Source of the DNA: an uncultured Alphaproteobacteria bacterium
Lineage (GTDB): Bacteria; Pseudomonadota; Alphaproteobacteria; VGEJ01
Assembly (NCBI GenBank): GCA_913041535.1
Contig: CAJWJK010000003.1
Location: 90,953 to 154,952, forward strand
DNA: 64,000 nucleotides
Reading direction: 5' to 3'
Shown: positions 1 to 64,000 of the stretch, in pieces
How positions within the stretch are numbered: position 1 is the stretch's first letter
Layout: every line of letters starts with the position of its first letter
Program-made: the position numbers and the translations under genes
The notes under the pieces: model-generated
Told to the model about the DNA's origin: nothing
Seen by the model: the letters and a program-made list of their open reading frames with translations, nothing else
Database searches by the model: none

Positions 1-70
1 ATACAATTGTAGAGAACTTAAATATTGAAAGGTGTACTATCTATCCTAAAGGTACTCGAATACGTAGCTC

Positions 71-565
71 TTATTGGCCGTTTTTAGTTGTTAAGGTGGC
101 CCGAAGAATTAAAGCGTCCGTCATGTCGTTCCTGTACGTCGAGTAATAACAACGTCTGCGCCCAACATGGTCAAACTTACATTTTTCGTAAACTCTTTGT
201 GCCGCATAGTTGAATTCCTCAACCTCTAATAGAATGTTTGACACTCGTTTTTCTTGTGCCCACATTCTGCACTCCATGACGAGAATAGTTCCTATCCCCA
301 TTTTTCGGCAGGGAGCCTGGACACCCATGGTAAGAATTTCAGCCTCATCATGAAGACTTCGAGCCATTAAATAGCCAACAGAGTTTTCTCTATGCGGGGT
401 GTTTGCCAGGAGAGTTAATACATTTTCCGTTGTTACAAGCTGTTTAAGCGCATCAAACCCCCAACTAAAGCCAAAGCATTCATTTTGCAATGATGAGACT
501 GTTCTGATTTCTTTATCATTAGGGGATAGTAGTCTCCGGGCATGTATCTTGGAGTGGGCAATCAT
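71..565 (-). CDS. rimI: GNAT family N-acetyltransferase, RimI-like (ribosomal-protein-alanine acetyltransferase)
   Basis: ORF 71..610; acetyl-CoA binding-like segment QAPCRKMGIGTILV. It lies immediately downstream of tsaB, matching the conserved tsaB-rimI pairing. The real start is probably the internal Met overlapping the tsaB stop. Confidence 0.6.
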   Translation of the reverse strand: MIAHSKIHARRLLSPNDKEIRTVSSLQNECFGFSWGFDALKQLVTTENVLTLLANTPHRENSVGYLMARSLHDEAEILTMGVQAPCRKMGIGTILVMECRMWAQEKRVSNILLEVEEFNYAAQRVYEKCKFDHVGRRRCYYSTYRNDMTDALILRATLTTKNGQ

Positions 566-1239
566 AACGGGGGTAGAGGGTGAAGATACAGGGGACTTGG
601 TGTCGAGCAAATAGAAATTCCGAAACGCGTTATACGAGTGTGTGCCAATTTCGCGAGCGCGCGTGCATCAGGAGCATGACAAGGATCAATAACTCTAAAC
701 CCCTTTGTTTGATTCACTTTAGTGCTAAGGAACACAGCAGCATTTCCCACAATAACACCGCCAGTCTCTGGTAATATTGGTGTTGTGCCATCAACTTTCA
801 CTCTTTGGGGCGCGCATATGGCTCTGACGTCCTTTCCTTCTGGGTGAAATATCTGCATATAGACCTCATGATTTCGGGCCTCAAGGGCAGCCACAATGGA
901 TTCGTTGTCGTTAACGTGGCTCAGTACAAATGCTGCGTTAACTTCCATGGAGTTTAAACCAATACTCGGAAGTTCAGATACGAGTGCGATCGAGCGCGCT
1001 GCCGCCAGGCCGACACGCAACCCAGTAAAGCTCCCTGGTCCCGTAATAACGGAAATAGCATCAAGAGTGGTGAATGTTTCCTCAGCGTCAGCCATGGTGT
1101 CCTCTATCATGGGCACCAAAAGTTCTGCAGATCGGGAAGATTGACCTTCGCGAAAAGCGCTTACACGATCTCCATCCCAAACCGCGGTAGAGCAAGTTGT
1201 GTGGGCCGTGCTAAGTGCGAGAATCTTCAATATCTTCAA
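562..1239 (-). CDS. tsaB: tRNA threonylcarbamoyladenosine biosynthesis protein TsaB (YeaZ)
   Basis: N-terminus MKILALSTAHTTCSTAV..., a Kae1/YeaZ fold signature ITGPGSFTGLRVGLAAARSIAL, and a 4-nt overlap with the rimI-like gene. Confidence 0.8.
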   Translation of the reverse strand: MKILKILALSTAHTTCSTAVWDGDRVSAFREGQSSRSAELLVPMIEDTMADAEETFTTLDAISVITGPGSFTGLRVGLAAARSIALVSELPSIGLNSMEVNAAFVLSHVNDNESIVAALEARNHEVYMQIFHPEGKDVRAICAPQRVKVDGTTPILPETGGVIVGNAAVFLSTKVNQTKGFRVIDPCHAPDARALAKLAHTRITRFGISICSTPSPLYLHPLPPL

Positions 1240-1814
1240 AGAATTTTACAAGCCTCACCAAATGCATGGCGTGGCAAGCGTTCAGGCATACTCGTTTTAT
1301 CCCCATATCCAAAATTTATCAATAAATTGGACTTTAAGCGCCCGTCTGGAAAAAATTCATTGTCTAGAGCTGTTTGATCGAAACCAGACATAGGTCCGCA
1401 GTCAAGACCAATAGCACGTGCAGCGATAATAAGATATGCGGCTTGGAGCGTGCTATTTCTAAATCCATGGATTTCAGCACTCTGCTGATCAGCGGCAAAG
1501 CTGGCTGCCGATTCTGCGTTGTCCATTAATTCAAAAAACCTTATGTCACGGGCAATGATGACCGTTGCTGATGCCGTCATTGTCTTGTTTATGTTACCGA
1601 CCGCTAGACATGGTTTGAGGCGATTCTTAGCTTCTGATGAGATTACAAACACAAACCGTGCGGGCTGACAATTAGCGCTGGTGGGACCCAGGCTCGTGAG
1701 CTCATAAAGTTTTCGTAAAAGCAACTCAGGAACTTCGCCATTTTGCCAGTCTCTGCAGGTTCGGGCATTGCCAAATATTACATCAAGGCCGCTGTTGTCT
1801 AGGGAGTTAGCCAC
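1236..1814 (-). CDS. nitroreductase family protein (RutE/YdjA-like NADPH-dependent oxidoreductase)
   Basis: 192 aa with nitroreductase-fold motifs (RTCRDW near the N-terminus, C-terminal INFGYGD). Confidence 0.6.
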   Translation of the reverse strand: MANSLDNSGLDVIFGNARTCRDWQNGEVPELLLRKLYELTSLGPTSANCQPARFVFVISSEAKNRLKPCLAVGNINKTMTASATVIIARDIRFFELMDNAESAASFAADQQSAEIHGFRNSTLQAAYLIIAARAIGLDCGPMSGFDQTALDNEFFPDGRLKSNLLINFGYGDKTSMPERLPRHAFGEACKIL

Positions 1815-1954
1815 ATCAGAGTTCCTTCAGCTATATTTAGGAAGTGGAGACAGTGGCGCAGAGCCTGTACCCTGGCAAGGCCATTATACTGGTATAAGGC
1901 AATGATATTACGCTAATGTGCAGATTCTATGACTGTGTGGCTGTATGGGGTGCT

Positions 1955-3010
1955 ATGCGTGGTTTTATAAACTTTACCACGGTTTTACTTGTCTCTGCTT
2001 TCGTTTTGTCTGGGCTTGGTGAAGCGGCCAACGCGAATATAACGGGAGATGGAGCGTCAATACTAATCTATCATCGTTTTGGTGAGAGGGGCCTTCCGTC
2101 AACCAATATTCGGTTGGATCAATTTGATGCCCACCTTCAGGAATTGTCGAATGAGACATATAACGTGATGTCTCTTCCGAATATTGTGTCAGCGTTTGAA
2201 AAAGGGTCTTTGCTTCCGGATCGTACATTAGCCATTACGATCGATGACGCTTTTCTATCGGTGTATACTGAAGCATGGCCGCGACTTAAGAAGGCCGGCT
2301 TTCCGTTCACGCTGTTTGTTTCTACAGGTCCAATCGATAATGGGACTGCGGGGTACATGACGTGGAACCATCTTCGTGAATTGGTAGCGGACGGGGTTAC
2401 GATTGGACATCATTCTGTAACCCATCGTCGAATGCACGAATTGAGTGCTGCTGAGAACATTAAAGAGATTGAAACTGCGAATAAGCGTTTCCTTAAGGAG
2501 CTTGGAATCGTACCAGTGCTTTTTTCATATCCTTTTGGAGAGTACACCCCATCCGTGAGAGATATTGTTGAAGCTGCTGGGTTTCGCGCAGCATTCGGTC
2601 AGCACTCTGGGGTTGCTCATAATAAGGCAGATCTACTGACGTTGCCGCGCTTTTCAATGAATGAGAAATACGGCAGCATCATTCGTTTTCGGCTTGTAGT
2701 TAACGCACTTCCTCTGCCGGTTAGTGAGGTCATACCGGCTGATCCATATCTTGTTAATAATCCCCCTGTGTTGGGATTTACCGTGGCTCCAAATCTAGGA
2801 GATTTAGCTCGTCTATCTTGCTTTGCTTCTCACGAGTCAAAGCCTGCAAGGCTTGAGCGTCTAGGAGAGCGCCGTATCGAGGTGCGTCTATCTAAGTCTT
2901 TTCCACCTGGGCGGGGGCGCGTTAACTGTACACTTCCAGCAAGCGATGGGCGGTGGCGCTGGTTTGGAATTCAGTTTATCGTTTCAGACGGTGTGGCGGA
3001 AACAAACTAA
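1955..3010 (+). CDS. polysaccharide deacetylase family protein (NodB homology), secreted
   Basis: Signal-peptide-like N-terminus (MRGFINFTTVLLVSAFVLSGLGEAANA); NodB motifs ITIDDAF and GHHSVTHRR. Confidence 0.65.
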   Translation: MRGFINFTTVLLVSAFVLSGLGEAANANITGDGASILIYHRFGERGLPSTNIRLDQFDAHLQELSNETYNVMSLPNIVSAFEKGSLLPDRTLAITIDDAFLSVYTEAWPRLKKAGFPFTLFVSTGPIDNGTAGYMTWNHLRELVADGVTIGHHSVTHRRMHELSAAENIKEIETANKRFLKELGIVPVLFSYPFGEYTPSVRDIVEAAGFRAAFGQHSGVAHNKADLLTLPRFSMNEKYGSIIRFRLVVNALPLPVSEVIPADPYLVNNPPVLGFTVAPNLGDLARLSCFASHESKPARLERLGERRIEVRLSKSFPPGRGRVNCTLPASDGRWRWFGIQFIVSDGVAETN

Positions 3011-3035
3011 CTGGTGAGGTTTAGGGGCACAGTTA

Positions 3036-3806
3036 ATGTATAGAGAGAATAGATTAAAAGCACGGCTGAAACAGGGATATAAGTGCCTTGGGTGTTGGCT
3101 TTGGCTCGGCAGCGCTGATGCGGCTGAGATTTTAGCATTGTCCGGATTTGATGTGCTTTTGATGGATCATGAGCATGGACCAGGAAACTTTAAAAGCGCA
3201 ATTGATATAATGCGCGCTTCCGCAGTCGGCGATGCAACGTTGGTAATGCGGGTGGAGTCTGATGATGCGGCGTTTCTCAAGAGAGCATTAGATTCTGGTG
3301 TTGAAGGGGTTATGGTTCCAGGAATTGAGACTGTGGATCAGGCGTTGGATGTGGTTAACGCTTGTCGTTACCCACCGTTAGGTAGGCGCGGAGCAGCCTT
3401 TAGTGCCACTAGGGCCTCAGACTATGGACTGCAGGGCCCGCACTATGCTGCAACGGCTGCGGACAATTTAATGCTCATTGCTCAAATTGAATCTGCTACA
3501 GCTGTAGAAAATGTGGAAGAGATAGCAGCAGTTGATGGAATAGACATGTTGTTTATTGGCCCGACTGATTTGTCTGGCAGTGTTGAAAAGCTTCTACAGT
3601 TTGATGACCCAGAAGTCAGTGAGTTAATTGAGAAAGCTGAACGTGGCATTAAGCAATCAGGAAAAGCGCTTGGCGGCATTGTGTTGGGTACTGAAAATAT
3701 AGTTAGTAAATTTGAGCGTGGTTATGATCTTATAGTTGCAGGTGGTGATGTAGTGTTCCTTCGGGAAGGTGCAAAGGCACTACGGACTCAGATTCCGTCA
3801 GAATAG
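3036..3806 (+). CDS. HpcH/HpaI family aldolase (2-keto-3-deoxy-sugar acid aldolase)
   Basis: Core G(C/S)WLxLGS...ADAAEILALSGFDVLLMDHEHG, typical of HpcH/HpaI/citrate-lyase-beta TIM-barrel aldolases. Confidence 0.7.
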   Translation: MYRENRLKARLKQGYKCLGCWLWLGSADAAEILALSGFDVLLMDHEHGPGNFKSAIDIMRASAVGDATLVMRVESDDAAFLKRALDSGVEGVMVPGIETVDQALDVVNACRYPPLGRRGAAFSATRASDYGLQGPHYAATAADNLMLIAQIESATAVENVEEIAAVDGIDMLFIGPTDLSGSVEKLLQFDDPEVSELIEKAERGIKQSGKALGGIVLGTENIVSKFERGYDLIVAGGDVVFLREGAKALRTQIPSE

Positions 3807-3813
3807 ATCTGTC

Positions 3814-4830
3814 TCAAAGACTTCTTCTCGTAAATGCTAGGGTAACATCGTCTAACAGGTCAAAGCCGTTGGCTCGAATGATTGATCGAATGGTGGCAAT
3901 ATAATCTGTACCGCGTTCAGAGTATCTCCCGAGTGTTGCGGCTAGTTTGTAGCCATCGAGGCTTTCGTCTTGCAACCGCATCTCTGATCGGGCTTTGCGG
4001 AACGTTTCGTATGCCCAGTGGCTATTAAGATTAAGCATGTACGTTGCAACAGAGAAATGAAGTCCGTCAAAGACCCTGACCTCATGCTGTTTATCAGCAT
4101 CACGTTGTTCGGGTACCAGGCCTCTCCCTGTCGTAAAGGTGCGTTCCCCGAACACAGCATTGCCCTCGCGGGCGAATCTAGAGGTTCCCCACCCAGACTC
4201 CTCGACAGCTTGAGCAAGCGCGAGTGAGGGGGGCACCTTGTCCACTCTTTCAAGCAATGCTTGAAAATTATCGGGAGCTACACCGTAGACTGACGCAAGG
4301 CCCTCTAGCCATATCTTGCTATCATTGGAAATCTTACCAGTTATTCTTGCTTGCGTGGCTATCGCAAGAACCCGTTGGCGTTCCATCGATATTACTTCGT
4401 TTGCACGCAGGATGAGTGGAAGAATTGCCTGAACAAAAAGGCGTTTGCGTTCACTAACAGAAGCAGCAGAAAGATCGTGTGGTAGAGTGCTTAGGAATAA
4501 TCGAGGGACATCTCGTTCGCCTTCCGTGATTGCAGATAGGTCATAATTAAACTGAGAGAATTTTTGCTTCAAACTTGCACTGTCATCAACTTCGAAAGAA
4601 ATTGGCACCAGATTAGAATTTACTGAAGCATTACCATGCCAGAATTTAGCGTACTCTATTGGTGGTATATAGGGGTTGCTAGTCACTGCCGCTGTGTAGA
4701 GGCTTGCAATGCATATCACCAATACGACTAGAGCTGGTTTCTTTGCGGCGAGGCGAGAAACATCACTTAGTAAAGATGGTTTATTCGAGCTCAACGTTTT
4801 ATAGACTTTTACCATATCCCTGACCGTCAT
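3814..4830 (-). CDS. Bax-like glucosaminidase-domain membrane protein (mannosyl-glycoprotein endo-beta-N-acetylglucosaminidase family)
   Basis: N-terminal transmembrane helix; C-terminal ALAQAVEESGWGTSRFAREGNAVFG, the glucosaminidase (FlgJ/Bax) motif. Confidence 0.55.
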   Translation of the reverse strand: MTVRDMVKVYKTLSSNKPSLLSDVSRLAAKKPALVVLVICIASLYTAAVTSNPYIPPIEYAKFWHGNASVNSNLVPISFEVDDSASLKQKFSQFNYDLSAITEGERDVPRLFLSTLPHDLSAASVSERKRLFVQAILPLILRANEVISMERQRVLAIATQARITGKISNDSKIWLEGLASVYGVAPDNFQALLERVDKVPPSLALAQAVEESGWGTSRFAREGNAVFGERTFTTGRGLVPEQRDADKQHEVRVFDGLHFSVATYMLNLNSHWAYETFRKARSEMRLQDESLDGYKLAATLGRYSERGTDYIATIRSIIRANGFDLLDDVTLAFTRRSL

Positions 4831-5052
4831 AGCCTTATCGCTAGACTATTTTTAGTTGTTATTTGTACGCACCAAAAAAATAGACCTTCTTAGGTGCTAC
4901 GCCAACAGCATCTTCGAATACCACGTTTGCTAATATTGTTCTACGTTTAGTTGAGCGCCAAAGCTAATTATAGAAATTGTACATATCCATGGTAGGTTTT
5001 TATATTGAGAGTAATAGCGGATTCGGCAGAACTCGAACCCACGATCTTTCAG

Positions 5053-6090
5053 CTATGAATCGAAAGATCCAACGAAACCTATTATATGCTGCACATCTCT
5101 CAATATTGGTGCTGCCATAGCACTAGCCTTTTCTGCTCCGTTTTTCAGAACCATTTCTACATGATCAGTATCTTCCATTAGTTGGCACATGCGGGCTGTG
5201 ATTGGTGTTAGTTCTCTAAGTGCAAGCTCAGTGAGAGCTTCTTTAAAGACCAAAAATGATTTTCCTTCAAATTGCTGGCAAACCTCTGCGACGCTTAGCC
5301 GAGAAAGACTAGCAAATATCCCAATCAAATTCGCCGCTTCTGGTCGTGTTTCGAGTTCTGAAGGCAGCCCGGGTAACGGGTGAGAATCTGTTTTAGCTTT
5401 ACGGATTTTGCGGGCGATATTGTCGCGTGAATCATTGAAATTAATACGAGAATTGTCGGATGGCTCGGATTTACTCATTTTTTGGTTGCCATCGCGCAAG
5501 CTCATTACACGTGTTGCAGCTCCAAGAATGAGCGGCTCCACGAGAGGAAAGAAGTCAACGCCATATGAACTATTAAACGATTGAGCAATATCTCGGACTA
5601 GTTCCAAATGCTGTTTTTGATCATCTCCCACGGGCACATGCGTTGCGTGGTAGGCCAAAATGTCAGCGGCCATAAGGGTCGGATAAGCGTATAGCCCGAC
5701 GGACGCCTTTTCGCGATTTTTCCCAGCCTTTTCCTTGAATTGGGTCATGCGATTGAGCCACCCTAATCGAGCAGTACAGTTAAAGAGCCACGCCAATTCA
5801 CTATGCGCTGGCACCTGGCTCTGGTTAAATAAGATACTGCTGTCCGGGTTTATACCAGCGGCGAGAAGGCTGGCAGTCACCTCAAGCGTATTTCTCCTTA
5901 GTTCCTCTGGGCTCTGGAAAACGGTGATGGCATGAAGGTCCACTACGCAATAGAGACAGTCATAACTCTCTTGTAAGTCGACCCAATTGCGAATTGCTCC
6001 CAAATAGTTACCAAGGTGCAAATTTCCTGTGGGCTGTACTCCTGAAAATATCCGATTCATTGTTTCGAACTCTAAAGGCTGTAATAGCAC
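5053..6090 (-). CDS. trpS: tryptophan--tRNA ligase
   Basis: Class I aaRS HIGH-like motif ([12 protein letters not shown]) and KMSKS motif present; 345 aa. Confidence 0.9.
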
Positions 6091-6095
6091 TCGTG

Positions 6096-7685
6096 TTATC
6101 GCTCAGAGAGTTCTGTTCGGTCAACTCCCTTAGATCTATTAGTGCGACGCATTGCAAGCGCCTTTATTTCGCTAAGGTGCATAGCGCCACTAAAATGGGC
6201 CGAAATAGCGTAGAGCGCCACTCCAATAATAATCAAAATAGCAAGGGCAGTAATTTGCTCTATTTTACCCCCAAGGAACGACTCAGAAAACATTCTTTCT
6301 AACAGCCATAGACCGGCTGCCATTATAGCGCTTGAAATAAACATTCGGGGTACACGCTTCTTGATTCGGCTATCAATCTTAAAGATGGATTTTTTTCTAA
6401 GATAGTAAGCTAGCAGTATAGTGTTAAGCCAAGCAGATATTGCAGTCGCTAGTGCAAGACCAATATGTTGAAAGGGTCCCATAAGCACAAGGTTCAATAT
6501 GAGGTTAGCAACCACACATAGCAACGCAATGCGGACTGGGGTTTTTGTGTCCTTTCTAGCGAAGTAGGCTGGTGTTAGCACCTTAACTAATACGTATGCG
6601 GGAAGACCTAACGAGTAAGCCATCAGGGCAGTTCCGGTAGCCACGGCCGCATAAGCGGTGAACTCACCATGGCCAAATAAAACTTTGATGATTACGTCAG
6701 AGGAAACTAAAAATGCGGCTGCCGATGGAAGTGCGAGCAACATCGCAAGTTCTACTGCACGATTTTGGCTAACTTCGGCAGCGTGAGTATCACCGGATGC
6801 GATCTGACGGGACAGCATTGGCAGAAGAGCAGTTCCAAGGGCTACTCCAACGATGCCTATAGGTAGCTGGTTTACTCGGTCAGCAAAATATAGAAACGTC
6901 ACTGATCCGTCCGGAAGGAAGGATGCGAGAACAATATCGACAATCAAGTTTATTTGAATTACGCCAGCACCAATAACACCTGGAAGCATTAGGCGCAGCA
7001 ATTCTGATGTGCGGTGCGTGAGTCGGGGCCACCGTAACCTTAGGCTGAGACCCGCCTTTTTAAGTGCTGCCGTGATCCATACTAGCTGAAGTACGCCGGC
7101 AGTTGTTACGCTCCAGGCAAGAGCATGTCCGGCGGTCTCTGTGTGCTGTGCAAGCCAAAGAATGCCAGCAATCATGAATAGGTTGAGCAAGATTGGTGTG
7201 GCAGCTAAGGCGGCAAAACGTCCGAGTGTGTTGAGTATGCCTCCCATTAGGGAGACTAGACTGATAAGCAAAAGGTATGGAAATGTAAGTCGTGTCAATG
7301 CAACCGTCAGGTCAAATTTATTTGGGTCACTGGTGAAGCCCGGAGCTAGTCCATACATGACCCAAGGCATAGAAATTTGCATGACAGTTACAAAAGCCAG
7401 TAGACAAAATAGCAATATGCTTAATATCTGTTCGGCAAAAAGACGGGCCTCCACTTTACCGTCTTGCTCTAGAATGGAAGAAAATAGTGGTACAAAACTA
7501 GCGTTAAGTGCCCCTTCGGCAAAAAGTCTGCGAAAAAAATTTGGCAATTTGAATGCAACAAAGAAGCAGTCGGCGAGAGGTCCAGCGCCAAGTCCGTGCG
7601 CAATCAGAATATCGCGTGTAAAGCCTAGTAAACGGCTTATCGCGGTGAAGGCTCCCACCGTGGTCGCGGCTCGAAGAAGATTCAT
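6096..7685 (-). CDS. murJ: lipid II flippase MurJ (MviN)
   Basis: N-terminus [35 protein letters not shown]...[19 protein letters not shown] is the canonical MurJ start; 529-aa polytopic membrane protein. Forms a murJ-trpS pair with a 5-nt gap. Confidence 0.9.
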
Positions 7686-8035
7686 TGTGAATAACCAAGG
7701 AAAGAAGTCAAAGCAAATTGCTGGTTAGCCAACTGTGAAGCTTCGTCGAAATTTAACAGGCAAGTATATGATGGGAACTCGTCTAAATTATACAATTCCT
7801 TTATCCGATAAAGTCTACAAAAGATATGAAGGTTTCTTTTGTTGTAAGTTGTTTCATTGTGGCGCGGGGTGTAGTGAAATAGACCCGTGAAGGATGTCTG
7901 CAACATCATGGAATAGCAAGCTATCTAGTAGGTTGTTCATGGAGGGCTTATAGTTCGACTATTGATTTACGGTATGTGCGGTTCTAGGGTTTCTTAGTAT
8001 TTGGCTGATTAACTTTATCAACATGTGAGGGTTGA

Positions 8036-9148
8036 ATGGACGTTCGAGCTGCTGTGGCTTACGAGGCTGGCGCCCCTCTAGAAATTGAAACAGTGAGTCT
8101 GGAGGGGCCCAAAGATGGCGAAGTGCTGGTTGAAATTAAGGCTACTGGCGTGTGTCATACGGACGAATTTACACGGTCGGGTGCGGATCCGGAGGGGTTG
8201 TTCCCTTCTATTCTTGGACATGAAGGTGCGGGAGTCGTTGTGGACGTTGGGGCTGGCGTAAGTTCGGTTGAGGTGGGAGATCATGTCATTCCGTTATATA
8301 CACCAGAATGTCGTCAGTGTGAGTATTGCCTTTCAGGTAAAACGAATCTGTGTCAGGCAATTCGAGTAACTCAAGGACAGGGATTAATGCCCGACGGTTC
8401 TAGTCGTTTCTCTCGCGGTGATGAAAAAATCTATCATTACATGGGCACATCAACTTTTGCCAACTATACGGTGCTCCCAGAAATAGCGGTTGCTAAGGTT
8501 CGCAATGACGCCCCTTTCGACAAGATATGTTACATCGGATGTGGTGTAACAACTGGTATTGGCGCCGTGATTAACACCGCTAAGGTTGAGCCAGGGGCAA
8601 ATGTTGTCGTTTTTGGTCTTGGGGGCATAGGACTTAACGTAATTCAGGGAGCCCGTTTGGTGGGAGCTGATAGGATTATTGGTGTTGATACCAATTCTCG
8701 TAAACGGGTGCTGGCAGAGAAATTTGGTATGACAGATTATGTGAACCCTAGTGAAATTGAAGGTGATCTTACCTCATATCTGGTAGATCTAACGAAGGGC
8801 GGTGCAGACTACAGTTTTGAGTGTATCGGCAACGTTAATACCATGCGTCAGGCATTAGAATGTTGCCATAAGGGTTGGGGCGAGAGTGTGATTATTGGTG
8901 TTGCTGGTGCTGGCCAAGAAATTTCAACTCGGCCATTTCAACTGGTCACTGGGCGGGTTTGGCGAGGTACGGCATTTGGCGGTGCGAAGGGGAGAACTGA
9001 GGTTCCTCAGATTGTCGATTGGTATATGGATGGAAAAATTAATATTGATGATTTGATTACACATAAAATGCCGCTTGATGAAATAAACAGAGCATTTGAG
9101 TTAATGCATGATGGAAGCTCTATCCGGAGTGTGGTGGTTTTTGAATAG
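8036..9148 (+). CDS. frmA: S-(hydroxymethyl)glutathione dehydrogenase / class III alcohol dehydrogenase
   Basis: Zn-ADH motifs GHEGAGVV and CxxCxxC (CRQCEYC), Rossmann GLGGIGL; 370 aa, typical of the FrmA/AdhC class. Confidence 0.8.
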
Positions 9149-9212
9149 AACTGGTAGATCGCGCGCAGAACTAGTGGTGCTGTCTTGCTCAGCAGTGTGG
9201 CCCGACTGTTAT

Positions 9213-9929
9213 TTACGACGTTAATTGGTAACCGTCTGGCACTGTAATTAGGAGCTCATTCTTTGAAGGGTTCTGTTCAATTTTTTGGCGCAGGCGATAG
9301 ATGTGTGTTTCGAGGGTATGAGTAGTTACTGAGGCATTGTAGCCCCATATTTCGTCTAAGAGCACATCTCGTGTTACAGTTTTTTTGTCAGCACCATGCA
9401 GACATTTCAGAATCTCGGTTTCCTTGGTTGTTAGACGCACGGTGGAATCGGCGTCTGCATCTATTAAGAGTTTCGAGCTTGGGAAGAAACTAAAGCGCCC
9501 TATGGAAAATACGGATTCAGAAGTGGTTTCGTGGTGAGGGAGATATGTGTGAATGCGTTCTAGTAAGATATCTAGTCGAAATGGCTTGATTAGGTAATCA
9601 TCGGCTCGCAAACGATCCTTGTATTCGGAGGCTTCATTGGCTTGAGAGTTAGTAAGCATGATGATCGGGATTTTAACTTTGTCTGGTAGAAAGGTCTCGA
9701 CAATGTCTTGTTGTCTCAAGGGAATTATAGAATCGCTAATCAAAATGACATCAAATTGCTCAGCTTTAGCTTTCGAAACGCCAGATTCATAAGTGCAGGC
9801 GACCGTGAGCGCTAGTTCGTCCGTTAGGTCAAGTTGCTCCTTTATTGAGTCGATCAGGGCAACATCGTTGTCCACCATAAGAATTCTTCTGGGAGAGGTC
9901 ATACGCACATCAACGCTGTTGGTATTCAT
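9213..9929 (-). CDS. OmpR/PhoB-family response regulator (receiver + winged-helix trans_reg_C)
   Basis: Receiver acidic pocket (MVDNDV), putative phospho-Asp in FDVILISD, and conserved Lys (LIKPF). C-terminal winged helix ends in THTLETHIYRLRQKI. Confidence 0.7.
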   Translation of the reverse strand: MNTNSVDVRMTSPRRILMVDNDVALIDSIKEQLDLTDELALTVACTYESGVSKAKAEQFDVILISDSIIPLRQQDIVETFLPDKVKIPIIMLTNSQANEASEYKDRLRADDYLIKPFRLDILLERIHTYLPHHETTSESVFSIGRFSFFPSSKLLIDADADSTVRLTTKETEILKCLHGADKKTVTRDVLLDEIWGYNASVTTHTLETHIYRLRQKIEQNPSKNELLITVPDGYQLTS

Positions 9930-9965
9930 CGCGGAAAAATTGGGGAAACATGTTTTGTATTGTTT

Positions 9966-10826
9966 CTATGATGGTTTAGCTAGGGTTATAAGAGCTTGGG
10001 ATAGCTCGGTGTCAGGTATCGTAATATCGTCAATAACATTAAAATGATTTCGAGTTTCTACAGCAACAACTTGACATTTAAGGCCCTGATCTATCCAGGC
10101 CTTGGCTAAGGTCTGGGTCTGGCGTGCAAATTCGTCCGTTTCATCGGCGCCATAGGCCAATGTCAAGGGGCACGATTTTTGAGGCAAATTATAGAGAGGA
10201 CTATTTCGGGCCACTGCAGCATCATCTAGTTTCAGGGCCTCATTTTGGTAGCTTAGTTGAATTGGCTTAAGATCATAAATACCGCAAATTGCGCATGCCC
10301 CTACAATAGGCATGGATGGCATTTGAGTATCAAAGTTTTTCCATTCAGTTGCCAGAAGCATGAGAACAAGATGACCACCGGCTGAGTGTCCAGACACACT
10401 TATTTGGTTCCGGTTGCCTCCATATGAGGTAGCGTTATGCCAGGTCCATGCGAGGGCTGCACGGTTTTGACGGACAATTTCATCAATATTTACATTCGGC
10501 ACCAGGTCATAATTGATGATAACCGTAGTAATACCAGCGGAAACTAGAGGTTCAGCTAGATAGCTGTAGTCCTTTTTATCGAGGTTTTGCCAATAACCTC
10601 CATGAATAAATATATGCACCGGGGCGTTTGCAATTTTCGCCGGAAAGATATCAAGAGTTTCTTTTGCTGAAGGACCATAATGAATGTTTAGATGGCAATT
10701 GAGTGTTGTTCGGCTTCTTTTACTGCGATGATCCCAAGAGTCGAAGTAGGTCTGGAATTCGGGATGACGTTCACGCAAGTTATATTGGGCATCTAATTCA
10801 GTCTGGTCATAATTGAGGTATACCAT
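9966..10826 (-). CDS. alpha/beta hydrolase (esterase/lipase fold-3 family)
   Basis: HGGYW oxyanion motif and GHSAGGHL nucleophile elbow. Confidence 0.65.
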   Translation of the reverse strand: MVYLNYDQTELDAQYNLRERHPEFQTYFDSWDHRSKRSRTTLNCHLNIHYGPSAKETLDIFPAKIANAPVHIFIHGGYWQNLDKKDYSYLAEPLVSAGITTVIINYDLVPNVNIDEIVRQNRAALAWTWHNATSYGGNRNQISVSGHSAGGHLVLMLLATEWKNFDTQMPSMPIVGACAICGIYDLKPIQLSYQNEALKLDDAAVARNSPLYNLPQKSCPLTLAYGADETDEFARQTQTLAKAWIDQGLKCQVVAVETRNHFNVIDDITIPDTELSQALITLAKPS

Positions 10827-11074
10827 TCTTATTCCTATGTGTTCTTCTATTTTAGTGGTCGATTCAGGACTGTTTAGTCTAATTCATCGTACTGGTTGGT
10901 CACGTTCCAGAAGCCGAATAGCTGCAACAATAATGGGAGAATGGAGTTAAAAGCTACCATGTTGCTGCAATTTCTCTGGTTATTGGTTGAAAGTATGTGT
11001 GTGTTAGTTATCTTGGGACAGGGCTACTTGCTATTCTTGATCGCAACAGACATGCTCTATGATTCTCTTCAACC

Positions 11075-12244
11075 GTGCATTGCTTGTTTATGGAACGCTC
11101 TGAACTAAGGGATAGATTTAAGTCCTCCCCTCTGAGTGCCAGGAAAGAAGGTGTGCGCCTTATTGCCGTTGATCGTGCTTTAGATGATCTCCGCCGCGGA
11201 ATGCCCGTAGTGTTAGTTGGGGGAGATGCGCATTACGCAGTCGCTGCTGCTGAGCGGATTAGTGACGAGACTATAGCGTGGTTAAACAACTTTGGTGGAG
11301 GTGAGCCATTTCTGGTTATCAGTGCTCATCGGGCGAGAACACTGAAAATCAAGCAAACTGGTTCTGAAGCGGTGGCAGTTCGCGGATCCGGACATCTTGC
11401 GGCGGCAGATATTGCGACACTTGTGGACCCGACAGCTGATTTAGACCATCCAATGCGAGGACCATTTGTGGCACTTCAAGAACAGCCTGGGGAGGAGCTC
11501 CGTGCAGCTCTAATGTTGAATAGGCTGGCGCGGCTATTACCAGCAGCAGTCATGACTCGTATCGGGCAAAAATATGACCCACCGGGGCTGCGGGAGAGCG
11601 AGCCCTTTCTTAGTGTATCGACTAAAGAGATTTTTTCCCACGAAACGTCGGCAGCGGAGTCACTGGTTGCGGTTAGTGAGGCTCACGTGCCACTTGTCGG
11701 GGCCGTTAAGACACGAATAATAGTTTTTCGTCCAAAAACCGGTGGTGTTGAACACCTGGCAATAATTATTGGGGAACCAAGTCGCTCTGTTCCGGCGTTG
11801 GTAAGGCTTCATTCTGAGTGTTTTACGGGCGACTTGTTGGGAAGTTTGCGTTGCGACTGTGGGCAACAGTTACGAGGGGCAGTGGACGCTATTTCCGAGG
11901 GTGGAGGTGGCGTTTTGCTGTATTTAGCCCAAGAGGGTCGAGGGATTGGTCTTGTAAATAAGCTTCGTGCTTATCAATTGCAAGATCAAGGCTACGACAC
12001 AATAGATGCAAACCAACGGCTTGGCTTCGAAGCCGATGAACGCATTTTTCTTCCCGCTGCAAAGATGCTTCGGAATCTTGGGTTCAATAGCGTTAGATTG
12101 CTCACGAATAATCCGCACAAGGTGTCAGCTTTGGAGTTGAACGGCATAGAGGTGATAGAGCGAGTTTCGCACAGTTTTCCGGCAAATGATCATAACCTTA
12201 AGTATCTTGAGACCAAGGCAAAGAGATCCGGCCATCTGCTCTAA
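11075..12244 (+). CDS. ribA: GTP cyclohydrolase II with an N-terminal degenerate DHBP-synthase (RibB)-like domain
   Basis: C-terminal RLHSECFTGDLLGSLRCDCGQQL zinc motif and YLAQEGRGIGLVNKLRAYQLQ. The N-terminal VDRALDDLRRGMPVVLVGGDAHYAVAAAE aligns to the RibB start but lacks the RENEGD motif. Confidence 0.75.
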   Translation: MHCLFMERSELRDRFKSSPLSARKEGVRLIAVDRALDDLRRGMPVVLVGGDAHYAVAAAERISDETIAWLNNFGGGEPFLVISAHRARTLKIKQTGSEAVAVRGSGHLAAADIATLVDPTADLDHPMRGPFVALQEQPGEELRAALMLNRLARLLPAAVMTRIGQKYDPPGLRESEPFLSVSTKEIFSHETSAAESLVAVSEAHVPLVGAVKTRIIVFRPKTGGVEHLAIIIGEPSRSVPALVRLHSECFTGDLLGSLRCDCGQQLRGAVDAISEGGGGVLLYLAQEGRGIGLVNKLRAYQLQDQGYDTIDANQRLGFEADERIFLPAAKMLRNLGFNSVRLLTNNPHKVSALELNGIEVIERVSHSFPANDHNLKYLETKAKRSGHLL

Positions 12245-12288
12245 TCAGAGGTTGTGATGCGAAACAATGTTTTTGGATCCTTGTTCAA

Positions 12289-12828
12289 ATGAGGGCAACC
12301 ATTGTGACAAGTATTGGGGAGGCAATAGAGGGAGAAACAATATCAATTTCCGATGGGGTTGTTATTTGGCGCAAGCGGAGATATCGGTGTGCCTTAGGGG
12401 CCTCCGGCGTTAACAAACAAAAGATTGAGGGTGACGGCGTAACGCCAATTGGGTGCTTTGCGATAAGATATATTTTATATCGAGCTGACCGTATTCCTCT
12501 TCCAAGAACTGGTCTTCCAGTCCAACAATTAGCGGCTGATGATGGATGGTGTGACGATCCCAACGACAAATTTTATAACAAACGAGTCCGGTTGCCTTAC
12601 GTGGGTCGTACGGAGAGGTTGTTCCGTGACGACAATTTATACGATTTAATCGCTGTGCTAGGCTACAACGATGACCCAGTGATTCCAGGAAACGGAAGTG
12701 CGATATTTATGCATATCGCTCAATCAAATTATGCTCCAACGGCTGGATGTATTGCATTAGAACTGTCGGACTTGCTCTCTATCCTAGTTGATTGTGGTTT
12801 AGGGTCTAGGGTGTGTATTGGTAGTTAG
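12289..12828 (+). CDS. L,D-transpeptidase catalytic (YkuD) domain protein, no signal peptide
   Basis: C-terminal GSAIFMHIAQSNYAPTAGCIAL matches the YkuD His/Cys catalytic motif. Confidence 0.55.
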   Translation: MRATIVTSIGEAIEGETISISDGVVIWRKRRYRCALGASGVNKQKIEGDGVTPIGCFAIRYILYRADRIPLPRTGLPVQQLAADDGWCDDPNDKFYNKRVRLPYVGRTERLFRDDNLYDLIAVLGYNDDPVIPGNGSAIFMHIAQSNYAPTAGCIALELSDLLSILVDCGLGSRVCIGS

Positions 12829-12890
12829 CACGCAAGTTAGTAGATATCAGCTGCCTTGTTCTTCATGGACTAACATAAAAAAACCATTGA

Positions 12891-13586
12891 TTAACGAGAT
12901 GAACGCGCCCCGAAAATGGCGGTGCCTATACGCACTTCCGTTGAGCCGAAGTCAATCGCAGTTTCAAAGTCATGGCTCATTCCCATGCTAAGGCGAGGTA
13001 GACCATTGCGCCTTGCAATTTTTCTTAACAGGGCAAAATACAAAGATGGTTCTTGACCATTTGGCGGAATACACATAAGCCCCTTTACGGGTAGTTGAAA
13101 GTTCCTACAACACTCCACAATAAAGTCATCAGCCTCATTGGGAAGCACGCCACTCTTTTGCGGTTCCTCTCCTATATTAATTTGAACATAGCAGTCCGGG
13201 GATCGGCCCGAACGTTCTATCTCAATTGCTAGCGCACGAGCAACTTTCGGTCTATCGACGGTCTCTATTACGTCACCGATGGATACTGCTGCTCTAATTT
13301 TGTTTGTTTGTAGCGGGCCAATTAAGTGTAGGCGGATATCGCTATATGAAGCTTTTAGCGAGGGCCATTTAGCCTGCGCTTCTTGCACTCGGTTTTCTCC
13401 AAACGTACGCTGGCCAGCCGCCAGTGCAAGTTTAATAGGGTCTTCGCTCAATGTCTTGGTGACAGCTACTAATGTAACATCGTCATTGCGACCGGTAGCT
13501 TCAGACGCTAAACGGATGCGCGTAATTACAGACTCAAGGTTTTCAGAAATACTGGTATTGGGAGTGGTGATGAGTCTAGAGGGCAT
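12891..13586 (-). CDS. yggS: YggS family pyridoxal-phosphate homeostasis protein
   Basis: 231 aa; LVAVTKT (PLP-binding Lys) and the alanine-racemase N-terminal fold signature. Confidence 0.8.
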   Translation of the reverse strand: MPSRLITTPNTSISENLESVITRIRLASEATGRNDDVTLVAVTKTLSEDPIKLALAAGQRTFGENRVQEAQAKWPSLKASYSDIRLHLIGPLQTNKIRAAVSIGDVIETVDRPKVARALAIEIERSGRSPDCYVQINIGEEPQKSGVLPNEADDFIVECCRNFQLPVKGLMCIPPNGQEPSLYFALLRKIARRNGLPRLSMGMSHDFETAIDFGSTEVRIGTAIFGARSSR

Positions 13587-13613
13587 AGTGGCCGTGGCGC
13601 CGCGCTCGGCAAT

Positions 13614-14228
13614 ATGGTAGCTGATAATGCCATGTTAGCAGATCTTGCTTATCATCTCAATTTAGTATGCCCATTGGATCAAGCTAAGAAGCTTCCCTCA
13701 GCAATTTTTCTTACTGATGATCGTCGGACACCTAATCCAGGTATGGTGTTGCCTACGTTACCACGAGGCAGTGCAGTAATTCTGCGTAACTACTGTGACA
13801 AAAACAGAGCCAGCCATGCTTTTTCTCTTAGGAAAATTTGTCGTCACTATGGGCTTCTTTTTTTAATTTCTGGCGATCCTGCATTGGCTATCAAGACGGG
13901 AGCGGATGGTGTTCACTTGCCTGAATGGTATCTGCGCAGGGGGGTTCTTTACCCCAGACGTCTAAATTGGTTGGTTACAGTTGCGGCTCACAGCAAAGCA
14001 AGTCTGACTCTAGCAGCAAGAGTAAGAGCAGATGCTGCGCTATTATCTCCAGTGTTCCCAACAGACAGTCACAAAGGAGAGAGCACACTAGGTGTGGTAA
14101 AGTTCGCCGCTCTGGTGAGATCAAGTCCTGTACCGGTTTACGCCTTAGGTGGTGTCGATTCACTCACGGCTCGTCGCTTAGCCTCTAGCGGTGCAGTCGG
14201 AGTGGCGGCCATAAAAGGATTGTGCTAG
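13614..14228 (+). CDS. thiamine-phosphate synthase-like protein (ThiE/TenI family)
   Basis: GADGVHLPEW and C-terminal VYALGGVDSLTARRLASSGAVGVAAIKGL, typical of ThiE-fold proteins. Confidence 0.55.
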   Translation: MVADNAMLADLAYHLNLVCPLDQAKKLPSAIFLTDDRRTPNPGMVLPTLPRGSAVILRNYCDKNRASHAFSLRKICRHYGLLFLISGDPALAIKTGADGVHLPEWYLRRGVLYPRRLNWLVTVAAHSKASLTLAARVRADAALLSPVFPTDSHKGESTLGVVKFAALVRSSPVPVYALGGVDSLTARRLASSGAVGVAAIKGLC

Positions 14229-14252
14229 ACGTTCGATAACTTGTGGGCACCA

Positions 14253-15920
14253 CTATTTATCATGCAGTACAAAGTGGTGCTCTATGTGTTCGATAAGTTT
14301 CTGAGCACACTCATCAACGCTGCTATCCGAAGTATCGATTGTAAGCTCTGGGTCCTTGGGAACTTCGTAAGGTGCAGAGATTCCGGTAAATTCTGGTATT
14401 TCACCGGCGCGGGCCTTCTTATAAAGGCCCTTGGGGTCTCGTTTTTCACAAGCTTCTAGGTCGGCTTTTACATATACCTCATGAAATCCGTCAGGTAGCG
14501 CGGTTCGTGCCCTTTCGCGATCAGATCTATATGGTGAAATGAAAGCTGTAATGGTTATAAAACCTGCACCCGCGAACAATGCACCGACCTCGCCAACACG
14601 CCTAATATTCTCGGCCCTATCCTCTGGAGAAAACCCTAGGTTTGAGTTCAGACCGTGTCGAACATTGTCTCCATCAAGAACATATGCTTGGTAGCCAGCA
14701 GCAAATAAACGTTTTTCCACTTCGATAGCGATAGTTGATTTGCCAGCGCCAGAAAGTCCCGTTAGCCACAAAACTCCACCTCGATGGCCATTGCGCTTGG
14801 CTCGGTGTTTATCTGTAACTGAGTGCTCCACACGTACTACATTCGTGGAGCGCACTGTGATCAAATCACGCTGGTCCGCGTAACCCCGCATATTAATTTG
14901 GCCAGCGCCTATAAAGTTTTCACCATCATTTAAAATAAGGCTTCCTGTCGGCTTGCAGATTTCGAATGGGTCCAACGCAATTATTTCGGATGCGCGGATG
15001 GTTGCGTCGAAAATATTGTCCAGGCCAATATCATCGGTGACACGTTCTACAGACTGAATGCTAACTGGAATTACGTGACCAAACCGATAGAAACTGTACC
15101 CAGTGTCAACATTTAATACCTCGCTGCTAAACCCGGCAATGCGAGCACGAAACACATCAGTTTCGAGAGGCGGATTATCAACATGACTAGCAAGTTCGGC
15201 ATTACCAAACTCAAGATCTGAATCAAGTGTAATAGTGACCTCACGCCCAGCTTCTGCGCTGTTTAAGCTTTCATTTTCGTCTATGGCATTAAGAGCAACG
15301 ACACGCGCTGTTTGGTTGGATGGAGAGAACAGTAGAGTGTCTCCCATTTCGATGAGTCCCGTGAGAATATGGCCTGAATATAGTGATTTGTCGGATTCCG
15401 TTCGGCGAATGGGCATGCGTAATGGTACGTCAATAGGGAAGTCTGCCAATTGGATATGCCGAAGTGTAGCTGTTAATTCTGGTCCATCAAACCAAGCAGG
15501 TGGTTCTAATCCACGAGACCCTATAGCCACCGCGGTAACTTTAGGCCAGCCAAGCAGCGCTGATTTAGATTTGATTGTTGAGAAGGCTTCTTCGGCTTTA
15601 TGTGTATCTTTTAGCCCCGTCACTACAATAATCAGTTCATTTATGCCACAAAGGGTAAGTAGAAAGGCATGTTGAAGGCATAGCTGGTCCAGGCCATGAT
15701 TATCATCTGTAGCCAAGATTGCAGTGCTAAGTCCAGCAACTCGGTCCGTTAACCGTTTGGTAAAACCTTCGACTCCAGCATGATCTAATACAGAAATTGT
15801 CTGTTCATTAGATTCAAACTGAAAACTTTGTTCAGTGTCTGAAATGCTAGGATATAAACTTGTAGCAAGGCGATCACTACTCCGTTTATGGCCAGCAATA
15901 ACTAGTTCTAACTTTGCCAT
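14253..15920 (-). CDS. cysC: CysN-like pseudo-GTPase domain fused to adenylylsulfate (APS) kinase CysC
   Basis: C-terminal ~190 aa is a canonical APS kinase ([14 protein letters not shown]...[11 protein letters not shown]...FISPYR). The N-terminal ~370 aa aligns to CysN/EF-Tu domains I-III, but every GTPase motif is degenerate: no P-loop, DTPGH replaced by DHAGV, NKMD replaced by GLKD. Confidence 0.8.
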
Positions 15921-16074
15921 TTAATCTGAATTCACCCTATTATTTTCAATTCATATGCATTGTGACGAGTGAGAGCTTAGCCAATCAGCCGTTTCTCACT
16001 TACGATTGATAATCTAAGGTAATCAATATTCCAACATACTCATAGTTACAACACTTTGATCCTCAAAACATATT

Positions 16075-16902
16075 TTATGGAAGATAATTAAAGCGATCCA
16101 TTTGGTCGCCATGTGCCGCAACGATTTTGTCAATTTGTGATCGAGATAGGTGGCTGCGCCATTGATCTGCTTCACCGGATCGGAAAAATGCATTTGACAT
16201 CGGACTGCGTTCACGAAACCCCTGGCTTTGTTCCTGCTTCTGTAATACATCAAACGAAGAAAAATTTATTGCTTTTGACAGTCTGCTTGATGAGCAATGA
16301 AGGCCAAGAAAATGAACCATGTTCCCAAAGTAAACCTTGGGAGATTCATATAAATCTTCGTATCGGACAACGTATAGAGATTCATTGGCATCTTGTGTCC
16401 AACTCTTGACGTGTTGACTCCAAGTGCCCAGCGTAATCGGAATATTTCTCGGATCTTCTGGGGCGCCAGCAGTGGCGTTGGCAAGAAGGTCAATTGTTGT
16501 ATCGACATCAAGGCCTGAGTGGTGTGACATAGAAAGCACAACGTCCATTGGGTTTCGAAGTATATATATGGCACCTGAAGTGCAATCCATAGTTATTGCT
16601 GGGGTTCCATGTTGTTCAGTAAGTGGGCTATGTGTTTTAACAAATACTGAGTCGGAGTTTGCGGTTGACATAAGTTGGTGAACGCGAGGCCGGATTTGAG
16701 CGAGCTGGTATTGATCCATGCCGTCGACTGGGCCACCTGCCACTTTGCCATACCAGTCTTTTCGGCCATCCCCCATCGTAACTTTATCCAGCTCATTAAT
16801 GCTTGCTGCGGTAGCAGAGTTGAAAAATAAGTTATGAATGAAAGCCCGTAGCCAAGTGTTCCCGGATTTTGGGTACGAGGCGATCCAAATGATTCCGCTC
16901 AT
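16075..16902 (-). CDS. sulfotransferase (Sulfotransfer_1-like, PAPS-dependent)
   Basis: 5'-PSB motif IASYPKSGNTWLRAF and 3'-PB motif RNPMDVVLSMSHH. The start was moved to the internal Met just upstream of the PSB motif. Confidence 0.75.
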   Translation of the reverse strand: MSGIIWIASYPKSGNTWLRAFIHNLFFNSATAASINELDKVTMGDGRKDWYGKVAGGPVDGMDQYQLAQIRPRVHQLMSTANSDSVFVKTHSPLTEQHGTPAITMDCTSGAIYILRNPMDVVLSMSHHSGLDVDTTIDLLANATAGAPEDPRNIPITLGTWSQHVKSWTQDANESLYVVRYEDLYESPKVYFGNMVHFLGLHCSSSRLSKAINFSSFDVLQKQEQSQGFRERSPMSNAFFRSGEADQWRSHLSRSQIDKIVAAHGDQMDRFNYLP

Positions 16903-16961
16903 TAAAATCACATCAGCTGAAAATAATAAGGTTTGGTAGTAGGTCTTCGTGGGGTTTGGCA

Positions 16962-16994
16962 AACGTAAAAGGGGCGGACCGAAGCCCGCCCCTT
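16962..16994 (-). terminator. rho-independent terminator downstream of the porin gene
   Basis: Minus-strand GGGGCGGGCTTCGGTCCGCCCC (7-bp GC stem, 8-nt loop) followed by TTTTACGTTT, 25 nt after the porin stop. Confidence 0.6.
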
Positions 16995-17017
16995 CACAAG
17001 CGTTATGAATTTTACTG

Positions 17018-18175
17018 CTAGAAGAACACCGCCGTGCCGACAAACACAGCACTTACATCATTCTCATTTGCAGCAGCTCTGGCATTATCAGTCATAGTGA
17101 TATTCTGGAGACCAAATGCGAATTGGACACCAGGACCGACGTCATAGGTACCACCGATCTCAAATGCTTCTATTTCATCTGAGCCAGCACCGGCACCAGC
17201 TTCAACATCCATCTCTACGTACTGTACACCGAAGCCCCATGGGCCTGTTGAATAACGCGCGCCAACCGACCAGTTGGTACGATCAAAGTCACCCACGACA
17301 CCGGTTCCAGTGAAACCGCCGTCATTAGACTGACGATAAGCAGCACCAACAGTAATGTTGTTCACGCTTGCCCTCAAACCAGTGGAGAAAGCCTCAAGAT
17401 CATCAGATCCAGCCGCTCCAGTAGTTGTGCTAGGTGCCTCAGGTTCACCCTGGGTATAACCGAATGACATCGCAAGATCGACATCACCAACAGTGCTGAC
17501 GTAGTTCATGCCAACATCCCAAAGAGTATCCGAGCCAGCATTGTTCTCTGCAGGCGGCCCACCAATGGAGCCAAGACCGAAGAGACCGTTACAGTTTGCT
17601 GTTGCAGCCTGGCAATTTTCCGGCGTGTAGGATACCCCAAGCTGGAAACCACCCATGCGCGGCGTGAAGACCGTGATCTTCTCTGCATCACCTGAAGTGG
17701 TCAAGTAGGTTGAGGTGTATGCCAAAGTCGAGTTGCCGCCAGGTGCCGTAAATGTAAAGACAGGAGACTCAAAACCCCATCCAAACATAGAAGGCGTTGG
17801 TGACTGATAGTGCATTGTATTGGAAGCACTGTTCCGCGCACCCATTTGAACACGAAAATCAGCAAATTCCATCCAAATGTAACTGTCTTCGATATGGTCT
17901 GTGTTGTTCTCAGCTTTGATATCAAAGGCTGCACCGACCTGGAGACCGTTATCAAACGTTGAGTTACCGCTGAAACCAATTATGCCCCAACGACTAAAAA
18001 CGTGATCACGAGTATTGGCTGCGGGCTCGCCGACAGCATCATCTCCTGATACCAAGCCGACGTTAAAGATGTACCAGCCTCCAACACCCAATTTCACGGG
18101 ATCATTGGCCATCGCAGGGCCGGCTACTGCGCCAGCCGCTATGAGAGCCGTAGTACCGTATAGGTATTTCTTCAT
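17018..18175 (-). CDS. outer-membrane porin (alphaproteobacterial general porin family)
   Basis: Signal peptide MKKYLYGTTALIAAGAVAGPAMA, a Gly/aromatic-rich beta-strand alternation, and a C-terminal ...VFVGTAVFF ending in Phe. Confidence 0.7.
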   Translation of the reverse strand: MKKYLYGTTALIAAGAVAGPAMANDPVKLGVGGWYIFNVGLVSGDDAVGEPAANTRDHVFSRWGIIGFSGNSTFDNGLQVGAAFDIKAENNTDHIEDSYIWMEFADFRVQMGARNSASNTMHYQSPTPSMFGWGFESPVFTFTAPGGNSTLAYTSTYLTTSGDAEKITVFTPRMGGFQLGVSYTPENCQAATANCNGLFGLGSIGGPPAENNAGSDTLWDVGMNYVSTVGDVDLAMSFGYTQGEPEAPSTTTGAAGSDDLEAFSTGLRASVNNITVGAAYRQSNDGGFTGTGVVGDFDRTNWSVGARYSTGPWGFGVQYVEMDVEAGAGAGSDEIEAFEIGGTYDVGPGVQFAFGLQNITMTDNARAAANENDVSAVFVGTAVFF

Positions 18176-18357
18176 CCTAACCTCACTTACAGACGCACAA
18201 AGACCCGAGCATGCCGGGCGCGCCCCTTTTAATGATGGCCTATTCAGCCAGTACAGGGGCGGACCGTCAAGCTAGGCGACTCCCGACTGTGTCGAAATTC
18301 GGTCACTGTTGCTAGATTGACACAGCAGTATGCATTCTGGTTCAAAAAACGGCGGTT

Positions 18358-20163
18358 CTACAGGTCACTTTCCAACGCTGACCGCAGTGGAGCTAGTTCT
18401 CCACTGTAGAGTTTTGCCCGTCCGACCTCGCGACGACAGCGATCTAGCTCCTGTGCTAACGAGAGAGAGTTCTGATGGTTTGGCCTTTCGAGACATGTTT
18501 TGTCCCATTTTAGTCCGCAAAAGGAAACTATTTCTTGGCTAATGGTTTCAAAGTCATGTAACAACTCTTCATAACTAATATTGAGTGTATTCAAGCCTAA
18601 GGTGATGCCCCAGTGCTTCATTAGACGTTGATATTGGGCTAGTTCGCTACCGATATTTGCGAGGCTTGCACTGTAAGTGAGGCCGTCCTGATCGAAATCC
18701 CTGAAGTAGGTGAACAAACCGCAGTCCAACGGGTCGCGAATGCAGCGTATAACTCGCGCGTTTGGAAATAAACCGGAAATCAGCCCAAGATATAGATAGT
18801 TGTTTAATGAATCATCTACGATCCTTTCAGCGTCACGGGCGGGGCCTCCTACCCTAGTAAGGTATTCTTGTGCCAGTTGAGTAGCCGTGGTTGCTGATAG
18901 ATCTCGTACGCAGTGAGGGTAGGGATTTATACTTCCAAGTGTATCCTGCAGGGATAGCGCGACCTGTTGAAGATTTGCAAAATTACTTCCGCTACGTACA
19001 CCAGGGTAGCTGGTTAATACTTCTTTGATGAGGTTGGACCCTGATTCGGGCATGCTAACCAAAAATATCAATAAGTCGGATTCGACCTCTGCGCGCGGAA
19101 GTGTTTGTAAATGCGTTCGGTCAAAAACCTCCATAGAATCAGTTACAAATTGTTGCTGGGCTTCGCGGTCATAAGCGACATCAGCTAGCTGATTGCCGAT
19201 CTTTGCATGATCGAATGCCTCAGTATGATAATCACGCTGGTCATACAATCGTGCGAGTCCAAGATGAAGAGATCTTGAAACATCTCGTGAGAGGTCGGGC
19301 TCTACGAGAATGCTCTCAATTCTTCTGCAGTTGGCCTCAGTTGGGGCTTGTACTGCCATAAGATAAGCAAGCATTGCAGATACAGTATTGCTATCGCTTT
19401 GCTGTTGGGCCCGATACTTCAGCAGCTGTATAGCAAGGTCAAGGTATCCACGGTAATACAGTGTAAGCGCTGCACGGCACAGCTCGTCCACTTGGCAATG
19501 TGGAGTTGACGACATTTGTTTGAAAATCGCTAGGGATTGACTGGCGTTACCACTATCCAGTAAGGCATGTCCGTAGGGAGCGAGTAAGCTGTTAGTCACA
19601 TCTTGGTTGCCTAATGACAGTGCTTTTTCGTAAGCAGTGATAGCCTCGTCCAAATGTCCCAGCCGATGCGTAACTATGGCAAGACCTGCATAGGGTTCAG
19701 CATTGTGCCGATCTATGTCGATAAGTAGCTGGTAGGTATCCCTCGCTTCGTCGAATCTGTTTGTCTCTCTCAATGCAACGGCGAGGTTGTTCGCAATATG
19801 TGGATTTCTAGCATCCAGTTCGAGGGCATCTCTGAAGGCATCGATTGCACTGGGTATCTGTTTTGTAGCAATTAACACGTTTCCAAGTTTGAAAAGATTT
19901 GCAGCATTTCGAGGGTCAAGCTCTAAAGCTTGATGTAGGCTTGTTTCGGCATCGGATAAACGGCCGATAGAGTGCAATACCAAAGCCCGATTTGAGTGAT
20001 ATCGTGCTTCGTTGGGCCGAAAAGATATCGCTTTAGCGATGCGTTCCAGAGCTGCGGCATGATCGCCTTGTTGGTAAGCTACAACACCCCACAGGTGCCA
20101 TGCATCGGGTTGGTCTGGGTCATTAACCACAACTTTTTCATATAGTTGGCTTGCCTGTTCCAA
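18358..20163 (-). CDS. TPR-repeat protein with C-terminal sulfotransferase domain (Sulfotransfer_3-like)
   Basis: N-terminal ~300 aa of TPR repeats; C-terminal FLVSMPESGSNLIKEVLTSYPGV (PSB-like) and IRCIRDPLDCGLFTYF (RDPxD...S 3'-PB). Confidence 0.7.
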   Translation of the reverse strand: MEQASQLYEKVVVNDPDQPDAWHLWGVVAYQQGDHAAALERIAKAISFRPNEARYHSNRALVLHSIGRLSDAETSLHQALELDPRNAANLFKLGNVLIATKQIPSAIDAFRDALELDARNPHIANNLAVALRETNRFDEARDTYQLLIDIDRHNAEPYAGLAIVTHRLGHLDEAITAYEKALSLGNQDVTNSLLAPYGHALLDSGNASQSLAIFKQMSSTPHCQVDELCRAALTLYYRGYLDLAIQLLKYRAQQQSDSNTVSAMLAYLMAVQAPTEANCRRIESILVEPDLSRDVSRSLHLGLARLYDQRDYHTEAFDHAKIGNQLADVAYDREAQQQFVTDSMEVFDRTHLQTLPRAEVESDLLIFLVSMPESGSNLIKEVLTSYPGVRSGSNFANLQQVALSLQDTLGSINPYPHCVRDLSATTATQLAQEYLTRVGGPARDAERIVDDSLNNYLYLGLISGLFPNARVIRCIRDPLDCGLFTYFRDFDQDGLTYSASLANIGSELAQYQRLMKHWGITLGLNTLNISYEELLHDFETISQEIVSFCGLKWDKTCLERPNHQNSLSLAQELDRCRREVGRAKLYSGELAPLRSALESDL

Positions 20164-20357
20164 ATTCCCGGAACGGTGTGCCTTGTTTGCGGTAGCGAGA
20201 ATATTGCTGTTGTCTATGTTACTGCTCCATTTCTTTCAACTTGTTGTGAGCAACATGAAGTTTGTTATGGTGCTGCGGCACTAATAATATACCCTAAATA
20301 CGAGTATAGGCGGGCCAATTTGTTTAGGGCGCGTCCAACTGCACGAGAGGGAACGTT

Positions 20358-20882
20358 ATGAAGTGGTGGCTCCTACCTGTATGCTGCCTTAGTTTGCTGC
20401 TTAATGCTTGTGGTTTGCCAACGGAGGCAATATTCCCAGAACGCCGAGGCGCAACTTATGATCCAAGACCGACAGAGGAGCAAGAGTCGATTTTTGGGCC
20501 AGGTGGGCTTGGTTTGTTTGGCGATGACGAGGAGGGTTCGCCGGGCAGTGGCGGGGGCATAGGTGTTAATAGCTATTTGTGGCGAGCATCCTTAGATACG
20601 CTTGCCTTTATGCCTCTTACCTCGGCAGATCCGTTTGGGGGTGTGATAATCACTGATTGGTATGCGCCCCCCGCGACACCAAACGAACGTTTTAAATTGA
20701 CTGTTTTTATTCTGGATCGGCAGCTAAGCGCTAATGCCATCCGTGTATCAGTCTTTCGGCAGGAGCGTAGGGGTACGGACTGGGTGGATGCCGTGGTTCG
20801 AGATGAGACCATAACTGGTGTTGAAGATGCAATACTTACTGGTGCCCGACAGTTGCGCATAAAAACAATCGGTGGCTCCTAA
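20358..20882 (+). CDS. lipoprotein of unknown function (DUF3576-like, conserved upstream of leuS)
   Basis: Lipobox LLLNAC within the signal peptide MKWWLLPVCCLSLLLNACG. Confidence 0.5.
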   Translation: MKWWLLPVCCLSLLLNACGLPTEAIFPERRGATYDPRPTEEQESIFGPGGLGLFGDDEEGSPGSGGGIGVNSYLWRASLDTLAFMPLTSADPFGGVIITDWYAPPATPNERFKLTVFILDRQLSANAIRVSVFRQERRGTDWVDAVVRDETITGVEDAILTGARQLRIKTIGGS

Positions 20883-20981
20883 AGGTCATTACAGCTGTTT
20901 GTCTCTAGGATCTTGTATACTGTGTGCGGTCGGTCGGCTATGTTTTGTGGACGTAGAGGTGGGTAAGGCCTAGTTCATATC

Positions 20982-23531
20982 ATGTCACGTTACAACTTCC
21001 GCGAATGTGAGCAGAAATGGCAACGTATCTGGACGGAGCGCGAGACATTTGTGGCTCGTGAACAGTTAAATCGTCCAAAATATTACGTGCTAGAAATGTT
21101 TCCATATCCCTCTGGTAGGATTCATATGGGGCACGTGCGCAACTATACTATTGGCGATGTGGTTGCGAGATACAAGCGTGCTTGTGGCTTCAACGTATTG
21201 CATCCTATGGGCTGGGATGCTTTTGGTCTTCCTGCTGAGAATGCGGCGCTTGAGAATAACCTGCATCCCGCAAAGTGGACCAAAGATAACATTGACAATA
21301 TGCGCGACGAACTGCAGTCGATGGGCATTTCTTACGATTGGGATCGTGAGCTTTCAACTTGTGATCATACCTACTACCGCCACCAGCAGAAATTGTTTCT
21401 TGATCTTTTAGGAGAAGGATTAGCCTATCGTCGAGAAGCCGTAGTTAATTGGGATCCAATAGAGCAAACTGTGTTGGCTAATGAACAGGTCATCGATGGC
21501 AAGGGCTGGCGTTCCGGGGTTCCGGTTGAACGCCGCACACTTTCTCAATGGTTTCTTCGCATAACGGCTTTTGCCGATGAATTGCTTGAAGAATTGGAAA
21601 AGCTTGAGCGTTGGCCCGACAGGGTGCGTCTCATGCAGGAAAATTGGATTGGCCGTTCTGAAGGCCTTTTGATGCAGTTTGAGATAATTGGCCGTGATGA
21701 CACGCTAGAACTATATACGACCCGTCATGACACGATTTTTGGCGCTAGCTTCTGTGCTATTGCACCTGAACATCCGTTGGCGCAAGAGCTTGCTACATCG
21801 AGGCTTTCTCTGCAAGAATTTATCTCGGAATGTCGGCGATTGGGAACCAGTGAAGTGGCAATAGAAACAGCCGATAAAATCGGCTTTGATACTGGCCTAA
21901 AAGCCCGTCATCCATTTCGTTCAGATGTAGAGCTTCCCATATATGTAGCAAATTTTGTGCTTATGGAATATGGCACAGGTGCCATATTTGGTTGTCCTGC
22001 ACATGACCAAAGAGATCTAGATTTTGCGAACAAATACAATTTGCAAGTGTTGCCAGTAGTTGCATCATCAGAGAGCACAAATCATGGTGTTATCTCGGAT
22101 GAAGCATATGTTGGGGATGGAATTCTTATAAATTCTGATTTTCTAAATGGCCTTAACGTAGTCGAGGCTAAGCGTGCCGTTGCCGAGCGTATGACTCGAC
22201 GATCAATCGGTGAGAAGACGGTCAAATATAGACTTAGAGACTGGGGTATATCTCGTCAGCGTTACTGGGGCTGTCCTATACCAGTTATAAACTGTGATGA
22301 ATGTGGAATTGTTCCAGTTCCAGACACAGAACTGCCTGTCACTCTTCCGGATGATGTGAGTTTTGAGACGTCCGGGAATCCTTTAGACAGGCACTCAACA
22401 TGGAAACATGTTGAGTGTCCCTCCTGTGGATCTAAGGCTGAGAGGGAGACCGATACTTGTGATACGTTTGTTGATTCATCATGGTATTTTGCCCGTTTTG
22501 CGTCGCCAAGTGCTGACACACCCCTTGATCGCGACGCGGCTGATTATTGGCTTCCGGTCGACCAATATATAGGGGGAATCGAACACGCAATACTTCATCT
22601 TCTTTATTCACGTTTTTTTACCCGGGCGCTGAAGACTTGCGGATATTTGGGTGTTGATGAACCGTTTGAGGGGTTATTGACACAAGGAATGGTATGTCAT
22701 GAGACTTATCGTGATAAAGACCAAAACTGGCTATATCCAGAACAAGTTCAACGTGGAGAAAATGGAAAAGTGACACATATTGAAACCGGTGAACCGGTTA
22801 CTGTTGGGCGTTCCGAATCTATGAGTAAATCACGTAGAAATGTCGTTGACCCAGCCAGTATTATTGCCACATACGGAGCGGATGCAGCACGTTGGTTTAT
22901 GTTATCAGATAGTCCTCCTGAAAGAGATTTGGAATGGACTGATTCGGGTGTAGAAGGTGTTTGGAGATTTATTAATAGGCTATGGAGATTGTCAACAGAG
23001 CCACCCAATGGCTCTGGCAAATCAGTGCGTCCAGATGCAGCTCTGAATTTGAGAAGAACAAGCCACCGTATTTTGTCTTCGGTAACAGACGACCTCGAAG
23101 GGTTTCATTTTAACCGAGCTGTGGCTCGTGTGCATGAACTGGCCAACTTACTTGGCGATACACCACGAACAGAGTGTGACCAGGAAGTGAAGCAAGCATG
23201 GCAAGAGGCCCTTGATATCTTGATTCAATTGATAGGTCCAATGATGCCTCACCTGGGGGAGGAATTGTGGGCTCATCAGGGGCATAAGGGATTGTTGGCA
23301 GATGAGCCATGGCCTACAGCCAACCCAGACTTGCTGCAGAATGAGCTAGTCACGATTATAGTGCAAGTGAATGGAAAAGTGAGAGGGAGACTCCAAATTG
23401 CTCCTGATCAGGATGATAAAAACGTTGTTCGGTCAGCGCTCGACCTTGAAAATGTAAAGCGTGCCATTGGTAGCAGATCAGTGAACAAGACAATTGTAGT
23501 TCCTAACCGGGTCGTAAATGTTGTTGTTTGA
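20982..23531 (+). CDS. leuS: leucine--tRNA ligase
   Basis: 849 aa; HMGH motif ([15 protein letters not shown]) and KMSKS motif (SMSKSRRN). Confidence 0.95.
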
Positions 23532-24030
23532 GTTTTCGCGTCGCTCTGTTTTTTTCGGGCTGTTGCCAATGGTTATGGCGTGTGGATTTAAACCTATTTA
23601 TGGCAAGAAGGAGGGGGCTACAGGTCTTGTAGCCTTAATGGGCAAGGTTCAAGTGGCGTCTGCTTCCGATCGTCTTGGGCAGACCGTACGTAATAATCTC
23701 TTAAATGACTTGATCCCTTACGGAGTAAAAAGCGCCCCAGAGTATCGCCTCGAGTTTTTTCTCAAAAAAACCGAAGAGGGTGTTGCATTTGAGCGCGATG
23801 ACTCCGTAACCCGCTACAATGTCATTCTTGTGGCCACTTTTAAACTGACTGAGATTTCAACTGGCTCGACTCTAGCAGAAGGGCTGGTGCGTTCAATTGC
23901 AGCGTATAACGTAGTTCGGTCTGAGTATGCGACGATGTCTGCATCGCGCAATGCTGAAGAGAGAGTTGCCAAAGCGGTAAGTGATGAAATTCAGTTAAGA
24001 ATCGCTCTTGAGTTACGGAACTATTCGTAG
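23518..24030 (+). CDS. lptE: LPS-assembly lipoprotein LptE
   Basis: Lipoprotein signal (…GLLPMVMAC) and size; sits in the conserved leuS-lptE-holA arrangement. Confidence 0.6.
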
Positions 24031-24035
24031 CGTTT

Positions 24036-25073
24036 ATGGTCAAAATTGCTTCCAAAAACGTTGACCTCTTTCTGAAGTCTCCCGACGCATCGGTTCGTGC
24101 AGCGATAATCTATGGGCCTGATGGAGGGCTCGTGAGAGAGCGGTCTGATAGTTTAGCTAGGACAATTGCAGGCGATCAGATGGATCCTTTTTCCGTTGTC
24201 GAATTGGTTGCGGAGGTTTTGAATGAAATGCCAGGTGTTTTAGCGGAACAGGCGGCAACTGTTGCTTTTGGCGGGGGGAGAAGGTTGGTGCGTGTTCGAG
24301 GCCCAGGCGAAATGGGAGTCGCAGCGCTGGCGCCTATCTTGAAACACAATATTGGAGATGCATTCATTCTGGTTGAGGCTGGCAACCTCAGTCCAAGGGC
24401 GCCGCTACGTCGTCTAGCTGAAGCTGACGAACACGCTGTTGCGCTTCCCTGTTATTTTGATTCCGATTCAGATTTGGAAAAGCTTATCCTGTCGTGTCTA
24501 GGCCAAGCCCAACTTACAATTGATCAGGATGCATTAGTATATCTATTAGGGAACCTTGGTGGAGACCGTCAGGTTACGCGGCGAGAGATGGAAAAACTTA
24601 TAATTTATGTTGGATCTAAAAGTGGAAATAGAGTTTCATTTTCAGATGTTCTAGCCATAGTTGGTGACGGCTCTGATTTTGCGATAGAGGACGTAGCGTA
24701 TGCTGTTGCTGATGGCAATCAACGTTCCTTGGATAGAAGTCTGCGGCGCAGTTTTGATGATGGAGTGAGTCCAGTGCAGGTTCTTAGGACAGTGGGGTGG
24801 CACTTTGATCGTTTACAACTTGTGGCCTCAGCCTGCAGTTCTGGTCTTAGCGTTGATCAAGCAATAAAAACGCTAAGGCCACCGTTGTTCTTTAAGAGAG
24901 CGGCATCGTTCAAGTCTCAGCTCGCAGATTGGTCAATTTCACGAATGGACTTTGCTCGGGAAACTTTGATCAAAGCAGAAATAGACTGCAAGACGACGGG
25001 TCTTCCTGATAATGCATTGTGTGGACGTGCCCTAATGCGCCTCGCTTATGTTGCCAAGCTGGGCCCGCGGTGA
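24036..25073 (+). CDS. holA: DNA polymerase III subunit delta
   Basis: 345 aa, directly downstream of lptE; clamp-loader delta-like N-terminus. Confidence 0.65.
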   Translation: MVKIASKNVDLFLKSPDASVRAAIIYGPDGGLVRERSDSLARTIAGDQMDPFSVVELVAEVLNEMPGVLAEQAATVAFGGGRRLVRVRGPGEMGVAALAPILKHNIGDAFILVEAGNLSPRAPLRRLAEADEHAVALPCYFDSDSDLEKLILSCLGQAQLTIDQDALVYLLGNLGGDRQVTRREMEKLIIYVGSKSGNRVSFSDVLAIVGDGSDFAIEDVAYAVADGNQRSLDRSLRRSFDDGVSPVQVLRTVGWHFDRLQLVASACSSGLSVDQAIKTLRPPLFFKRAASFKSQLADWSISRMDFARETLIKAEIDCKTTGLPDNALCGRALMRLAYVAKLGPR

Positions 25074-25123
25074 GCTGGTAAATTAGGTGGTATTACCAAG
25101 GACATGTTTTACGAGCCTCCGGT

Positions 25124-26299
25124 TTATGTCTCTCGAAGGTCCTCCCACAGCTCCTTTACTTTAGTGAAGAAACCCTCAGACTGGGGGCTAGTCTGACGAC
25201 CGCTGCCTTCGCTTGTAAACTCCTTAAGCAGCTCCTTCTGTCGTTTGTTGAGGTTAACAGGAGTTTCAACAATGGCCTCAATATACATATCTCCGTGACC
25301 TGTTCCACGTAAGGGAGGCATGCCTTTGTTGCTGAGGCGAAATTGTTTTCCGTTTTGTGTTCCACTTGGAATTGTCACTCGGGCGCGTGCACCGCTCACG
25401 GTTGGCACTTCGATTTGACCGCCGAGGGCTGCTGTTGTCATAGGTATAGGAACACTACAGTAGATGTTAGCTCCATCACGTTGAAAAAGTCGATGAGGCG
25501 CCACTGAGAGAAAGATGTAGAGGTCACCAGGTGCGCTACCTCGTGTGCCAGCGTCGCCTTCATTGGCTAGTCTTATACGTGTTCCATCCTCTACACCCTT
25601 CGGTATATTCACTGAAAGAGTTTTTTCTTGCTTCACTCGTCCAGATCCGTTGCAGTTGCGGCAAGGGTTATCGATAACATGGCCAGCTCCTTGACATTGA
25701 AGACAAGCACGTTCAATTGTGAAAAACCCCTGTTGGGCTCGTACTTTTCCGTGTCCACCACAGGCCGGACACGATTTTGGGGCTGAATTTCCATCCGAGC
25801 CGCTTCCGGTGCATGGCTCACATGTTATAGAGGTAGGAACTCTTATCTTTGTTTTCTTGCCTGAATATGCGTCATCAAGAGAGATCTCGACGTTATAACG
25901 TAGATCTGCTCCGCGGCTACGAGATGATGCGCGCCTTCCTCCGCCACTTGTTCCCGCGAATTCCCCAAATAAGTCATCGAATACATCAGCAAAGGTTGAG
26001 CTAAAATCAAAGCCACCACCGTAACGGGCGCCGCTTGAGCCGGTTCCATCGAACGCGGAGTGTCCAAATTGATCATACGCGGCTCGTTTTTCGGCATCAT
26101 TTAGAACATCATATGCTTCACTGATTTCTTTAAATTTCTGCTCTGCTTTAGTGTCGTCGGGATTGCGGTCAGGATGATGTTTCATGGCAAGGTTACGATA
26201 TGCCTTTTTCAGATCGGCCTGATTTGCATCTTTCGAGACACCAAGGGTATCGTAGTAGTCACGCTTACTCATTGATAGCCGCCACTCCAGTAACGCCAA
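25124..26299 (-). CDS. dnaJ: chaperone DnaJ
   Basis: J-domain with HPD (HHPDRN), a G/F-rich region, and four CxxCxGxG zinc-finger repeats. Confidence 0.95.
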
Positions 26300-26357
26300 T
26301 CCGCTTTTAAGCGTGTGCCAGTTACCTTGTTCATAGTGACCTACCGTTTAAGAATTT

Positions 26358-28307
26358 TTATTCAGAGCGTTTTTTATCGGTATCGTCCACTTCTTCAAAA
26401 TCAGCGTCTACGACGGTATCATCTGAGGTGCCGGACTGCTCTGCACTTGAAGCACTTTCTGCATCATCTCCGGGTGAATCACCGATGTCACCCTCTTGTG
26501 CCTGTTGTGCATTGTACATGGCTTCACCAAGTTTCATAGATGACTGTGCTAAAGCCTCCATTGTGGTTCTGATTTCATCTTTATCTGAGCCCTCAAGCGC
26601 TTCACGTAGAGCTGAGAGGTCCGCTTCTATTTGGTTGCGCTCGGTTTCATCAATCTTATCGCCATACTCCTTAAGGCTACGTTCTGTAGTGTTCAATAAT
26701 GCCTCAGCATGGTTGCGAGTTTCTATAGTCTCACGGCGATCTTTATCCTCATCCGCATGCTCCTCTGCGTCTTGGACCATTCGTTCAATGTCTTCGTCGG
26801 ATAAACCTCCCGAAGCTTGAATTCGAATCTGCTGTTCTCGGCCTGTACCGCGATCTTTTGCAGAAACGCTAACTATACCGTTAGCATCAATATCAAATGT
26901 AACTTCAATCTGAGGTATTCCCCGAGGTGCTGGCGGTATGCCAACCAGATCAAATTGTCCTAAAAGCTTATTATCAGCAGCCAGTTCACGCTCGCCCTGA
27001 GAGACGCGGATTGTAACTGCTGCCTGGTTGTCTTCAGCAGTGGAGAAAGTTTGTGATTTTTTGGTGGGAATCGTGGTATTCCGGTCAATAAGCCTTGTAA
27101 ACACGCCACCAAGTGTTTCTATTCCAAGTGAAAGTGGTGTGACATCAAGAAGCAGAACGTCCTTAACGTCTCCTTGCAGAACGCCAGCTTGGATTGTTGC
27201 TCCCATAGCGACGACTTCGTCTGGATTAACTCCTTTATGGGGCTCACAGCCGAAGAAATTTTTTACCGTCTCGACAACTTTGGGCATACGCGTCATTCCG
27301 CCTACCATGACGACCTCACTGATCTCACCAGGACTCAAGCCGGCATCTTTCAGTGCAGCCTTACAAGGCCCAACTGTCCTTTCAACAAGGTCCTCAACCA
27401 GCGCCTCAAGCTTGGCGCGAGTAAGCTTCATGGTTAGGTGTTTTGGGCCTGCCGCATCTGCGGTTATGAAAGGCAGGTTGATTTCTGTTTGTATAGCGCT
27501 TGAAAGTTCTATCTTGGCTTTTTCAGCTGCTTCCTTTAGCCGCTGTAACGCTAAACGATCACTACGTAAGTCAATACCATTTTCTTTCTTGAATTCATCC
27601 GCAAGGTAGGCAACTAAACGTAAATCAAAGTCTTCACCGCCTAAAAAGGTATCTCCATTGGTTGATTTTACTTCAAATACGCCTTCCCCAATTTCTAGTA
27701 TGGATACGTCGAACGTACCGCCACCGAGATCATATACTGCAATTATGCCACCAGCGCCCTTGTCGAGCCCGTAGGCCAGAGAGGCAGCTGTTGGTTCATT
27801 TATGATACGTAGTACATTGAGGCCAGCAATCGCTCCCGCATCTTTCGTAGCCTGCCGCTGAGCGTCATTAAAATAAGCTGGAACCGTAATAACCGCATCA
27901 GTAACCGTGTCTCCAAGATGAAGTTCGGCTGTCTCCTTCATTTTCTGTAACACGAAAGCACTGATTTGGCTTGGAGAATATTGTTCGTCGCGAGCCTTTA
28001 CCCAGGCATCTCCAGTATCAGATTCAACAATTTCATAAGGAACCATTCCTTGGTCTTTTCGAGTTGTGGGATCGTTAAAGCGTCGACCAATCAAACGCTT
28101 AATTGCAAACAGGGTGTTTTCAGGGTTGGTCACTGCCTGTCGCTTTGCAGGCTGACCAACCAGACGTTCTCCGTCATCAGAAAAAGCAACCATAGATGGT
28201 GTTGTGCGCGACCCTTCCGCATTTTCAATAACTTTTGGGACATCACCTTCCATAACGGCAACACACGAGTTTGTTGTCCCTAGGTCGATACCAATTGCCT
28301 TTGCCAT
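26358..28307 (-). CDS. dnaK: chaperone DnaK (Hsp70)
   Basis: N-terminus [17 protein letters not shown]..., 649 aa, acidic C-terminal tail. Confidence 0.97.
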
Positions 28308-28409
28308 GACTTCTCTCTTTCTAGTGGAAGACCGAACCGCCCAAAACGTATCTTGCTTTGGTTCTGGTTTCCATGTTCAAACCCCTTAAATATTTCGGGG
28401 AACTTTGTT

Positions 28410-28437
28410 TATATAGGGTGTGCAGAGATATCCGCAA
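28410..28437 (-). promoter_or_regulatory. putative RpoH (sigma-32)-type heat-shock promoter for dnaK-dnaJ
   Basis: Minus strand reads GTTG-N17-CCTATAT about 95 nt upstream of the dnaK start, matching the alphaproteobacterial RpoH consensus CTTG-N17-CYTATNT except at the first base. Confidence 0.4.
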
Positions 28438-28473
28438 CCTTCACTAAATCGCGAGATATCGGTAGCGCAGCCA

Positions 28474-29223
28474 TCAATCTTGCTCCGTCACATTGTTTGA
28501 CTTTTGGGAGTCAGCTTCAAGAGTATCTGTTTCTTGGTTTTCAAGCTGTTCCGTTGGAGGTTTTGCAGAGACACCAACAGAAGCGGGTCGTAGTAGCCTA
28601 TCAGAAATTGTGTACCCGACCTCAACAACTTCAACGATCGTACCGGGAGGAGATTCAGCAGTTGGCACTTCGAACAAAGCTTGATGTTCGTTTGGATTAA
28701 ATTTACTGCCAAGAGGTGTAATTGGCTGAATGTTGTGTCGCTCCAGAATACTCTCAAATTCTCTCTCTGTCATTTCCACTCCTGACAGCAGGTTGTCGAG
28801 CGTTTCGTTTACACCGCGAGCGTCGTCAGGCACGCTAGCAAGGGCTCGCCTGAGGTTGTCGGCAATACTTAAAAGGTTGCGTGCGAAGCCAGTAATCGCA
28901 TACTTCGCCGCTTCGTCTCGGTCACGAATTGACCGTTTACGAACATTTTCCGTTTCTGCCATAGCGCGTAGAAGGCGATCCTTGAGAGCAGCAATTTCAT
29001 CCTCATAGACTTTCTCATCACTTGCGTCATCAATGTCTGTGGGTTCAACCAAAGTTTTATCAGTCTTGGCATCCTCACCGTTTTCGTCATTTATCATGTT
29101 TTCGGTCAGCTGGGATTCCAAATCGGATTGTTCCGACACAGTAGATGTGTCTGGTTGTTTCTCCAGGGTCTTTTTTTCTGGTTCCGTCATAATCTCCTCT
29201 TTTGGATGGTTGATGTTAGCCAA
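28474..29223 (-). CDS. grpE: nucleotide exchange factor GrpE
   Basis: Acidic N-terminus, coiled-coil AALKDRLLRAMAETENVRKR and the GrpE C-terminal beta domain; 8-nt overlap with hrcA. Confidence 0.9.
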   Translation of the reverse strand: MANINHPKEEIMTEPEKKTLEKQPDTSTVSEQSDLESQLTENMINDENGEDAKTDKTLVEPTDIDDASDEKVYEDEIAALKDRLLRAMAETENVRKRSIRDRDEAAKYAITGFARNLLSIADNLRRALASVPDDARGVNETLDNLLSGVEMTEREFESILERHNIQPITPLGSKFNPNEHQALFEVPTAESPPGTIVEVVEVGYTISDRLLRPASVGVSAKPPTEQLENQETDTLEADSQKSNNVTEQD

Positions 29224-30250
29224 CTAGGCGGCCAATGACCTTTGCCGTGTAATCAACCATGGGAACAATGCGGGCGTAGTTGAGTCGTGTTGGCCCTATG
29301 ACTCCAATGGCACCAATAACTTTCTCGCGTCCATCTCGATATGGCGCAACGATTAGAGAACAACCAGTAACGGAAAAAAGATCATCATCAGAACCTATGA
29401 AGATGCGAATATCCTCAGCTATCGCCACGTTTTCTATTAGTTGGGCAAACTCTCCTTTGGTTTCAAGTGCGTCAAAAAGATCTCGGATTCTTTCCAAGTC
29501 TTCGAGAGCAGTGACGTCATCAAGAAGATTAGCCTGACCACGCACGATAAGTGTTCGGTGTTCATGCTCTCCACCCCATGTTGCTAGACCTGTTTCCACC
29601 ACACTGGTGGTTAACTCGTCTAGCTCTGCCCTGTGGTCATTAAGCTCTTGGCGGATTTCGATTAATGCGTCTGCAAGAGTTCTCCCAGTTAGACGTGAAT
29701 TAAGATAATTAGCAGCTTGGGTTAAGGTTGAATATGGAACATCAGCTTCCATCTCTACAATACGGTTCTCTACAACTCCTGATTCTGTGACCAGTACAAC
29801 CAAAATACGAGTTGCAGATAACTGAACGAATTCTATATGTCGAAGAGGTGCATCACTTTTTGGTGCAACTACAAGGCCTGCACAACGGGAAAGTCCGGAA
29901 AGTGTTGATGTTGCTTCAGTGAGAAGTTCGTCGAGACTTCTACTCGCGGCTGTGCAATTTGATTCAATGTTTTCTCGCTCAATTTCATTCAGCGCACCTA
30001 CCTCAAGAAGTCCGTCAATGAATAAACGCAAACCGGCAGGCGTTGGTAGCCGACCAGCGGACGTATGGGGTGCGTATAGCAAGCCAGCAACCTCAAGGTC
30101 TGACATGACATTTCGAATGGAAGCTGGGGATAGTCGCATATCGAGTCGACGGGCAAGAGTGCGTGAGCCAATCGGTTCTCCTGTTTCAACATAGGAATCG
30201 ACAATCTGTTGGAAGATTGCTCGAGACCTCTTATTTAGTTCGTCGATCAT
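29216..30250 (-). CDS. hrcA: heat-inducible transcription repressor HrcA
   Basis: N-terminal winged helix RSRAIFQQIVDSYVETGEPIGSRTLA; 344 aa; hrcA-grpE operon. Confidence 0.9.
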   Translation of the reverse strand: MIDELNKRSRAIFQQIVDSYVETGEPIGSRTLARRLDMRLSPASIRNVMSDLEVAGLLYAPHTSAGRLPTPAGLRLFIDGLLEVGALNEIERENIESNCTAASRSLDELLTEATSTLSGLSRCAGLVVAPKSDAPLRHIEFVQLSATRILVVLVTESGVVENRIVEMEADVPYSTLTQAANYLNSRLTGRTLADALIEIRQELNDHRAELDELTTSVVETGLATWGGEHEHRTLIVRGQANLLDDVTALEDLERIRDLFDALETKGEFAQLIENVAIAEDIRIFIGSDDDLFSVTGCSLIVAPYRDGREKVIGAIGVIGPTRLNYARIVPMVDYTAKVIGRLVG

Positions 30251-30361
30251 GGCTTACGTGAGATCCTTTAAACGCAGTGCTAGGATGTTAACTGAAAATG
30301 TAGTTAGGCGGCCGAGGGCCGTCAATGGAACTTGCTCACTATTTAGTTTGGGGCTGGACCA

Positions 30362-31156
30362 ATGCATCGAGTGGCGCTACATAGTCGGGTGCGGCTGAAT
30401 GATCATATTGTTGTGAGTGGTGTGTTGGCAAAAAGAACAACTGGGCGCCGTAAAGACGAGCTTCGACCCATCTCTTTTGAGGTCGGTTGTAACAAGCATG
30501 CTGAAGGCTCCTGCTTTGTGCGTTGTGGAGATACTCACGTTGTATGCACAGCGACCGTTGAGGAACGTGTGCCACCATTTCTTCATCAAACGGGTGGAGG
30601 ATGGGTAACGGCAGAGTATGGTATGTTGCCGCGTTCTACCAACACTCGAATGTTACGCGAAGTAAGCCGAGGGCGGCCCTCAGGGCGCACGCAGGAGATT
30701 CAACGCTTGATTGGAAGGTCGTTACGCGCCGTGACTGATCTAAAGAAGTTGGGGGAACGGCAAGTTCGGCTTGATTGTGACGTTTTGCAGGCTGATGGGG
30801 GCACGCGTACGGCAGCGATTAATGGGGCCTGGGTGGCACTTAGGTTGGCTCTGGAGCGGTTAATTGAAAATGGTAGTATGAATGTTATGCCATTGACTGA
30901 TCAAGTTGCAGCGGTTTCGTGCGGTATATTTCAGGGTGAAGAGATTGTTGATCTGGATTATGGCGAGGATAGTGCTGCAGAGGCGGATGTTAATTTTGTA
31001 CTTACCGGTGAGGGAGGCATTGTTGAGATTCAGGGGACGGCCGAGGCCGGGCCATTTACCGAGGCTCAATTCTCTCGTTTGTTCGAGTTGGCTAGAGTTT
31101 CTGCACGTGATGTTTTTGAGCTACAGCGTGCGGCTGTAAAGCCAATAGCGAATTAG
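30362..31156 (+). CDS. rph: ribonuclease PH
   Basis: [41 protein letters not shown] matches the RNase PH N-terminus. The true start is probably an alternative start near 30.42 kb. Confidence 0.85.
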
Positions 31157-31164
31157 CGTTTGAA

Positions 31165-31785
31165 GTGCCTCGCCAGTTTGATGCTGCAAGGTTGATTGTA
31201 GCAAGTCATAACCCGGGAAAAATTACGGAGATTGCGGATCTAATTTGTCCGTTAGGTATTAGTGTGGTGGGCGCTGCGGGCTTAGGACTCGTTCCCCCTG
31301 ATGAGACTGGCACAACATTTGCTGCTAATGCTCAAATTAAATCTATGTTTGCTGCAACTTCAATTAATGAACCCGCTTTGGCTGATGATTCAGGGTTGGT
31401 GGTGGAGGCTCTTGACGGTGAGCCAGGCATTTATTCCGCCCGTTGGGCGGGGCCACAGTGCGACTTTTTAGGGGCCATGCATCGTGTTCAACGCGAGTTG
31501 TTGAGCCGTAAAGCAATTGTACCAGAACGACGACGGGCCCATTTTGTTTCAGCATTGGCACTTGGGTGGCCAGATGGTCACTGCGAGGTTTATGAGGGGA
31601 TCGTCAGGGGCCACATAGTCTGGCCCCCTCGTGGTAATGAAGGATTTGGCTATGATCCCATCTTTCGGCCCAGCGGTTATTCTTTAACTTTTGGGGAAAT
31701 GAAACCATCGGACAAAAAGAAAATCAGCCATCGTACCATTGCATTTTCCAAGCTCTTGGATGCTTGCTTCTCAGCGAATGCCTGA
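31165..31785 (+). CDS. rdgB: non-canonical purine NTP pyrophosphatase RdgB/HAM1
   Basis: IVASHNPGKITE...FGYDPIF motifs; conserved rph-rdgB pairing. Confidence 0.85.
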   Translation: MPRQFDAARLIVASHNPGKITEIADLICPLGISVVGAAGLGLVPPDETGTTFAANAQIKSMFAATSINEPALADDSGLVVEALDGEPGIYSARWAGPQCDFLGAMHRVQRELLSRKAIVPERRRAHFVSALALGWPDGHCEVYEGIVRGHIVWPPRGNEGFGYDPIFRPSGYSLTFGEMKPSDKKKISHRTIAFSKLLDACFSANA

Positions 31786-32953
31786 AACCTTTAAATTAGA
31801 GTGCGCTTCAACTTTTGGCATCTACATACATTGGCCATTTTGTACCAGTATTTGCCCGTATTGTGACTTCAATGTTAGACGTTCACGTAACGTGGACGCT
31901 GAGCGCTGGTGTAATGCATTATTAGTGGCGATAAGTAATGCGTCTCGTCGCTTTCCCAACAAACTTGCTTCAAGTTTGTATTTTGGAGGAGGAACACCTT
32001 CTCTCATGTCGGTTGCTACTGTAGCTGCCATAATTGAACAGGTAGAGAAGTGTTTTGGGTTTGTGAAGAATGCAGAGATAAGTCTAGAAGCTAATCCAGA
32101 TTCCTCTCATGCAAAGGGGTTTAAGGGCCTAAGGCAGGTGGGAATTAACCGCCTTTCAATGGGCGTTCAGGCATTCAATGATGATGCGCTGAAATGGCTT
32201 GGGCGTAGCCATAGTGTTCGTGAGGCTGAGAGGTCCATAGATACAGCTCGAAATTTATTTCCTAGGATGAGTTTTGACCTTATTTACTGTCGTCCTGGCC
32301 AAAGCTGTCACGAATGGAGAGCCGAACTCAGGCGATCACTACAGTTTTGTGGCGGGCACATTTCCCTATACCAGTTAACTATAGAATCTGGCACCGCATT
32401 CGCTCGTGCGAGTGCCCGAGGAGATTTAGTATTGCCGGAACAGGATAGTGCTGCTGAACTTTATGAGATTTCACAAGAAGAGTGTGGTGCTATCGGTTTG
32501 CGTTGCTACGAGATTTCAAATCACGCGCTACCTGGGCACGAGAGTCAACACAATCTTGGATACTGGCGCTACAACGAATATCTTGGCATTGGACCAGGTG
32601 CTCATTCGCGCCTTATTGATAAAGGGAAACGATGCGCTGAGGAGCAAATCCAAGACCCAAAAGCATGGCTTGCCTCTGTGGAGACATCTGGTCACGGCGT
32701 GGATCGGTGCGAGGTGTTGTCAGCTGATACGCAAGCTGCCGAAATGCTCATGATGGGATTACGTCTCCGAGACGGACTTTCTTTGGATCGTTTTAACTGG
32801 GTAACAGGTAAACCGTTGGAGAAATTTGTTTCCTACCAAGGGTTATCGGCATTGAAGGACAAAGGACTTCTTATGGAATCGCGCGGTAGTTTATTTGCTA
32901 CGGAAAGAGGCCTTCGAGTTTTGGATGCTGTCCTTGAAAAGCTTTTGTTGTAA
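31778..32953 (+). CDS. hemW: radical SAM family heme chaperone HemW (HemN-like, oxygen-independent coproporphyrinogen oxidase family)
   Basis: CxxxCxYC radical-SAM motif (FCTSICPYCDF) and the HemN C-terminal domain. The start was moved to an internal Met. Confidence 0.8.
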   Translation: MPETFKLECASTFGIYIHWPFCTSICPYCDFNVRRSRNVDAERWCNALLVAISNASRRFPNKLASSLYFGGGTPSLMSVATVAAIIEQVEKCFGFVKNAEISLEANPDSSHAKGFKGLRQVGINRLSMGVQAFNDDALKWLGRSHSVREAERSIDTARNLFPRMSFDLIYCRPGQSCHEWRAELRRSLQFCGGHISLYQLTIESGTAFARASARGDLVLPEQDSAAELYEISQEECGAIGLRCYEISNHALPGHESQHNLGYWRYNEYLGIGPGAHSRLIDKGKRCAEEQIQDPKAWLASVETSGHGVDRCEVLSADTQAAEMLMMGLRLRDGLSLDRFNWVTGKPLEKFVSYQGLSALKDKGLLMESRGSLFATERGLRVLDAVLEKLLL

Positions 32954-32976
32954 GGTGACTTAACTTATTTCTCAGC

Positions 32977-34350
32977 TTAATTGTTGGAATTCTCGAATGT
33001 GGTTGGTGCTTTTGATAATACGTTAAAACCATCTACTGTAACTTCGAGCACAGCAAGGCCGCGTTCGGCAGTGCCAGTATTTGAAAAGCGAAATATTCCA
33101 GCTACTCCAGAGAAGCCGCTTGCTTCGGAGATAGCCTCAGCAGAAAAGTCTCGTTGCCGCGCTAACGCAGCGGCGAGCGCGACCGAATCGTACACTAAAG
33201 TGGCGATCCGGGGCGGAAGCCGTTGATAGGTATTAAAATATTTTTGTCTAAATCTTTCTACTCGATCTGGAGTTGGTGCGGGAAACCAGCCGCCTATAAG
33301 AGCGGGTTCTTTGCCAATTGTAGAATTGGACCAAAGTGTCGTGCCTATGTATTGAACAAGTTCAGGGTGGATATCGTGATGCGGTAATAGCGCTGCAAAT
33401 GCTCTTAAACGGTCACCACCTTCAGGAACAAGAATAGCGTCGTAGCTGCGAGTTTCCGTGAGCGTTAACCGTTGGACGGCGGCGTCGAGCTCAGAAATCT
33501 CGGGTAAATAGAATTCAACTGTTACCAGATCTCCGTCAGAATTATTTATTGAGTCCCGAAGGCTGCGCAGTATTGCCCGACCGTACGGTGACTCGGGAAT
33601 GAGGGCAGCATATCTTCGGATCCCTTGGGCTCTCGCGTATTTGACAATACGTTTGATTTGCTGCTGTGGAGATAGTCCCATCAAGTAGGCACCGCCACCC
33701 GCAACACGTTGGTCGTTCGAGAATGACACTAAGTTGATACTGCTTTTGCGAGCTTCTTTTGCCGCAGAGACTGTAGTTTGGCTAAAGACTGGGCCGAGAA
33801 GAAGGGCTGCACCCTCGACTATTGCGGTTTGGGCGGCTTGGGCAGCGCGTTTTGGATTGCCCGCAGTATCATAAGGTCGAATCTCAAGCGCTTTATCGCC
33901 TAAGTCGAAAAGGGCCAATTGAGCTGCGTCAAGTAACAGATGTCCTATTTCGGCATGAATACCCGTCAAAGGCAATAATAGCGCCACTGGCACGATGCCC
34001 GCTCCAAATTTTGCAGGAGCTTCCAGTATTGGTGCCGCTGGCTCCACTACAACCAGAGTGTTGGCGGGCTTCATTTTTATTGTTGCACTTAGTTTAGCTG
34101 ATTGGACTGCCTCCGGTTTCTGGGTCGTTTCCGAAATAGAGTTTGTCGGTAGTTTGTCTACTTCGGCTGATGCAACTTTATTATTATCGAATTGATCGCC
34201 GTCATCCGGTTCGAGTGGTACACTGTGGCATGCCGCGAGTAAGCAAACGAGACCGGTCGCCCACAGGAATCGACTTCGGAGCGGGCCTTGGTGTTTCAGC
34301 AGAAGGTTTCTCTGAGATTTCAAATACGGCTCACATAAGCGATTTAACAC
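32977..34350 (-). CDS. lpoA: penicillin-binding protein activator LpoA-like lipoprotein (LppC family)
   Basis: Lipobox LVCLLAAC; C-terminal type-I periplasmic-binding-protein fold; divergent from rsmI as in the E. coli yraM/yraL locus. Confidence 0.55.
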   Translation of the reverse strand: MLNRLCEPYLKSQRNLLLKHQGPLRSRFLWATGLVCLLAACHSVPLEPDDGDQFDNNKVASAEVDKLPTNSISETTQKPEAVQSAKLSATIKMKPANTLVVVEPAAPILEAPAKFGAGIVPVALLLPLTGIHAEIGHLLLDAAQLALFDLGDKALEIRPYDTAGNPKRAAQAAQTAIVEGAALLLGPVFSQTTVSAAKEARKSSINLVSFSNDQRVAGGGAYLMGLSPQQQIKRIVKYARAQGIRRYAALIPESPYGRAILRSLRDSINNSDGDLVTVEFYLPEISELDAAVQRLTLTETRSYDAILVPEGGDRLRAFAALLPHHDIHPELVQYIGTTLWSNSTIGKEPALIGGWFPAPTPDRVERFRQKYFNTYQRLPPRIATLVYDSVALAAALARQRDFSAEAISEASGFSGVAGIFRFSNTGTAERGLAVLEVTVDGFNVLSKAPTTFENSNN

Positions 34351-35231
34351 CTGAACAGCGTAGCTCTGCTAAGTCATCACGTAAACTAACTCCTGGCCTC
34401 TATGTTGTTGCTACTCCAATTGGAAATCTTGCTGATATAACTCTACGCGCCTTAAGCATTTTATCTTCGGTTGATGTAATAGCATGTGAAGACACTCGTG
34501 TGACCCGCAAACTTCTGGCGAAACACGGTATTTCCAACAGACTGACTTCATATCATGAACATAACGCTAGACGTTCGGGTCGTCGTTTGCTCAATAGGTT
34601 AATAAACGGGGAGGCTGTTGCTCTGGTATCTGACGCGGGTACGCCACTGGTTTCTGATCCAGGATATCGGCTAGTACTCGAGGCCAGACGGGAAGGTGTG
34701 CTGGTTGTGCCGATTCCAGGACCATCTATTGTAACAGCTGCTTTATCAGTTTCGGGTCTTCCCACAGATAGATTTATGTTCGTGGGATTCTTACCGAGCA
34801 GAAAAGGAGAAAGACTTCGGGTGATAAATGAATTTCGCGATATCAAAGCTACTTTGGTGCTGTTTGAGTCTTCCCGCCGTCTGGCTGCTACACTGTGTGA
34901 TCTGTGGAGTGTACTTGGTAAGAGGAGCGCTGTAGTAGCCCGAGAGGTTACAAAAAGATTTGAGGAGTCGCGAAGCGACATGTTGGATTCGCTTGCGGAG
35001 TACTACAGTAATACTAGCCCACCACGTGGCGAGATCATCGTTCTTGTAGGCCCTCCAGAAAAGAACCGGGGTGTTGACTGTAAATTTTCCGACGTTGAAA
35101 TTGATGCTCAAATTGAAGCAGCACTAGAGCATCATCCATTAACAAACGTCGCGTCACTTGTTGCTTCTGCTACGGGCTTGCCGCGAAGGGAAGTCTACTC
35201 TAGGGCTGTTAAGGTAAAGAAGCGTGAATGA
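34230..35231 (+). CDS. rsmI: 16S rRNA (cytidine1402-2'-O)-methyltransferase RsmI
   Basis: LYVVATPIGNLADITLRALSILSSVDVIACEDTR matches the RsmI N-terminus. The first in-frame ATG upstream of that motif is at 34230. Confidence 0.8.
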   Translation: MPRVSKRDRSPTGIDFGAGLGVSAEGFSEISNTAHISDLTPEQRSSAKSSRKLTPGLYVVATPIGNLADITLRALSILSSVDVIACEDTRVTRKLLAKHGISNRLTSYHEHNARRSGRRLLNRLINGEAVALVSDAGTPLVSDPGYRLVLEARREGVLVVPIPGPSIVTAALSVSGLPTDRFMFVGFLPSRKGERLRVINEFRDIKATLVLFESSRRLAATLCDLWSVLGKRSAVVAREVTKRFEESRSDMLDSLAEYYSNTSPPRGEIIVLVGPPEKNRGVDCKFSDVEIDAQIEAALEHHPLTNVASLVASATGLPRREVYSRAVKVKKRE

Positions 35232-35378
35232 AGGCTCTTCAGAAAGTTGTCTTGCGTCTATTCAAATTGGTGTAAGTATGTGTGTGATTGGTTTGTCGCG
35301 ATGGGTGTAGAATTTTAATGCGGGGACAGGGGCGATCTTAGCGGTGCCACCCGATGATCGTCCTAAAGTGAGGGTCAC

Positions 35379-35996
35379 ATGACACGTTTGAATTTATCTA
35401 GCGTCAATAGCCTGCGATGTGTGGTTGTTCTGGCATTGTGTGTTTTACCGTTGGCGGTCACGGGGTGTGCTGGCTTCATAGCAGGAGGAGCTGCTACAAC
35501 CGGGTTGGCTGTTGCTCAGGAGCGGTCAATTGGATCAGCTATTGATGATACGGCCATTCGACTAGATATTAATCGTCGGATGTTTGAAGTTAGTGACGTT
35601 ATGTTTGCGGGAGTAAGCCTTGAGGTAGTCGAGGGTCGGGTGCTTTTGACAGGAAATGTACCTACTCCAGAGGATCGAGTTACAGCGGTTCGCCTTGCTT
35701 GGTTGGCACCTGGTGTCAGGGAAGTTATCAATGAAATAAATATACGGGATCGTGGTGATCTCCTTCACTACCTAAAAGATCTTAGAATAACTAGTCAACT
35801 TCGTTTCGAACTTTTGCGGGACCTTGCCGTTAAGGATATCAACTACTCTATAGAGACACAAAACTCTGTAGTGTTTCTCATGGGAATTGCGCAGGACAAA
35901 CCCGAGCTTGATCGTGTAACTAATCATGCACGCAATATTCCCGGAGTAACTAAGGTCGTGAGTTATGCAGTATTGAAGGACGATCCAAAACGGTGA
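35379..35996 (+). CDS. BON-domain outer-membrane lipoprotein (DolP/YraP-like)
   Basis: Lipobox LAVTGC and two BON domains; in E. coli yraP lies in the same yraL-yraM neighbourhood. Confidence 0.65.
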   Translation: MTRLNLSSVNSLRCVVVLALCVLPLAVTGCAGFIAGGAATTGLAVAQERSIGSAIDDTAIRLDINRRMFEVSDVMFAGVSLEVVEGRVLLTGNVPTPEDRVTAVRLAWLAPGVREVINEINIRDRGDLLHYLKDLRITSQLRFELLRDLAVKDINYSIETQNSVVFLMGIAQDKPELDRVTNHARNIPGVTKVVSYAVLKDDPKR

Positions 35997-36051
35997 AGAT
36001 TGCTTTTTTCTGTAGACCCTTATATTCGGTTGAGGGCGTTGGGCCACTACG

Positions 36052-36993
36052 ATGACCTTTGCTGTTGCAATACAAATGGATCCTGTTGAATTCATCGATA
36101 TTGAGGCGGATAGTACCTTTTTGCTTGCTCTAGAAGCACAAAACCGCGGGCACACGCTTTATCACTATCTAGCACGAGATCTGAGCATTCGAGAAAATCG
36201 TGTTTTTGCCCGCGCCTGCACTCTTGAAGTTAGCCGAAAAGAAGGTGCGCATGCGCGTCTTGGAGTCCCTTGCAACGTAGATTTGGCAACATTGGATGTA
36301 ATACTGATGCGGCAAGACCCTCCATTTAATATGTCCTATATCACAGCCACACATATTTTGGAGCATGTTCATCCCGGGACGCTGGTAGTAAATGATCCTG
36401 TGAGCGTCCGAAATGCTCCCGAAAAATTATTTGTTACCCAGTTTCCCGACTTGATGCCGCCAACATTGATTTCGGCAAACGTAGAAGAAATCAGGGAATT
36501 TAGAAAAGAGCAGCATGATATAATCTTGAAACCGCTTTTTGGTAACGGCGGAGCTGGGGTTTTTCATGTAACACCTAATGATGACAACTTTAATTCCTTG
36601 TTAGAAATGTTTTTACAAAAATCGTGTGAGCCGATCGTGGCGCAGAGGTATCTTCCTGAGGTTCGGGAGGGTGACCGCCGTATCATATTGGTTAATGGAG
36701 ATCCAGCAGGTGCTGTGGATAGAGTTCCACCACTGGATGATGTGCGCGCCAATATGCACGTCGGTGCCAAACCAAAAAAGGCCAGTTTAAATAGGCGTGA
36801 TATCGAGATCTGTGAGACCATTGGTCCTATCTTAAAGAGTCTGGGTTTAATTTTTGTTGGGATCGATGTTATAGCCGGTCAGGTAACCGAAATTAATGTA
36901 ACGTCACCGACTGGTTTGCAAGAAGTGAATCGCTTTGACGAAGTTAATCTAGAAGTTGATATTTGGAACGCAATTGAAGATCGATGCAGATAG
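36052..36993 (+). CDS. gshB: glutathione synthetase (ATP-grasp)
   Basis: 313 aa; prokaryotic GshB N-domain plus ATP-grasp C-terminus (…ILVNGDPAGAVDRVP…EINVTSPTG). Confidence 0.85.
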   Translation: MTFAVAIQMDPVEFIDIEADSTFLLALEAQNRGHTLYHYLARDLSIRENRVFARACTLEVSRKEGAHARLGVPCNVDLATLDVILMRQDPPFNMSYITATHILEHVHPGTLVVNDPVSVRNAPEKLFVTQFPDLMPPTLISANVEEIREFRKEQHDIILKPLFGNGGAGVFHVTPNDDNFNSLLEMFLQKSCEPIVAQRYLPEVREGDRRIILVNGDPAGAVDRVPPLDDVRANMHVGAKPKKASLNRRDIEICETIGPILKSLGLIFVGIDVIAGQVTEINVTSPTGLQEVNRFDEVNLEVDIWNAIEDRCR

Positions 36994-37073
36994 AATAGCG
37001 GCCACAGTAATATCGGATTAGCGCCCAGGTCTTAAGCAGAGTTATACAATAATCTGTGTACTGGTAAGGACCA

Positions 37074-37844
37074 TTAATTTTTCTTCTGTGCTAGTAGCTT
37101 GATTCCTGGTTTGAATGCAAGGAATTGGCGGTAAACTGTTAGATTGTGTTTTTCTAGGAGTTTAGAGAGATTTCGTGGGTTGAAGTACAGACAGTGGGAT
37201 GGGGGGCAAAAGGCGTCCCAACGGCGGACGTCGCGTGGTCTTCGCCAATGGCTTATATCTGGCGTCGTTAAATAAAGAAATCCTTCAGGTCGTAAGCGGG
37301 CAACTATGGCAGCAATAAAATCGTTGGCATTGGCTACATGCTCGATAACCTCGGAGCAATAGATAACATCAAAAGGCTCGGTATTCTCATATTCCTCGAT
37401 GCGACTTCGAACAAATTGGCCTGATGGGTAATGTTCTTTGGCCCATGAAATTGACACAGCATCAAGGTCTATTCCGTACGCTTTAAATCCTTGTTCGTGG
37501 GCAGCGGCAACCGTAAAGCCACCATTGCAGCCTACGTCAAGGAAGCGTCCACCATTAACTAATCTGGCAATACGGGAAACGCGCTTACGGGCACGCCGTA
37601 ATTTTTGAGGAATTTTCAGAAAATAACCTTCCCCTGTTCCACCGTATGCGTCATCGTAGATCTGCTCTATTTCGGATAAAGTTGGCATTGGGTTGAGGTA
37701 AATCAAGCTGCACCCCGGACACTCAAAGAGCGCATAATCTAGATGACGAATGAATAGCTGCGGCGAATGTGACCCGCATATTTGACATGGCGCAACTTCA
37801 AGGTTTTTTTTGCTCATAGAAGGGGCCGATTCGCTAGAAAACAC
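37074..37844 (-). CDS. class I SAM-dependent methyltransferase with N-terminal zinc-ribbon
   Basis: CxxC...CxxC pair (CQICGS...CPGCS) followed by SAM motif I FLDVGCNGG. Confidence 0.7.
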   Translation of the reverse strand: MFSSESAPSMSKKNLEVAPCQICGSHSPQLFIRHLDYALFECPGCSLIYLNPMPTLSEIEQIYDDAYGGTGEGYFLKIPQKLRRARKRVSRIARLVNGGRFLDVGCNGGFTVAAAHEQGFKAYGIDLDAVSISWAKEHYPSGQFVRSRIEEYENTEPFDVIYCSEVIEHVANANDFIAAIVARLRPEGFLYLTTPDISHWRRPRDVRRWDAFCPPSHCLYFNPRNLSKLLEKHNLTVYRQFLAFKPGIKLLAQKKN

Positions 37845-38257
37845 GTTCTATATGCATCCAAGATATAAATGATTGGTCGTTCTGACTGCAGTTTTGTCAA
37901 GAAATACTCCATGCATGGTAGTAAAAACAGCTACTAGTACTGAAAGTGATCTTGCACTTTGTGGGCCATATCGTCTTGTCTCGTTGTCAATAGCTACAAG
38001 AAACCTGTACTTATGTGCTTCTCTCGGTGTTTTTGATAGCATAGAAAAAAGTTTCAAGTGAATGTCTTATTCCAGTCTTTCTGCGGGCGCCGCTTGCTAG
38101 CTCGAAAATTCATTCGTTTGTTTAATGCCACGAAAGCCAATGCTTAGGTTTCAAATTTGACCGTCGTGAGTTAGCTCCGCTACTATCATGCCTAACTGAC
38201 GCGGATCAGGACTTCGTTAGCTTTATGCCTGGTTTCAAGAGAACAATCTAGGACCCC

Positions 38258-39229
38258 ATGCAGCGAATATCTGCTCTTAAAAACCTCCGTAGGGCTGCGC
38301 CACGACCCCAACCCAGTCGTTTTTTTGCGCAGGATGGGCAACTAGAGGTTCGCGTAACTCGTAAGCGCTTTGATATCATTGCTGCGCAGGCGCTGCGGTA
38401 CCGTGTCTTTTACGAGGAAATGGGCGCCACGCCAACTTCAAGAATGAGAGCTAAACGTCGAGACTTTGATCGTTACGACCGAATCTGTGATCACATCTTG
38501 GTTCTTGATCATAGGAGACGTTCTGGAGACAAAGTCATTGGCACATATCGTTTGCTGCGTCATGAAGTAGCGGTTCAACATGGCGGTTTCTACAGTGCTG
38601 GGGAATACGATGTCTCAATATTAATGCAGGAAGAACCAGAAGACGGCCAGCTTTTGGAAACTGGGCGTAGTTGTGTAGCAGCAGAGTATCGCAATACGGC
38701 AACCATACAGTTGTTGTGGCGTGGAATTGCGAGTTACATGTTAGAGCACAATGTTACTTTAGTTATGGGCTGTGCGAGCTTTCAGGGTACAGACCCTTTA
38801 GAGCACGCTCTACCATTATCGTATCTTTACCACCACCACTTAGCGCCCTTTAAAACGAGAGTGAAGGCTTTACCGCATTTGCACCAGTCTATGAGGTTTA
38901 TGGAGGAGGAGGAAATCGTGCGCCGTCAAGCGTTGCGAGCAATGCCGCCCTTAATCAAGGCGTATCTTCGACTAGGGGCACATGTTGGCGATGGAGCGGT
39001 GGTCGATCACCAGTTCGGTACCACAGATGTTTTCATGATTCTTCCAGTGGATAGGGTAGCAGACAGATATCACACTCATTTTGAACGAAGTGACGAACTT
39101 TCGCCCGTGGTATCAGGTGCTCGGAGGAGAAAATTGTTGCGATCGGTGTTGCCTTTAGTGCGTCGACGGGAAGCCCAAACAGGAATTTCATTTTCAAGTC
39201 GATATGGTCAGGCTAGCAGCTGTGGTTGA
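38258..39229 (+). CDS. GNAT-fold N-acyltransferase, OlsB-like (ornithine lipid / lyso-lipid N-acyltransferase family)
   Basis: LEVRVTRKRFDIIAAQALRYRVFYEEMGA and overall length resemble the OlsB/hemolysin-like acyltransferase family. Confidence 0.55.
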   Translation: MQRISALKNLRRAAPRPQPSRFFAQDGQLEVRVTRKRFDIIAAQALRYRVFYEEMGATPTSRMRAKRRDFDRYDRICDHILVLDHRRRSGDKVIGTYRLLRHEVAVQHGGFYSAGEYDVSILMQEEPEDGQLLETGRSCVAAEYRNTATIQLLWRGIASYMLEHNVTLVMGCASFQGTDPLEHALPLSYLYHHHLAPFKTRVKALPHLHQSMRFMEEEEIVRRQALRAMPPLIKAYLRLGAHVGDGAVVDHQFGTTDVFMILPVDRVADRYHTHFERSDELSPVVSGARRRKLLRSVLPLVRRREAQTGISFSSRYGQASSCG

Positions 39230-39248
39230 TTGCCAAGGTTTATGATCG

Positions 39249-41960
39249 GTGGCCGCTGTCAAGACCAATAAATCATCGGCATTTGATCCATCCAATGTTT
39301 CGATGTTGCCTGATCGCACCGAAAATACTGAAAAATTTACCCCGATGATGGAACAATATCACTCGATAAAGCGCGCCCATTCAGACTGCTTGCTATTTTA
39401 CCGAATGGGCGATTTTTACGAGCTTTTTTTTGAAGATGCCGTCACAGTCTCTGGTGAAGTGGACATTACGTTGACTCGTCGGGGCAAGCATCAAGGCAAA
39501 GACATTCCTATGTGTGGAGTTCCCGTTCACTCTGTCGATAGTTATCTTGCACGTCTAATCCGCAAGGGTCATAGAGTGGCCATATGCGAGCAAATTGAAG
39601 ATGTCTCACAAGCCAAGCGTCGCCGAGGAAGCAAGTCACTAGTCAAGCGAGATGTTGTGCGCTTGTTGACCCCGGGAACGATTTTGGAAGATACGTTGCT
39701 TGAGGCTCGTGAAAACAATTATCTGGTAGCATTGAGTTGCGCTGAAAGTCAGTTGGGGTTGGCGTGGCTAGATATGTCTACCGGAGAATTTAATGTAACG
39801 ACTATAGAAAATATTTATCTGGAAGCAGAATTATCTAGAATCAGTCCTGGGGAAATTCTTGTTTCAGAAAACTTTTCTCAAGTATCCGGGCTGTCAGATG
39901 TGCTGGATAGGTGGACAGAGAAGCTGACATTTGTGCCGTCTTCGAGTTTCGATGTTGGGGGTAGCAAGAATCGTCTTGAGCAAGTCTATGGCGTTGATCA
40001 GCTAGCGGGCTTCAGTGAATTTAACAGATTACATTTTGCGGCTTGTGGGGCGTTAGTTGAGTATTTGGAGCTTACCCAGAAGGGGCGACTGCCGCACCTA
40101 ATGCCGCCATTTCTTCTGGAGATGGGGGCTGCAATGACTATTGATTCTGCAACCCGTCGTAATCTTGAGCTTGTCCGTGACCTAAAGGGAAATCGAGGTG
40201 GAAGTCTGTTAGCAACTATAGACCGCACTATTACCAGTATTGGGGCCCGTCTACTTGCCAGCCGTTTGACGGCGCCATTGACGCGAGTTAGCGCAATTAA
40301 TGACCGACTAGATATGGTGCAGTACTTTGCCGAAGATTCGGCAATGAGAAGTTTGATTCGAGACGAGCTACGTCATTGTCCGGATGTTGAGCGAGCGCTA
40401 TCTCGGTTGCTGATAGCGCGGGGTGGACCTCGCGACCTTGCTGTAATTGGCGATGCTCTAGCACGTTCTGAGGCAAGCTATAAACTATTGATTGATTCCC
40501 CGTTAAACCCTCTCACGGATGCTCTCAAGTTGGTCATAGAGGACCTTACTGGATATATGGACTTGGTCGGGAAGATTAAAGAGGCTCTTGCTATCGATCT
40601 TCCTCTGTTAGCCCGTGACGGAGGTTTTATAGCTGCAGGATATAATACAGACCTTGATAACCAGCGAGAACTCCAGGATCAGAGTCGTAAACTCATAGCA
40701 GCTCTCCAGGCAAAGTACGTTGAGCAGACCGGGATTCGAGCGTTGAAGGTGCGTCATAATAACGTATTAGGATATTTTGTTGAGGTGCCATCTGCTCATG
40801 CTGAAAAACTTGAGGAACTGTCATTGAGCAATACCTTTGTTCGCCGACAGACAATGGCAAACGCGGCTCGTTTTAGCACTGTTGAGCTCGGCGAGGTTGA
40901 GGTGCAAATAGCTCGTGCTTCTGATCAAGCTCTAGCATTTGAACTGGAGTTGTACGATGAGCTTGTTGCTGAAGTGTCTGTTAGATCAACTGAGATTTAT
41001 AAGGCGGCCAAAGCGATCGCTCTGCTTGATGTCGTAACTGCATTAGCAGAGCTTGCGGAAGAGTGCCGGTTTGTTCGCCCTCAGATAGATGAATCTCTTG
41101 ATTTTTGCATAAAGGGTGGGCGTCATCCGGTGGTTGAAAAATCGTTGGGGACATTCATCGCAAATGATTGCAATATTGAGGAGCGCACGCGAGTTTGGCT
41201 TGTGACGGGCCCTAACATGGCCGGTAAGAGCACCTTTATGCGGCAAAATGCATTGATTGTTATATTAGCTCAGATGGGTGCATACGTGCCTGCAACGACG
41301 GCGCGATTAGGTGTTGTTGACCGGCTTTTTAGCAGAGTTGGTGCGTCTGACGACCTGGCTCGAGGTCGTTCTACATTTATGGTAGAGATGGTGGAGACAG
41401 CGACAATTCTTAATCTTGCCACCTCGAGATCATTTGTGATCCTTGATGAAATAGGGAGAGGGACTGCTACCTATGACGGGCTGTCAATTGCCTGGGCTAC
41501 GATCGAGCATATACACGAGAAAAACAGGTGTCGGGCAATGTTCGCCACTCATTATCATGAAATGGCAACGCTTTCTGAAAACCTTTCTAACGTTGCATCT
41601 TTTACGATGAGAGTTCGCGAGTGGGAGGGAGAGGTAGTGTTTCTGTATGAGGTTAAACCCGGAACAGCGGATCGATCTTACGGCATTCATGTTGCCAAGC
41701 TTGCAGGTATACCAAACTCTGTAATCGCACGTGCCAAAGAGGTTTTAGAGTTATTGGAGAGGAGCGGACAGGAATGCGTTGACACTAGGTTAGTTGACTC
41801 AATGCCATTGTTGTCATCAGTTGTTTCTTCTTCAACCTCGTCTACCGAATCGCGTCTGGTCACAATGCTTGATGAGATAGACGCAGACAATATGACTCCG
41901 CGTGAAGCACTCGAGCGGATTTACAAACTTAAGGCATTGAGAAATTCTCACAAGCCTTGA
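39249..41960 (+). CDS. mutS: DNA mismatch repair protein MutS
   Basis: 903 aa; N-terminal mismatch-binding TPMMEQY...FYELF, Walker A GPNMAGKST, and the ABC-like signature. Confidence 0.95.
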   Translation: MAAVKTNKSSAFDPSNVSMLPDRTENTEKFTPMMEQYHSIKRAHSDCLLFYRMGDFYELFFEDAVTVSGEVDITLTRRGKHQGKDIPMCGVPVHSVDSYLARLIRKGHRVAICEQIEDVSQAKRRRGSKSLVKRDVVRLLTPGTILEDTLLEARENNYLVALSCAESQLGLAWLDMSTGEFNVTTIENIYLEAELSRISPGEILVSENFSQVSGLSDVLDRWTEKLTFVPSSSFDVGGSKNRLEQVYGVDQLAGFSEFNRLHFAACGALVEYLELTQKGRLPHLMPPFLLEMGAAMTIDSATRRNLELVRDLKGNRGGSLLATIDRTITSIGARLLASRLTAPLTRVSAINDRLDMVQYFAEDSAMRSLIRDELRHCPDVERALSRLLIARGGPRDLAVIGDALARSEASYKLLIDSPLNPLTDALKLVIEDLTGYMDLVGKIKEALAIDLPLLARDGGFIAAGYNTDLDNQRELQDQSRKLIAALQAKYVEQTGIRALKVRHNNVLGYFVEVPSAHAEKLEELSLSNTFVRRQTMANAARFSTVELGEVEVQIARASDQALAFELELYDELVAEVSVRSTEIYKAAKAIALLDVVTALAELAEECRFVRPQIDESLDFCIKGGRHPVVEKSLGTFIANDCNIEERTRVWLVTGPNMAGKSTFMRQNALIVILAQMGAYVPATTARLGVVDRLFSRVGASDDLARGRSTFMVEMVETATILNLATSRSFVILDEIGRGTATYDGLSIAWATIEHIHEKNRCRAMFATHYHEMATLSENLSNVASFTMRVREWEGEVVFLYEVKPGTADRSYGIHVAKLAGIPNSVIARAKEVLELLERSGQECVDTRLVDSMPLLSSVVSSSTSSTESRLVTMLDEIDADNMTPREALERIYKLKALRNSHKP

Positions 41961-41988
41961 ATTTATCGCCAACCGTTAGGTAGGTAGT

Positions 41989-42888
41989 TTGTTAGGTCGA
42001 CATTCTTCACATTACGTACCCTACTTACTGCTGGTGCTAACCAGCCTTTTCTGGGCAGGAAATGGGATTGCTGGTCGCTTGGCGGCGACATCTAATATCG
42101 AACCATTGGCGCTCACATTCTGGCGATGGCTCGCAGCACTGGCATTTATAGTGCCATTTGCACTGCCGTACATATTTGCAGAGCGCGTGGCACTAGTTAG
42201 GCATTGGCGAATTCTTACTATTTTAGGCGCACTGAGTGTGACTGCGTTCACTGCATTCTATTATTATGCCCTTAGCCTCAGTACAGCTATAAACGTCACC
42301 CTTGTAGCCGCAACAATGCCTGCTGCAATTGTCGGTCTTTCCTGGCTTCTATTTCGGGAGACAGTAACCTCGAGGGCATTAATAGGGATGTTGGTAGCCT
42401 TTATTGGTGTTGTCGCCATAATCGCGCGAGGCGACGTATCTGTTTTGTGGGAACTAGGATTCAATCCTGGGGATTTAGTTGCTCTCGGCGCGGTGTTTAC
42501 TTGGGCGCTTTATTCAGTGCTACTAAGGTACCGTCCGCGGGAGCTACACTCCCTGACTTTTTTAACAGGTATTATTCTGCCTGGAGTCATCATCAACCTG
42601 GTTGTGTTGTTGATTGACGCTGATAGCGTTTCCGTCACATTCAACTGGAGTAACGTCGCGCTAATTGCGTATGTTGGATTGTTTCCATCGGTGCTTGCCT
42701 ACGTTTTTTTTAACTCTGGTGTAAAAGCCGTAGGGGCTAATATATCTGGTCAGTTCGGCTATCTTGTTCCGCTCTTCGCAGCGTTTCTAGCAGTGGCTAT
42801 CTTGGGAGAAACTTTTGAGACATATCATTTCATTGGGATGACAGTAATATTTGCCGGTCTTTATCTTGCCAGTCGTAGTCGCACATAA
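41989..42888 (+). CDS. DMT superfamily (EamA-like) transporter
   Basis: Ten predicted transmembrane helices organised as two EamA repeats. Confidence 0.7.
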   Translation: MLGRHSSHYVPYLLLVLTSLFWAGNGIAGRLAATSNIEPLALTFWRWLAALAFIVPFALPYIFAERVALVRHWRILTILGALSVTAFTAFYYYALSLSTAINVTLVAATMPAAIVGLSWLLFRETVTSRALIGMLVAFIGVVAIIARGDVSVLWELGFNPGDLVALGAVFTWALYSVLLRYRPRELHSLTFLTGIILPGVIINLVVLLIDADSVSVTFNWSNVALIAYVGLFPSVLAYVFFNSGVKAVGANISGQFGYLVPLFAAFLAVAILGETFETYHFIGMTVIFAGLYLASRSRT

Positions 42889-42913
42889 ATAGCTACATCG
42901 AATATCTGATCGA

Positions 42914-43801
42914 GTGTGTTTGGGAGTTCGGATTCATCAAGCACGCAAAAAAGATTTAAAGAGGAAGCGCATGGAAACGTTAGTAAGGAGTGATCGTGAA
43001 TTTTATGTCCGATTCTGGGGTGTGCGTAAAAGTACGCCCGTTTGTGAATCGGAATTTTTCCGTTATGGGGGAAACACTTCGTGTCTCGAGGTGCGCTGTG
43101 GCAATCAGCTGTTCATGTTTGATGCAGGCACTGGATGTCGCTATCTCGGCAACAGCCTTGATGGGAGTTCAGGCATAGATGCAGATGTGTTTTTCACTGG
43201 GACTAATTTTGAGCATGTATGCGGTCTTCCGTTTTTTAAACCAGCATTTTTTCCAACAAATAGCTTTAAATTTTTTGCTGGACACCTGTTGCCCGACGTG
43301 GGCATTCAGAGCACGCTCCAACACATGATGAGGGAACCATTGTTTCCTGTGCCACTACAGGTGTTTGAGTCACAATTCTCGTATCATGATTTCTTTGCTG
43401 GCGAAACCTTAAAGCCGCGTGAGGGAGTTGTTGTGCATACTGCATTAATGCAAGATCTATATAAAGGTACGGCCTACAGGATTGAATATGACAACCGTTC
43501 AATTTGCTATCTTACAAACGCAAGACTCCCTGGAGATGGACCGAAGACAAACATGTATCGGTTGATTGAAGGCGCTGATGTTGTTATCTGCGATTCAATA
43601 TTTGTTGGGCGAACTGAACCTAACCGACTTGTGTGGAATGATGGAATCAACTTTTGTGAGAGGGCAGGTGCAAAGAAACTTGTAATTTTTCCCCATCCAC
43701 CTGAGTACGATGATAATTTTTTGGACGGCGTTGCACGCCATGCTTCCGCATTTTGTCCGGCTACGATGATTGCGAGTGAAGGTATGGTGCTGCATCCCTA
43801 A
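42914..43801 (+). CDS. MBL-fold metallo-hydrolase
   Basis: A beta-lactamase-fold core can be recognised but the motif II is degenerate; call made on overall similarity. Confidence 0.45.
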   Translation: MCLGVRIHQARKKDLKRKRMETLVRSDREFYVRFWGVRKSTPVCESEFFRYGGNTSCLEVRCGNQLFMFDAGTGCRYLGNSLDGSSGIDADVFFTGTNFEHVCGLPFFKPAFFPTNSFKFFAGHLLPDVGIQSTLQHMMREPLFPVPLQVFESQFSYHDFFAGETLKPREGVVVHTALMQDLYKGTAYRIEYDNRSICYLTNARLPGDGPKTNMYRLIEGADVVICDSIFVGRTEPNRLVWNDGINFCERAGAKKLVIFPHPPEYDDNFLDGVARHASAFCPATMIASEGMVLHP

Positions 43802-43856
43802 ACTGAGGCTAAAGGATGTGAAAGAACGCTGGAGAACTTCTATTAGAGCCTTTTGG

Positions 43857-44669
43857 ATGGGCATTCTTACCGTATTGCGCATAGATGTACGTGGGTTTTT
43901 CATCCCCTATCGGTATGCAGCCCTTTTGCAAACTCAGGAAGTGAAATATCCATTGCTTGAAACAGTGTTTAACAAGAGGAGGCAAAGTTTTGTTGAAGTT
44001 CTCGATTCAATAGATTCGTTCGAAGCTAATTTAAATAAAATTGGAGGTGAACCACCTCCCGCTCCGCGCTTTGATCAAGGGTGGTTTCCAACGCTTGATG
44101 CTGCAGCGGCATACGCTCTAGTTCGTAGGAACATCCCAAAAAGACTTGTGGAGGTCGGCTCTGGTCATTCCACACGGTTCTTAATGCGAGCACTGATTGA
44201 TGAGCGAGCCAATATAAAGTTCACTTCTATTGATCCTATGCCGCGCGCTGATATCTGTGGTTTGCCTCTAGAACTTATTCGCTCGACTGTGCAAGAGGTT
44301 GGGACGGGAATAACCGATGTACTGGAATCCGGAGATATCTTATTTATCGATTCTAGTCATGTGCTAATGCCTGGTAGTGACGTAGATTGGGTTATTAATC
44401 AAGTTTTTCCCTCTTTAGAGCCTGGCGTATTGATTCATGTGCACGACATTTTCTTGCCTGACGCATACCCCTCATCATGGGCGTGGCGTGGCTACAACGA
44501 GCAGACCGCGATTTCAGCTCTAATAACCAATTCCCCAGGTTATGAAGTGGTGTTTGCCAGTCACTATGTTAGTGCTCGAATGTCGGATCTCTTGGCCAGG
44601 ACTATAGTTAATAGACTTCCTTGTTACACTGATTCACATGCTTCTAGCCTCTGGCTACGTAAGCAGTGA
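43857..44669 (+). CDS. class I SAM-dependent methyltransferase-like protein (Methyltransf_24-like)
   Basis: LVEVGSGHSTRF (motif I-like) ... ILFIDSSH ... IHVHDIF; the start was moved to an internal Met. Confidence 0.45.
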   Translation: MGILTVLRIDVRGFFIPYRYAALLQTQEVKYPLLETVFNKRRQSFVEVLDSIDSFEANLNKIGGEPPPAPRFDQGWFPTLDAAAAYALVRRNIPKRLVEVGSGHSTRFLMRALIDERANIKFTSIDPMPRADICGLPLELIRSTVQEVGTGITDVLESGDILFIDSSHVLMPGSDVDWVINQVFPSLEPGVLIHVHDIFLPDAYPSSWAWRGYNEQTAISALITNSPGYEVVFASHYVSARMSDLLARTIVNRLPCYTDSHASSLWLRKQ

Positions 44670-44861
44670 CAGTTCGTATGAGAGAGTTTCCAAGCACATA
44701 AAAAGATTTATTGTACGTAATCAAAGCCCAGAAAACTCTTGAAAGTCCCCATCCAGGGTTCTTAAGAATGCTCTTATATCAGGCTTTGTATAGCGAAAAG
44801 AGACGCATACCCCAAATGAACACGGGGACTGGTAAATAATGATTTAAGCTCATCTCTGAGA

Positions 44862-46037
44862 CTATTTATATGGATCGGCAGCGTCTCGAAGGCCGTCACC
44901 AAAGAAGCTCAAGGCAAGAACCACTATCATTACGGGAGCAACCGGCAACATTAGCCATGGGTAGATGGCAACGATATCAAAATTTTGTGCTTCGTTAAGA
45001 AGCACGCCCCAGCTGGTAATTGGTGGTCGGAGGCCCAGGCCTAGATATGATAAAACAGTTTCGCCTAGGATCATGCCTGGTATAGAGAGTGTAACTGAAG
45101 CAATAAGATGCGATGCAAAACTTGGTAGAAGGTGACGTGAGATCACCCGTCTGGGGCTTGCGCCCATTAACACAGCTGCGACTGCAAAATCTTCCTCGCG
45201 CAATGATAGAAGTTTGGAACGGACTGCACGAGCAAGTCCAGGCCACTCGATGAGGCCAAGTATGACAGTAATTCCTAAGTAAATTAATATAGGGCTCCAT
45301 GTTACCGGGAGTGCGGCGGATAGTGCCATCCAAAGAGGCAATTCAGGAAAGGAGCGGATAATTTCAATGAGGCGTTGTACAGCAGAGTCGACCCAGCCGC
45401 CAAAGTATCCCGCCATTCCACCTAGCACGATTCCAAATACAAAGCTGATTATTACTCCGACTAGACCGATGGTAAGGGAGATGCGTGTTCCATATATTAT
45501 TCGGGACAGCTGATCTCGCCCCAATCTATCGGTACCAAGCAGATAGAGACTTCCATTTTCAGCTGGGCAAAAAAGGTGAAAACGTCCTTCTACTGCACCC
45601 CAGAATTCATAGCTATCGCCCATACAGAAGAAACGAAGGCGCTGAATGTTGTCATTATTGGGGGTATAGACTCTTTGCAAGTTCTCCATATCTAGCTTGT
45701 AATCGTAACCGTAAACGAAGGGACCGATGAAGCTACCTTCGTGAAATAAATGTAGTCCCTGTGGTGGCGCATAAATGTGGGTTCGGTCTCGTGTGTTGAG
45801 GTGATAAGGCGCAAGCACCTCACTAATCAATATGGATCCGTACATAAAGAGAAGCACAATTGCCGAAATCACGGCTAGTTTGTGGCGACGGAACTTCCAC
45901 CACATGATTCTCCACTGCGATGCCATGAAAAACCGTTCTTGCTCGGGTGTCATGACCTCTGTTGCGTACGGGTCAAAAGGTTCCTTGCTAACAAAATGCT
46001 GCAACGGAGTTTCTTTTTTTGTCTCAGAGTCAGTCAT
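44862..46037 (-). CDS. ABC transporter permease, YejE-like (peptide/opine family)
   Basis: 391 aa; BPD_transp_1 signature region and an N-terminal extension typical of YejE. Confidence 0.75.
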   Translation of the reverse strand: MTDSETKKETPLQHFVSKEPFDPYATEVMTPEQERFFMASQWRIMWWKFRRHKLAVISAIVLLFMYGSILISEVLAPYHLNTRDRTHIYAPPQGLHLFHEGSFIGPFVYGYDYKLDMENLQRVYTPNNDNIQRLRFFCMGDSYEFWGAVEGRFHLFCPAENGSLYLLGTDRLGRDQLSRIIYGTRISLTIGLVGVIISFVFGIVLGGMAGYFGGWVDSAVQRLIEIIRSFPELPLWMALSAALPVTWSPILIYLGITVILGLIEWPGLARAVRSKLLSLREEDFAVAAVLMGASPRRVISRHLLPSFASHLIASVTLSIPGMILGETVLSYLGLGLRPPITSWGVLLNEAQNFDIVAIYPWLMLPVAPVMIVVLALSFFGDGLRDAADPYK

Positions 46038-47059
46038 TTTAGACGTTTACCACCAAGACGGATGCGGGGGTCCAGCACACTAAGAGCTATATCAGATATG
46101 AACATGCCTACCACGGTTAGAAGTGTGAGCATAAAGATCAATGCTCCAGCCAGATATTGGTCTTGCGAACGCAATGCTTGGACAAGTAGCGGGCCAAGCG
46201 TTGGTAAAGAAAGTATCATTGCAATAAGGGCTGAGCCTGAAATGAGTGTTGGAAGCAAGTTTCCGATATCGGCAATAAATGGATTCAAGGAGACTCGTAA
46301 AGGGTATTTGATCAATAGTCGCGTGGCAGGCAGTCCCTTCGCTCGACCGGTTACCACATATTGTTTCTGAAGTTCGTCCAGTAGATTAGCTCGGAGTCTT
46401 CTTATCATACCAGCTGTACCCGAGGTGCCAATAATGACTACGGGTATCCACAAGTGTTCTAGAACTGACAGGAGTTTGTCCCAGGACCATGGTTGATTAA
46501 TGTACTCAGGGGCCATCAAACCACCAATAGAGGTGCCAAAATGGACATTTGCGAAATACATTATGATGAGGGCTAGTAAGAAATTTGGAGTTGCTAATCC
46601 CAAAAACCCAACAAAACTTAAAGTGTGATCACCCCAACTGTACTGATGTGTTGCAGAATATACGCCAATGGGAAAAGCCATGATCCATGTGAACAGCACA
46701 ACGGAAAAGTTCAGTAACACAGTGAAAGCGATGTTTCCGCTAACCACTTCGCTTACCGGGCGGTCAAACTCAAAGGAATGTCCAAGGTTCCCTTGCAATA
46801 GGCCGGAGAATCCATTTGGACCTTCTAAAATACCAATCCAAACACCGTATTGCTCAACAAAAGGTCGATCTAGAGAGTATTCGTGCCGCAAGAACTCAAT
46901 TTGATCAAGAGCAGCAGTATCCCCCTGAGACCGAAGTTCTGAAATTTGATTTGAAAGGTAATCGCCGGGAGGTGCTTGAATTATCAAAAACGTCAGGAAA
47001 CTGATGATCAGAATCGTTGGGATCATGATCAATATTCTGTGTGTAAGGTACGTAAACAT
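46034..47059 (-). CDS. ABC transporter permease, YejB-like
   Basis: 341 aa; six transmembrane helices with the EAA-like loop. Confidence 0.75.
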   Translation of the reverse strand: MFTYLTHRILIMIPTILIISFLTFLIIQAPPGDYLSNQISELRSQGDTAALDQIEFLRHEYSLDRPFVEQYGVWIGILEGPNGFSGLLQGNLGHSFEFDRPVSEVVSGNIAFTVLLNFSVVLFTWIMAFPIGVYSATHQYSWGDHTLSFVGFLGLATPNFLLALIIMYFANVHFGTSIGGLMAPEYINQPWSWDKLLSVLEHLWIPVVIIGTSGTAGMIRRLRANLLDELQKQYVVTGRAKGLPATRLLIKYPLRVSLNPFIADIGNLLPTLISGSALIAMILSLPTLGPLLVQALRSQDQYLAGALIFMLTLLTVVGMFISDIALSVLDPRIRLGGKRLK

Positions 47060-47073
47060 TTCAGTTTCTGAGC

Positions 47074-49002
47074 TCAGGGAGATTCAGACGTTTCGTACCA
47101 GAAGGTATCTGGTCGGTATATTCCAAATTGTGCTCCTGGGTTCCAGTTATAAACCGCGTTACGTGGTAAATTTCGTAAGCTATTATGGACTACAACTGGC
47201 TGCATAATGCCTGATATTATGCCAATCGAGAACACTTGGTCCTTATGAATTTCCAGCATCCTATGCCAAATTGCTTCTCTCTCATCCTTGGTGGGGGTCA
47301 CAAGCCAAGCCTTATGCAGTCTTAAAAGCTCAACTGCAGGTTGCATGTCTGGAGCTTCACCAGAAGCCCCATTCGTTTCATAGTATTGGCCCCATTTGGG
47401 CCATTGGTACGCGTGTTGCCGTGTAGGGGCCAGCTCTTCTGGGCTCATTTCTGGTGTAGGCAGCCCATTTTCGATACCGGACCATATGGAAATCTGAGTT
47501 TCACCGGAAAAGATTCTGTTGCGAAAGACTTCTCGTTGGGAGGGGCGTGTATAGACCTTGATGCCAATTTCTGCCCAGTTATCACGGATCAACTCTAATA
47601 CATCTGTTTGCTCTGTATCCTCGCCAGCAGTCTCGATAATTACTTCGAATGGTCTTCCATCAGGAAGTAGTCGATGGCCGGAGTAATTGCGCTCTTTTAG
47701 CCCCACCTCATCGAGTAGTTCGTTGGCTTTACGCGGATCATACTGTGACCAATCGGTTTGATAGTGGGGCTTAAACAATGGGCTATCCGTTAGGACCGTA
47801 TTATTGCCCTCTACGGCTAGACCAAAATATAGGACTTGATTAATAAGACCTCTATCTATAGCGATCGATAAGGCACGGCGTACGCGGACATCTCGAAATA
47901 CAGTCCTCCACACAGGATCGTTAATGTTCAAGTTAGGGTATAGTGCTAGGTGGGAACCTTTCGCCGTTCGCCATAGAAGCGTAGAATAGTTGTTCCTTTT
48001 CTCGCCTTTCTTGAGAAACGTGTAGTTGTTGAAAAATAGGCTACGGGATTGGAGGTCCACTTCACCAGCACTTGCCTTTCCAGGAATGAGCTTGCTGTCG
48101 GCAATAGTTAATATGAAACGATCAATATATGGCAGTTGGCGGCCATTTTCGTCTATACGGTGATAATACGGGTTACGCTCGCCCACAAAGCGATTAGACT
48201 GGTCTGCAGTCGTGTTACGCCACGGTTGTAGTGTTGGTAAATCAGGATTATCAAATTTGTATAGGTTGTCCATGCGATTATGGAGTGATGCCCAGTTACG
48301 CTTACCTGCTGCTAATGCTCGCTCCGCAAGCCTCTCGGCACTGGCGTATTTTGAGTGAAACAGTTTCATATAATGAGCTGGTCGGTAGATGAATAGTGGT
48401 GCCGCGTGTGCAATCGCTGGCAGGAATAGAGGATTAGGAGCAGACCACGTGTAGCGGATCGTATTGACATCTATAACTTCGAAACGTGGTCGTTTCCCAT
48501 TAACCATCATTTCCTTGGGAGGACCAGAAGGCCGAAGATCTTTGTTTGTTGCGACGTCTTCCCAGTAATAGCGAAAGTCTTCACTCGTAAAAGGATGTCC
48601 GTCAGACCACTTGTGTCCAGGGCGCAGTTTGATGGTAAAGATTCGTCCTTCGTCAACTGTGATTGATTGTGCGATGTCGGGAACTATATCAAATTTAGTA
48701 TTATATCCGACTAATCTAGAGTAACCGTAGACAACAAAAAGCCGCACATCTTTGGCCCTTACGCCCAACATTCGAAGTTCTCCACCATGTTGTCCTGGCG
48801 TCAAACCGTTACCACGAAGTTTTATAACTCTAGGTGTTTCGGGAACTCGTTCGTACACTGGGGGTAGTTCCCCAGCCGCCACCTGTTTGTGGAGCATGGG
48901 TGTCTCAACCCAATCCCCCGCGGCACCATGTGTTGCTGTGGCAATCGTTATCGAAAGTAACGTGAAAATAACCAGCGAATAAAGTGTTTGGCGCGGGTTC
49001 AT
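47074..49002 (-). CDS. ABC transporter substrate-binding protein, family 5 (YejA-like)
   Basis: Signal peptide [26 protein letters not shown] and ~640-aa cluster-C SBP length; start moved to give a 4-nt overlap with the ATPase gene. Confidence 0.75.
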   Translation of the reverse strand: MNPRQTLYSLVIFTLLSITIATATHGAAGDWVETPMLHKQVAAGELPPVYERVPETPRVIKLRGNGLTPGQHGGELRMLGVRAKDVRLFVVYGYSRLVGYNTKFDIVPDIAQSITVDEGRIFTIKLRPGHKWSDGHPFTSEDFRYYWEDVATNKDLRPSGPPKEMMVNGKRPRFEVIDVNTIRYTWSAPNPLFLPAIAHAAPLFIYRPAHYMKLFHSKYASAERLAERALAAGKRNWASLHNRMDNLYKFDNPDLPTLQPWRNTTADQSNRFVGERNPYYHRIDENGRQLPYIDRFILTIADSKLIPGKASAGEVDLQSRSLFFNNYTFLKKGEKRNNYSTLLWRTAKGSHLALYPNLNINDPVWRTVFRDVRVRRALSIAIDRGLINQVLYFGLAVEGNNTVLTDSPLFKPHYQTDWSQYDPRKANELLDEVGLKERNYSGHRLLPDGRPFEVIIETAGEDTEQTDVLELIRDNWAEIGIKVYTRPSQREVFRNRIFSGETQISIWSGIENGLPTPEMSPEELAPTRQHAYQWPKWGQYYETNGASGEAPDMQPAVELLRLHKAWLVTPTKDEREAIWHRMLEIHKDQVFSIGIISGIMQPVVVHNSLRNLPRNAVYNWNPGAQFGIYRPDTFWYETSESP

Positions 49003-50879
49003 GATTCTATTTGTGGTGCCACAGATGTACGTACGAAATGACCCTCGCCAAGATCCAGCATACTTAGTGATTGGGTTCCGTCTATAGTATAGGGTGTAGG
49101 CCAATCGGCTGGGTTAGAGGCTTTGCCCGACATCAATCCGGTAAGATCAAGAGGGTCATCTGGGTCGGGCTTTGGGACGGCCGAAAGAAGTGCACGTGTA
49201 TAGGGGTGAATGGGGTTCTGAAATAATACTTCTCTTGGCGCAAGCTCGACCAAACATCCGGAGCACATGACAGCTATCCGATCGGCAATATAGTCAACTA
49301 CAGCTAGATTGTGTGATATGAAGATATAGGTCAGGGTGAGATTCGTCTGCAGCTCTTTGAGAAGATTTAGGACCTGCGCTTGCACGGACACATCAAGAGC
49401 TGATACTGGTTCATCGCAGATTAATAGTTCTGGCTGGAGTGCAAGAGCTCGGGCAATTCCTATCCGCTGACGTTGACCCCCTGAGAAACTATGGGGATAG
49501 CGTCGTCGATGTCTTACATTGAGGCCCACCAACTCCATTAACTCCGTTACGCGCTGAGCTCGGAAAGTTTCGTCACCTATTTTGTGGATAATCAGGGGTT
49601 CATTAATTATATCAAAAACAGTCATGCGGGGGTTAAGTGAGCTGAATGGGTCTTGGAAGATGTATTGGACACTTCGACGAAAATTCCATAGTTCCTTACC
49701 CTGCAATTTTAGTACGTCGATCATGTGTCCATTATCGTTAAATAGAACCTCGCCTGAATCGGCTGATAAAGCGCGCATTAAGATTTTGCTCGTTGTAGTC
49801 TTGCCACAACCTGACTCGCCCACAAGGCCAAGACAGGAGCCTCGTGGCACTTCAAAGCTAACATTATCTACAGCAATAGTGGCATCGTTGGTCTTTTTGC
49901 TAAAAAAAGAGCGTTTCCGGCCATCGAATGACTTGCTTAAGTTGCGGACGCTCAACAAAGGGCCTGCTTTGATCGCTTCGTTGCTCCAAGGTTTACTTTC
50001 TGTATGTAGGAGCTCTCCTTTACTTTTAATTTCTCGAATTGGTATGAGTCTTTCTTCTGGTTTCATGTTGAACCGAGGGACAGCAGACAATAACGCGGTC
50101 AGATATGGGTGTTGGGGATCGTGAAAAATATCGTGCAAAGAGCCATGCTCCATAACTTTGCCATGATACATAACCACGACTTCATCTGCCATGTTGGCAA
50201 CGACTCCCAGATCATGAGTGATCATCAGAATTGCCATTTGGAGCTCGCGCTGCAAGTCATTCATGAGCTTTAGAATCTGAGCTTGGATCGTCACGTCCAA
50301 TGCAGTTGTTGGTTCATCGGCAATCAAGAGAGCGGGGTTGCAGATTAGAGCCATTGCAATCATTGCTCGTTGGCGCAGCCCGCCCGAAAGCTCAAACGGA
50401 TAAGATTGTAGCGCGCTACGGGGGCTAGGGAAGCCAACTAAACGAAGCATATCTTCTGCGACATCAAGCCCTTTTTTTCGGTTTGCAACACGATGTAAAT
50501 GAAAAGCTTCTGTAATTTGGTTTCCAATAGTATGAAGTGGTGAGAGAGACGTCATCGGCTCTTGGAAGATGATAGAGATGCGCCCACCTCGCAAAGCTTG
50601 CATGTCTTTGCTATCTGGTGGCAGATTGCAGATATCAATTACAGGGCCATCCGTTGTGGGGTCACAGAAATCGATAGTGCCTTCAGCAATATGCGCTACT
50701 TTTGGTAAAATACCCATAATGGCTTGAGATACCACCGATTTTCCCGAGCCAGATTCGCCCACCAGTGCCACTGTTTTTCCCTGTGGAACTCTAAACGAAA
50801 CACCATCTACGGCACGAAGTATGCCATCTGGTAGGTCAAAATGAACTTTTAGGTTGGAAATTAGTAAAACATCAGACAT
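48999..50879 (-). CDS. ABC transporter ATP-binding protein with duplicated ATPase domains (YejF-like)
   Basis: Two Walker A motifs ([16 protein letters not shown]), two LSGG signatures ([16 protein letters not shown]), and two oligopeptide C-terminal extensions. Confidence 0.85.
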
Positions 50880-51376
50880 TAACGTCTCTCCAGGGTGCCA
50901 ATAGGTGCATCTAGCGCGTAAAGATTATCTGTTGTTGTTGAATCCAATACGATACCGCGATTACGCGCTTCACGTGCGGCTGCTAGTGCAATATCTTCAA
51001 AACCCTCTAATGAAGAGTCTAATTTAATTTGCCTTGTTCGTGGGCCCATTAGGCTAAGCTGCATCCATCCGTTCCTTCGATCACGGCGAGTTGTGTAATA
51101 TCGGAGGCGAACTCGCTCGAGTCTACACCAATCAAGCTCGGCACGAAAAAGCCCAGTGCTTTCGACTCCAGAGCTAGTTAACGCCACTGTTGTTATTTGG
51201 CGGAGAACAGTGCGTATAGCAAAGACGGTGAAAAGCAATGCTAAGAATAAAAGAATGTATGCAGTTATTGTAAATATGTCTGTTATGATTAAAGGGCCAG
51301 CCGTTAGTGACAGGCCCACACCAGCGCGAAGATAATCAAGTATCAAAGATTTGATAGGGTATCGGTGTTGAGTCAT
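50879..51376 (-). CDS. hypothetical membrane protein (2 TM + cytosolic domain)
   Basis: 165 aa; translationally coupled on both sides (4-nt and 1-nt overlaps). Confidence 0.4.
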   Translation of the reverse strand: MTQHRYPIKSLILDYLRAGVGLSLTAGPLIITDIFTITAYILLFLALLFTVFAIRTVLRQITTVALTSSGVESTGLFRAELDWCRLERVRLRYYTTRRDRRNGWMQLSLMGPRTRQIKLDSSLEGFEDIALAAAREARNRGIVLDSTTTDNLYALDAPIGTLERR

Positions 51377-52137
51377 GTCTCAACGCTAAAGATTTTGTCT
51401 GGGTGTGGCCAGATAGTGCTTTGTTCGACTGTAAGAACAGTCAGAAGTGAGTCTAAAAACTTCCAACTCGGTTCATCCATTACCAGATGATGTGTAAGCA
51501 GACCAGTTGGCTCGTTCTGGTCAACGATTCCCATTCGCCGATTAGATAAGTGCTGAACAAGGATGTGTACGCATGAATCAATTCCACGAAAATGGGGTTC
51601 TGGTTGCCAATTTAGAATGTCTACATGCACGTTGGTCTGCTGTACGCCCGTCGAAACCTCATTGATCTCTCGCGCGCCAAGAGTTGAGAGGCCGCGTACA
51701 CCTAGAGAATATAAGTGAGGGTATAGGTCGGGATTCATCCGATTCCAGGGAGGGACAAGAACTGGCAACGCAATATTGCCAAACAGAGTATCCATGGTTT
51801 CAGAACTACGTTCAATCTCCGCCAACACTTCGAATGATGGGCGATGTGAACCCCATTCAATTTTGCGTTCTCCGACGGGTGCATAATTCCGATGCAAGAA
51901 TCCATGCGTCGCTACTCTAGTTTCCGGATAAATTGATAGGTATTCAGTTAGGCGTGGGTCCGCTAGTTTTGGAATAGCAGCCAGGCATGGCGCAATATTG
52001 TGTCGCGTGACTAGATCAAAAAGGCGGTCAAGCGCAGCGGTTGGTGTCTGCACATCATCGTCACGCAACCACATGCTAGGTTGTCGGCCAACCCGTTTCC
52101 ACGCGTCAAGTTCTTGAACCAGGGCGGACCAACTCAT
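51373..52137 (-). CDS. divergent polysaccharide deacetylase (NodB-like) family protein
   Basis: WLRDDD (motif 1-like) and VATHGFLHRNY (HxxxH motif 2). Confidence 0.4.
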   Translation of the reverse strand: MSWSALVQELDAWKRVGRQPSMWLRDDDVQTPTAALDRLFDLVTRHNIAPCLAAIPKLADPRLTEYLSIYPETRVATHGFLHRNYAPVGERKIEWGSHRPSFEVLAEIERSSETMDTLFGNIALPVLVPPWNRMNPDLYPHLYSLGVRGLSTLGAREINEVSTGVQQTNVHVDILNWQPEPHFRGIDSCVHILVQHLSNRRMGIVDQNEPTGLLTHHLVMDEPSWKFLDSLLTVLTVEQSTIWPHPDKIFSVET

Positions 52138-53291
52138 TTGGGAGCACACTCCGCCCAGTCCTGAACCAACGATACGGTGGTTGCGAGCCCTGAAGTATTT
52201 AAACTGAAAGCGCAATTAGGAGTAGCGTCCATTGCATCTCGTATAGCTGATGCGAGAGATGTGGGGTTGAGGCTTGATTCTGGGACCATTTTCACAAACC
52301 CACGTTTAGCAAGTCGCGCCGTGCGGATTGTTTGTTCAGTTTCCGTTCCCTGCGAGAAAGGAACAATTACGCAACGAGCTTTGGAAACGAGAGCCTCACA
52401 CGTAGTGTTGTAGCCACCTTGACTAATTGAGAGGGCACAATGGTTTAGCAATTTTGGAAAGTCAGTACGGGCACGTTCAACAATTAGGTTTTCGTCGGAT
52501 GATTTCTGCAGAGCCTGAAAGGAGCTTTCAGACACCCCTGTTCCGACCAATACCCGCCAGAGATTGTCTTTAAGAACTGTCGATTTTCGCGCTAAAATGG
52601 CTGTTTCAAGTAGACTCAGCCCCACAGCACCGCCCCCAGCGGAAACAATTACTTCGCCTTGTGCGTGGTGGGTTTTTTCTGCCGCAGCTTGTGTCGGATC
52701 AACTGTGTACCCTGTGTAGACAAGTTGGCTCGCTATTTTATCGGCATTTACAAAGGTTTCATTAAAGGTGATGAATTTGGGATCGCCGTGGATAAGCACA
52801 TAGTCGAAGTATGATTTTATAAGTTCTACAGTTTCGTTGTTACGAATAGGGGTGCGACTGCCGCTTAGAATATCACGGACTGAAGATACGACGATAGTCC
52901 GGTGTCCACTGGATTTCACCAAATCCAATAGTGGAAGTAATTCAAACTTCATTTGACGGCGCCCAAATGGGAAAAGTTCAAGGATTACAACATCAGGCTT
53001 ATGGTTTTTCCAAACCTCCAGGAGGTGGTTGCATCTTGATCTGCGCCACGAATCATTAACTGGCTGGTTATTCATATCCACTAGAGTCGTGAAATTGTGA
53101 TCAATGGTTCGAACTGGAGATAATTGCACGAAACGGCTTGACCCAAGGTCAAGGTGGGGTAATGGCTCGCCTCCCGAAACAAGAATAACATCAAGACCGA
53201 CTTTGCTTAAGTTGCGGCTGATTAGGGCAGCCCTGTGTAGATGGCCAATGCCTAATAGGTGTTGAACGTAGAAGAGCACCTTCTTAGCCAT
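52134..53291 (-). CDS. glycosyltransferase, GT1/MurG-like fold (GxGHxxR family)
   Basis: N-terminus LFYVQHLLGIGHLHRAALISRNL; paralogous to the GT at 56367..57620. Confidence 0.55.
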   Translation of the reverse strand: MAKKVLFYVQHLLGIGHLHRAALISRNLSKVGLDVILVSGGEPLPHLDLGSSRFVQLSPVRTIDHNFTTLVDMNNQPVNDSWRRSRCNHLLEVWKNHKPDVVILELFPFGRRQMKFELLPLLDLVKSSGHRTIVVSSVRDILSGSRTPIRNNETVELIKSYFDYVLIHGDPKFITFNETFVNADKIASQLVYTGYTVDPTQAAAEKTHHAQGEVIVSAGGGAVGLSLLETAILARKSTVLKDNLWRVLVGTGVSESSFQALQKSSDENLIVERARTDFPKLLNHCALSISQGGYNTTCEALVSKARCVIVPFSQGTETEQTIRTARLAKRGFVKMVPESSLNPTSLASAIRDAMDATPNCAFSLNTSGLATTVSLVQDWAECAPK

Positions 53292-53918
53292 TTAGTCTTC
53301 ACTATCTTCAGAGTTGTAGGGATGAGCTCTGGCAGTCAGCAAGGGTACATTTAGACACTCTATCTGTGGGTGGCCGTCGGTGTTTAGAGCGAATAGGTGG
53401 AGTGAGTGCCAATCTAGTTTGAAAGGGGGGGCACCGGTAAGGTCCCAGTTTAAAGCAAGACTAAGTAATGCACGGATTACTCCTTTATGTGTTATGGCTA
53501 GAGTCGTTTCTCGTGCGGCTGCAACTTCTTTCAAGAAAGGTCTTAAGCGATCCTGAACTTCACGTGGACTCTCTCCTTCAGGGGGTTTTAGGTCGAGGCC
53601 TCGTTCCTCAGCTGCAACGAACTCTGTTCCTAGTTCCTGTCGGAGGTTTGCTATGGTTTCCCCTTCCCACAGCCCCCAGTCCATTTCTATAAGACGTATA
53701 TCAGTTTCGAATGAACAAACGTTGAGACAACGAGCAGTCTCAACAGCTCGGACAAGGGGGCTTGTCCTACAACGGACGCCAGAAAAGGTATTCGGAAGCT
53801 GCAATTTAGATAATTCCTGGCGAGCATCACTAGTAATGGAAACATCGGCTCTACCTTGTAGCCGTCTTTGAATGTTCCAATCGGTTTGGCCATGGCGGAA
53901 AAGGGCTAGTGTTGTCAT
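53292..53918 (-). CDS. histidine phosphatase family protein (phosphoglycerate-mutase-like)
   Basis: LFRHGQTDWN catalytic RHG motif. Confidence 0.75.
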   Translation of the reverse strand: MTTLALFRHGQTDWNIQRRLQGRADVSITSDARQELSKLQLPNTFSGVRCRTSPLVRAVETARCLNVCSFETDIRLIEMDWGLWEGETIANLRQELGTEFVAAEERGLDLKPPEGESPREVQDRLRPFLKEVAAARETTLAITHKGVIRALLSLALNWDLTGAPPFKLDWHSLHLFALNTDGHPQIECLNVPLLTARAHPYNSEDSED

Positions 53919-55078
53919 GGTTGGGGCTTTCGAGAAAAGGCACGCACTGTACTCAAAATACGATGCAGTCCCTGAGCTGCATTGCGGATCCCTCGCTCTG
54001 TGTGCACAAAGTGAGCACCTTGGTTTCCCATGCTTTCACGTCGTTTCTTATCTTTGAGAAGTTGCAACATTAAGTTCGCAAAACCCTCGATGTCTCCTTC
54101 GGGCGATAGGAGGCCGCTTTCATGGTCTTGGACTACATCAGGCACACCGCGGACGCGAGCGCTGACTATAGGGAGACCGGCTGCTTGTGCCTCAAGAAAG
54201 GATAAACCGTAGGCCTCGTTAACGGCTGGCCACACATAAATATCGCAGGCCGCGTAGATCAATGCCAGGTCTTCCTGTGGTAGTTTGCCGAGAAAGATTA
54301 TACGTTGATCAGGGAATTCTGAGAACGCCTCCTCAACACTCGTTCGAGCTTCCCCATCTCCAACTATGAGATGTTGCCAGTCTTCATCCAGCATTTTTCT
54401 GAGTGCCGAGGCAAGAAGCTGATATGAGGCAAGTTTGTCCCCATATCGCAGCATTCCAACCGATAACAGCCACGGCTTGTTTAATGAACATCGAAATTTT
54501 TCGTTCAAAGTCCTGCGGGCCTTCACGCGCTGTTTCCTTGTCTCTGTGAAGGGCGCGGTATCGATAAAAGGGGGAAGGTAATGGACGTGATCGCCACAAA
54601 TATTTTGATTTCGTAGAGACTGCAGGTCATGTCGGGTTAGACAGATAATAGCATCAGCTATTGTTATCGCTTTCTGTGTAGCTTCGTGACCAATTATCCA
54701 CGGGGTCGATGCACGTTTTGATGCTAGTGATGCTTCTGCAATAACGTATGGTATACCCAACTTTTGGCTTAACCGAGGACCAAGCCAATCCGGCGCGCGA
54801 TAATAGACGTGATATGTCAGCCATAATTCTGGCCTTTGATTTGGATGAAGTGATGAAAAATGTTCTTCTAGAAGAATTGCTTCTAGCTCCGCGGCTTGGC
54901 AGATTTTTTCTTGCTTGGAACCATTCGCAGAACGGTCATAGCTTCTGAATTCAGAGACAACATTAACTTCATGCCCAATAGAGTTCAGTGCGCCGATCAG
55001 CAATCGTGCCATTTGGCGATCGCCAGAGGGCGTGGGGTGGTATGGGGATTTAAGCGGCGCGTAGAAAACGATGCGCAT
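53915..55078 (-). CDS. glycosyltransferase family 4
   Basis: GT4 C-terminal EX7E-type region (…EAYGLSFLEAQAAGLPIV…). Confidence 0.75.
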   Translation of the reverse strand: MRIVFYAPLKSPYHPTPSGDRQMARLLIGALNSIGHEVNVVSEFRSYDRSANGSKQEKICQAAELEAILLEEHFSSLHPNQRPELWLTYHVYYRAPDWLGPRLSQKLGIPYVIAEASLASKRASTPWIIGHEATQKAITIADAIICLTRHDLQSLRNQNICGDHVHYLPPFIDTAPFTETRKQRVKARRTLNEKFRCSLNKPWLLSVGMLRYGDKLASYQLLASALRKMLDEDWQHLIVGDGEARTSVEEAFSEFPDQRIIFLGKLPQEDLALIYAACDIYVWPAVNEAYGLSFLEAQAAGLPIVSARVRGVPDVVQDHESGLLSPEGDIEGFANLMLQLLKDKKRRESMGNQGAHFVHTERGIRNAAQGLHRILSTVRAFSRKPQP

Positions 55079-55104
55079 GTCTGAGATAAGACCTAAGAGC
55101 TACA

Positions 55105-56361
55105 CTATGTTGTGATGCCTATAGAGGCTGTATTATGTCTAGGCAACCCAAATAGTTTAGCGATACCGTCAATTTTTTCATCCATGTGGAATTGCGCTCG
55201 AATTAGCTGTTCTCCTGCTCGTCCCATGTCTAGCCGTAGTTGCGGTTCTAGCATTAGGCGTGTCAGCGCTTGGTGCAGTGCCAGAGGGTTATTTGGAGGA
55301 ACTAATAGCCCATTAATGCCATCTTCTATCAGTTCTGGTATTGCGCCCGCAGTTGTTGCTACGCATGGAACAGACTGACTTTGCGCTTCAACTAGGACGT
55401 TTGGCAGCCCATCACGGTCTCCGTCGGCACCAATGCAGCTGGCTAATACAAATATATCTGCATCACGGTAGGCAGCTAGCACTGCATCGTGTGCAAGTGG
55501 TCCTCGCCAATCAATCTGTTTGCTAATGCCCAGGGAATGCGCCTGGTGTTTGAGCTGTTTGTCGAGAGGGCCGGCACCTATATGCACCAGCCGCCAGTGT
55601 AAGGTCTTGGGAATCTTTGCTAGTGCATCTAGTAGTATCGAATGTCCCTTTTTTTCCACTGTTCTCCCGATTGAAAGCAAAATTAGAGGATCGTTCCGGC
55701 TGCCGTGCTTTCTGGCTTTTGGAAGATGCGGGTTTGTCGAGAAGTATGAGAGGTCTATTCCGTGATAGTTGAGGTGTACACTTTCCGAAGATCCTAGACT
55801 CTTAAGGTGGGTATGTATGGATTGGTTGCAGGTCGACAACCAAGAGCACGACGCAATCTTTTCCAGTTTCTCCCAGACGGGAATTGTCCATACATCTTTA
55901 GCATGTGCCGAACAGCTCCAAGGCAACTCATTAAGTATGCTCGCATAGCGGGTCACTGATGCTGGAGTATGAAGAAAGTGAGCATGAAGCTGATCAACAT
56001 TTGAATCTAGTTCATGAGCTAGTATTAGAGCTTGACCAAAACGCCGAAGACGGCTTGAGGTAAAATCCCGCCATAAGTCACGCAGCCAGGCTCTCTGTGC
56101 TGTTTTGTACGTAGTACGATTGTGAAGAGCAGCCCAGGCTCGGACTAAGCGCAGAGGTTCTTTATGAAGATATTCGGGTAGATAGTAGATAGGGGCCTTA
56201 ATATCGCTATGAATCATGTGAGTGTATTGGTCAGTTGGTTGGCGCAGTGAATATATGCTGATGAAAAGTCCACGGCGCTCAAGCGCTCGTATTTCCTGTG
56301 CTATAAATGTTTCTGACAAGCGGGGGTAGCCTTTTAGGACAAAGGCAACGTGGCGACTCAT
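55105..56361 (-). CDS. glycosyltransferase family 4 (WcaL/colanic-acid-type)
   Basis: N-terminus VLKGYPRLSETFIAQEI is typical of WcaL-like GT4 enzymes; the C-terminus carries GLPNVLVEAQSQSVPCV. Confidence 0.7.
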   Translation of the reverse strand: MSRHVAFVLKGYPRLSETFIAQEIRALERRGLFISIYSLRQPTDQYTHMIHSDIKAPIYYLPEYLHKEPLRLVRAWAALHNRTTYKTAQRAWLRDLWRDFTSSRLRRFGQALILAHELDSNVDQLHAHFLHTPASVTRYASILNELPWSCSAHAKDVWTIPVWEKLEKIASCSWLSTCNQSIHTHLKSLGSSESVHLNYHGIDLSYFSTNPHLPKARKHGSRNDPLILLSIGRTVEKKGHSILLDALAKIPKTLHWRLVHIGAGPLDKQLKHQAHSLGISKQIDWRGPLAHDAVLAAYRDADIFVLASCIGADGDRDGLPNVLVEAQSQSVPCVATTAGAIPELIEDGINGLLVPPNNPLALHQALTRLMLEPQLRLDMGRAGEQLIRAQFHMDEKIDGIAKLFGLPRHNTASIGITT

Positions 56362-56366
56362 CTCAG

Positions 56367-57620
56367 TTATGCATGTTGGCGGTTCACGCGTAGATCAGAT
56401 TGAACGTTGGCGTGTTGACCAAGCCACGGTGAGGCTAGACGATTGACATTTGTTAAACCTTCGAGCAAACCCGGAACCACCACTTCCGAGGGTTTCCGTT
56501 GTTGTGGAAGCGCTCGGAGAGCGCTAATCATGGCTTCTACGGGCCGGCTTCCATCGTCTACTAGCATTTGAACTAAGCCTAGTTCTTGAGCTCGAGATGC
56601 CCGAATGTATTGTTCTAGCCGGGGCTTAGTTCGGGGCACAATTATTGCCTTTTTATCCAAAGATAAGATTTCGCAGAAGGTGTTGTATCCGCCCATTGCT
56701 ACGATGCCTGCAGCATTTGCTTCCAGGTTTTCAATATGAGCATCAAACGTAATTGCTTGTACTCTAGGAAGTCTCTCAGCGCGAACTAGAAATTCTTTCT
56801 GCAGCTCAGGCTGCATGAAGGGTCCTAAAACCATCAGAGCCGGATAAGGTAGTAGGGATTCTCTTTCATATGCTCGGAGCACCCAATCAATCAATTCAGC
56901 TCCGTCTCCACCACCCCCAGTTGTAACCAGCAGATATGGGCTCTGTGTCACAGGAGGTGGAGGATGGGCAACAACCGGTTTGCTTATTCTTCTCGGCAGG
57001 TAGCCCGTGTACACGATCTTAGACTTAACAATTTCTGGCAGATCGATCCCAGACAGTGGGTTGCAGATTTGAGGTAATCCATATACCCATATCTCATCGT
57101 ACAGGTCACACAAGCTCGGTATCACATTTTTGCGCGCCCATTCTGGTGCTAGAAGTGCTGGTTCGTCGAGGATATCACGTAGGCCGAGCACAAGACGACA
57201 TCCCCTTTTCTGAAGCATAGGCAAGGCATTCCTAACTTCACCACGTAGGCCGAGTGGCTCTTTATCTACAATGAATATGTCCGGATCAAATATCTTAGCC
57301 GTGTGGTGGATAATGGACGATCGAATCGACAAGGTTTCTTCAACGCCCATGTGCAGATTTAAAGGAGTGTATTCTCCATTTCGAAGTTTAATAACACCCG
57401 GAATCCGAACAAAATCTACACGCACACGAAAGTCAAAGCTGCCGATTATGGGTGAACCGGACAGAATCAGAACAGAAAGATTTTTATTTTGTTCTACCAG
57501 GTCGTGGGCAATGGTCAAACAACGGCGAAGGTGGCCAAGCCCAAAGGTATCATGACTGTATATGAGAACGCGGGGGTCTCGGCGTGGTTCTAGACTGGTA
57601 TTTTCAACCGCTTGCAACAT
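56367..57620 (-). CDS. glycosyltransferase, GT1/MurG-like fold (GxGHxxR family)
   Basis: IYSHDTFGLGHLRRCLTIAHDL; paralog of the GT at 52134..53291. Confidence 0.55.
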   Translation of the reverse strand: MLQAVENTSLEPRRDPRVLIYSHDTFGLGHLRRCLTIAHDLVEQNKNLSVLILSGSPIIGSFDFRVRVDFVRIPGVIKLRNGEYTPLNLHMGVEETLSIRSSIIHHTAKIFDPDIFIVDKEPLGLRGEVRNALPMLQKRGCRLVLGLRDILDEPALLAPEWARKNVIPSLCDLYDEIWVYGLPQICNPLSGIDLPEIVKSKIVYTGYLPRRISKPVVAHPPPPVTQSPYLLVTTGGGGDGAELIDWVLRAYERESLLPYPALMVLGPFMQPELQKEFLVRAERLPRVQAITFDAHIENLEANAAGIVAMGGYNTFCEILSLDKKAIIVPRTKPRLEQYIRASRAQELGLVQMLVDDGSRPVEAMISALRALPQQRKPSEVVVPGLLEGLTNVNRLASPWLGQHANVQSDLRVNRQHA

Positions 57621-57763
57621 CGGCAGATAATGGCACGAGAGAGAGCAACGAAAAAGTGACTTTTTTTATCCCCGTTTACCACTGATTTAACCTAAGTTAA
57701 GCTCTTGGCAGTGTAACTTGTTTTCTTCCAGTACAGTGGGCCCCTCAGTGGATAGAGAGTTTA

Positions 57764-60415
57764 ATGGAATCCAGCATATTTAGATTTGTACTGCGTCACA
57801 GTTTTCGCCAGCAGATTATGCTCACTTTAATGGCGGCAGCTTCTTTTCCGTTTCTTTACGCGTTTTATGAAGTGCCGAAGGCTATAGTGAATGATGCTAT
57901 CCAGGGTGGGACCACCTTTCCTGTGGAGATATTTGGCGTTGAACTTGGCCAGTTGGCATACTTGCTAGTGCTCTGTGCGCTTTTCTTATTACTCGTAGTT
58001 GTAAATCAATCATTTAAGTACTCTGTGAACGTATATAGAGGTCTAACTGGGGAGCGTATGCTTCGTCGGTTACGTTATGAGCTGTACTCACGTGTGCTGC
58101 GCTTTCCTCTACCCACTTTTCGAAAGATGTCACAGGGTGAGATCATTCCAATGATTACGGCTGAAGTAGAACCGCTAGGTGGTTTTATCGGTGATGCATT
58201 TTCTTTGCCCGCATTCCAGGGGGGGACTCTTTTCGTAATCCTTGCTTTCTTGTTTATTCAGGATCCCCTCATGGCTGGGGCAGCTGTCTCTCTGTATCCC
58301 CTACAGGTTTATGTCATTCCGAAATTACAAAGGCGCGTTAATCGATTAGGTAAGGAGCGAGTACGTTTGGTAAGACGACTATCGGACCGCATAGGGGAGA
58401 CTGTGCAAGGCGTGCCAGAAATTCGTGTTCATGACACCTCAAACTTTGCCCTGGCTCATTTTTCTCATCAATTGGGTTTAATTTTTGGCGTCCGTTATGC
58501 AATTTACCGACAAAAGTTCTTTATTAAGTTTCTCAACAATTTTATCCAGCAATTGGGGCCGTTTTTCTTTTATTCTATTGGTGGCTACCTGACTATTACG
58601 GGAAGTCTTGAGATCGGCACATTGATTGCTGCTATTGCCGCGCATAAGGATCTTGCGTCTCCTTGGAAGGAACTTTTACGCTACTACCAAATGAAAGAGG
58701 ATGCTCGGATTAAGTATGAGAATGTAGTGAGTCAGTTCGCTCCCCCTGGCATACTTGATGAGAGGTCTCAGATTGACGATTCGGATATTTCCACAAAGTT
58801 GCAAGGTGAATTAAACACGGCGAATTTGACTCTAACTGATGATCAAGAAACAAGTGTGGTTGATGGGGTGTCTTTCCGTTTTAGCCTTGATCAAAACGTT
58901 GCAATAGTGGGTGTAAATGGATCTGGTAAAGATGAGCTTACTCTACTGCTAGCCCGATTGCTGGATCCGAGTGCTGGATCTATTTCCGTTAACGGCAATG
59001 ACCTTTCTGGCATGTCTGAGACAGTGACTGGCGGGCGGATCTCTTACGTGGGCCCTCAGGGTTTTATTTTTGCTACAACTTTGGGTGAAAATCTATTTTT
59101 TGGTTTAAAGCATGTTCCGTTAATTGCTCCAGACTATGATTCTGATCAGACGATAAAAAGAGAACGCGAGGTTGCTGAGGCAGAACGTTCAGGAAACAAT
59201 AGCTTTGATATACATGCGGACTGGATCGACTATAAAGCTGCTGGCGTTGGAGACTTGGTTGCATTGCGGCAGGAAGCACTGCGGGTTCTTAAGCTTGTAG
59301 ATCTTGGGCCTGACATCTACGACCTCGGATTGAGGGGGACTATCGACCCAGATTCGCATCCCAAGGTAGCTCAGAGTATCTTAAAGGCTCGACGTGCTTT
59401 ACGCGAGCGCGTGGCCAAAGACCCCAATATGAGCTCTCTCGTGGAGACGTTTGATAGAGAAACCTATAACACCAACGCAACTGTCGGTGAGAATCTTCTT
59501 TTCGGAAATCCCGTGGGTGCAGACTTTGCGATGGATAGTCTAGCAGAGGATGAATATGTGCTTTCTGTGCTAGACCAAGCGGGATTAAAAGACACCTTGT
59601 TGTCCATTGGATACCAAGTGGCTTCTACCATGGTAGAACTGTTTGCTGACCTACCTGCTGATCACGAGTTTTTTCAGCAATTTAGTTTTATCAGTTCAGA
59701 GGATTTGCCTGAATTTCAAGGTCTTCTAGCTCGCGTCGATCGGAGCCAACTTAATTCAGTTGAGGCTGAAGATCGAATCCGATTAATGTCTCTTCCTTTT
59801 AAACTCATCACTGCGCGCCACCGTTTGGATCTAATTGATGAAGACGTTCAGGCGAAGATATTGGATGCCCGTGAAATTTTTGCTTCTAGTCTTCCCGATG
59901 AGCTTAAAGACTCTGTAGAGTTCTACGATGACGACCGATACAATAGTAAGGCAAACCTTCAAGATAATATTCTCTTTGGCAAAGTTGTATACGGAGAAGC
60001 ACACGCATCTGATAAGGTTGGGGAGTTAATCGCCGAAGTAATTAGGGAACTGGATTTGGAAGATACAGTGGGCCTTGTGGCGCTGGACTATGATGTTGGA
60101 ATCGGGGGGTCTCGTCTTTCAGGTGCCCAGAGGCAGAAACTGGCCATTGCTCGTGCAGTGCTTAAGGCGCCTGATATCTTGATTCTTTCAGAAGCAACTG
60201 CATCGCTTGATGCTGCAGCTCAATTGAGGCTCTCTCCGGCACTTATGCAAGAGTTTGGCAATAGGTGTCTAATATGGTCCCTCAATAACCCAGCACTTGC
60301 CGAAAACTTTGATCATATACTGGTTATGCATAATGGGAGAGTAGTGGAGCAGGGTTCTTATTCGGATCTAAATAAGGACAATACTCAGTTTAAGCAGTTG
60401 TTGGCAGCCGTATAG
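57764..60415 (+). CDS. atypical ABC exporter-like protein: type-I exporter TMD fused to a degenerate, expanded nucleotide-binding domain
   Basis: N-terminal ~330 aa is an ABC_membrane-type six-TM domain. The NBD has Walker A GVNGSGKDE (Ser/Thr replaced by Asp), signature LSGAQ, Walker B ILILSEATASLD (Asp replaced by Ser), and H-loop His replaced by Ser (CLIWSLNN). About 420 aa separate Walker A from the signature and contain three copies of a T(L/V)GENLxFG-like helical-subdomain segment. Confidence 0.7.
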   Translation: MESSIFRFVLRHSFRQQIMLTLMAAASFPFLYAFYEVPKAIVNDAIQGGTTFPVEIFGVELGQLAYLLVLCALFLLLVVVNQSFKYSVNVYRGLTGERMLRRLRYELYSRVLRFPLPTFRKMSQGEIIPMITAEVEPLGGFIGDAFSLPAFQGGTLFVILAFLFIQDPLMAGAAVSLYPLQVYVIPKLQRRVNRLGKERVRLVRRLSDRIGETVQGVPEIRVHDTSNFALAHFSHQLGLIFGVRYAIYRQKFFIKFLNNFIQQLGPFFFYSIGGYLTITGSLEIGTLIAAIAAHKDLASPWKELLRYYQMKEDARIKYENVVSQFAPPGILDERSQIDDSDISTKLQGELNTANLTLTDDQETSVVDGVSFRFSLDQNVAIVGVNGSGKDELTLLLARLLDPSAGSISVNGNDLSGMSETVTGGRISYVGPQGFIFATTLGENLFFGLKHVPLIAPDYDSDQTIKREREVAEAERSGNNSFDIHADWIDYKAAGVGDLVALRQEALRVLKLVDLGPDIYDLGLRGTIDPDSHPKVAQSILKARRALRERVAKDPNMSSLVETFDRETYNTNATVGENLLFGNPVGADFAMDSLAEDEYVLSVLDQAGLKDTLLSIGYQVASTMVELFADLPADHEFFQQFSFISSEDLPEFQGLLARVDRSQLNSVEAEDRIRLMSLPFKLITARHRLDLIDEDVQAKILDAREIFASSLPDELKDSVEFYDDDRYNSKANLQDNILFGKVVYGEAHASDKVGELIAEVIRELDLEDTVGLVALDYDVGIGGSRLSGAQRQKLAIARAVLKAPDILILSEATASLDAAAQLRLSPALMQEFGNRCLIWSLNNPALAENFDHILVMHNGRVVEQGSYSDLNKDNTQFKQLLAAV

Positions 60416-60434
60416 TGAAGGAAGGGATGACGAG

Positions 60435-60890
60435 GTGAGCCTTAACGAAGAAGTAGATTTATTACGGCGGGTTCCGCTTTTCAGTAATATCGAGCCCTCC
60501 AAATTAAAGTTGCTGGCATTTACTAGTGAGAGATTAACTTTCCGTGCTGGCCAGAGTTTGTGTGTACAGGGAGAGATTGGAGATGCCGCGTATGTAATTA
60601 TTGAAGGTCAGTGTGATGTCACTATAGATACGCCGAACGGTTCTCTTACACTTGCCACTGTTGGCCAAGACGACTTTGTTGGTGAAATAGCTATTCTATG
60701 TGACGTTCCCAGAACGGCGACCGTGACTGCAACAGACGAGGTGACGGTACTAAAAATATCCAAAGATCTATTTCTTCGTATGATTAGTGAATTTCCACAA
60801 ATGGGAGTGGAGGTAATGCGTGAATTGGCTGCGCGTCTCGAACGAACCACTATTCAGTTGAGAGAAGCGCGTATTGCTGCCTCCACCTGA
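60435..60890 (+). CDS. stand-alone cyclic-nucleotide-binding (CAP effector) domain protein
   Basis: LRRVPLFSNIEP...FVGEIAIL...PRTATVTATDEVTVL is a canonical cNMP-binding fold. It has no HTH or other output domain and lies 19 nt downstream of the ABC-like gene. Confidence 0.75.
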   Translation: MSLNEEVDLLRRVPLFSNIEPSKLKLLAFTSERLTFRAGQSLCVQGEIGDAAYVIIEGQCDVTIDTPNGSLTLATVGQDDFVGEIAILCDVPRTATVTATDEVTVLKISKDLFLRMISEFPQMGVEVMRELAARLERTTIQLREARIAAST

Positions 60891-60908
60891 CCACGATGGT
60901 CCTGTTGA

Positions 60909-61418
60909 TTGGTCATGAGTCGCTTAGATAGCTTCATCCGTCGGGTGCTGGCGCAGCGTGACTGTCTAAGTGCGGCAGCGACGATGATTGATAATCTCCC
61001 GGGTCCTATTCTGGAATTGGGTTTGGGAAATGGTCGAACATATGACCATTTACGCGAATGCCTTCCGGATAGAGAAATATTTGTCTTTGATCGTCAGGTT
61101 GCTGCTCATCCTAAATGTATTCCCGATGAAAAACATATGATTATTGGTGATATTAGAAGGACACTTCCTGGTATTCTTGCTAAGATTGGTGCTCCGGCAG
61201 TTCTCACGCATTGCGATATTGGGACAGGTGACAAAAATGCATCCCTGGAGCTGGCAGAATGGCTTGGGGGAGCTTTAAAGCCTTTGCTTGCACCGGGCGC
61301 TATAGTTGTTTCAGACCAGAAGATATTAGTTCCGGGCTGGATTCCACTACCGCTTCCGAGTGGTGTTCCCAATGACCGCTATTTTATGGCACGGGTAGAA
61401 ATTACAAAAGTGGCATGA
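60909..61418 (+). CDS. small putative SAM-dependent methyltransferase-like protein
   Basis: ILELGLGNGRTYDHL resembles SAM motif I; 169 aa; weak assignment. Confidence 0.35.
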   Translation: MVMSRLDSFIRRVLAQRDCLSAAATMIDNLPGPILELGLGNGRTYDHLRECLPDREIFVFDRQVAAHPKCIPDEKHMIIGDIRRTLPGILAKIGAPAVLTHCDIGTGDKNASLELAEWLGGALKPLLAPGAIVVSDQKILVPGWIPLPLPSGVPNDRYFMARVEITKVA

Positions 61419-61434
61419 CAGGCTTTGTAGAGGA

Positions 61435-61453
61435 GGGAAAACGCATTTTTCCC
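61435..61453 (+). terminator. putative intrinsic terminator after the ABC-like/cNMP/MTase unit
   Basis: GGGAAAAcgcaTTTTTCCC hairpin 17 nt after the stop, followed by a U-rich stretch. Confidence 0.35.
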
Positions 61454-61539
61454 TGGCTTCTTGTCGTCGACTCTAGTTCGACGCGGACGTTAAAGTCGTT
61501 GATCGCATAAGTGAGAAAACTAAGGACTACGGATTGTAG

Positions 61540-62331
61540 TTAGTCAGCAAAATTTGTTGTGGGTATGGGTTTGTGGTCTCCGGCCTTCCAATTTCTTGCT
61601 GCTAAGCCAAATGCTTTGAATAGTGACGAATAGAATGGACGCTCCCAAACCCTCCATTCAGGGTGCCATTGGACACCGAGAGCAAAGCCGCGACCTGTCT
61701 CAGTACTGATTGCTTCGATCGTTCCGTCATCAGCTGTTGCTTCGATCACTAAATTTCGTCCAAGGCGGTCAATGCCTTGCCCATGTAACGAATTGACCTG
61801 GGCCTTTTTACATTTCGTAAGCTGTTCCAGAATTCCGTCTCGCGTTACATTAACATTGTGTACGGGTGAGTAACGTTCTATTTCGGGAATCGCATAATTA
61901 CCACGATGATCGATGTGCCCAGGAACCTCATGAAGATTTTGATGTAAAGTGCCTCCCTGGGCGACATTTAATTCCTGCATGCCGCGACAAATAGCTAGAA
62001 TTGGTATACCCCACGATAAAGCCTTGGGTAACAGATGTAGAACCGTTTCGTCTCTAGCTTTATCGCCGACGGCATTTAAATGTGGCTTTGCCCCCCCGTA
62101 GCATTGAGGATCAATATTTGAGCGACTCCCAGGGAACAGTAGTCCGTCGATCTGACGAAGAAGATCTTCAATCTGAACGCATGAGCTTAGTGCTGGTATA
62201 ATCACTGGTTGGGCGTTGGCAGCCAAGGATACAGCTGATACGTATTTCTGGCTTGTAACAAAAAAGGGGGTGTCGTCGACGGGGCGGGCATCAGCCAGTA
62301 TCCCAATTAGTGGCATAGTTTCTCGAGTCAT
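61540..62331 (-). CDS. class I glutamine amidotransferase, gamma-glutamyl-GABA hydrolase (PuuD/peptidase C26) family
   Basis: PILAICRGMQELNVAQGGTL nucleophile-Cys motif and a C-terminal His region. Confidence 0.75.
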   Translation of the reverse strand: MTRETMPLIGILADARPVDDTPFFVTSQKYVSAVSLAANAQPVIIPALSSCVQIEDLLRQIDGLLFPGSRSNIDPQCYGGAKPHLNAVGDKARDETVLHLLPKALSWGIPILAICRGMQELNVAQGGTLHQNLHEVPGHIDHRGNYAIPEIERYSPVHNVNVTRDGILEQLTKCKKAQVNSLHGQGIDRLGRNLVIEATADDGTIEAISTETGRGFALGVQWHPEWRVWERPFYSSLFKAFGLAARNWKAGDHKPIPTTNFAD

Positions 62332-62426
62332 TGTAAGGGGCGTCCATTAGGGTGTTGTTTGCTACGTTCAAAAGTAAGCATAAATGGTATGGTCATCCAG
62401 TTGGAAGCCTGGGGTGCTTCAATGAG

Positions 62427-63092
62427 CTACTTCCGCAACAGGTTCTCGTTTTGGGAGTCGTTGTACACAAAAAGTTTGGGATCTAAAGGGACGTTGGTTT
62501 CAGTTTGTGATAGGGTAATTTCAGTCGTTAACCCCTGTGAGTCAGTTATGATCCACTGCCTTAATCTTGTCGGTGACTGATCAAAGGTGAGTGTAAGGGA
62601 CCCTTGTTCTTCGTCATCGCGCTCGTGCAGCGTAAGCCACATGAGACCACCTTCTATCCGTAGAGTCGCCGCGACGGATTCCGAACGGAAGTCAATATTA
62701 TCTTGCGTGAGGATTGATAGAGGCGTTGAAGACATGGGAATACGTTCAAGCTGACCCAGCTCTCTGTCCTCAAACACGATCCAAAAGCTGTCACCAACAA
62801 CGAGTAATGGTGTTGGCGAGTCATACTCAAATCGAAAACGTCCAGGACGACGAAGATAGAATAAGCCCTGAGACACTGACCCATCAGGTGAAACCTGGTT
62901 AAATCGAGCACGTATTGTTTCTATCTTGGCAAGGTAAGACTCGATGCGCTCAATATGGACATCTTCTGGACTGGCTTTTGACTGGGTAGGGTATATATCT
63001 AGTGTGCAAAAAATTCCAATAATGAGGATTCCCCATAAAGGGCATCTATTTATCCATTTAAGATGCCAAATGCGCGTCACGCAAAACCTCAC
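62427..63092 (-). CDS. lolA: outer-membrane lipoprotein carrier protein LolA
   Basis: Signal peptide followed by a LolA-fold length and pattern; conserved ftsK-lolA adjacency. Confidence 0.6.
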
Positions 63093-63999
63093 GTTTACCG
63101 CTATTGCTGGCGGGGCTAACGATTCCTTCGAGCTCCATCTTTTCGATCATTCTTGCGGCGCGGTTATAGCCGATTTGTAGGTGTCGTTGAATAAAGCTAG
63201 TTGAGGCTCTACGTTCTCGGCAGACCAAGGCAATCGCTTGTTCATAAAGCTCATCAGTTAAAGATTCATTCCCAAAGCCCAGACTTATTTCGTCTGGCTC
63301 TTCGGTGATATCCTCAAGATAGTCAGGTGTACCTTGTTGCTTAAGGAAATTAACCACGGTATCTACTTCTGCATCACTGACGAAGGGGCCATGTACTCTG
63401 GTAATACGTCCACCATTTGCCATGTAAAGCATATCGCCCGCACCTAGAAGTTGTTCAGCTCCTTGTTCCCCTAGTATTGTTCGACTATCAATTCGTGACG
63501 TTACCTGGAAACTAACACGGGTTGGAAAATTAGCCTTTATTGTTCCAGTGATTACATCCACAGAGGGTCTCTGGGTGGCCATTAGAAGATGAATCCCAGC
63601 GGCTCGCGCCATTTGAGAGAGCCTTTGTACGGCGTTTTCAATATCTTTTCCTGCCAATAGCATCAAGTCTGCCATTTCATCCACCACCACAACGATTGAT
63701 GGAAGAGGAGTTAGCTCTAGTGGCTGGTCTTCAAACACTGGCTCGCCTGTTTCAGAGTCAAAGCCAGTCTGAACTGTTCTTTTAATTATTTGTCCTTTAG
63801 CAGCTGCGTCCTCCAGTTTTTTGTTGTAACTAGCGATATTACGAACACCAAGCTTAGATAATGCTTGGTATCGGTTTTCCATTTCACGCACTGTCCACTT
63901 CAATGCAACAACCGCTTTTCTAGGGTTTGTTACAACTGGGGCCAGAAGATGTGGAATACCATCATAAGCTGAAAGTTCCAGCATCTTAGGGTCAATCAT
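63058..63999 (-). CDS. ftsK: DNA translocase FtsK, C-terminal motor and gamma domain (5' part lies beyond the window)
   Basis: Walker B / arginine-finger region (…[12 protein letters not shown]…) and a C-terminal winged-helix gamma domain; the ORF runs off the window edge. Confidence 0.85.
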
Positions 64000-64000
64000 A

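What the first reader, a model, noticed from the sequence alone, without database searches (positions are those of the whole stretch)
14253..15920. APS kinase fused to a full-length CysN homolog whose GTPase motifs are all degenerate
The N-terminal 370 aa align colinearly with CysN/EF-Tu domains I-III (e.g. [39 protein letters not shown]...IIVVTGLKD against FSTEKRKFIIADTPGHEQY...VVAINKMD). The P-loop is absent, DTPGH is replaced by DHAGV, and NKMD is replaced by GLKD, so GTP binding and hydrolysis should be lost. The fused CysC domain is fully canonical. No cysD or sat gene is in the locus. The dead-GTPase domain may be a scaffold or regulatory module that channels PAPS to the two neighbouring sulfotransferases.
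Basis: seen in the sequence. Interest (0 to 1): 0.7.

Follow-up and report, generated by a model that had tools for sequence, protein, structure and literature searches.

The report
APS kinase with relic dead-GTPase domain
This gene encodes an intact APS kinase (it makes PAPS, the cell's sulfate donor) still fused to a decayed, GTPase-dead remnant of its former partner domain CysN; the remnant decayed in a marine alphaproteobacterial lineage where the catalytic partner gene cysD next door was replaced by sulfotransferase genes.

Summary
The ORF at 14253-15920 (-), 555 aa, is real. Its C-terminal part is a canonical APS kinase. Its N-terminal ~345 aa are homologous to CysN/aEF1A in sequence and predicted fold, but they are not full-length. 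The end of the P-loop plus switch I (~40 aa) and the G5 loop are deleted, the Walker lysine is Asp, and NKMD aligns to TGLK. Only a bare DxxG survives (DHAGV). No frameshift can restore the motifs.

Context explains the state of the gene. The closest canonical CysNC sits in the same slot (LeuRS-DUF3576-...-cysD-cysNC-TenI-YggS). Across 50 loci, 22/22 motif-intact genes have cysD directly upstream and 0/27 degenerate ones do. Degenerate genes carry a PAPS-type sulfotransferase there instead.

At equal kinase divergence, the CysN-like part evolves far faster than in canonical proteins (G-domain identity 21% vs 71%). It is still under some purifying selection (dN/dS ~0.3), and other lineages have whittled it further.

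Best reading: a working APS kinase that feeds the adjacent sulfotransferases and carries a relic pseudo-GTPase. The source of its substrate APS is unresolved, because the rest of the genome could not be searched. I class it as a new variant of CysNC/NodQ, of moderate interest.

The parts
14253..15920 (-). Whole gene: degenerate-CysN/CysC fusion ('CysN*C'), 555 aa
   Evidence: ORF. The identical protein occurs on 6-7 metagenome contigs. An in-frame TAA lies immediately upstream of the ATG, and the other two frames are full of stops.
15441..15920 (-). G-domain-like remnant (residues 1-160): alpha/beta core kept, nucleotide-binding loops lost
   Evidence: Alignment A1. AF2 model shows strand-helix alternation with pLDDT ~75-90. 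Pfam GTP_EFTU scores only 19.4 bits, below the gathering cutoff of 26.5. dN/dS is 0.29-0.33.
15870..15893 (-). Remnant of the P-loop (G1): GHKRSSDR in place of GHVDHGKS. Walker Lys is Asp; the ~40 residues that follow in canonical CysN (switch I/G2) are deleted.
15771..15785 (-). G3/switch II remnant: DHAGV in place of DxPGH. DxxG is kept; the catalytic His is Val.
   Evidence: HMMER alignment to 1zun_B; A1
15606..15620 (-). G4 remnant: TGLKD, with TGLK aligning to NKMD. The guanine-specificity motif is lost.
14886..15440 (-). EF-Tu-type beta-barrel domains II and III (residues 161-345). This is the best-kept part of the CysN-like region (PLR, FSPSN, ASH..PxETDVF, ALDPF motifs).
   Evidence: Invariant columns in A1, A2 and A3. 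AF2 beta-strands 168-343. dN/dS 0.20-0.28. Retained in every variant seen.
14787..14885 (-). Inter-domain linker / N-terminal segment of the CysC module (residues 346-378). Highly conserved in sequence, predicted disordered.
   Evidence: 85% identity within the sub-clade. pLDDT below 50 for 352-378. The stand-alone CysC model PRK03846 aligns from residue 357. The equivalent linker is disordered in M. tuberculosis CysC crystals (PMC4373884).
14253..14786 (-). APS kinase (CysC) catalytic domain with stop codon (residues 379-555). Walker A GLSGAGKS is at 14736-14759.
   Evidence: PF01583 E=3e-66 and TIGR00455 256 bits. 50-60% similar to solved APS kinases. All catalytic-motif columns are invariant in A1. 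dN/dS 0.09-0.18.
16075..16902 (-). PAPS-dependent sulfotransferase (Sulfotransfer_1, 275-aa form), directly upstream in the position cysD occupies in canonical loci
   Evidence: PF00685 E=2e-27. PDB relatives are Teg12/Teg14/StaL/SULTs. The sequence has 5'-PSB PKSGNTW and 3'-PB RNPMDVVLS. A homolog lies directly upstream of the degenerate gene in 20 loci.
17018..18175 (-). Porin_4 outer-membrane porin gene embedded between the two sulfotransferase genes
   Evidence: PF13609 E=2e-36. Conserved at this position in most loci of the clade.
18358..20163 (-). TPR-repeat protein with a C-terminal Sulfotransfer_3 domain (second sulfotransferase of the cluster)
   Evidence: TPR families plus PF13469 E=3.5e-23. 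Conserved upstream in the clade.

Best explanation
The gene is the positional ortholog of a cysNC (NodQ-type) gene in an uncultured marine alphaproteobacterial lineage. In that lineage the cysD gene that normally abuts cysNC was replaced by sulfotransferase genes.

CysD is the catalytic ATP-sulfurylase subunit whose activity CysN's GTP hydrolysis drives. With no adjacent cysD, selection on the GTPase function of CysN collapsed. The P-loop lysine, switch I, NKxD and G5 were lost, so the N-terminal domain can no longer bind or hydrolyse GTP (inferred from sequence).

The C-terminal CysC module stayed under strong purifying selection. It is expected to phosphorylate APS to PAPS on its own, as the isolated M. 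tuberculosis CysC domain does. The PAPS would be consumed by the co-located SULT-type and TPR-type sulfotransferases (inferred from gene order and motifs).

The remaining EF-Tu-like fold is kept as a relic, probably a folding or structural appendage of the kinase, under weak purifying selection. It consists of a stripped G-domain core plus beta-barrel domains II and III. In other lineages of the same clade it is being eroded further.

The substrate APS must come from an ATP sulfurylase or another route encoded outside the window. This was not determined.
For: - Homology and fold: TIGR02034 E=7e-28, 1zun_B E=6e-18, Foldseek 1zun_B 1.7e-25.
- Motif loss and deletions: alignment A1 and motif scoring.
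- Control: canonical P0007 passes the CysN model at 366.5 against a cutoff of 336.1; the window protein scores 97.7.
- No frameshift rescue: single-frame colinear tblastn alignment, stops in the other frames.
- Positional orthology: L011 reads LeuRS-DUF3576-x-cysD-cysNC-TenI-YggS-YkuD-GCHII-RR. The window and relatives read LeuRS-DUF3576-TPR_ST-porin-ST-CysN*C-TenI-YggS-YkuD-GCHII.
- Association across 50 loci: 22/22 motif-intact genes have cysD 5-114 nt upstream. 0/27 degenerate genes (12 clusters at 80% identity) have cysD anywhere in the locus, and 20 have a Sulfotransfer_1 homolog directly upstream.
- Relaxed constraint: at ~70% kinase identity, canonical pairs keep 71% (G domain) and 60% (domains II-III) identity, while degenerate pairs keep 21% and 34%.
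- Residual constraint: dN/dS 0.29-0.33 (G-like), 0.20-0.28 (II-III), 0.09-0.18 (kinase).
- Decay series: 606 aa, then 555-586, then ~495, then ~425 aa.
- Kinase autonomy: the isolated M. tuberculosis CysC domain is an active dimer (PMC4373884).
- CysN's contacts with CysD adjoin switch I/II (PMC5770160). Those are the regions deleted or mutated here.
Against: - The G-like remnant and domains II-III are not evolving neutrally (dN/dS well below 1) and stay as an intact, confidently folding ORF across deep divergence. They may therefore have a function beyond structural relic.
- Absence of cysD/sat is shown only for the 64-kb window and for +/-6-10 kb around relatives, not genome-wide. The contig-length fingerprint test was inconclusive (17/112 recall).
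- No biochemical data exist. GTPase loss and kinase activity are inferred from motifs.
- The loci are not phylogenetically independent, and the tree supporting a single degenerate clade is a crude NJ tree prone to long-branch effects.
Confidence: 0.68

Rival explanations
1. Exapted scaffold. The dead CysN-like domain, especially beta-barrel domains II-III, has been re-used to dock the sulfotransferase whose gene replaced cysD (or the TPR sulfotransferase). This would form a complex that hands PAPS directly to the transferase. It is the first reader's idea.
For: - Purifying selection on the N-part, dN/dS 0.2-0.3.
- The sulfotransferase gene occupies exactly the former cysD position and is paired with the degenerate gene in about 11 lineages, with gaps as small as 3-25 nt.
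- Domains II-III are retained in every variant, including those that lost nearly all of the G-like part.
Against: - Gene adjacency is already explained by a producer-consumer relation for PAPS without physical docking.
- Domains II-III diverge much faster than in canonical CysNC (34% vs 60% identity at equal kinase divergence). That is not expected for a newly acquired specific interface.
- No interaction evidence of any kind.
Confidence: 0.17
2. Still a CysD partner. An unlinked cysD exists elsewhere in the genome. The degenerate CysN-like domain still binds it through domains II-III, giving a GTP-independent sulfurylase/kinase complex that is pulled forward by channelling APS into the fused kinase.
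For: - Conservation of canonical CysN domain II-III motifs.
- A representative protein (P0278) appears to fuse CysD directly to domains II-III plus CysC without any G domain. That hints these domains suffice to couple CysD to CysC.
- Genome-wide absence of cysD was not shown.
Against: - No cysD in 27 degenerate loci, against 22/22 in canonical ones.
- The switch regions that adjoin the CysD contact surface are deleted or mutated.
- Strongly accelerated evolution of the whole N-part.
- P0278 has a truncated kinase match and may be a fragment or chimera.
Confidence: 0.1
3. Non-functional gene or artefact: a pseudogene in decay, or a sequencing/assembly frameshift that hides intact GTPase motifs.
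For: Large internal deletions and loss of motifs could suggest decay.
Against: - The identical ORF is present on independent assemblies from Tara, JGI and ENA.
- Intact orthologs exist in 11-12 lineages.
- Kinase dN/dS is ~0.1.
- No remnant of the missing segment in any frame.
Confidence: 0.02

Closest known systems
Bifunctional CysNC / NodQ (e.g. M. tuberculosis Rv1286, S. meliloti NodQ; CysN of the P. syringae CysD-CysN structure 1ZUN)
   Same: - Same domain order: EF1A-like three-domain module, then linker, then APS kinase.
- 43-47% overall identity to alphaproteobacterial CysNC.
- Same chromosomal slot as the closest canonical relative.
- Like NodQ and M. tuberculosis CysNC, it is linked to a sulfation (PAPS-consuming) pathway.
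   Different: - P-loop lysine, switch I, NKxD and G5 are lost.
- ~75 residues shorter.
- No adjacent cysD/nodP; a sulfotransferase gene sits in its place.
- The CysN-like part evolves about three times faster.
- Fails the CysN (TIGR02034) and GTP_EFTU model thresholds.
Stand-alone APS kinase CysC (PF01583 / TIGR00455 / PRK03846)
   Same: The C-terminal ~200 residues match full-length CysC models above their cutoffs, and all catalytic motifs are present. This is probably the protein's only enzymatic activity.
   Different: Carries a 345-residue N-terminal EF1A-fold appendage that stand-alone CysC lacks.
Fungal ATP sulfurylase with a C-terminal catalytically inactive APS-kinase-like domain (P. 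chrysogenum 1I2D/1M8P). That this domain is allosteric is from my own knowledge; the entries appear as weaker kinase-domain hits.
   Same: A sulfate-activation fusion protein in which one of two ancestral catalytic modules has become a non-catalytic domain while the other stays active.
   Different: Mirror image: there the kinase module is dead and serves as a PAPS-binding allosteric regulator of a live Sat-type sulfurylase. Here the GTPase module is dead and the kinase is live. No regulatory role is shown here.
Pseudo-GTPases in general (G-domain folds that have lost nucleotide binding; concept from my own knowledge)
   Same: G-domain core retained while the G1-G5 motifs are lost.
   Different: I found no published report of one derived from CysN or the EF1A/translational GTPase branch in sulfur metabolism. 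The library is open-access only.

Membership tests
APS kinase (CysC; PF01583, TIGR00455) | Profile score above curated cutoff | tested here: met
   PF01583 222.5 bits (cutoff 21.1); TIGR00455 256.4 (138.7); PRK03846 269.8 (163)
APS kinase (CysC; PF01583, TIGR00455) | Walker A GxxGxGKS plus the conserved LDGDNxR, FISPY and DPKGLYK motifs | tested here: met
   GLSGAGKS at 388-395. All these columns are invariant across 14 canonical and degenerate sequences in A1.
APS kinase (CysC; PF01583, TIGR00455) | Catalyses APS + ATP -> PAPS + ADP | not testable with these tools
   Needs an enzyme assay. Supported indirectly by dN/dS ~0.1 and by the activity of the isolated M. tuberculosis CysC domain (PMC4373884).
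CysN (sulfate adenylyltransferase subunit 1; TIGR02034) / translational GTPase | Profile score above curated cutoff | tested here: not met
   TIGR02034 97.7 against 336.1; PRK05124 79.8 against 590; Pfam GTP_EFTU 19.4 against 26.5. Control P0007 scores 366.5 on TIGR02034.
CysN (sulfate adenylyltransferase subunit 1; TIGR02034) / translational GTPase | G1 P-loop GxxxxGK[ST] | tested here: not met
   GHKRSSDR. No Walker A in residues 1-380.
CysN (sulfate adenylyltransferase subunit 1; TIGR02034) / translational GTPase | G2 / switch I (RGITI Thr) | tested here: not met
   ~40-residue deletion covering this segment. No remnant in any frame.
CysN (sulfate adenylyltransferase subunit 1; TIGR02034) / translational GTPase | G3 DxPGH (DxxG plus catalytic His) | tested here: not met
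   DHAGV: DxxG retained, His replaced by Val. Relatives have DHADR, DHAGH or EGAGE.
CysN (sulfate adenylyltransferase subunit 1; TIGR02034) / translational GTPase | G4 [NT]KxD and G5 SAx | tested here: not met
   NKMD aligns to TGLK. The G5 SAxxGDN loop is deleted.
CysN (sulfate adenylyltransferase subunit 1; TIGR02034) / translational GTPase | Three-domain EF-Tu/EF1A fold (G domain plus two beta-barrels) | tested here: met
   AF2 model with N-part pLDDT ~75-90. Foldseek: aEF1A about 1e-26, 1zun_B 1.7e-25, TM (target) 0.6-0.7.
CysN (sulfate adenylyltransferase subunit 1; TIGR02034) / translational GTPase | Partner gene cysD adjacent or present | tested here: not met
   No cysD in the 64-kb window or in any of 27 degenerate loci, against 22/22 canonical loci. 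Genome-wide presence could not be tested.
Bifunctional CysNC / NodQ (PRK05506) | Profile score above curated cutoff | tested here: inconclusive
   345 against a cutoff of 715. The bona fide canonical relative P0007 also misses it (632), so this cutoff does not discriminate here.
Bifunctional CysNC / NodQ (PRK05506) | CysN-like module N-terminal to CysC in one polypeptide, descended from cysNC | tested here: met
   Colinear alignment to canonical residues 73-619. Shared synteny with L011.
Bifunctional CysNC / NodQ (PRK05506) | GTP-dependent activation of sulfate adenylylation | not testable with these tools
   Predicted absent from motif loss. Needs GTP-binding, GTPase and sulfurylase assays.

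The most novel reading that the evidence does not exclude
After cysD was replaced by a sulfotransferase gene, the GTPase-dead CysN remnant (chiefly beta-barrel domains II-III) was exapted as a docking platform for that sulfotransferase. The result would be a dedicated 'sulfation complex' in which the fused kinase hands PAPS directly to the transferase: a pseudo-GTPase re-purposed from energy coupling to substrate channelling.
Probability: 0.15. Interest if true: 0.7.

Novelty: new variant of a known kind. Interest (0 to 1): 0.45.

Why it matters
1. Annotation. These proteins are labelled 'bifunctional CysN/CysC' (COG2895/K00955) in JGI and Tara annotations. Metabolic reconstructions will therefore credit these marine alphaproteobacteria with a GTP-driven ATP sulfurylase that this gene almost certainly cannot provide.

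2. Evolution. This is a clean natural experiment on partner-dependent constraint. Across 50 loci, intact GTPase motifs coincide perfectly with an adjacent cysD. The decay series from 650 aa to 425 aa shows the order in which an orphaned G protein falls apart: nucleotide loops first, then the G core, with beta-barrels II-III kept in every variant seen.

3. Biology. It marks a conserved, uncharacterised sulfation module (two sulfotransferases, usually a porin, and a dedicated PAPS supply) in ocean bacteria. The sulfated product and the source of APS are both unknown.

Tried and rejected
- **Genome-contig scan with P0001.** The peptide patterns were too specific.
- **Contig-length fingerprint for an unlinked cysD.** 17 of 112 canonical CysNC contigs reappeared among the top-120 CysD hits and 0 of ~8 short-clade contigs did. 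With 15% recall, P(0 of 8) is ~0.27, so the result is inconclusive.
- **Profile search with 12 degenerate N-domains (A2).** The word-index prefilter returned only 16 hits. It was useful only for unlocking the P0330 and P0415 contexts.
- **A2 for the metagenome pattern scan.** The smaller alignment A3 worked.
- **Promoter/terminator scan of 13500-20600.** Counts were equal to the shuffled expectation, so operon structure remains undetermined.
- **The 334-aa no-Pfam ORF upstream of cysD in L011.** Not a sulfotransferase (E=2). It shows only a weak C-terminal beta-strand resemblance to the porin (E=0.01).
- **Mougous et al. 2006 (the 1ZUN paper).** Not held. Interface information was taken second-hand from PMC5770160.
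- **Literature searches for degenerate, pseudo-GTPase or pseudoenzyme CysN/NodQ.** No prior description found. The library covers open-access papers only.
- **Frameshift or pseudogene explanation.** Rejected.
- **P0276, P0272 and P0393 as degenerate forms.** Dismissed as probable N-truncated gene calls of canonical proteins.
Full report
**1. The observation**

The window contains an uninterrupted 555-aa ORF at 14253-15920 on the minus strand.

- Its C-terminal third is a textbook APS kinase. PF01583 gives E=3e-66 over residues 381-529. TIGR00455 scores 256 bits against a cutoff of 139. The stand-alone CysC model PRK03846 aligns from residue 357 to 551. It matches solved APS kinases at E=1e-50 to 1e-60.
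- The N-terminal ~345 residues are homologous to CysN/aEF1A well beyond chance. TIGR02034 gives E=7e-28. The P. syringae CysN structure 1zun_B gives E=6e-18, colinear over query 35-302 = chain 99-380.
- An AlphaFold2 model folds this region confidently (pLDDT ~75-90) into an alpha/beta core followed by two beta-barrels. Foldseek returns aEF1A at ~1e-26 and 1zun_B at 1.7e-25.

**2. Motif status**

I aligned the protein with canonical alphaproteobacterial CysNC proteins (alignment A1).

| Motif | Canonical | Window protein |
|---|---|---|
| G1 (P-loop) | GHVDHGKS | GHKRSSDR (Walker Lys is Asp) |
| G2 (switch I) | RGITID region | deleted, with the ~40 residues that follow G1 |
| G3 | DAPGH | DHAGV (DxxG kept, catalytic His lost) |
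| G4 | NKMD | TGLK |
| G5 | SAxxGDN loop | deleted |

- The only Walker A motif in the protein is the kinase's.
Its G4 register is one residue off. Its central claim of a GTPase-dead CysN-like domain fused to an intact CysC holds.
- The protein fails the CysN and GTP_EFTU thresholds (97.7 against 336.1; 19.4 against 26.5). The canonical relative P0007 passes the CysN model at 366.5.
- A frameshift cannot rescue the motifs. The canonical protein aligns in one frame only (its residues 73-619), the other two frames are full of stops, a TAA immediately precedes the ATG, and no remnant of canonical residues 15-80 exists anywhere in the window.

**3. Context in the window**

Directly upstream on the same strand lie three genes:

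- a SULT/Teg12/StaL-type PAPS-dependent sulfotransferase at 16075-16902, with PKSGNTW and RNPMDVVLS PAPS-binding motifs
- a Porin_4 porin at 17018-18175
- a TPR protein with a Sulfotransfer_3 domain at 18358-20163

No cysD is present (tblastn best E=2.4). None of the window ORFs of at least 150 aa submitted to Pfam has a PAPS_reduct or ATP-sulfurylase domain.

**4. Evolutionary context, the key result**

- The homolog search found a small set of short relatives (531-586 aa, 47-61% identical) among thousands of canonical 620-650-aa CysNC proteins at 43-47% identity.
- The short forms all sit in the arrangement LeuRS-DUF3576-TPR_sulfotransferase(s)-porin-sulfotransferase-CysN*C-TenI-YggS. In the P0330 loci the porin is replaced by an AhpC/2OG-oxygenase gene.
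- The closest canonical protein, P0007, sits in the same slot, but with cysD abutting cysNC where the short forms have the sulfotransferase (L011). The window gene is therefore a positional ortholog of cysNC.
- I used the metagenome scan to enlarge the sample and classified all 50 loci held:
  - 22 genes have intact G1/G3/G4, and all 22 have cysD 5-114 nt upstream.
  - 27 genes are degenerate (12 clusters at 80% identity, one of them an independent lineage, P0062). None has cysD anywhere in the locus.
  - Of the 27, 20 have a Sulfotransfer_1 homolog directly upstream, one has another sulfotransferase, one (L050) has the porin and a TPR sulfotransferase upstream but no Sulfotransfer_1 match, one (L008, the independent P0062 lineage) has none, and four lack upstream sequence.
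- The loci are not phylogenetically independent, but the dichotomy is complete.

**5. Selection**

- At matched kinase divergence (~70% identity), canonical pairs keep 71% identity in the G domain and 60% in domains II-III. Degenerate pairs keep 21% and 34%. Constraint has relaxed over the whole CysN-like part, not only at the nucleotide loops.
- The part is still not neutral. Nei-Gojobori dN/dS among close relatives is 0.29-0.33 for the G-like remnant, 0.20-0.28 for domains II-III and 0.09-0.18 for the kinase.
- Across the wider clade there is a decay series:
  - P0062, 606 aa: GHADKGES, DVSGH, NNMD
  - some members with a residual Walker A (P0365, GPRGAGKT)
  - the window type, 555-586 aa
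  - ~495-aa forms (L046, P0266)
  - ~425-aa forms in which only ~45 residues precede domain II (L048, P0343)
- Domains II-III and the kinase are always kept.

**6. Mechanism**

- What is shown: homology, motif loss, synteny, the association with cysD loss, and the selection pattern.
- What is inferred: the N-domain no longer binds or hydrolyses GTP, the kinase makes PAPS, and the neighbouring sulfotransferases consume it.
- The kinase should be autonomous. The isolated CysC domain of M. tuberculosis CysNC is an active dimer and its inter-domain linker is disordered (PMC4373884). That matches the low-pLDDT linker 352-378 here.
- CysN's contacts with CysD adjoin switch I/II and the beta-barrels (PMC5770160). 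The switch elements are exactly what has been lost.
- The best reading is a working APS kinase dedicated to a sulfation module, carrying a relic pseudo-GTPase retained as a structural appendage.
- Rivals that remain open:
  - continued pairing with an unlinked CysD (not excluded, because whole genomes could not be searched; the contig-length fingerprint attempt had only 15% recall)
- Pseudogene and artefact readings are excluded.

**7. Comparison with what is known**

- It works like a stand-alone CysC and descends from CysNC/NodQ.
- It should not be filed as a CysN or as a bifunctional sulfate adenylyltransferase/kinase, because the defining GTPase features were tested and not met.
- The nearest conceptual parallel is the fungal ATP sulfurylase, whose APS-kinase-like domain became a non-catalytic allosteric module (own knowledge; 1I2D/1M8P appear as weaker hits). 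This case is the mirror image.
- I found no published description of a GTPase-dead CysN. The library is open-access only.

**8. Verdict**

This is a real and evolutionarily coherent feature. It is a new variant of a known kind and is moderately interesting. The practical consequence is annotation: public annotations label the window protein COG2895/K00955 and relatives such as P0121 and P0330 'bifunctional enzyme CysN/CysC', which over-predicts sulfate-activating capacity. The source of APS and the sulfated product remain open.

Noticed in passing
P0278 (representative protein; no locus held): This 618-aa protein has the architecture CysD (PAPS_reduct 25-215) - EF-Tu domain 2 - eEF1A_C - APS kinase (partial, profile positions 2-96 of 152). 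That is CysD fused directly to CysN domains II-III and CysC with the G domain missing altogether. It could be a real fusion, which would bear on what domains II-III do, or a fragment or chimera.
   Followed up: partly
window 17018-18175 (-); also L005, L006, L012-L016, L041: A Porin_4 outer-membrane porin gene is conserved between the two sulfotransferase genes in most loci of the clade. In the P0330 lineage (L018/L019) an AhpC-TSA/2OG-Fe(II) oxygenase gene takes its place. Why a porin belongs to a cytoplasmic sulfation cluster is unexplained. It might be a substrate, an exporter of the sulfated product, or a sulfate or organosulfate entry route.
   Followed up: no
L008 10001-11821 (P0062; P0145 on a 5.58-Mb contig): An apparently independent, less advanced degenerate CysNC of 606 aa (GHADKGES, partial switch I deletion, DVSGH, NNMD). 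It nests among canonical sequences in the NJ tree. It has no adjacent cysD or sulfotransferase and lies next to polysaccharide-synthesis genes (Polysacc_synt, Acetyltransf_6, ATP-grasp).
   Followed up: partly
L046 2153-3661; L048 428-1867; P0266, P0343: Further-eroded members of the clade (~495 and ~425 aa). The G-like remnant shrinks to ~130 and ~45 residues, while domains II-III and the kinase persist.
   Followed up: partly
P0001 annotation; P0121, P0330: Public annotations call these proteins 'bifunctional enzyme CysN/CysC' (COG2895/K00955) or just 'adenylyl-sulfate kinase'. The former is likely a propagating over-annotation.
   Followed up: yes
L013 1-4843; L014 16900-18258; L016 5359-7677; L017 3805-7338: IS/transposase genes (DDE_Tnp_1, IS66, IS1595, Transposase_mut, IS21) are inserted in or beside the sulfotransferase cluster in several relatives. 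In L017 one splits the porin gene. The region is apparently recombination-prone.
   Followed up: no
window 50879-60415: A glycosyltransferase cluster: two GT1 genes, two Glyco_tran_28_C genes, a histidine phosphatase, two ORFs without Pfam hits at 50879-52215, and an ABC exporter with transmembrane domain at 57764-60415. It may make a glycoconjugate. Any link to the sulfotransferases is speculative.
   Followed up: no
L009 1553-2476: A Rhodospirillaceae MAG encodes a stand-alone CysC 66% identical to the window's kinase module, next to a glycosyltransferase gene and without any CysN-like part.
   Followed up: no
L011 5986-6990: In the canonical locus, the 334-aa ORF between DUF3576 and cysD has no Pfam hit. 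It shows only a weak C-terminal beta-strand similarity to the window's porin (E=0.01), so it may be a divergent outer-membrane beta-barrel occupying the same position.
   Followed up: partly

Follow-up and report, generated by a model that had tools for sequence, protein, structure and literature searches.

Why should a binding-protein-dependent importer be encoded in one array with a set of glycosyltransferases (GTs), and what would such a locus make or take up? The question is raised by a 64,000-nt stretch of contig CAJWJK010000003.1 of an uncultured Alphaproteobacteria bacterium (GCA_913041535.1), here called the window. The initial annotation had described in it a twelve-gene co-directional array joining GTs to a YejABEF-type peptide importer. 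Open reading frame analysis counted 11 genes on the minus strand from 57620 down to 44862, as does the gene list of that annotation itself:

56367..57620, minus strand: GTa, a GT-B glycosyltransferase, GT1/GT28-like (Pfam Glyco_tran_28_C)
55105..56361, minus strand: GT4a, a family-4 retaining-type glycosyltransferase (Pfam Glycos_transf_1, 1.3e-34)
53915..55078, minus strand: GT4b, a family-4 glycosyltransferase (Pfam Glycos_transf_1, 4e-29)
53292..53918, minus strand: HisP, a histidine phosphatase of branch 1 (Pfam His_Phos_1, 2.5e-39)
52134..53291, minus strand: GTb, a second GT1/GT28-like GT-B glycosyltransferase (Pfam Glyco_tran_28_C, 36.8 bits)
51373..52137, minus strand: DAc, a cytoplasmic deacetylase of CE4/NodB fold, DUF2334-related (motifs, relatives, predicted fold)
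50879..51376, minus strand: TM2, a small membrane protein (hydropathy)
48999..50879, minus strand: fused double ABC ATPase of the importer (two ABC_tran domains and oligo_HPY)
47074..49002, minus strand: periplasmic family-5 (cluster C) substrate-binding protein (SBP_bac_5, 1.9e-60)
46034..47059, minus strand: importer permease of OppB/DppB type (BPD_transp_1 and BPD_transp_1_N)
44862..46037, minus strand: PermC, importer permease of OppC/DppC type (OppC_N and BPD_transp_1)

The overlaps and gaps of 26 nt or less originally described on this strand were borne out. Junctions were -4 to +26 nt long (successively +5, +26, -4, 0, -4, -4, -1, -4, +14 and -4 nt from 57620 to 44862), as calculated from ATG starts also used in gene calls made independently for identical metagenome contigs, and stop and start codons overlap across the junction between GT and importer parts. 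A consensus scan of 44000-58500 returned 14 terminator-like sites (12.7 expected) and 12 promoter-like sites (20 expected). It thus gave no sign, above chance level, of internal terminators or promoters that would separate the transporter from the GT genes.

Related genomes were compared through a deacetylase search with at least about 600 genome matches; 80 loci were analysed, and 45 related loci in which 9 kb or more of sequence lay to each side of the deacetylase gene made up the fully flanked set. GTa and GTb were found in 43 of these 45, an orthologous importer in 36, an ABC exporter encoded beside the array in 30 and importer plus exporter in 27; no importer was seen within 10 kb in nine. 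The GT-importer link extends over Alpha-, Beta- and Gammaproteobacteria, with Sinorhizobium, Rhizobium, Azospirillum and Marinobacterium among the genera. It is kept despite changed order or strand in Marinobacterium (loci L051 and L067) and on rhizobial plasmids, which have the importer in leading position, and persists in rearranged loci of Gammaproteobacteria, Betaproteobacteria and rhizobia. The operonic joining is thus real and conserved, and not peculiar to this strain. The cluster set, together with the exporter and a cyclic-nucleotide-binding (CNB) protein, recurs in hundreds of proteobacterial species; a literature search found nothing on it, so that the cluster is conserved yet without described function.

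It is very improbable that two unrelated modules, one for a glycan and one for peptide import, merely adjoin here. The top named matches of all importer subunits are indeed peptide, nickel or glutathione systems, and some clusters have no importer; however, the codon overlap at the junction, the breadth of the orthologous linkage over three proteobacterial classes and its survival of rearrangement speak against mere adjacency, as do matching phyletic profiles on plasmids. Binding-protein matches in the plasmid search were bimodal, at about 48-53% or about 30% identity, and genus counts from the binding-protein and deacetylase searches were equal for Azospirillum, Phyllobacterium, Sulfitobacter, Shinella and Tritonibacter and stood at 82 against 80 for Sinorhizobium.

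What, then, is imported? The architecture of one fused double ATPase, two permeases and one family-5 binding protein agrees with the YejABEF-type label, but identity as a YejABEF peptide importer was not upheld: the binding protein is unrelated to E. coli YejA (29 bits), and no subunit reached the NCBIfam Yej cut-offs. The fused ATPase, 42% identical to E. coli YejF, scored 605 bits for GsiA (cut-off 1077) and 509 for YejF (834), and the OppB/DppB-type permease 222 for Opp4B (450) and 103 for YejB (445). The binding protein, whose N-terminal hydrophobic segment is consistent with a signal peptide, matched PDB entries 5IPW (1.3e-86), SPH1118 (7.8e-62), MelB (1.8e-20) and a chitin-oligosaccharide binder (2e-12), and is about 40% identical to T. 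maritima 5IPW in an alignment read by eye. SPH1118 of Sphingomonas sp. A1 binds pectin oligosaccharides (oligogalacturonides), not peptides; its Trp594 stacks on sugar, and its Arg57, Arg438 and Arg496 bind uronate (PMC9314435). The sole member with an established ligand in the subgroup to which sequence assigns our protein is therefore an oligosaccharide binder. The Trp594 equivalent is kept in 31 of 34 sequences (the window protein and 33 orthologues). In the window protein Arg466 is conserved and Arg57, Arg438 and Arg496 are replaced by Val, Asp and Glu, a pocket comparison made by alignment at low sequence identity and for this counted against our best model; because the uronate-binding arginines are replaced, the ligand is probably not a polyuronate. 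The peptide, microcin and glycopeptide framing is not supported, and the surface glycoconjugate proposed along with it is hypothetical; oligosaccharide uptake or recycling, also proposed, agrees with what the binding protein is related to.

The six enzymes (four GTs, HisP and DAc) showed neither transmembrane (TM) segments nor signal peptides in a hydropathy scan and are soluble, cytoplasmic and encoded by one tight operon. Their initial labels mostly stood. By sequence, GTa and GTb classify as inverting-type GT1/GT28-like and GT4a and GT4b as retaining-type GT4 enzymes. GTa scored 24.3 bits for Glyco_tran_28_C (cut-off 22), and its AF2 model (pLDDT 72) gave GT1 enzymes and MurG as best Foldseek matches; all 8000 scored candidate homologues had E<=1e-10, and the best 120 of the 8000 were 68-80% identical. 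It should be added that the annotation of R. etli CIAT 652 names the GTa homologue ‘RedA’, GT4a being the ‘RedB’ homologue, and that in R. etli GTa is labelled ‘membrane-anchored protein’. The top NCBIfam match of GT4a was EpsE (136 bits, cut-off 400), with WcaL at 97 bits (cut-off 538), and its closest PDB sequences were PimB', MshA and BshA; those of GT4b were BshA, MshA, PimB' and sucrose-phosphate synthase, and all its NCBIfam matches fell under their cut-offs. HisP has the N-terminal RHG motif LFRHGQTDWN, and among solved structures it is closest to PhoE, the fructose-2,6-bisphosphatase domain, alpha-ribazole phosphatase and GpgP.

DAc had no Pfam match above threshold; its NodB-like label is supported by invariant alignment columns (RDDD, HG..H, PPWNR, H.D..W, LLTHH), DUF2334 matches in 11 of 18 relatives, and an AF2 model (pLDDT 93) whose best Foldseek matches are CE4 deacetylases. 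GTb-deacetylase fusions occur in other organisms (P0284, 42% identity over 378 aa, and P0401), and a deacetylase-methyltransferase fusion also exists; therefore these steps belong to one pathway. TM2, without Pfam or NCBIfam match, is a membrane protein with one strong TM segment at aa 34-52 in a strict hydropathy window; a second segment beside it, as the earlier ‘2-TM’ label implies, is likely. Only 12 homologues were found in a word-indexed search, and the gene still adjoins the ATPase gene in the reordered locus L020. Neither Wzx/Wzy/Wzz nor an initiating phosphoglycosyl transferase was found in the cluster, as originally stated, or among recurrent neighbours. Because this machinery is missing and the six enzymes are TM-free and without signal peptides, an acceptor without undecaprenyl linkage is plausible.

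Although 44862-57620 delimits the array itself, the conserved unit reaches 42956-61418 on both sides:

42956..43801, plus strand: MBL-fold hydrolase-like protein of a recurrent neighbour family
43839..44669, plus strand: Methyltransf_24-like methyltransferase (Pfam, 3.7e-10), convergent with the importer end
57621..57763, no strand: divergent intergenic region of 143 nt, presumed promoter and control region
57764..60415, plus strand: ABCexp, an MsbA/ABCB-type ABC exporter (ABC_membrane and split ABC_tran)
60435..60890, plus strand: stand-alone CNB protein (cNMP_binding, 3e-21)
60909..61418, plus strand: SAM-dependent methyltransferase (Methyltransf_17; Pfam, 1.6e-55)

The exporter, the CNB protein, both methyltransferases and the MBL-fold gene were absent from the initial annotation. 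As these overlooked partners co-occur with the array, the locus reads as synthesis, export and import combined, no longer as import and synthesis alone. ABCexp is transcribed divergently from the array, and the region between them, presumably the promoter and control region, shares the blocks TAACTTA, GGTAAACG and AAAAAAGNCACTTT with the closest related loci. The CNB protein, present in 31 of the 45 fully flanked loci, has an intact phosphate-binding cassette (GEIAILCDVPRTA) and no detected DNA-binding domain. Class III cyclases are recurrent neighbours in 16 loci and in R. etli, S. meliloti and L009, and many relatives carry, close to the locus, a membrane cyclase together with a hydrolase of MBL or HD type. 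The Methyltransf_17 gene occurs in 18 of the 45 loci, and the Methyltransf_24-like gene recurs in 11 related loci (52% identity). The MBL-fold protein shares 47% identity with a family of neighbours in nine related loci; its S. meliloti homologue matches Lactamase_B_2, and the window protein itself has no Pfam match.

Could the locus be catabolic, the importer taking up an environmental amino-sugar oligosaccharide that the CE4 enzyme and the phosphatase would degrade together with GT-B enzymes in the role of phosphorylases or transglycosylases? Chitin catabolism loci typically pair family-5 binding-protein importers with CE4 chito-oligosaccharide deacetylases, chitin-oligosaccharide binders and deacetylases are among the structural relatives here, and in S. 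meliloti a polysaccharide lyase lies directly upstream of the importer. Such degradation is nevertheless quite improbable, since the window cluster encodes four GTs but neither a glycoside hydrolase nor a kinase nor a member of a known phosphorylase family; the exporter, methyltransferases and GT-deacetylase fusions indicate synthesis.

The exporter bears on the nature of the product. ABCexp scored 189 bits for MsbA (cut-off 602) and 109-138 bits for ChvA/NdvA models, far under the NdvA cut-offs, and its PDB matches were ABCB1/ABCB4, TM287/288 and Sav1866; sequence predicts an exporter of MsbA/NdvA/HepA type. Its nucleotide-binding domain is expanded by about 300 inserted aa with three ENLxFG-like motifs. 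Walker A (GSGKDE) and Walker B (LILSE) are non-canonical, both variants being retained in orthologues, and for this reason its activity and direction are putative, which counts against our best model. With an MsbA-like fold, a lipid substrate is as conceivable as a soluble one, which weighs against a soluble glycan. The GTs might then decorate a membrane lipid (for instance diacylglycerol or a phospholipid head group), the deacetylase yield a cationic amino-sugar head group, the transporter flip the lipid into the outer leaflet and the importer salvage released head-group fragments or supply a precursor. The MurG-type domain of GTa and GTb also occurs in MGDG synthases, GT4a and GT4b resemble PimA/PimB' with weak matches to GlcNAc-phosphatidylglycerol synthase, and a glycosyltransferase, a CE4 deacetylase and a flippase have precedent in making amino-glycolipids; the lipid flippases MsbA, ABCB4 and ABCB1 as top exporter matches and the R. 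etli label of GTa point the same way. We regard a glycolipid as unlikely all the same: the enzymes all lack TM segments, a dedicated periplasmic binding-protein importer and a sugar-phosphate-type phosphatase poorly fit a lipid product, and the glycan exporters NdvA/ChvA and HepA match the transporter too.

We tentatively favour a self-contained system that makes, exports and retrieves a small glycan with a free amino group, a realistic possibility still somewhat short of probable, whose steps we infer from family membership and gene linkage. Cytoplasmic enzymes would build a short oligosaccharide or glycoside in at most four transfers and with no undecaprenyl carrier, one transfer probably being to a phosphorylated acceptor that HisP would then dephosphorylate. 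Directly alongside GTb, the deacetylase would turn an N-acetyl-hexosamine residue into a free amine, and the methyltransferases may decorate the product. ABCexp would carry it into the periplasm or out of the cell under control of cAMP or cGMP, with the CNB protein adjusting exporter activity or possibly expression; the importer would return the product or a processed form. The tight operon and the conserved co-occurrence of the same gene families support this reading, together with gene fusions, cytoplasmic enzymes, CE4 fold and motifs, sugar-type relatives of the binding protein, the plasmid profile, the NdvA/HepA-type exporter, the intact CNB cassette with neighbouring class III cyclases, and the missing carrier-lipid machinery. 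Against it count, besides the nine loci without nearby importer, eight loci whose importer genes have no binding-protein gene between them, locus L009, a full cluster without adjoining importer, and the lack of HisP and TM2 in the rhizobial version; because of the missing phosphatase, a phosphorylated primer would not be universal.

Closest to the idea of the initial annotation is a scheme in which an external oligosaccharide, or possibly a peptide or glycopeptide, enters as acceptor, not as recycled product, to be deacetylated, dephosphorylated and glycosylated in the cytoplasm and then exported. The rhizobial importer genes lead a co-directional run (importer-GTa-GT4a-GTb-exporter-CNB), and by tblastn identity the permeases are the most conserved cluster proteins (PermC 61-89% across related loci). 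Yet the importer-free L009, a binding protein unrelated to YejA and the unlikelihood of one external acceptor common to marine free-living, soil and symbiotic hosts make this scheme decidedly doubtful.

The favoured make-export-retrieve reading can be set beside known systems. YejABEF is the microcin C and peptide importer of E. coli, and GsiABCD imports glutathione. Ours shares with both the Opp/Dpp-family type I architecture with fused double ATPase, two permeases and family-5 binding protein, and with gsiABCD the order ATPase, binding protein, permease, permease; unlike both, it sits inside a GT operon, and its binding protein reaches only 29 bits to YejA and 40 bits to the GsiB model, every subunit staying under curated cut-offs. 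With SPH1118 and the T. maritima ‘OppA’ 5IPW, for neither of which a report of adjacent GTs was found in the literature, our protein shares large size (about 630-640 aa), cluster C and end-to-end alignment; Trp594 and Arg466 are kept as in SPH1118, whereas the three uronate-binding arginines are not. By analogy, the Nod-factor pathway also has a carrier-free cytoplasmic oligosaccharide, cytoplasmic CE4 N-deacetylation (NodB) and ABC export; it differs in using GT2 NodC instead of GT-B enzymes (GT1/28-like and GT4), a NodA-type acyltransferase and NodIJ (ABC-2) instead of an MsbA-type exporter, while our locus adds a dedicated importer and a cyclic-nucleotide sensor. The cyclic beta-1,2-glucan system (Cgs/NdvB) would be comparable in its carrier-free glycan and MsbA-like half-transporter NdvA/ChvA to the periplasm, but here there is no Cgs-type synthase, and the exporter carries its insertion of about 300 aa and altered Walker motifs. 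The early enzymes of mycothiol and bacillithiol synthesis are MshA, MshA2 and MshB, and BshA and BshB. Their sequence of GT4 transfer to a small, sometimes phosphorylated acceptor, phosphatase and N-deacetylase may parallel ours, BshA and MshA being the nearest solved relatives of GT4b; however, our deacetylase is of CE4 and not of LmbE/PIG-L type, a cysteine ligase is missing, three further GTs are present, and scores lie far under equivalog cut-offs. Finally, in staphylopine Cnt loci the product is an opine, not a glycan, and our locus gives no sign of metal binding (CntA, 37 bits), but these metallophore loci likewise hold biosynthesis, exporter and Opp/Nik-family importer together, in a ‘make, export, re-import’ arrangement.

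The array consists of 11 open reading frames on the minus strand, from 57620 to 44862, and its surroundings in the window are summarised in the list below. Contigs identical to the window sequence occur in marine metagenomes (Tara and others), and the ATG starts used here were those picked on such contigs by independent gene callers.

Features of the array and its neighbourhood
42956-44669, plus strand: MBL-fold gene and Methyltransf_24-like gene, convergent with the importer end of the array
44862-57620, minus strand: the array, read from 57620 downwards as GTa, GT4a, GT4b, histidine phosphatase, GTb, deacetylase, small membrane protein, ATPase, binding protein and two permeases (GTa and GTb, GT1/GT28-like glycosyltransferases; GT4a and GT4b, family-4 glycosyltransferases)
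57621-57763: divergent spacer of 143 nt between array and exporter
57764-60415, plus strand: ABC exporter of 883 amino acids with an MsbA/ABCB-type membrane domain
60435-60890, plus strand: protein of 151 amino acids, downstream of the exporter, made of a cyclic-nucleotide-binding (CNB) domain only
60909-61418, plus strand: Methyltransf_17 gene (Pfam), downstream of the exporter and after the CNB gene

Successive junctions within the array were +5, +26, -4, 0, -4, -4, -1, -4, +14 and -4 nt, six of them being overlaps of 1 or 4 nt, the kind associated with translational coupling. The layout proposed in the initial annotation was thus retained; the number was not, since its title counted twelve genes and its own list eleven. 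Internal promoters or terminators did not emerge beyond expectation from a consensus scan, which is a weak test (terminator-like sites, 14 observed and 12.7 expected; promoter-like sites, 12 observed and 20 expected). The spacer at 57621-57763 shares with the two closest related loci the blocks TAACTTA, GGTAAACG and AAAAAAGNCACTTT, which may be control sites; it contains no inverted repeat of 10 nt or longer. The whole 64-kb window yielded no tRNA gene and no Rfam family at the gathering threshold, and a riboswitch explanation was dropped on the latter ground. G+C content is uniform over the window (0.45-0.50), and a recently acquired island was therefore rejected.

Gene identities were checked against Pfam and NCBIfam, with sequence searches of the PDB and, for some proteins, predicted folds. 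None of the array proteins reached a curated NCBIfam equivalog cut-off, hence names such as WcaL, GsiA and YejF denote family-level resemblance only. The first and fifth genes, GTa and GTb, carry Glyco_tran_28_C (24.3 and 36.8 bits, cut-off 22), and the second and third Glycos_transf_1 (119.7 and 101.8 bits, cut-off 26.4). The earlier designation of a “WcaL-like GT4” is consequently right as to GT4 and not as to WcaL, the equivalog TIGR04005 scoring 96.9 bits against a cut-off of 537.6. The nearest solved relatives of GT4b are BshA, MshA, PimB' and sucrose-phosphate synthase. His_Phos_1 was found in the fourth gene (135.4 bits, cut-off 21.7) with the RHG motif LFRHGQTDWN at residues 6-15, and the nearest solved relatives of this phosphatase are PhoE, fructose-2,6-bisphosphatase, alpha-ribazole phosphatase and GpgP. 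The product of the seventh gene is a small membrane protein that Pfam, NCBIfam and homologue search assign to no recognisable family.

Fold prediction was needed for GTa and the deacetylase, because PDB sequence searches returned no match for the former and, with the profile of the latter, a marginal one only. The GTa model (pLDDT 72) shows a GT-B fold, most similar to those of GT1 enzymes and MurG. The window deacetylase has no Pfam match and does not reach the gathering score of Polysacc_deac_1, which was detected in 2 of 18 relatives at E 0.058 or worse; the related model DUF2334 was found in 11 of the 18 (best E 2.2e-5). Alignment of 18 homologues revealed the invariant blocks RDDD, HG..H, PPWNR, H.D..W and LLTHH, that is, D26-D27-D28, H78..H82, R133, H171/D173/W177 and H216-H217, which we read as the putative Asp-His-His metal triad and catalytic Asp/His motifs of CE4 enzymes. 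The AlphaFold (AF2) model (pLDDT 93.4) has the distorted (beta/alpha) barrel of the CE4 fold, and its top Foldseek matches were CE4 enzymes (E 1e-7 to 1e-5, TM 0.5-0.75), comprising polysaccharide, peptidoglycan and chito-oligosaccharide deacetylases and ArnD. Invariant columns, DUF2334 in relatives and predicted fold together bear out the “NodB-like deacetylase” of the initial annotation.

A simple hydropathy scan detected neither transmembrane segment nor signal peptide in any of the six enzymes, which should therefore act in the cytoplasm. Furthermore, deacetylase relatives include natural fusions with GTb of 627-646 amino acids (P0284, P0401, P0292 and P0328); P0284 is 42% identical to GTb over 378 amino acids, followed by a complete deacetylase domain. 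In another relative, P0363, the deacetylase is joined to a Methyltransf_23 domain. These fusions tie deacetylation to the glycosyl-transfer steps, and probably methylation too.

The deacetylase profile matched at least about 600 places in a one-genome-per-species collection, and an exhaustive search recovered 1,120 family representatives at the 50%-identity level with E<=1e-30. Fourteen window proteins were mapped by tblastn onto 80 related loci among these matches of the profile; neighbour families were derived by crude ORF clustering, and antisense artefacts in GC-rich genomes were filtered against the tblastn map. Most of the 80 loci bear the same gene families. GTa is the most strongly conserved of the enzymes there, with 44-78% identity over loci from three proteobacterial classes, well above the others, and 68-80% identity among the best 120 database clusters. 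Presence was counted in the 45 loci whose deacetylase gene is flanked by 9 kb or more on each side, the counts being lower bounds since some clusters exceed the 10-kb flank.

Presence of cluster components among the 45 loci
GTa and GTb: 43/45
GT4b: 42/45
GT4a: 41/45
Phosphatase: 38/45
Orthologous importer: 36/45
Exporter: 30/45
Importer and exporter together: 27/45

Hosts belong to Alphaproteobacteria (Azospirillum, Inquilinus, Thalassospira, Pelagibius, Kiloniellaceae, Rhizobiaceae), Betaproteobacteria (Casimicrobiaceae, Burkholderiales) and Gammaproteobacteria (Marinobacterium, Pokkaliibacter, Acidiferrobacterales), so that the juxtaposition of importer and glycosyltransferases is by no means a peculiarity of one strain. 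Gene order varies: Marinobacterium and relatives have GTa-GTb-deacetylase, then phosphatase-GT4b-GT4a on the opposite strand, then exporter and importer; on plasmids of R. etli and S. meliloti the importer genes lead, and GTa, GT4a, GTb, exporter and CNB gene follow in the same direction. That the linkage outlasts such shuffling argues for a shared function, and we consider mere adjacency of unrelated modules highly improbable. In a plasmid collection, matches of the binding protein fell into two groups, at about 48-53% and about 30% identity; genus counts for binding protein and deacetylase were equal in Azospirillum, Phyllobacterium, Sulfitobacter, Shinella and Tritonibacter, and stood at 82 versus 80 in Sinorhizobium.

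Several variants of the cluster were observed. Eight loci (L016, L018, L036, L050, L057, L066, L068 and L085), from Pelagibius, Kiloniellaceae and, in L018, Acidiferrobacterales, have an ATPase-permease-permease block with no binding-protein gene in between; they may do without a binding protein, or its gene may lie elsewhere. Locus L009 (GCA_021776135.1, 1-13200) has the cluster complete as to exporter, glycosyltransferases and deacetylase, the small membrane protein included, and lacks the importer, in whose stead a class III cyclase and an MBL-fold gene directly follow. The rhizobial version is devoid of phosphatase and small membrane protein. In S. meliloti (L095/L096, pSymB, NC_003078.1 at about 822-845 kb), the genes just upstream of the importer code for a polysaccharide lyase (PF14099), a nucleotide-sugar (UDP-glucose) dehydrogenase, a DUF3095 protein and an adenylate cyclase, which hints at a uronic-acid-containing product there. 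It should be added that this cluster adjoins, and lies outside, the Clr-regulated nodP2-smb21248 region; the Clr transcriptome paper covers that neighbour and not the cluster itself. In R. etli CIAT 652, where the cluster corresponds to the pA genes RHECIAT_PA0000036-44, two of its genes are annotated redA and redB, an annotation with no traceable paper, and the searched literature contained no study of this cluster.

The importer genes encode a double ABC_tran/oligo_HPY ATPase, an SBP_bac_5 binding protein and OppB- and OppC-type permeases (Pfam/NCBIfam). One fused double ATPase, two permeases and a family-5 binding protein is indeed the Yej architecture; the same layout is found in GsiABCD and many other systems. 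The best BLASTP segment between the binding protein and E. coli K-12 YejA scored 29 bits over 28 residues, and the NCBIfam scores were 508.7 of 834 for YejF, 103.4 of 445 for YejB and 118.8 of 439 for the YejE-type model (NF011596). One permease is 26% identical to YejB and the ATPase 42% to YejF, the latter being ordinary for this ATPase class. The “YejABEF-type importer” thus holds for architecture, and Yej orthology was rejected given the sub-cut-off scores, the negligible YejA match and the low YejB identity.

The binding protein aligns end to end with PDB entry 5IPW of T. maritima (E 1.3e-86) and with SPH1118 (E 7.8e-62), after which the closest PDB entries are MelB, an alpha-galactoside binder, and chitin-oligosaccharide-binding proteins. 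The ligands of SPH1118 are oligogalacturonides, and peptide digests are hardly bound by it; the same source gives no ligand complex for 5IPW (PMC9314435). When the window protein was aligned by MAFFT, at low identity, with 33 cluster-linked orthologues and the two PDB sequences, the position of the sugar-stacking Trp594 of SPH1118 was occupied by Trp in 31 of the 34 cluster sequences and by an aromatic residue in the remaining three, and Arg466 was kept. In the window protein, Val, Asp and Glu replace the three uronate-binding arginines of SPH1118, and a polyuronate ligand was rejected on this basis. Judging from these residues, the pocket appears to be of carbohydrate type and not made for a polyanion; an acidic pocket would suit a free-amine ligand, which at such low identity is only a lead. 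A catabolic locus was also weighed, and we regard it as very improbable. A route of import, modification and export appears quite unlikely, though less so than catabolism.

The exporter, the CNB protein, the methyltransferases, the MBL-fold gene and the cyclases of related loci were missed in the initial annotation. The exporter does not reach the curated equivalogs (MsbA 189 bits against 602, NdvA 138 against 733). Its nucleotide-binding domain is interrupted by ~300 amino acids with three ENLxFG-like motifs (amino acids 442, 576 and 734). In Walker A, GSGKDE, an acidic residue takes the usual place of Ser/Thr; in Walker B, LILSE, Ser takes that of Asp; the signature motif is LSGAQ. Walker B is [S/N]E in 29 of 29 orthologues, and Walker A mostly has Gly-Lys followed by an acidic residue, a few sequences lacking the Lys; this resembles a compensated exchange within the Mg-binding pair. 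A glycolipid product moved by a flippase was also weighed, and is in our view unlikely, if the least so of the four alternatives considered.

The CNB protein has an intact phosphate-binding cassette (GE...RTA) and no DNA-binding domain, and its gene always stands beside the exporter or the glycosyltransferases. The MBL-fold gene adjoins the cluster in 9 other loci and the Methyltransf_24-like gene in 11, and both probably belong to the system. No cyclase is encoded near the cluster in the window; in related loci, membrane class III cyclases are repeatedly encoded close by (16 loci), and L009, R. etli and S. meliloti have them too. Together with the MBL- or HD-type hydrolases that recur near the cluster in other genomes, the CNB protein and the cyclases suggest a private second-messenger circuit.

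Phosphoglycosyl transferase, Wzx/Wzy/Wzz and Wzm/Wzt genes are absent from the 17 genes at 42956-61418 and from the 14 additional neighbour families most often seen in the 80 loci, in agreement with the initial annotation as far as Wzx/Wzy/Wzz and the initiating transferase are concerned. Taking gene content, the tight operon, predicted cytoplasmic enzymes, co-occurrence with importer and exporter, and the fusions as established, we tentatively favour a model, somewhat short of an even chance, in which a small glycan is made, exported and retrieved. A short glycan or glycoside would be built without an undecaprenyl carrier, as the absence of phosphoglycosyl transferase, Wzx and Wzy from the cluster and its recurrent neighbours suggests. 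One of the GT4 steps may act on a phosphorylated acceptor, with dephosphorylation following, as the nearest solved relatives of GT4b and the phosphatase suggest. An N-acetyl-hexosamine residue would be de-N-acetylated, the MsbA/NdvA-like transporter would export the product under cyclic-nucleotide control, and the importer would recover it. Weak points of the model are the incomplete rhizobial enzyme set, clusters without an adjacent importer and the eight loci lacking the binding-protein gene.

A bolder reading, which we hold to be rather doubtful, is that of a widespread proteobacterial circuit, model rhizobia included, in which a cytoplasmic amino-oligosaccharide, an atypical exporter gated by a cAMP/cGMP receptor protein and a dedicated importer would constitute a cyclic-nucleotide-controlled secreted glycan signal or periplasmic effector. 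The importer would be a further case of an “oligopeptide” importer carrying sugars. If the cyclic-nucleotide link is true, the system would be a protein-level cAMP/cGMP output bypassing a transcription factor. The system is common, as the species genomes carrying the deacetylase testify, and since the cluster is carried by tractable hosts, namely Azospirillum, S. meliloti on pSymB, and R. leguminosarum and R. etli on plasmids, identification of its product and function could be rapid.

Every part of the cluster falls in a known protein superfamily, and the families are ordinary ones; it is their combination, carrier-free glycan synthesis with an Opp-family importer, an unusual ABC exporter and a cyclic-nucleotide receptor, that is absent from the searchable literature. 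The cluster is a member of none of the known systems to which it bears analogy: Nod-factor synthesis, with its cytoplasmic oligosaccharide, the CE4 enzyme NodB and ABC export; NdvA/ChvA, with cyclic glucan export; MshA/MshB or BshA/BshB, with analogous pathway logic; and metallophore loci, in which an exporter is paired with an Opp/Nik-type importer.

Follow-up and report, generated by a model that had tools for sequence, protein, structure and literature searches.

ABC exporters are the textbook case of ATP-powered alternating access, and to our knowledge degenerate ATP sites occur in them only as one of the two sites. The locus described here raises the question of what such a fold may do when both sites are degenerate. 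The window, by which we mean the whole 64,000-nucleotide stretch of alphaproteobacterial DNA that was analysed, contains an open reading frame (57764..60415, + strand) encoding an 883-aa half-transporter with an ABC exporter fold and a nucleotide-binding domain (NBD) that is both split and degenerate. We use the name ABCx for this product and its orthologs. Exporters with both sites degenerate are not discussed in a review of degenerate-site transporters (PMC7756269).

ABCx has the type I ABC exporter fold, as the original prediction had supposed: its whole-chain AF2 model (pLDDT 85.6, pTM 0.79) is matched by Foldseek to P-gp, PCAT1, TmrAB and TM287/288 with probability 1.0 and E-values down to 4e-20. 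The transmembrane domain (TMD; aa 1-330, 57764..58753, + strand) looks as normal as had been anticipated, with six long helices in the AF2 model and a Pfam ABC_membrane match at residues 66-291 (66.6 bits, above the gathering score of 28), and it is the best-conserved region of the protein, with a mean majority identity of 0.84 against 0.65-0.75 elsewhere. The ABC_tran profile also exceeds its gathering score (71.9 bits versus 25), in two stretches about 300 residues apart, so that the profile comparison with Pfam and PDB that had been proposed as a check recovers an ABC_tran fold with an insertion. The best stretch, residues 367-465, covers profile positions 2-80 of 137, and the remaining part of the NBD lies at about residues 773-882 in PDB and NCBIfam alignments. 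The N-terminal part of the NBD (aa 345-447, 58796..59104, + strand), supported by the ABC_tran match and by an alignment with ABCB4 residues 390-498, comprises the beta subdomain, Walker A, the Q-loop strand and the first ENLFFG motif.

An insert of about 320 aa divides the NBD between the Q-loop and the signature. Canonical NBDs have about 100 residues between Walker A and the signature, and in ABCx the distance from G383 (Walker A) to L785 (signature) is 402 residues; the original prediction was right that this spacing is far beyond the usual one, its figure of about 420 aa being somewhat too high. Three [ED]N[LIV]xFG motifs are present, at 442, 576 and 734, where 0.005 per protein are expected by composition and where three were reached in none of 200,000 shuffled sequences. 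As had been noticed previously, LSGxQ follows the third copy but neither of the other two. These motifs belong to three repeats on the + strand: R1 (aa 415-533, 59006..59362) consists of the Q-loop strand, TLGENLFFG and helices to GLRGTID; R2 (aa 534-692, 59363..59839) consists of a TVGENLLFG unit and a unique helical extension carrying ELFADLPxDHEFF and RHRL (aa 685-688, nt 59816-59827); and R3 (aa 693-783, 59840..60112) is an NLQDNILFG unit running into the signature. Of the three, R3 leads directly into the canonical C-terminal half of the NBD, and the C-terminal matches of the NCBIfam CydD and ECF-ATPase models to ABCx begin at 729-735. In hhalign profile-profile comparisons of non-overlapping segments, with controls giving E-values of at least 0.1, R2 matched R3 with a probability of 98% (E=1e-13, 79 columns), and R1 aligned to R2 (E=2.7e-4 and 5.6e-4) and to R3 (E=9e-5 and, for the second block, 0.02) in a pair of collinear blocks each. 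In the AF2 model, the secondary-structure elements of R2 and R3 also follow one another in the same order. The proposal of three copies of the post-Q-loop helical subdomain is thus upheld, most strongly for R2 and R3, the relationship of R1 being weaker and collinear.

Several motifs of the insert are nearly invariant among 86 relatives, namely ENLLFG (73/86), DNILFG (78/86) and RHRL (85/86), and the insert modelled alone with AlphaFold (pLDDT 93, pTM 0.83) is predicted with confidence to be a folded module. A search of its profile against all PDB sequences returned only chance-level matches (E of at least 0.3), and R2 alone and residues 446-533 alone had zero matches in NCBIfam at E<=1. One of these PDB matches, to a cytoglobin LFxxxPxxxxYFxxF-like stretch, was taken as a coincidence.

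The residues of the nucleotide site depart from those of a competent ABC ATPase at the Walker A consensus GxxGxGK[ST], at the Walker B aspartate and at the A-loop, Q-loop and H-loop positions. Walker A reads GVNGSGKDE (aa 383-391, 58910..58936, + strand), with Asp390 at the S/T position, which is occupied by E or D in 71 of the 86 relatives and by S or T in 7; the lysine position holds K in 60 and R in 23, and among 69 diverse representatives the lysine is kept in merely 30, the glycine-rich loop often being broken there. Walker B reads ILILSE (aa 805-810), with Ser in place of Asp, and is followed by the D-loop SLD (aa 814-816; together 60176..60211, + strand); relatives carry N (39), S (28), D (7) or A (6) at the Asp position. 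The signature is LSGAQ (aa 785-789, 60116..60130, + strand), with L785 conserved in 85 and Q789 in 82 of the 86. All three motifs had been read in this way in the original prediction, in which GSGKDE replaces GSGKS/T. The H-loop histidine had been reported there as Ser, a reading that proved to be off in register, since the ABCB4 alignment places Asn841 (60284..60286, + strand) at this position; the column contains H in 45, Q in 12 and N in 9 of the 86 close relatives, and His in just 5 of the 69 diverse representatives. By the same alignment the canonical Q-loop glutamine corresponds to P431, the adjoining Q432 not being conserved, and the A-loop aromatic residue to L357; the glutamine is missing at both candidate columns in 55 of the 86, and Leu is found at the A-loop position in 62.

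Other elements of the site are kept fairly well in the clade of the window protein: the P-loop glycines, K or R, the signature LSxAQRQKL and the D-loop, with D816 retained in 82/86 relatives and the catalytic Glu in 59/86. The window protein itself retains K389 and E810. Signature and D-loop are conserved within this clade and variable in distant ones. No member among 155 of the family combines K, S/T, Q, D, E and H at the six canonical positions, most having 0-3 of these residues, so the conservation check that had been suggested shows the degeneracy to be family-wide. Judging from these alignments, the NBD appears to have lost the residues required for ATP hydrolysis throughout the family. 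That the insert motifs and the TMD are conserved while the catalytic residues vary argues that the membrane domain and the insert are under selection, and that the ATPase site is not.

ABCx is a member of a large, widespread and undescribed bacterial family of exporter-fold half-transporters. Full-length orthologs were found in at least 594 species genomes, mostly of Rhodospirillales-like Alphaproteobacteria including Azospirillum, a search with the insert only yielded 1012 representatives (clusters at 50% identity), and more than 200 homologs with 46-96% identity have equal length and the same split architecture. Cultured bacteria with an ortholog include Azospirillum baldaniorum Sp245 (CCC96648.1), A. 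argentinense (AIB13056.1), Thalassobaculum litoreum and Sneathiella chinensis. The protein shows the traits by which we propose to delimit the family, that is, the insert of about 320 aa with ENLLFG, RHRL and DNxLFG, and a cyclic-nucleotide-binding (CNB) domain that is adjacent or fused. The architecture had been said to fit no described family, and indeed neither a family model in NCBIfam, nor a solved structure in the PDB, nor a paper covering it was found in the literature. The best, sub-threshold NCBIfam matches are to the lipid and glycan exporters MsbA (TIGR02203, 189 versus a cut-off of 602) and HepA (NF045513, 167.5 versus 725); the cut-offs of the glucan exporter ChvA-NdvA (NF010178, 138 versus 733) and of the bacteriocin-type TIGR03797 (136.7 versus 709.4) were also missed. 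Assignment to a known equivalog (MsbA, HepA, CydDC, ChvA, bacteriocin or T1SS exporters) was rejected, all scores lying far under the NCBIfam cut-offs. ABCx proteins are currently labelled as 'multidrug transporter' or 'ABC transporter ATP-binding protein', a systematic mis-annotation that the present finding corrects.

The look at the downstream cNMP gene that had been recommended turned out to be decisive. Nineteen nucleotides past the ABCx stop codon lies a gene for a stand-alone CNB protein of 151 aa (60435..60890, + strand; PF00027, 75.6 bits versus a gathering score of 27.5), which misses the TIGR03896 cut-off (31.9 versus 161). Its phosphate-binding cassette is canonical (GEIAIL..PRTAT) and conserved in 78 orthologs, with GEIAILCDVPRTAT of the cassette conserved at 90% or more across them. 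A CNB gene is located downstream of ABCx in 78 of 80 loci, with a spacing of 18-130 bp in 76, and in distant clades the CNB domain is fused to the C-terminus of ABCx (32 of 150 representatives, at least 120 clusters at 90% identity). It is the sole partner conserved in every clade, and we propose that the CNB protein and ABCx are functional partners forming one unit. A recurrent sub-clade of more than 25 clusters has an ABCx-CNB-GGDEF architecture of 1175-1204 aa, the GGDEF matches examined being weak or partial (E=3.9e-4 and 3e-8). Such GGDEF fusions point to signalling more than to transport, and in this respect they count against a translocator.

The third gene of the ABCx-CNB unit is often one encoding a Methyltransf_17 protein (60909..61418, + strand; PF12692, E=1.6e-55), present in 58 of the 80 loci. 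On the other side, a divergent conserved cluster (50879..57620, - strand), annotated by means of Pfam and NCBIfam, encodes proteins whose counts among the 80 loci are limited by contig ends: a GT28-like protein (76), two GT4 proteins (72 and 64), His_Phos_1 (59), a second GT28-like protein (65), and a 280-aa protein (56) and a 165-aa membrane protein (44), the last two being unannotated. A DUF2334 match at E=0.1 was the sole support for the 280-aa protein as a deacetylase, which was not adopted. This glycosyltransferase/phosphatase cluster, found in the same gene order in Oceanibacterium and hosted by the plant-associated Azospirillum and many marine and soil Alphaproteobacteria, includes no exporter besides ABCx in its conserved block. 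It was not adjacent to ABCx in the distant fused clades examined, being clade-specific, and it was therefore rejected as defining the function of the whole family; any inference of a cargo from the glycosyltransferases is limited to the window clade.

Taken together, the catalytic loss, the tripled helical part and the CNB pairing or fusion probably reflect a signal-controlled rather than an ATP-driven membrane device. We tentatively favour, at somewhat less than an even chance, the idea that ABCx and the CNB protein constitute a non-hydrolytic ABC-fold translocator or gate under cyclic-nucleotide control. The NBD has grown by two extra tandem copies of a unit made up of the Q-loop strand, the TxxENxxFG helix and the first helical-subdomain helices, and in the proposed device two chains would pair into the usual dimer, the enlarged and highly conserved helical module possibly serving as a docking and transmission platform. 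Association and dissociation of NBDs normally flips the TMDs between inward- and outward-facing states; in ABCx this pseudo-NBD switch may be set, not by an ATP hydrolysis cycle, but by cAMP or cGMP occupying CNB domains that are docked or attached at the C-terminus. The more specific proposal that cAMP or cGMP takes the place of ATP in driving closure and opening of the pseudo-NBDs, with the triplicated module adding coupling-groove-like surfaces, is distinctly more doubtful. Because the device would be without an energy source, it could gate only downhill movement, for instance by exporting or flipping a cytoplasmically synthesised product. The likely cargo in the window clade would be a glycoconjugate or glycolipid of the divergent cluster (GT28-like, GT4, GT4, histidine phosphatase and GT28-like).

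Other explanations have to be weighed against this signal-controlled translocator or gate. An origin of the unusual features in a frame shift, a chimeric assembly or pseudogene decay can practically be discounted, given that the open reading frame is uninterrupted, that the insert shows high conservation and a confidently predicted fold, and that the more than 200 full-length homologs of equal length and domain order, with occurrence in at least 594 species genomes, argue against sequencing or frame artefacts. A heterodimeric exporter in which ABCx supplies the degenerate half, with the competent partner encoded elsewhere in the genome, is also improbable. The two genes of known heterodimeric exporters are normally adjacent, and neither the 64-kb window nor the 10 kb to either side in any of the 80 loci contained a second gene of the exporter (ABC_membrane) type, which favours a homodimer; moreover, ABCx is altered on its Walker A/B side and, in part, on its signature side, so that pairing with another chain would yield no more than one good site. 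What speaks for such a partner is the frequent occurrence of heterodimeric type I exporters that have a single degenerate site (PMC7756269). The nucleotide site could instead be re-wired rather than dead, the Mg-coordinating acid having been transferred to Walker A (Ser/Thr to Asp/Glu) at the expense of Walker B (Asp to Ser/Asn), in which case bound ATP or another NTP would be an unhydrolysed or slowly hydrolysed glue between NBDs, much like the nucleotide in a heterodimeric exporter's degenerate site, and transport would be binding-dependent and modulated by cNMP. Walker B Asp is present in 5 of 97 members with a Walker A acid and in 19 of the 57 others (92:5 versus 38:19; p=1e-5, phylogeny not being corrected for), K or R is kept in 86 of the 97, and the window protein combines K389 and E810 with a clade in which Q789, D816 and the catalytic Glu are largely retained. 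This covariation looks like compensation around a phosphate or cation site still in use and, together with the conserved signature and D-loop, suggests that the site is constrained and not simply decayed. However, simple electrostatic packing could explain the covariation, the A-loop aromatic residue is gone, the H-loop is variable, the Q-loop glutamine is missing in more than half of the relatives, and less than half of the diverse representatives keep the lysine; we regard a re-wired site as unlikely.

Of much the same low probability is the possibility that ABCx acts mainly as a membrane sensor or signalling scaffold, passing a lipid, envelope or glycosyltransferase-activity cue through the pseudo-NBD to a CNB/GGDEF output and thereby into cross-talk between second messengers. 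The recurrence of the ABCx-CNB-GGDEF sub-clade, the restriction of all-clade conservation to the CNB partner, with the glycosyltransferase cluster being clade-specific, and the dispensability of the catalytic machinery would all fit such a role. It is harder to reconcile with a stand-alone 151-aa CNB protein that has no output domain, with the weak or partial GGDEF matches, with the TMD being the most conserved region and keeping the full exporter topology, and with the position of the window-clade gene beside biosynthetic glycosyltransferases in a block without any other exporter.

If the more specific and more doubtful proposal, in which cAMP or cGMP takes over the part of ATP, is true, an ancient pump fold has been turned into a facilitator or scramblase that is gated by a ligand and handles a glycolipid or glycoconjugate, and ABCx would be a bacterial, wholly hydrolysis-free counterpart of the solution adopted by CFTR. 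A family with both sites degenerate would offer a natural system in which to see what the exporter fold does without hydrolysis, and in which to probe NBD closure driven or controlled by a ligand other than ATP. The locus also draws attention to a conserved, uncharacterised glycosyltransferase/phosphatase cluster that is probably under cyclic-nucleotide control.

Among known systems, MsbA, Sav1866, TM287/288, PCAT1 and HepA are the best sequence or structure matches and, like ABCx, have a six-helix ABC_membrane domain followed by a C-terminal NBD; as with MsbA, HepA and PglK, genes for the biosynthesis of glycans and lipids are associated with ABCx in the genome. Unlike MsbA-type exporters, ABCx has degenerate Walker A, Walker B, A-loop, Q-loop and H-loop motifs, and its CNB partner, adjacent in 78 of 80 loci or fused, sets it further apart, as does the insert of about 320 aa between Q-loop and signature, which is missing from all solved exporters. 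CFTR and SUR, both of the ABCC group, have been converted to a channel and to a regulator of a channel, respectively. They are full-length eukaryotic proteins in which ATP binds to both sites and one site remains competent, and their regulatory inserts either lack order or have an unrelated sequence; homology of ABCx to them outside the ABC core was not found. SbmA/BacA, whose membrane domain resembles that of ABC exporters but is powered by protons and not by ATP hydrolysis, is a precedent for the mode of action proposed for ABCx; it wholly lacks an NBD.

With regard to the insert, SMC, Rad50, RecN and UvrA have a large insertion that separates the Walker A/Q-loop half of the ATPase fold from the signature/Walker B half, and that of ABCx occupies the same topological point; in these soluble, catalytically active proteins of unrelated function, however, the insertions are coiled coils or DNA-binding domains and not helical-subdomain repeats. 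With regard to the CNB domain, closure of the NBD is controlled in MetN (by its C2 domain), ModC and MalK by a small ligand-binding domain C-terminal of the NBD, and it is exactly this place that the CNB domain occupies in the fused clades; it differs in being a CNB beta-roll, with another fold and ligand, and in being joined to an exporter-type protein whose NBD is probably non-catalytic. The NBDs of CNB-linked exporters of the TIGR03797 and TIGR03896 types are canonical and are not known to carry a triplicated insert. It is in the coupling of a CNB domain to a type I exporter that these cyanobacterial and other systems, the bacteriocin-type ones and the HetC-like PCATs (PMC10986499), resemble ABCx.

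The gene of interest, ORF 57764..60415 (+), is intact and encodes an 883-residue ABC exporter-fold half-transporter (ABCx), in which Pfam places an ABC_membrane domain at residues 66-291 and ABC_tran in two stretches, the first of which (367-465) covers only positions 2-80 of the 137 in the profile. The second half of the nucleotide-binding domain (NBD) was located at about residues 773-882 by alignments to solved ABCB proteins and by NCBIfam exporter models. With its halves aligning so far apart, the NBD is interrupted by about 320 residues, which separate the post-Q-loop motif from the signature. The Walker A (GVNGSGKDE, aa 383-391), signature (LSGAQ, aa 785-789) and Walker B (ILILSE, aa 805-810) motifs of the original prediction are all present, followed by the D-loop (SLD, aa 814-816). 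The proposed replacement of the H-loop His by Ser was not upheld, since N841, not Ser, occupies this position in an alignment to ABCB4, in which L357 is the counterpart of the A-loop Tyr and P431 that of the canonical Q-loop Gln, the adjoining Gln being non-conserved.

The insert of ABCx is an internal repeat of a Q-loop/helical-subdomain unit. The motif [ED]N[LIV]xFG occurs three times (positions 442, 576 and 734), with an expectation from composition of 0.005 per protein and three copies in none of 200,000 shuffles. Profile-profile comparison of non-overlapping segments with hhalign, using an alignment of 86 relatives from the clade of the window protein, matched the second copy (R2, 534-692) to the third (R3, 693-805) with a probability of 98% (E=1e-13, 79 columns). 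The first copy (R1, 400-533) matched R3 through 415-447 with 708-739 (E=9e-5) and a second collinear block (E=0.02), and R2 through a collinear pair of blocks (E=2.7e-4; E=5.6e-4), whereas controls against transmembrane or C-terminal segments gave E>=0.1; the triplication of a helical-subdomain segment read from the sequence is thus borne out. The canonical N-terminal NBD half is continuous with R1 and the C-terminal half with R3, where the C-terminal match of several NCBIfam models begins (729-735). R2 scanned by itself gave no family match and is recognisable only via R3; its residues 617-692 form an extension, about 75 aa long and unique to this copy, that holds ELFADLPxDHEFF and RHRL. Among the 86 relatives, RHRL is identical in 85, DNILFG of R3 in 78 and ENLLFG of R2 in 73, the most conserved region of the protein being the transmembrane domain. 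The AlphaFold2 model of ABCx built on the same alignment (pLDDT 85.6, pTM 0.79, most NBD and insert blocks >90) predicts an element order common to R2 and R3 (long helix, short helix, strand, ENLxFG helix, strand, helices), and the insert modelled by itself reached pLDDT 93 and pTM 0.83.

ABCx is a member of a family and not an accident. Its best 120 database homologs have 874-926 aa and 58-96% identity across their full length, and a profile of distant members brought in a further set sharing 46-59% identity, whose sources include Kiloniellales, Arenicellales and several species of Azospirillum. In a scan of one genome per species, at least 594 genomes had a full-length relative, mainly Rhodospirillales-like Alphaproteobacteria, and the groups bearing it include Sneathiella, Oceanibacterium, Thalassobaculum, Nisaea, Zavarzinia, Stellaceae, Geminicoccaceae and Azospirillaceae. 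An exhaustive search of 1.84 billion representatives with the insert only (aa 450-772) returned 1012 clusters at E<=1e-3, 304 of them at E<=1e-30, in all of which the insert sits at a constant point within an ABC-type protein. Source records carry generic labels ('ABC transporter transmembrane domain-containing protein', 'multidrug transporter', 'HepA'), and every NCBIfam model fell far under its cut-off, the best being MsbA (189 bits vs 602).

The degeneracy of the catalytic motifs noticed in ABCx is shared across this family. Within the window clade (n=86), an acid (Asp or Glu) stands at the Walker A S/T position of 71 relatives; the Walker A Lys remains in 60 and is Arg in 23, and the Walker B Asp remains in 7, giving way to Asn in 39 and to Ser in 28. 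The H-loop His is kept by 45 relatives, 62 have Leu at the A-loop position, and 31 have Gln at one of two candidate Q-loop columns. Decay is deeper in 69 diverse representatives of the whole family: the Walker A Lys survives in 30 of them, the catalytic Glu in 22, the Walker B Asp in 17 and the H-loop His in 5, and the glycine-rich loop is frequently disrupted. Not one of the 155 sequences combines all six canonical ATPase residues; a single sequence retains five, and the majority 0-3. The insert, with its near-invariant motifs, contrasts with this decay. The simple-decay picture is complicated by an anti-correlation: a Walker A S/T acid coexists with the Walker B Asp in 5/97 sequences, while 19 of the 57 other members have that Asp (154 family members, Fisher p=1e-5, phylogeny ignored), the sites in ABCx being K389-D390 (window 58928-58933, +) and S809 (60188-60190, +). 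Given this pattern and the well-conserved signature and D-loop of the window clade, the site may keep a non-hydrolytic binding or structural role, and the pattern itself may reflect compensatory re-wiring of the Mg/phosphate site. A re-wired site with nucleotide binding intact, as the anti-correlation would favour, seems to us rather unlikely.

The original prediction had also pointed to the downstream cNMP gene, whose conservation is now evident. This gene (60435-60890, +) starts 19 nt past the ABCx stop and encodes a stand-alone cyclic-nucleotide-binding protein of 151 aa (CNB) according to Pfam, with a canonical phosphate-binding cassette (GEIAIL..PRTAT) kept in 78 orthologs. In 78 of 80 loci compared it follows the ABC gene in the same orientation, 18-130 bp away in 76 of these. 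In distant clades the ABC protein itself carries the CNB domain as a C-terminal fusion (32 of the best 150 insert representatives, 19 of 68 full-length ones), and one fusion protein as query retrieved at least 120 clusters with ABC_membrane, ABC_tran and cNMP_binding, from Xanthomonadales/Lysobacterales and Rhodospirillaceae. Because of these fusions, classic gene-fusion evidence, ABCx and CNB are predicted to act together. A Methyltransf_17 (PF12692) gene, at 60909-61418 (+) in the window, lies 3' of the CNB gene in 58/80 loci, perhaps as the third gene of an ABCx-CNB operon. In a recurrent sub-clade (1175-1204 aa) a GGDEF domain is added, which hints at cross-talk of cAMP/cGMP with c-di-GMP at the membrane, the GGDEF matches examined being weak or partial; examples are proteins P0213, P0224, P0422, P0427, P0431-P0437 and others, and locus L083 (9001-12549). 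These fusions would suit a protein acting mainly as a signalling receptor, a role that we regard as improbable, to the same degree as the re-wired site.

Divergent from ABCx is a biosynthetic block (50879-57620, -) encoding, in order, a GT28-like transferase, two GT4 transferases, a histidine phosphatase (His_Phos_1), a second GT28-like transferase and unannotated proteins of 280 aa and 165 aa, the latter a two-TM membrane protein. Gene order is kept in most of the 80 alphaproteobacterial loci and is identical in Oceanibacterium; each gene was found in 44-76 loci, counts that are limited by contig ends. Sneathiella and relatives (loci L015-L019, L021 and L023) lack the first GT28-like gene, and GT4a is next to the ABC gene on its upstream side; the missing transferase is thus dispensable for the module. 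The 280-aa protein (51373-52215, -; 'WLRDDDV...HGFLH', best Pfam DUF2334, E=0.1) might, at a guess, resemble carbohydrate deacetylase or DUF2334-type enzymes. The block showed neither a priming transferase nor a Wzx/Wzy-type gene. Directly after it lies a YejABEF/Gsi-like peptide importer (fused double ATPase, SBP5 and two permeases; 44862-50879, -), whose ATPase co-occurs in 54/80 loci and whose SBP does so in 39/80, an association that may be functional or may be no more than stable synteny. At the other end, the genes (62427-63999, -, running past the window end) for LolA and for an FtsK/SpoIIIE-type translocase, whose C-terminal part lies within the window, are ordinary housekeeping synteny unrelated to ABCx. 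An Arenicellales member retains GT4-GT4-His_Phos and a CNB gene nearby. The cluster is absent at two distant fused loci, one of them amid lipid/LPS genes (YegS-like kinase, GT4, DUF374, LpxK); therefore the CNB partnership is family-wide and the glycosyltransferase link is specific to the window clade.

The best-supported reading makes ABCx a membrane device with an ABC fold that works without hydrolysis. The pseudo-NBD would have been remodelled into an enlarged platform of helices, and at its C-terminus a sensor of cyclic nucleotides would control a conformational switch that, in the window clade, would gate export or flipping, the cargo probably being the product of the neighbouring glycosyltransferase cluster. 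Pairing with a distant canonical partner is very improbable; no second exporter-type gene was found in the window or within 10 kb at any of the 80 loci.

The ABC fold and superfamily are already known and ABCx is not categorically new. We found no family model, solved structure or paper for its combination of features, namely both sites degenerate, a triplicated Q-loop/helical-subdomain unit and an obligate CNB partner that is fused in some clades, and the family is widely distributed, tractable Azospirillum strains included. MetN, ModC and MalK, with their own C-terminal regulatory domains, offer a mechanistic analogy for ABCx and CNB, and CFTR and SUR one for re-use of the ABC fold.

What the first reader, a model, noticed from the sequence alone, without database searches (positions are those of the whole stretch)
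60435..60890. Stand-alone cNMP-binding domain protein apparently translationally coupled to the degenerate ABC exporter
A 151-aa protein made only of a CAP-type cyclic-nucleotide-binding domain, with no HTH, starts 19 nt after the ABC-like gene. It is followed by a small methyltransferase-like gene and a hairpin terminator, so the three genes form one transcription unit. A diffusible cNMP sensor paired with an ATPase-dead ABC exporter suggests a cyclic-nucleotide-gated export or signalling module, by analogy with bacteriocin exporters that carry fused cNMP domains. Here the two parts are split into separate genes and sit in a glycan-synthesis context.
Basis: partly seen in the sequence, partly recalled or inferred. 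Interest (0 to 1): 0.65.

Follow-up and report, generated by a model that had tools for sequence, protein, structure and literature searches.

The report
Detached cyclic-nucleotide sensor of an ABC-like protein
This small gene encodes a cyclic-nucleotide-binding domain that, in related bacteria, is fused to the end of the neighbouring ABC-transporter-like protein, so the two almost certainly work together in a widespread but unstudied sugar-building gene cluster of marine and soil alphaproteobacteria.

Summary
60435-60890(+) is a real 151-aa gene containing only a cNMP-binding domain with an intact phosphate-binding cassette. It starts 19 nt after an 883-aa ABC exporter-fold gene and is followed by a PF12692 methyltransferase gene.

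It is not a truncated CRP. Thousands of ~150-aa orthologues (60-99% identity) exist in alphaproteobacteria. In 66 of 69 informative genomes the ABC gene lies directly upstream.

The strongest evidence is gene fusion. About 100 protein clusters from a sister clade carry the same ABC protein, including its unusual ~320-aa NBD insertion, fused through a disordered linker to this CNB domain. These are ~1030 aa, matching 883+151, or ~1190 aa with an added catalytically degenerate GGDEF domain. They sit in the same glycosyltransferase/phosphatase/peptide-type-importer locus.

The ATPase motifs are degenerate across the family: no A-loop aromatic, no Walker A Ser/Thr, no Walker B Asp.

Best reading: the gene is the detached cNMP-sensing regulatory subunit of a probably hydrolysis-deficient ABC-like membrane protein serving an unknown glycoconjugate pathway. 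Ligand identity, physical docking and transport remain inferred. The translational coupling and terminator claims are weak. I found no literature on the system.

The parts
60435..60890 (+). 151-aa stand-alone cyclic-nucleotide-binding (CNB) protein: beta-barrel plus a long C-terminal helix, with no DNA-binding domain
   Evidence: ORF. PF00027 is the only Pfam domain. Orthologue alignment A1 has 76% mean column identity. Best PDB sequence matches are the CNB domains of PKG and PKA-RI.
60681..60731 (+). Phosphate-binding cassette GEIAILCDVPRTATVTA (residues 83-99)
   Evidence: G83, E84, R93, T94 and A95 are invariant in 28 orthologues. G, E and R are invariant in 109 of 109 split and fused CNBs.
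60418..60427 (+). Shine-Dalgarno-like GAAGGAAGGG inside the 19-nt ABC-cNMP spacer
   Evidence: Read from the sequence.
57764..60415 (+). 883-aa type IV ABC exporter-fold half-transporter with degenerate nucleotide-binding motifs
   Evidence: PF00664 plus split PF00005. All NCBIfam hits are far below their cutoffs. PDB alignment to ABCB1/ABCB4/TM288. Motif degeneracy is family-wide.
59117..60088 (+). ~320-aa insertion in the NBD between the Q-loop and the ABC signature. It is built from duplicated copies of the post-Q-loop unit (..YNxxAxxxENLLFG..).
   Evidence: Gap in the PDB and Pfam alignments. AF2 pLDDT 89.5. No Foldseek match in the PDB. hhalign of residues 561-720 against 721-800 gives probability 95.5%.
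60909..61418 (+). PF12692 (Methyltransf_17) small SAM-methyltransferase-like gene; the likely true start is the ATG at 60915
   Evidence: Present downstream of the cNMP gene in 67 of 81 loci, often with a start/stop overlap.
61434..61454 (+). 8-bp hairpin after the methyltransferase gene (possible weak terminator)
   Evidence: Not more stable than shuffled sequence (z = -0.89).
56367..57620 (-). GT-B glycosyltransferase with a GT28 C-terminal-like domain (GT28b), divergent from the ABC gene; the most conserved gene of the locus (58-72% identity)
52134..56361 (-). GT4 glycosyltransferase (55105-56361), GT4 glycosyltransferase (53915-55078), histidine phosphatase (53292-53918) and a second GT28-like glycosyltransferase (52134-53291)
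   Evidence: Syntenic in nearly all loci.
44862..52215 (-). Conserved tail of the locus: a 280-aa protein with a faint DUF2334 match, a 165-aa protein with no Pfam match, and a Gsi/Yej/Opp-type importer (fused double ATPase, SBP_bac_5, two permeases)
   Evidence: The same genes follow the fused ABC-CNB gene in L086, L088, L090 and L091.

Best explanation
The 151-aa protein is the detached C-terminal regulatory domain of the adjacent ABC exporter-fold protein.

Shown:
- It is a conserved, stand-alone CNB domain with every phosphate-binding-cassette residue intact.
- It is almost always encoded directly after this particular ABC family.
- In a sister clade the same CNB is covalently fused to the C-terminus of the same ABC protein.

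Inferred:
- It binds cAMP or cGMP.
- It dimerises through its long C-helix, as CRP-type C-helices and the stalk helices that precede GGDEF domains do.
- It docks on the NBD region of the homodimeric ABC protein and transmits cNMP occupancy to the NBD/TMD conformation. This is the logic by which the C-terminal regulatory domains of MalK, MetN and ModC control NBD closure.
- The NBD lacks the A-loop aromatic, the Walker A Ser/Thr and the Walker B Asp across the family. The membrane protein therefore probably does not work as a normal ATP-driven pump. It more likely acts as a ligand-controlled flippase, conduit or membrane scaffold for the product of the adjacent four-glycosyltransferase/phosphatase cluster, whose chemistry is unknown.
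For: - CNB-only architecture is a family trait. Thousands of ~150-aa homologues exist, and the alignment has 76% mean column identity.
- The PBC residues G, E and R are invariant in 109 of 109 split and fused domains, and the residue after R is T or S in 108 of 109.
- Synteny: the ABC stop codon lies 11-110 nt upstream of the cNMP start in 66 of 69 informative species genomes. Three of three ABC-centred look-ups show the cNMP gene downstream, as do Oceanibacterium and other long contigs.
- Rosetta-stone fusions: P0327 has the NBD with the family insertion (43% identity to window residues 352-863), then a linker, then a CNB (45% identity), then GGDEF. About 100 clusters are fused: 18 of ~1000-1100 aa (mostly 1021-1047, including one 1057-aa N-truncated GGDEF form) and 80 of ~1150-1206 aa.
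- The fused genes are single ORFs seen on many contigs, and they sit in the same GT/phosphatase/importer locus.
- Split forms make one clean clade in a neighbour-joining tree of the ABC part: 41 of 41 split against 0 of 101 fused.
- The AF2 model of fused P0421 shows folded TMD, NBD, insertion and CNB, a disordered 22-residue linker and a 30-residue terminal helix.
- Motif degeneracy is family-wide.
Against: - No direct evidence exists for cNMP binding, for physical contact, or for loss of ATPase activity.
- Complex modelling could not be run. The model of the fused protein gives no interface information.
- In L022 and L062 the ABC gene is cleanly absent while cNMP-MT17 stays next to the glycosyltransferase gene. 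L015 has the cNMP gene with none of the cluster. The CNB protein can therefore persist without this ABC partner nearby.
- The cNMP-to-methyltransferase junction is tighter than the ABC-to-cNMP junction in many genomes, with overlaps of -10 to -3 nt in 12 loci. This hints at a second partner.
- Walker A Lys, the Walker B Glu and the LSxxQ signature are mostly retained, so some nucleotide binding or slow hydrolysis is not excluded.
- One fused paralogue (L085) lies outside any glycosyltransferase cluster.
Confidence: 0.62

Rival explanations
1. The CNB protein is a soluble cNMP sensor whose real targets are other products of the locus, such as the PF12692 methyltransferase or the glycosyltransferases. 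The ABC gene is only an operon neighbour.
For: - The cNMP and MT17 genes overlap or abut in many genomes, with gaps of -10 to +4 nt in 22 of 67 loci.
- L022 and L062 keep GT28b, cNMP and MT17 together but lack the ABC gene.
- L079 has MT17 copies on both sides of the cNMP gene.
Against: - About 100 clusters fuse the CNB to the ABC protein. No genuine fusion of the CNB to a methyltransferase or glycosyltransferase appeared among the best 150 representatives. The few odd chimeras, such as P0309 and P0383, look like read-through gene calls.
- MT17 is missing in 14 of 81 loci and from all fused-clade loci examined.
Confidence: 0.2
2. The CNB domain no longer senses cAMP or cGMP. It serves as a constitutive structural or dimerisation subunit, or binds a different ligand. 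This would parallel the catalytically dead NBD and GGDEF modules it travels with.
For: - It sits among degenerate modules. The NBD motifs are degenerate, and the GGDEF motif is absent in 80 of 80 fused proteins.
- No cyclase gene was found among the window genes I annotated. Only part of the window was scanned.
Against: The cassette residues that contact the ribose and phosphate (G, E, R, T/S, A) are invariant or nearly invariant across split and fused clades that share only ~45% identity. That pattern is expected only under selection for cNMP binding.
Confidence: 0.12
3. The gene is a truncated or frameshifted CRP/FNR-type transcription factor, or a chance ORF.
For: NCBIfam gives weak partial matches to CRP and FtrB over the CNB part only (46.9 bits against a cutoff of 266).
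Against: - All close homologues are 143-160 aa and contain PF00027 only.
- The stop codon position is conserved, and the next gene is a methyltransferase in another frame.
- Fused relatives continue into GGDEF and never into an HTH.
Confidence: 0.01

Closest known systems
CRP/FNR (CAP) family regulators
   Same: CNB beta-barrel followed by a long C-helix that forms the dimer interface in CAP. The cassette has the conserved Gly, Glu and Arg.
   Different: It has no helix-turn-helix domain and scores far below every CRP/FNR model cutoff. Its partner is a membrane ABC-like protein, not DNA.
   Same: A cNMP-binding domain is associated with a type IV ABC exporter.
   Different: It is not a member: 31.9 bits against a cutoff of 161, and 137 bits against 709. 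Here the CNB is C-terminal to the NBD or detached, the NBD is degenerate and carries a 320-aa insertion, and the context is glycosyltransferases, not peptide precursors.
C-terminal regulatory domains of ABC ATPases (MalK TOBE-like domain, MetN C2 domain, ModC, OpuAA CBS domains); comparison from general knowledge
   Same: A ligand-binding, dimerising domain attached to the NBD C-terminus controls NBD closure. The position matches the CNB in the fused relatives.
   Different: The fold and ligand differ. Those systems are importers with active ATPases. Here the domain is encoded as a separate gene, and the NBD is probably inactive.
CFTR and SUR: ABC proteins used as a gated channel or a regulator (from general knowledge)
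   Same: An ABC exporter fold with degenerate nucleotide sites is put to work for gating or regulation under cyclic-nucleotide-dependent control.
   Different: In CFTR only one site is degenerate, and cAMP acts indirectly through PKA phosphorylation. There is no homology beyond the ABC fold.
MsbA, PglK and HepA-type lipid or lipid-linked-glycan ABC exporters
   Same: These are the best-scoring named ABC families (MsbA 189 bits, HepA 167 bits). The fold is the same (BmrA and TmrAB TM-score 0.56-0.58), and the gene is adjacent to glycosyltransferases.
   Different: Scores are far below the cutoffs of 602 and 725. The catalytic motifs are degenerate, and the NBD insertion and CNB partner are absent from those families.
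Bacterial cNMP-gated channels MloK1 and SthK
   Same: A CNB domain lies C-terminal to a membrane transport domain. Both are sequence-detectable relatives (E about 1e-11 to 1e-12).
   Different: The membrane module is an ABC exporter fold, not a tetrameric K+ channel.

Membership tests
PF00027 cNMP_binding domain superfamily | Match to the domain model above the gathering score | tested here: met
   75.6 bits against 27.5, residues 35-119.
PF00027 cNMP_binding domain superfamily | Phosphate-binding cassette with Gly-Glu ... Arg-[Ser/Thr]-Ala | tested here: met
   The cassette reads GEIAILCDVPRTATV. These residues are invariant in orthologues and fused relatives.
PF00027 cNMP_binding domain superfamily | Actual binding of cAMP or cGMP | not testable with these tools
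   This needs ITC, DRaCALA or a ligand-aware structure prediction.
CRP/FNR transcription factors | C-terminal helix-turn-helix DNA-binding domain | tested here: not met
   There is no HTH in Pfam or NCBIfam. The protein ends after the C-helix, and this is family-wide.
TIGR03896 bacteriocin-type transport-associated CNB protein | Score above the model cutoff and two-domain length (~317 aa) | tested here: not met
   31.9 bits against 161. The match is partial, to profile positions 139-249.
ABC type IV exporters (PF00664 + PF00005) | Six-helix ABC_membrane domain followed by an NBD | tested here: met
   PF00664 scores 66.6 bits and PF00005 scores 71.9 bits. The fold of the fused homologue matches BmrA and TmrAB.
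ABC type IV exporters (PF00664 + PF00005) | Canonical catalytic motifs: A-loop aromatic, Walker A GxxGxGK[ST], Walker B hhhhDE, H-loop His | tested here: not met
   The window protein has LTLT, GVNGSGKD, ILILSE and WSLNN at these positions. Replacement of the A-loop aromatic, Walker A S/T and Walker B Asp is family-wide, while the H-loop His is kept in 25 of 40 split homologues and in none of 101 fused ones.
MsbA (TIGR02203) and HepA (NF045513) equivalogs | Score above the equivalog cutoff | tested here: not met
   189 bits against 602, and 167 bits against 725.
Fused ABC-CNB(-GGDEF) family of Rhodospirillales-type alphaproteobacteria (unnamed; defined here) | ABC protein with the ~320-aa duplicated-subdomain insertion, followed by a CNB with PRTAT cassette, in the GT28-GT4-GT4-HisPhos-GT28 locus | tested here: met
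   The window pair equals the fused architecture cut at the linker (883+151 against ~1034 aa). ABC identity is 43-49% and CNB identity 45-47%, and the neighbours are the same.

The most novel reading that the evidence does not exclude
This is a large, uncharacterised family of homodimeric ABC exporter-fold proteins. Both nucleotide sites have been disabled, and the helical subdomain has been triplicated. Control has been handed to a cyclic-nucleotide sensor, which is either fused or, as here, a separate subunit. The result would be a cNMP-gated conduit, flippase or membrane signal transducer rather than an ATP-driven pump. It would be a bacterial functional analogue of CFTR or SUR, governing a conserved alphaproteobacterial glycoconjugate pathway that is linked to a peptide-type importer.
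Probability: 0.25. Interest if true: 0.8.

Novelty: new variant of a known kind. Interest (0 to 1): 0.6.

Why it matters
If correct, this defines a second-messenger-controlled ABC-like membrane machine with no experimental precedent in my literature searches. It is present in at least ~590 species-level alphaproteobacterial genomes, mainly Rhodospirillales-type lineages and some Hyphomicrobiales, and is common in marine metagenomes.

It would give cAMP/cGMP signalling in alphaproteobacteria a non-transcriptional membrane target. It would provide a natural split/fused pair for studying how a C-terminal sensor domain controls an ABC dimer. It would also flag a conserved 12-13-gene glycosyltransferase/phosphatase/importer locus whose product is unknown.

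The family-wide loss of catalytic NBD residues in what appears to be a homodimeric half-transporter is unusual for ABC biology.

Tried and rejected
- Complex modelling: I built a 24-row paired alignment of NBD, Gly-Ser linker and CNB. I modelled a natural fusion (P0421) instead, but the output gives no contact or PAE data, so docking could not be judged.
- Literature: seven full-text searches and one paper check found no description of the pair, the fused family or the locus.
- Rfam: no RNA family anywhere in the window.
- Promoter scan: no sigma-70-like site on the + strand upstream of the ABC gene.
- Functional hints for the glycosyltransferases: GT28b has no PDB sequence relative. GT4a resembles BshA, MshA and PimB only generically. 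No product could be assigned.
- Truncated-CRP and pseudogene reading: rejected on family-wide architecture.
- Bacteriocin-exporter membership: rejected on model scores.
- cAMP versus cGMP: the Arg-Thr pair in the cassette is shared with cGMP-selective PKG and CNG sites, but also with cAMP-binding HCN (my own knowledge). The best PDB hits are PKG and PKA-RI alike. Ligand specificity is left undecided.

Full report
**1. What is at the coordinates**

The ORF 60435-60890(+) encodes 151 aa from a GTG start. The start is fixed by homology. The N-terminus MSLNEEV... aligns residue for residue with orthologues, most of which start with ATG at that position. Pfam finds only PF00027 cNMP_binding (residues 35-119, 75.6 bits against a cutoff of 27.5). 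NCBIfam gives only partial, sub-threshold hits to CRP, FtrB, Pat and TIGR03896 over the CNB part.

The phosphate-binding cassette GEIAILCDVPRTATV is canonical. The best PDB sequence relatives are CNB domains of PKG and PKA-RI, followed by CRPs, Epac, MloK1 and SthK.

The upstream gene 57764-60415 ends with TAG 19 nt before the GTG, and the spacer contains GAAGGAAGGG. The downstream ORF 60909-61418 is PF12692 Methyltransf_17 (PDB 3iht 2e-39). An 8-bp hairpin lies at 61434-61454, but it is no more stable than shuffled sequence (z = -0.89).

The terminator and 'translational coupling' are the weak parts.

**2. It is a family, not a broken CRP**

A word-indexed search returned 7346 homologues. The best 120 are all 148-160 aa, contain PF00027 only, are 66-99% identical, and are labelled Alphaproteobacteria where named. 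A 28-sequence alignment has 76% mean column identity, with G83, E84, R93, T94 and A95 invariant.

The exhaustive representative search found 183 representatives at E<1e-30. The single-domain ones are ~145-160 aa. The refutation criterion 'a downstream DNA-binding domain interrupted by a frameshift' is therefore not met.

**3. Synteny**

A scan of one genome per species found at least 590 relatives, and 80 loci were fetched. tblastn of the window's proteins against these loci gave the following results.
- In 66 of 69 loci with enough upstream sequence, the ABC gene ends 11-110 nt before the cNMP start in most cases (median 28 nt, four outliers of 260-740 nt, never overlapping).
- The methyltransferase follows in 67 of 81 loci, often overlapping the cNMP stop codon.
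- The divergent block GT28b-GT4b-GT4a-HisPhos-GT28a is present in nearly every locus long enough to show it.

Look-ups starting from the ABC protein gave the same picture in 3 of 3 cases, as did Oceanibacterium hippocampi and long metagenomic contigs.

There are exceptions. L062 and L022 lack the ABC gene cleanly, with GT28b directly beside cNMP-MT17. L015 has the cNMP gene in another context. In L007 only fragmentary ABC hits were found upstream of the cNMP gene; I did not examine why.

**4. The partner ABC protein is unusual**

It has an ABC_membrane domain and an NBD whose Pfam match is split in two. Alignment to ABCB1, ABCB4 and TM288 shows residues ~452-775 inserted between the Q-loop and the signature motif.

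The motifs in the window protein are:
- Walker A is GVNGSGKD, with no Ser/Thr after the Lys.
- Walker B is ILILSE, with the Asp replaced.
- The A-loop aromatic is replaced.
- The H-loop His is absent.

Across 40 split and 101 fused homologues, the A-loop, Walker A S/T and Walker B Asp replacements are the rule. The Walker A Lys is itself lost in about a quarter to a third of sequences. The Walker B Glu and the LSxxQ signature are mostly kept.

The insertion folds confidently on its own (AF2 pLDDT 89.5) and has no Foldseek match in the PDB. It contains internal copies of the post-Q-loop unit (ENLFFG at 442, ENLLFG at 576, DNILFG at 734). hhalign of residues 561-720 against 721-800 gives 95.5% probability. 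This suggests, though I did not test it further, that the helical subdomain has been multiplied.

No NCBIfam exporter model comes near its cutoff (MsbA 189 against 602).

**5. Rosetta-stone fusions (the key result)**

Among the representative hits to the CNB protein, P0327 and P0342 carry an N-terminal ABC NBD, and P0362 carries CNB plus GGDEF only. P0327 aligns with window ABC residues 352-863 at 43% identity, straight through the insertion. It then continues through an acidic linker into a CNB 45% identical to the window protein.

Searching with P0327 returned about 100 clusters of full-length fusions in the top 120:
- ABC_membrane + ABC_tran + cNMP_binding, mostly 1021-1047 aa (18 clusters of 1000-1100 aa, one of them a 1057-aa N-truncated GGDEF form).
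- The same plus a GGDEF domain, ~1150-1206 aa (80 clusters).

The window's 883 + 151 = 1034 aa matches the shorter fused form. The GGDEF motif is degenerate in 80 of 80. The cassette residues G, E and R are invariant in 109 of 109 split and fused CNBs.

The fused genes are single ORFs seen on many independent contigs. In four independent contexts they sit in the same locus, co-directionally: GT28b-GT4b-GT4a-HisPhos-GT28a-[ABC-CNB(-GGDEF)]-small protein-fused double ATPase-SBP_bac_5-two permeases. The window contains all of these genes at 44862-57620(-). It differs only in that ABC/cNMP/MT17 lie on the divergent side of GT28b.

One fused paralogue (L085) lies after a two-component system, without glycosyltransferases.

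In a neighbour-joining tree of the ABC part, the sampled split forms are one clean clade (41 of 41 against 0 of 101). GGDEF-less fusions are scattered. This is consistent with a single fission event and several GGDEF losses. The tree is unrooted, so the direction is inferred.

**6. Structure of a fused relative**

AF2 on P0421 (1034 aa, 124-row alignment) gave pLDDT 83.3 and pTM 0.71. It shows folded TMD, NBD, insertion and CNB, a disordered linker (residues 864-885) and a 30-residue terminal helix. Foldseek places the fold with BmrA, TmrAB and TM287/288 (TM-score 0.56-0.58).

The tool gives no contact information, so CNB docking remains untested.

**7. Mechanism**

Shown:
- The CNB domain is intact.
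- It is obligately linked to this ABC family, by gene order in one clade and by covalent fusion in the other.
- The NBD is degenerate across the family.
- The glycosyltransferase/phosphatase/importer neighbourhood is conserved.

Inferred from knowledge of CAP, GGDEF stalk helices and the regulatory domains of MalK, MetN and ModC:
- The CNB protein binds cAMP or cGMP and dimerises through its C-helix.
- It sits at the NBD C-termini of the ABC homodimer.
- It couples cNMP occupancy to NBD/TMD conformation. This would gate a flippase, conduit or scaffold that serves the glycosyltransferase products, rather than modulating a conventional ATP-driven pump.

The ligand is undecided. The Arg-Thr pair is compatible with cGMP, as in PKG and CNG sites, and with cAMP, as in HCN (my own knowledge).

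The main rival is that the CNB protein also, or instead, acts on the methyltransferase or the glycosyltransferases. This rests on the two ABC-less loci and on the tight cNMP-MT17 junctions.

**8. Comparison and novelty**

The protein is not a CRP/FNR member, because it has no HTH. The ABC protein is not MsbA, HepA or PglK.

It works most like a C-terminal regulatory domain of an ABC ATPase. Conceptually it resembles CFTR or SUR-type repurposed ABC proteins, or MloK1 and SthK-type CNB-gated membrane proteins.

Seven literature searches and one targeted paper check found no description of it. I rate it a new variant of a known kind, namely a ligand-regulated ABC protein. It is widespread and uncharacterised, with a moderate chance of being something mechanistically new.

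Noticed in passing
window 59117-60088 (ABC residues ~452-775): The NBD carries a ~320-aa insertion made of repeated copies of the post-Q-loop segment (ENLFFG, ENLLFG, DNILFG). It folds confidently on its own (pLDDT 89.5) and has no Foldseek match in the PDB. This suggests that the ABC helical subdomain has been multiplied.
   Followed up: partly
P0391-P0508; loci L086-L091: The sister clade has ABC-CNB fused to a GGDEF domain whose GG[DE]EF motif is absent in 80 of 80 proteins. These proteins therefore combine a degenerate NBD, an intact CNB and a dead GGDEF domain.
   Followed up: partly
window 44862-52215 (-); L086, L088, L090, L091: A Gsi/Yej/Opp-type importer (fused double ATPase, long SBP_bac_5, two permeases), a ~165-aa protein with no Pfam match and a 280-aa protein with a faint DUF2334 match are conserved next to the glycosyltransferase cluster in both the split and fused clades. 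This suggests a 12-13-gene functional unit.
   Followed up: partly
L022 1-1800; L062 6600-9100: In two MAG loci the ABC gene is cleanly missing, and GT28b sits directly beside cNMP-MT17.
   Followed up: partly
L079 9481-10971: Methyltransf_17 copies lie on both sides of the cNMP gene, one of them between the ABC and cNMP genes.
   Followed up: no
genome loci L005-L084: The cNMP stop codon and the methyltransferase start overlap by 3-10 nt in 12 loci and lie within 4 nt in about 10 more. This is tighter than the ABC-cNMP junction, which never overlaps.
   Followed up: partly
L088 18645-20217; L090 19425-20279; L091 19163-21260: In the fused-clade loci, which lack PF12692, PF13578 (Methyltransf_24) genes lie just past the importer. 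A small methyltransferase may be a recurring component of the locus.
   Followed up: no
L085 6682-12102: A fused ABC-CNB paralogue (42% identity to the P0327 query; 43% to the window ABC) follows an OmpR-type response regulator and a histidine kinase, with no glycosyltransferases nearby.
   Followed up: no
window 14253-20163 (-): An APS-kinase-domain protein (555 aa), a porin and a TPR-plus-sulfotransferase protein (601 aa) lie close together. This may be a sulfation module unrelated to the finding.
   Followed up: no
L003 9070-10428: An IS-type DDE transposase is inserted just downstream of the methyltransferase gene in one otherwise identical genome locus.
   Followed up: no
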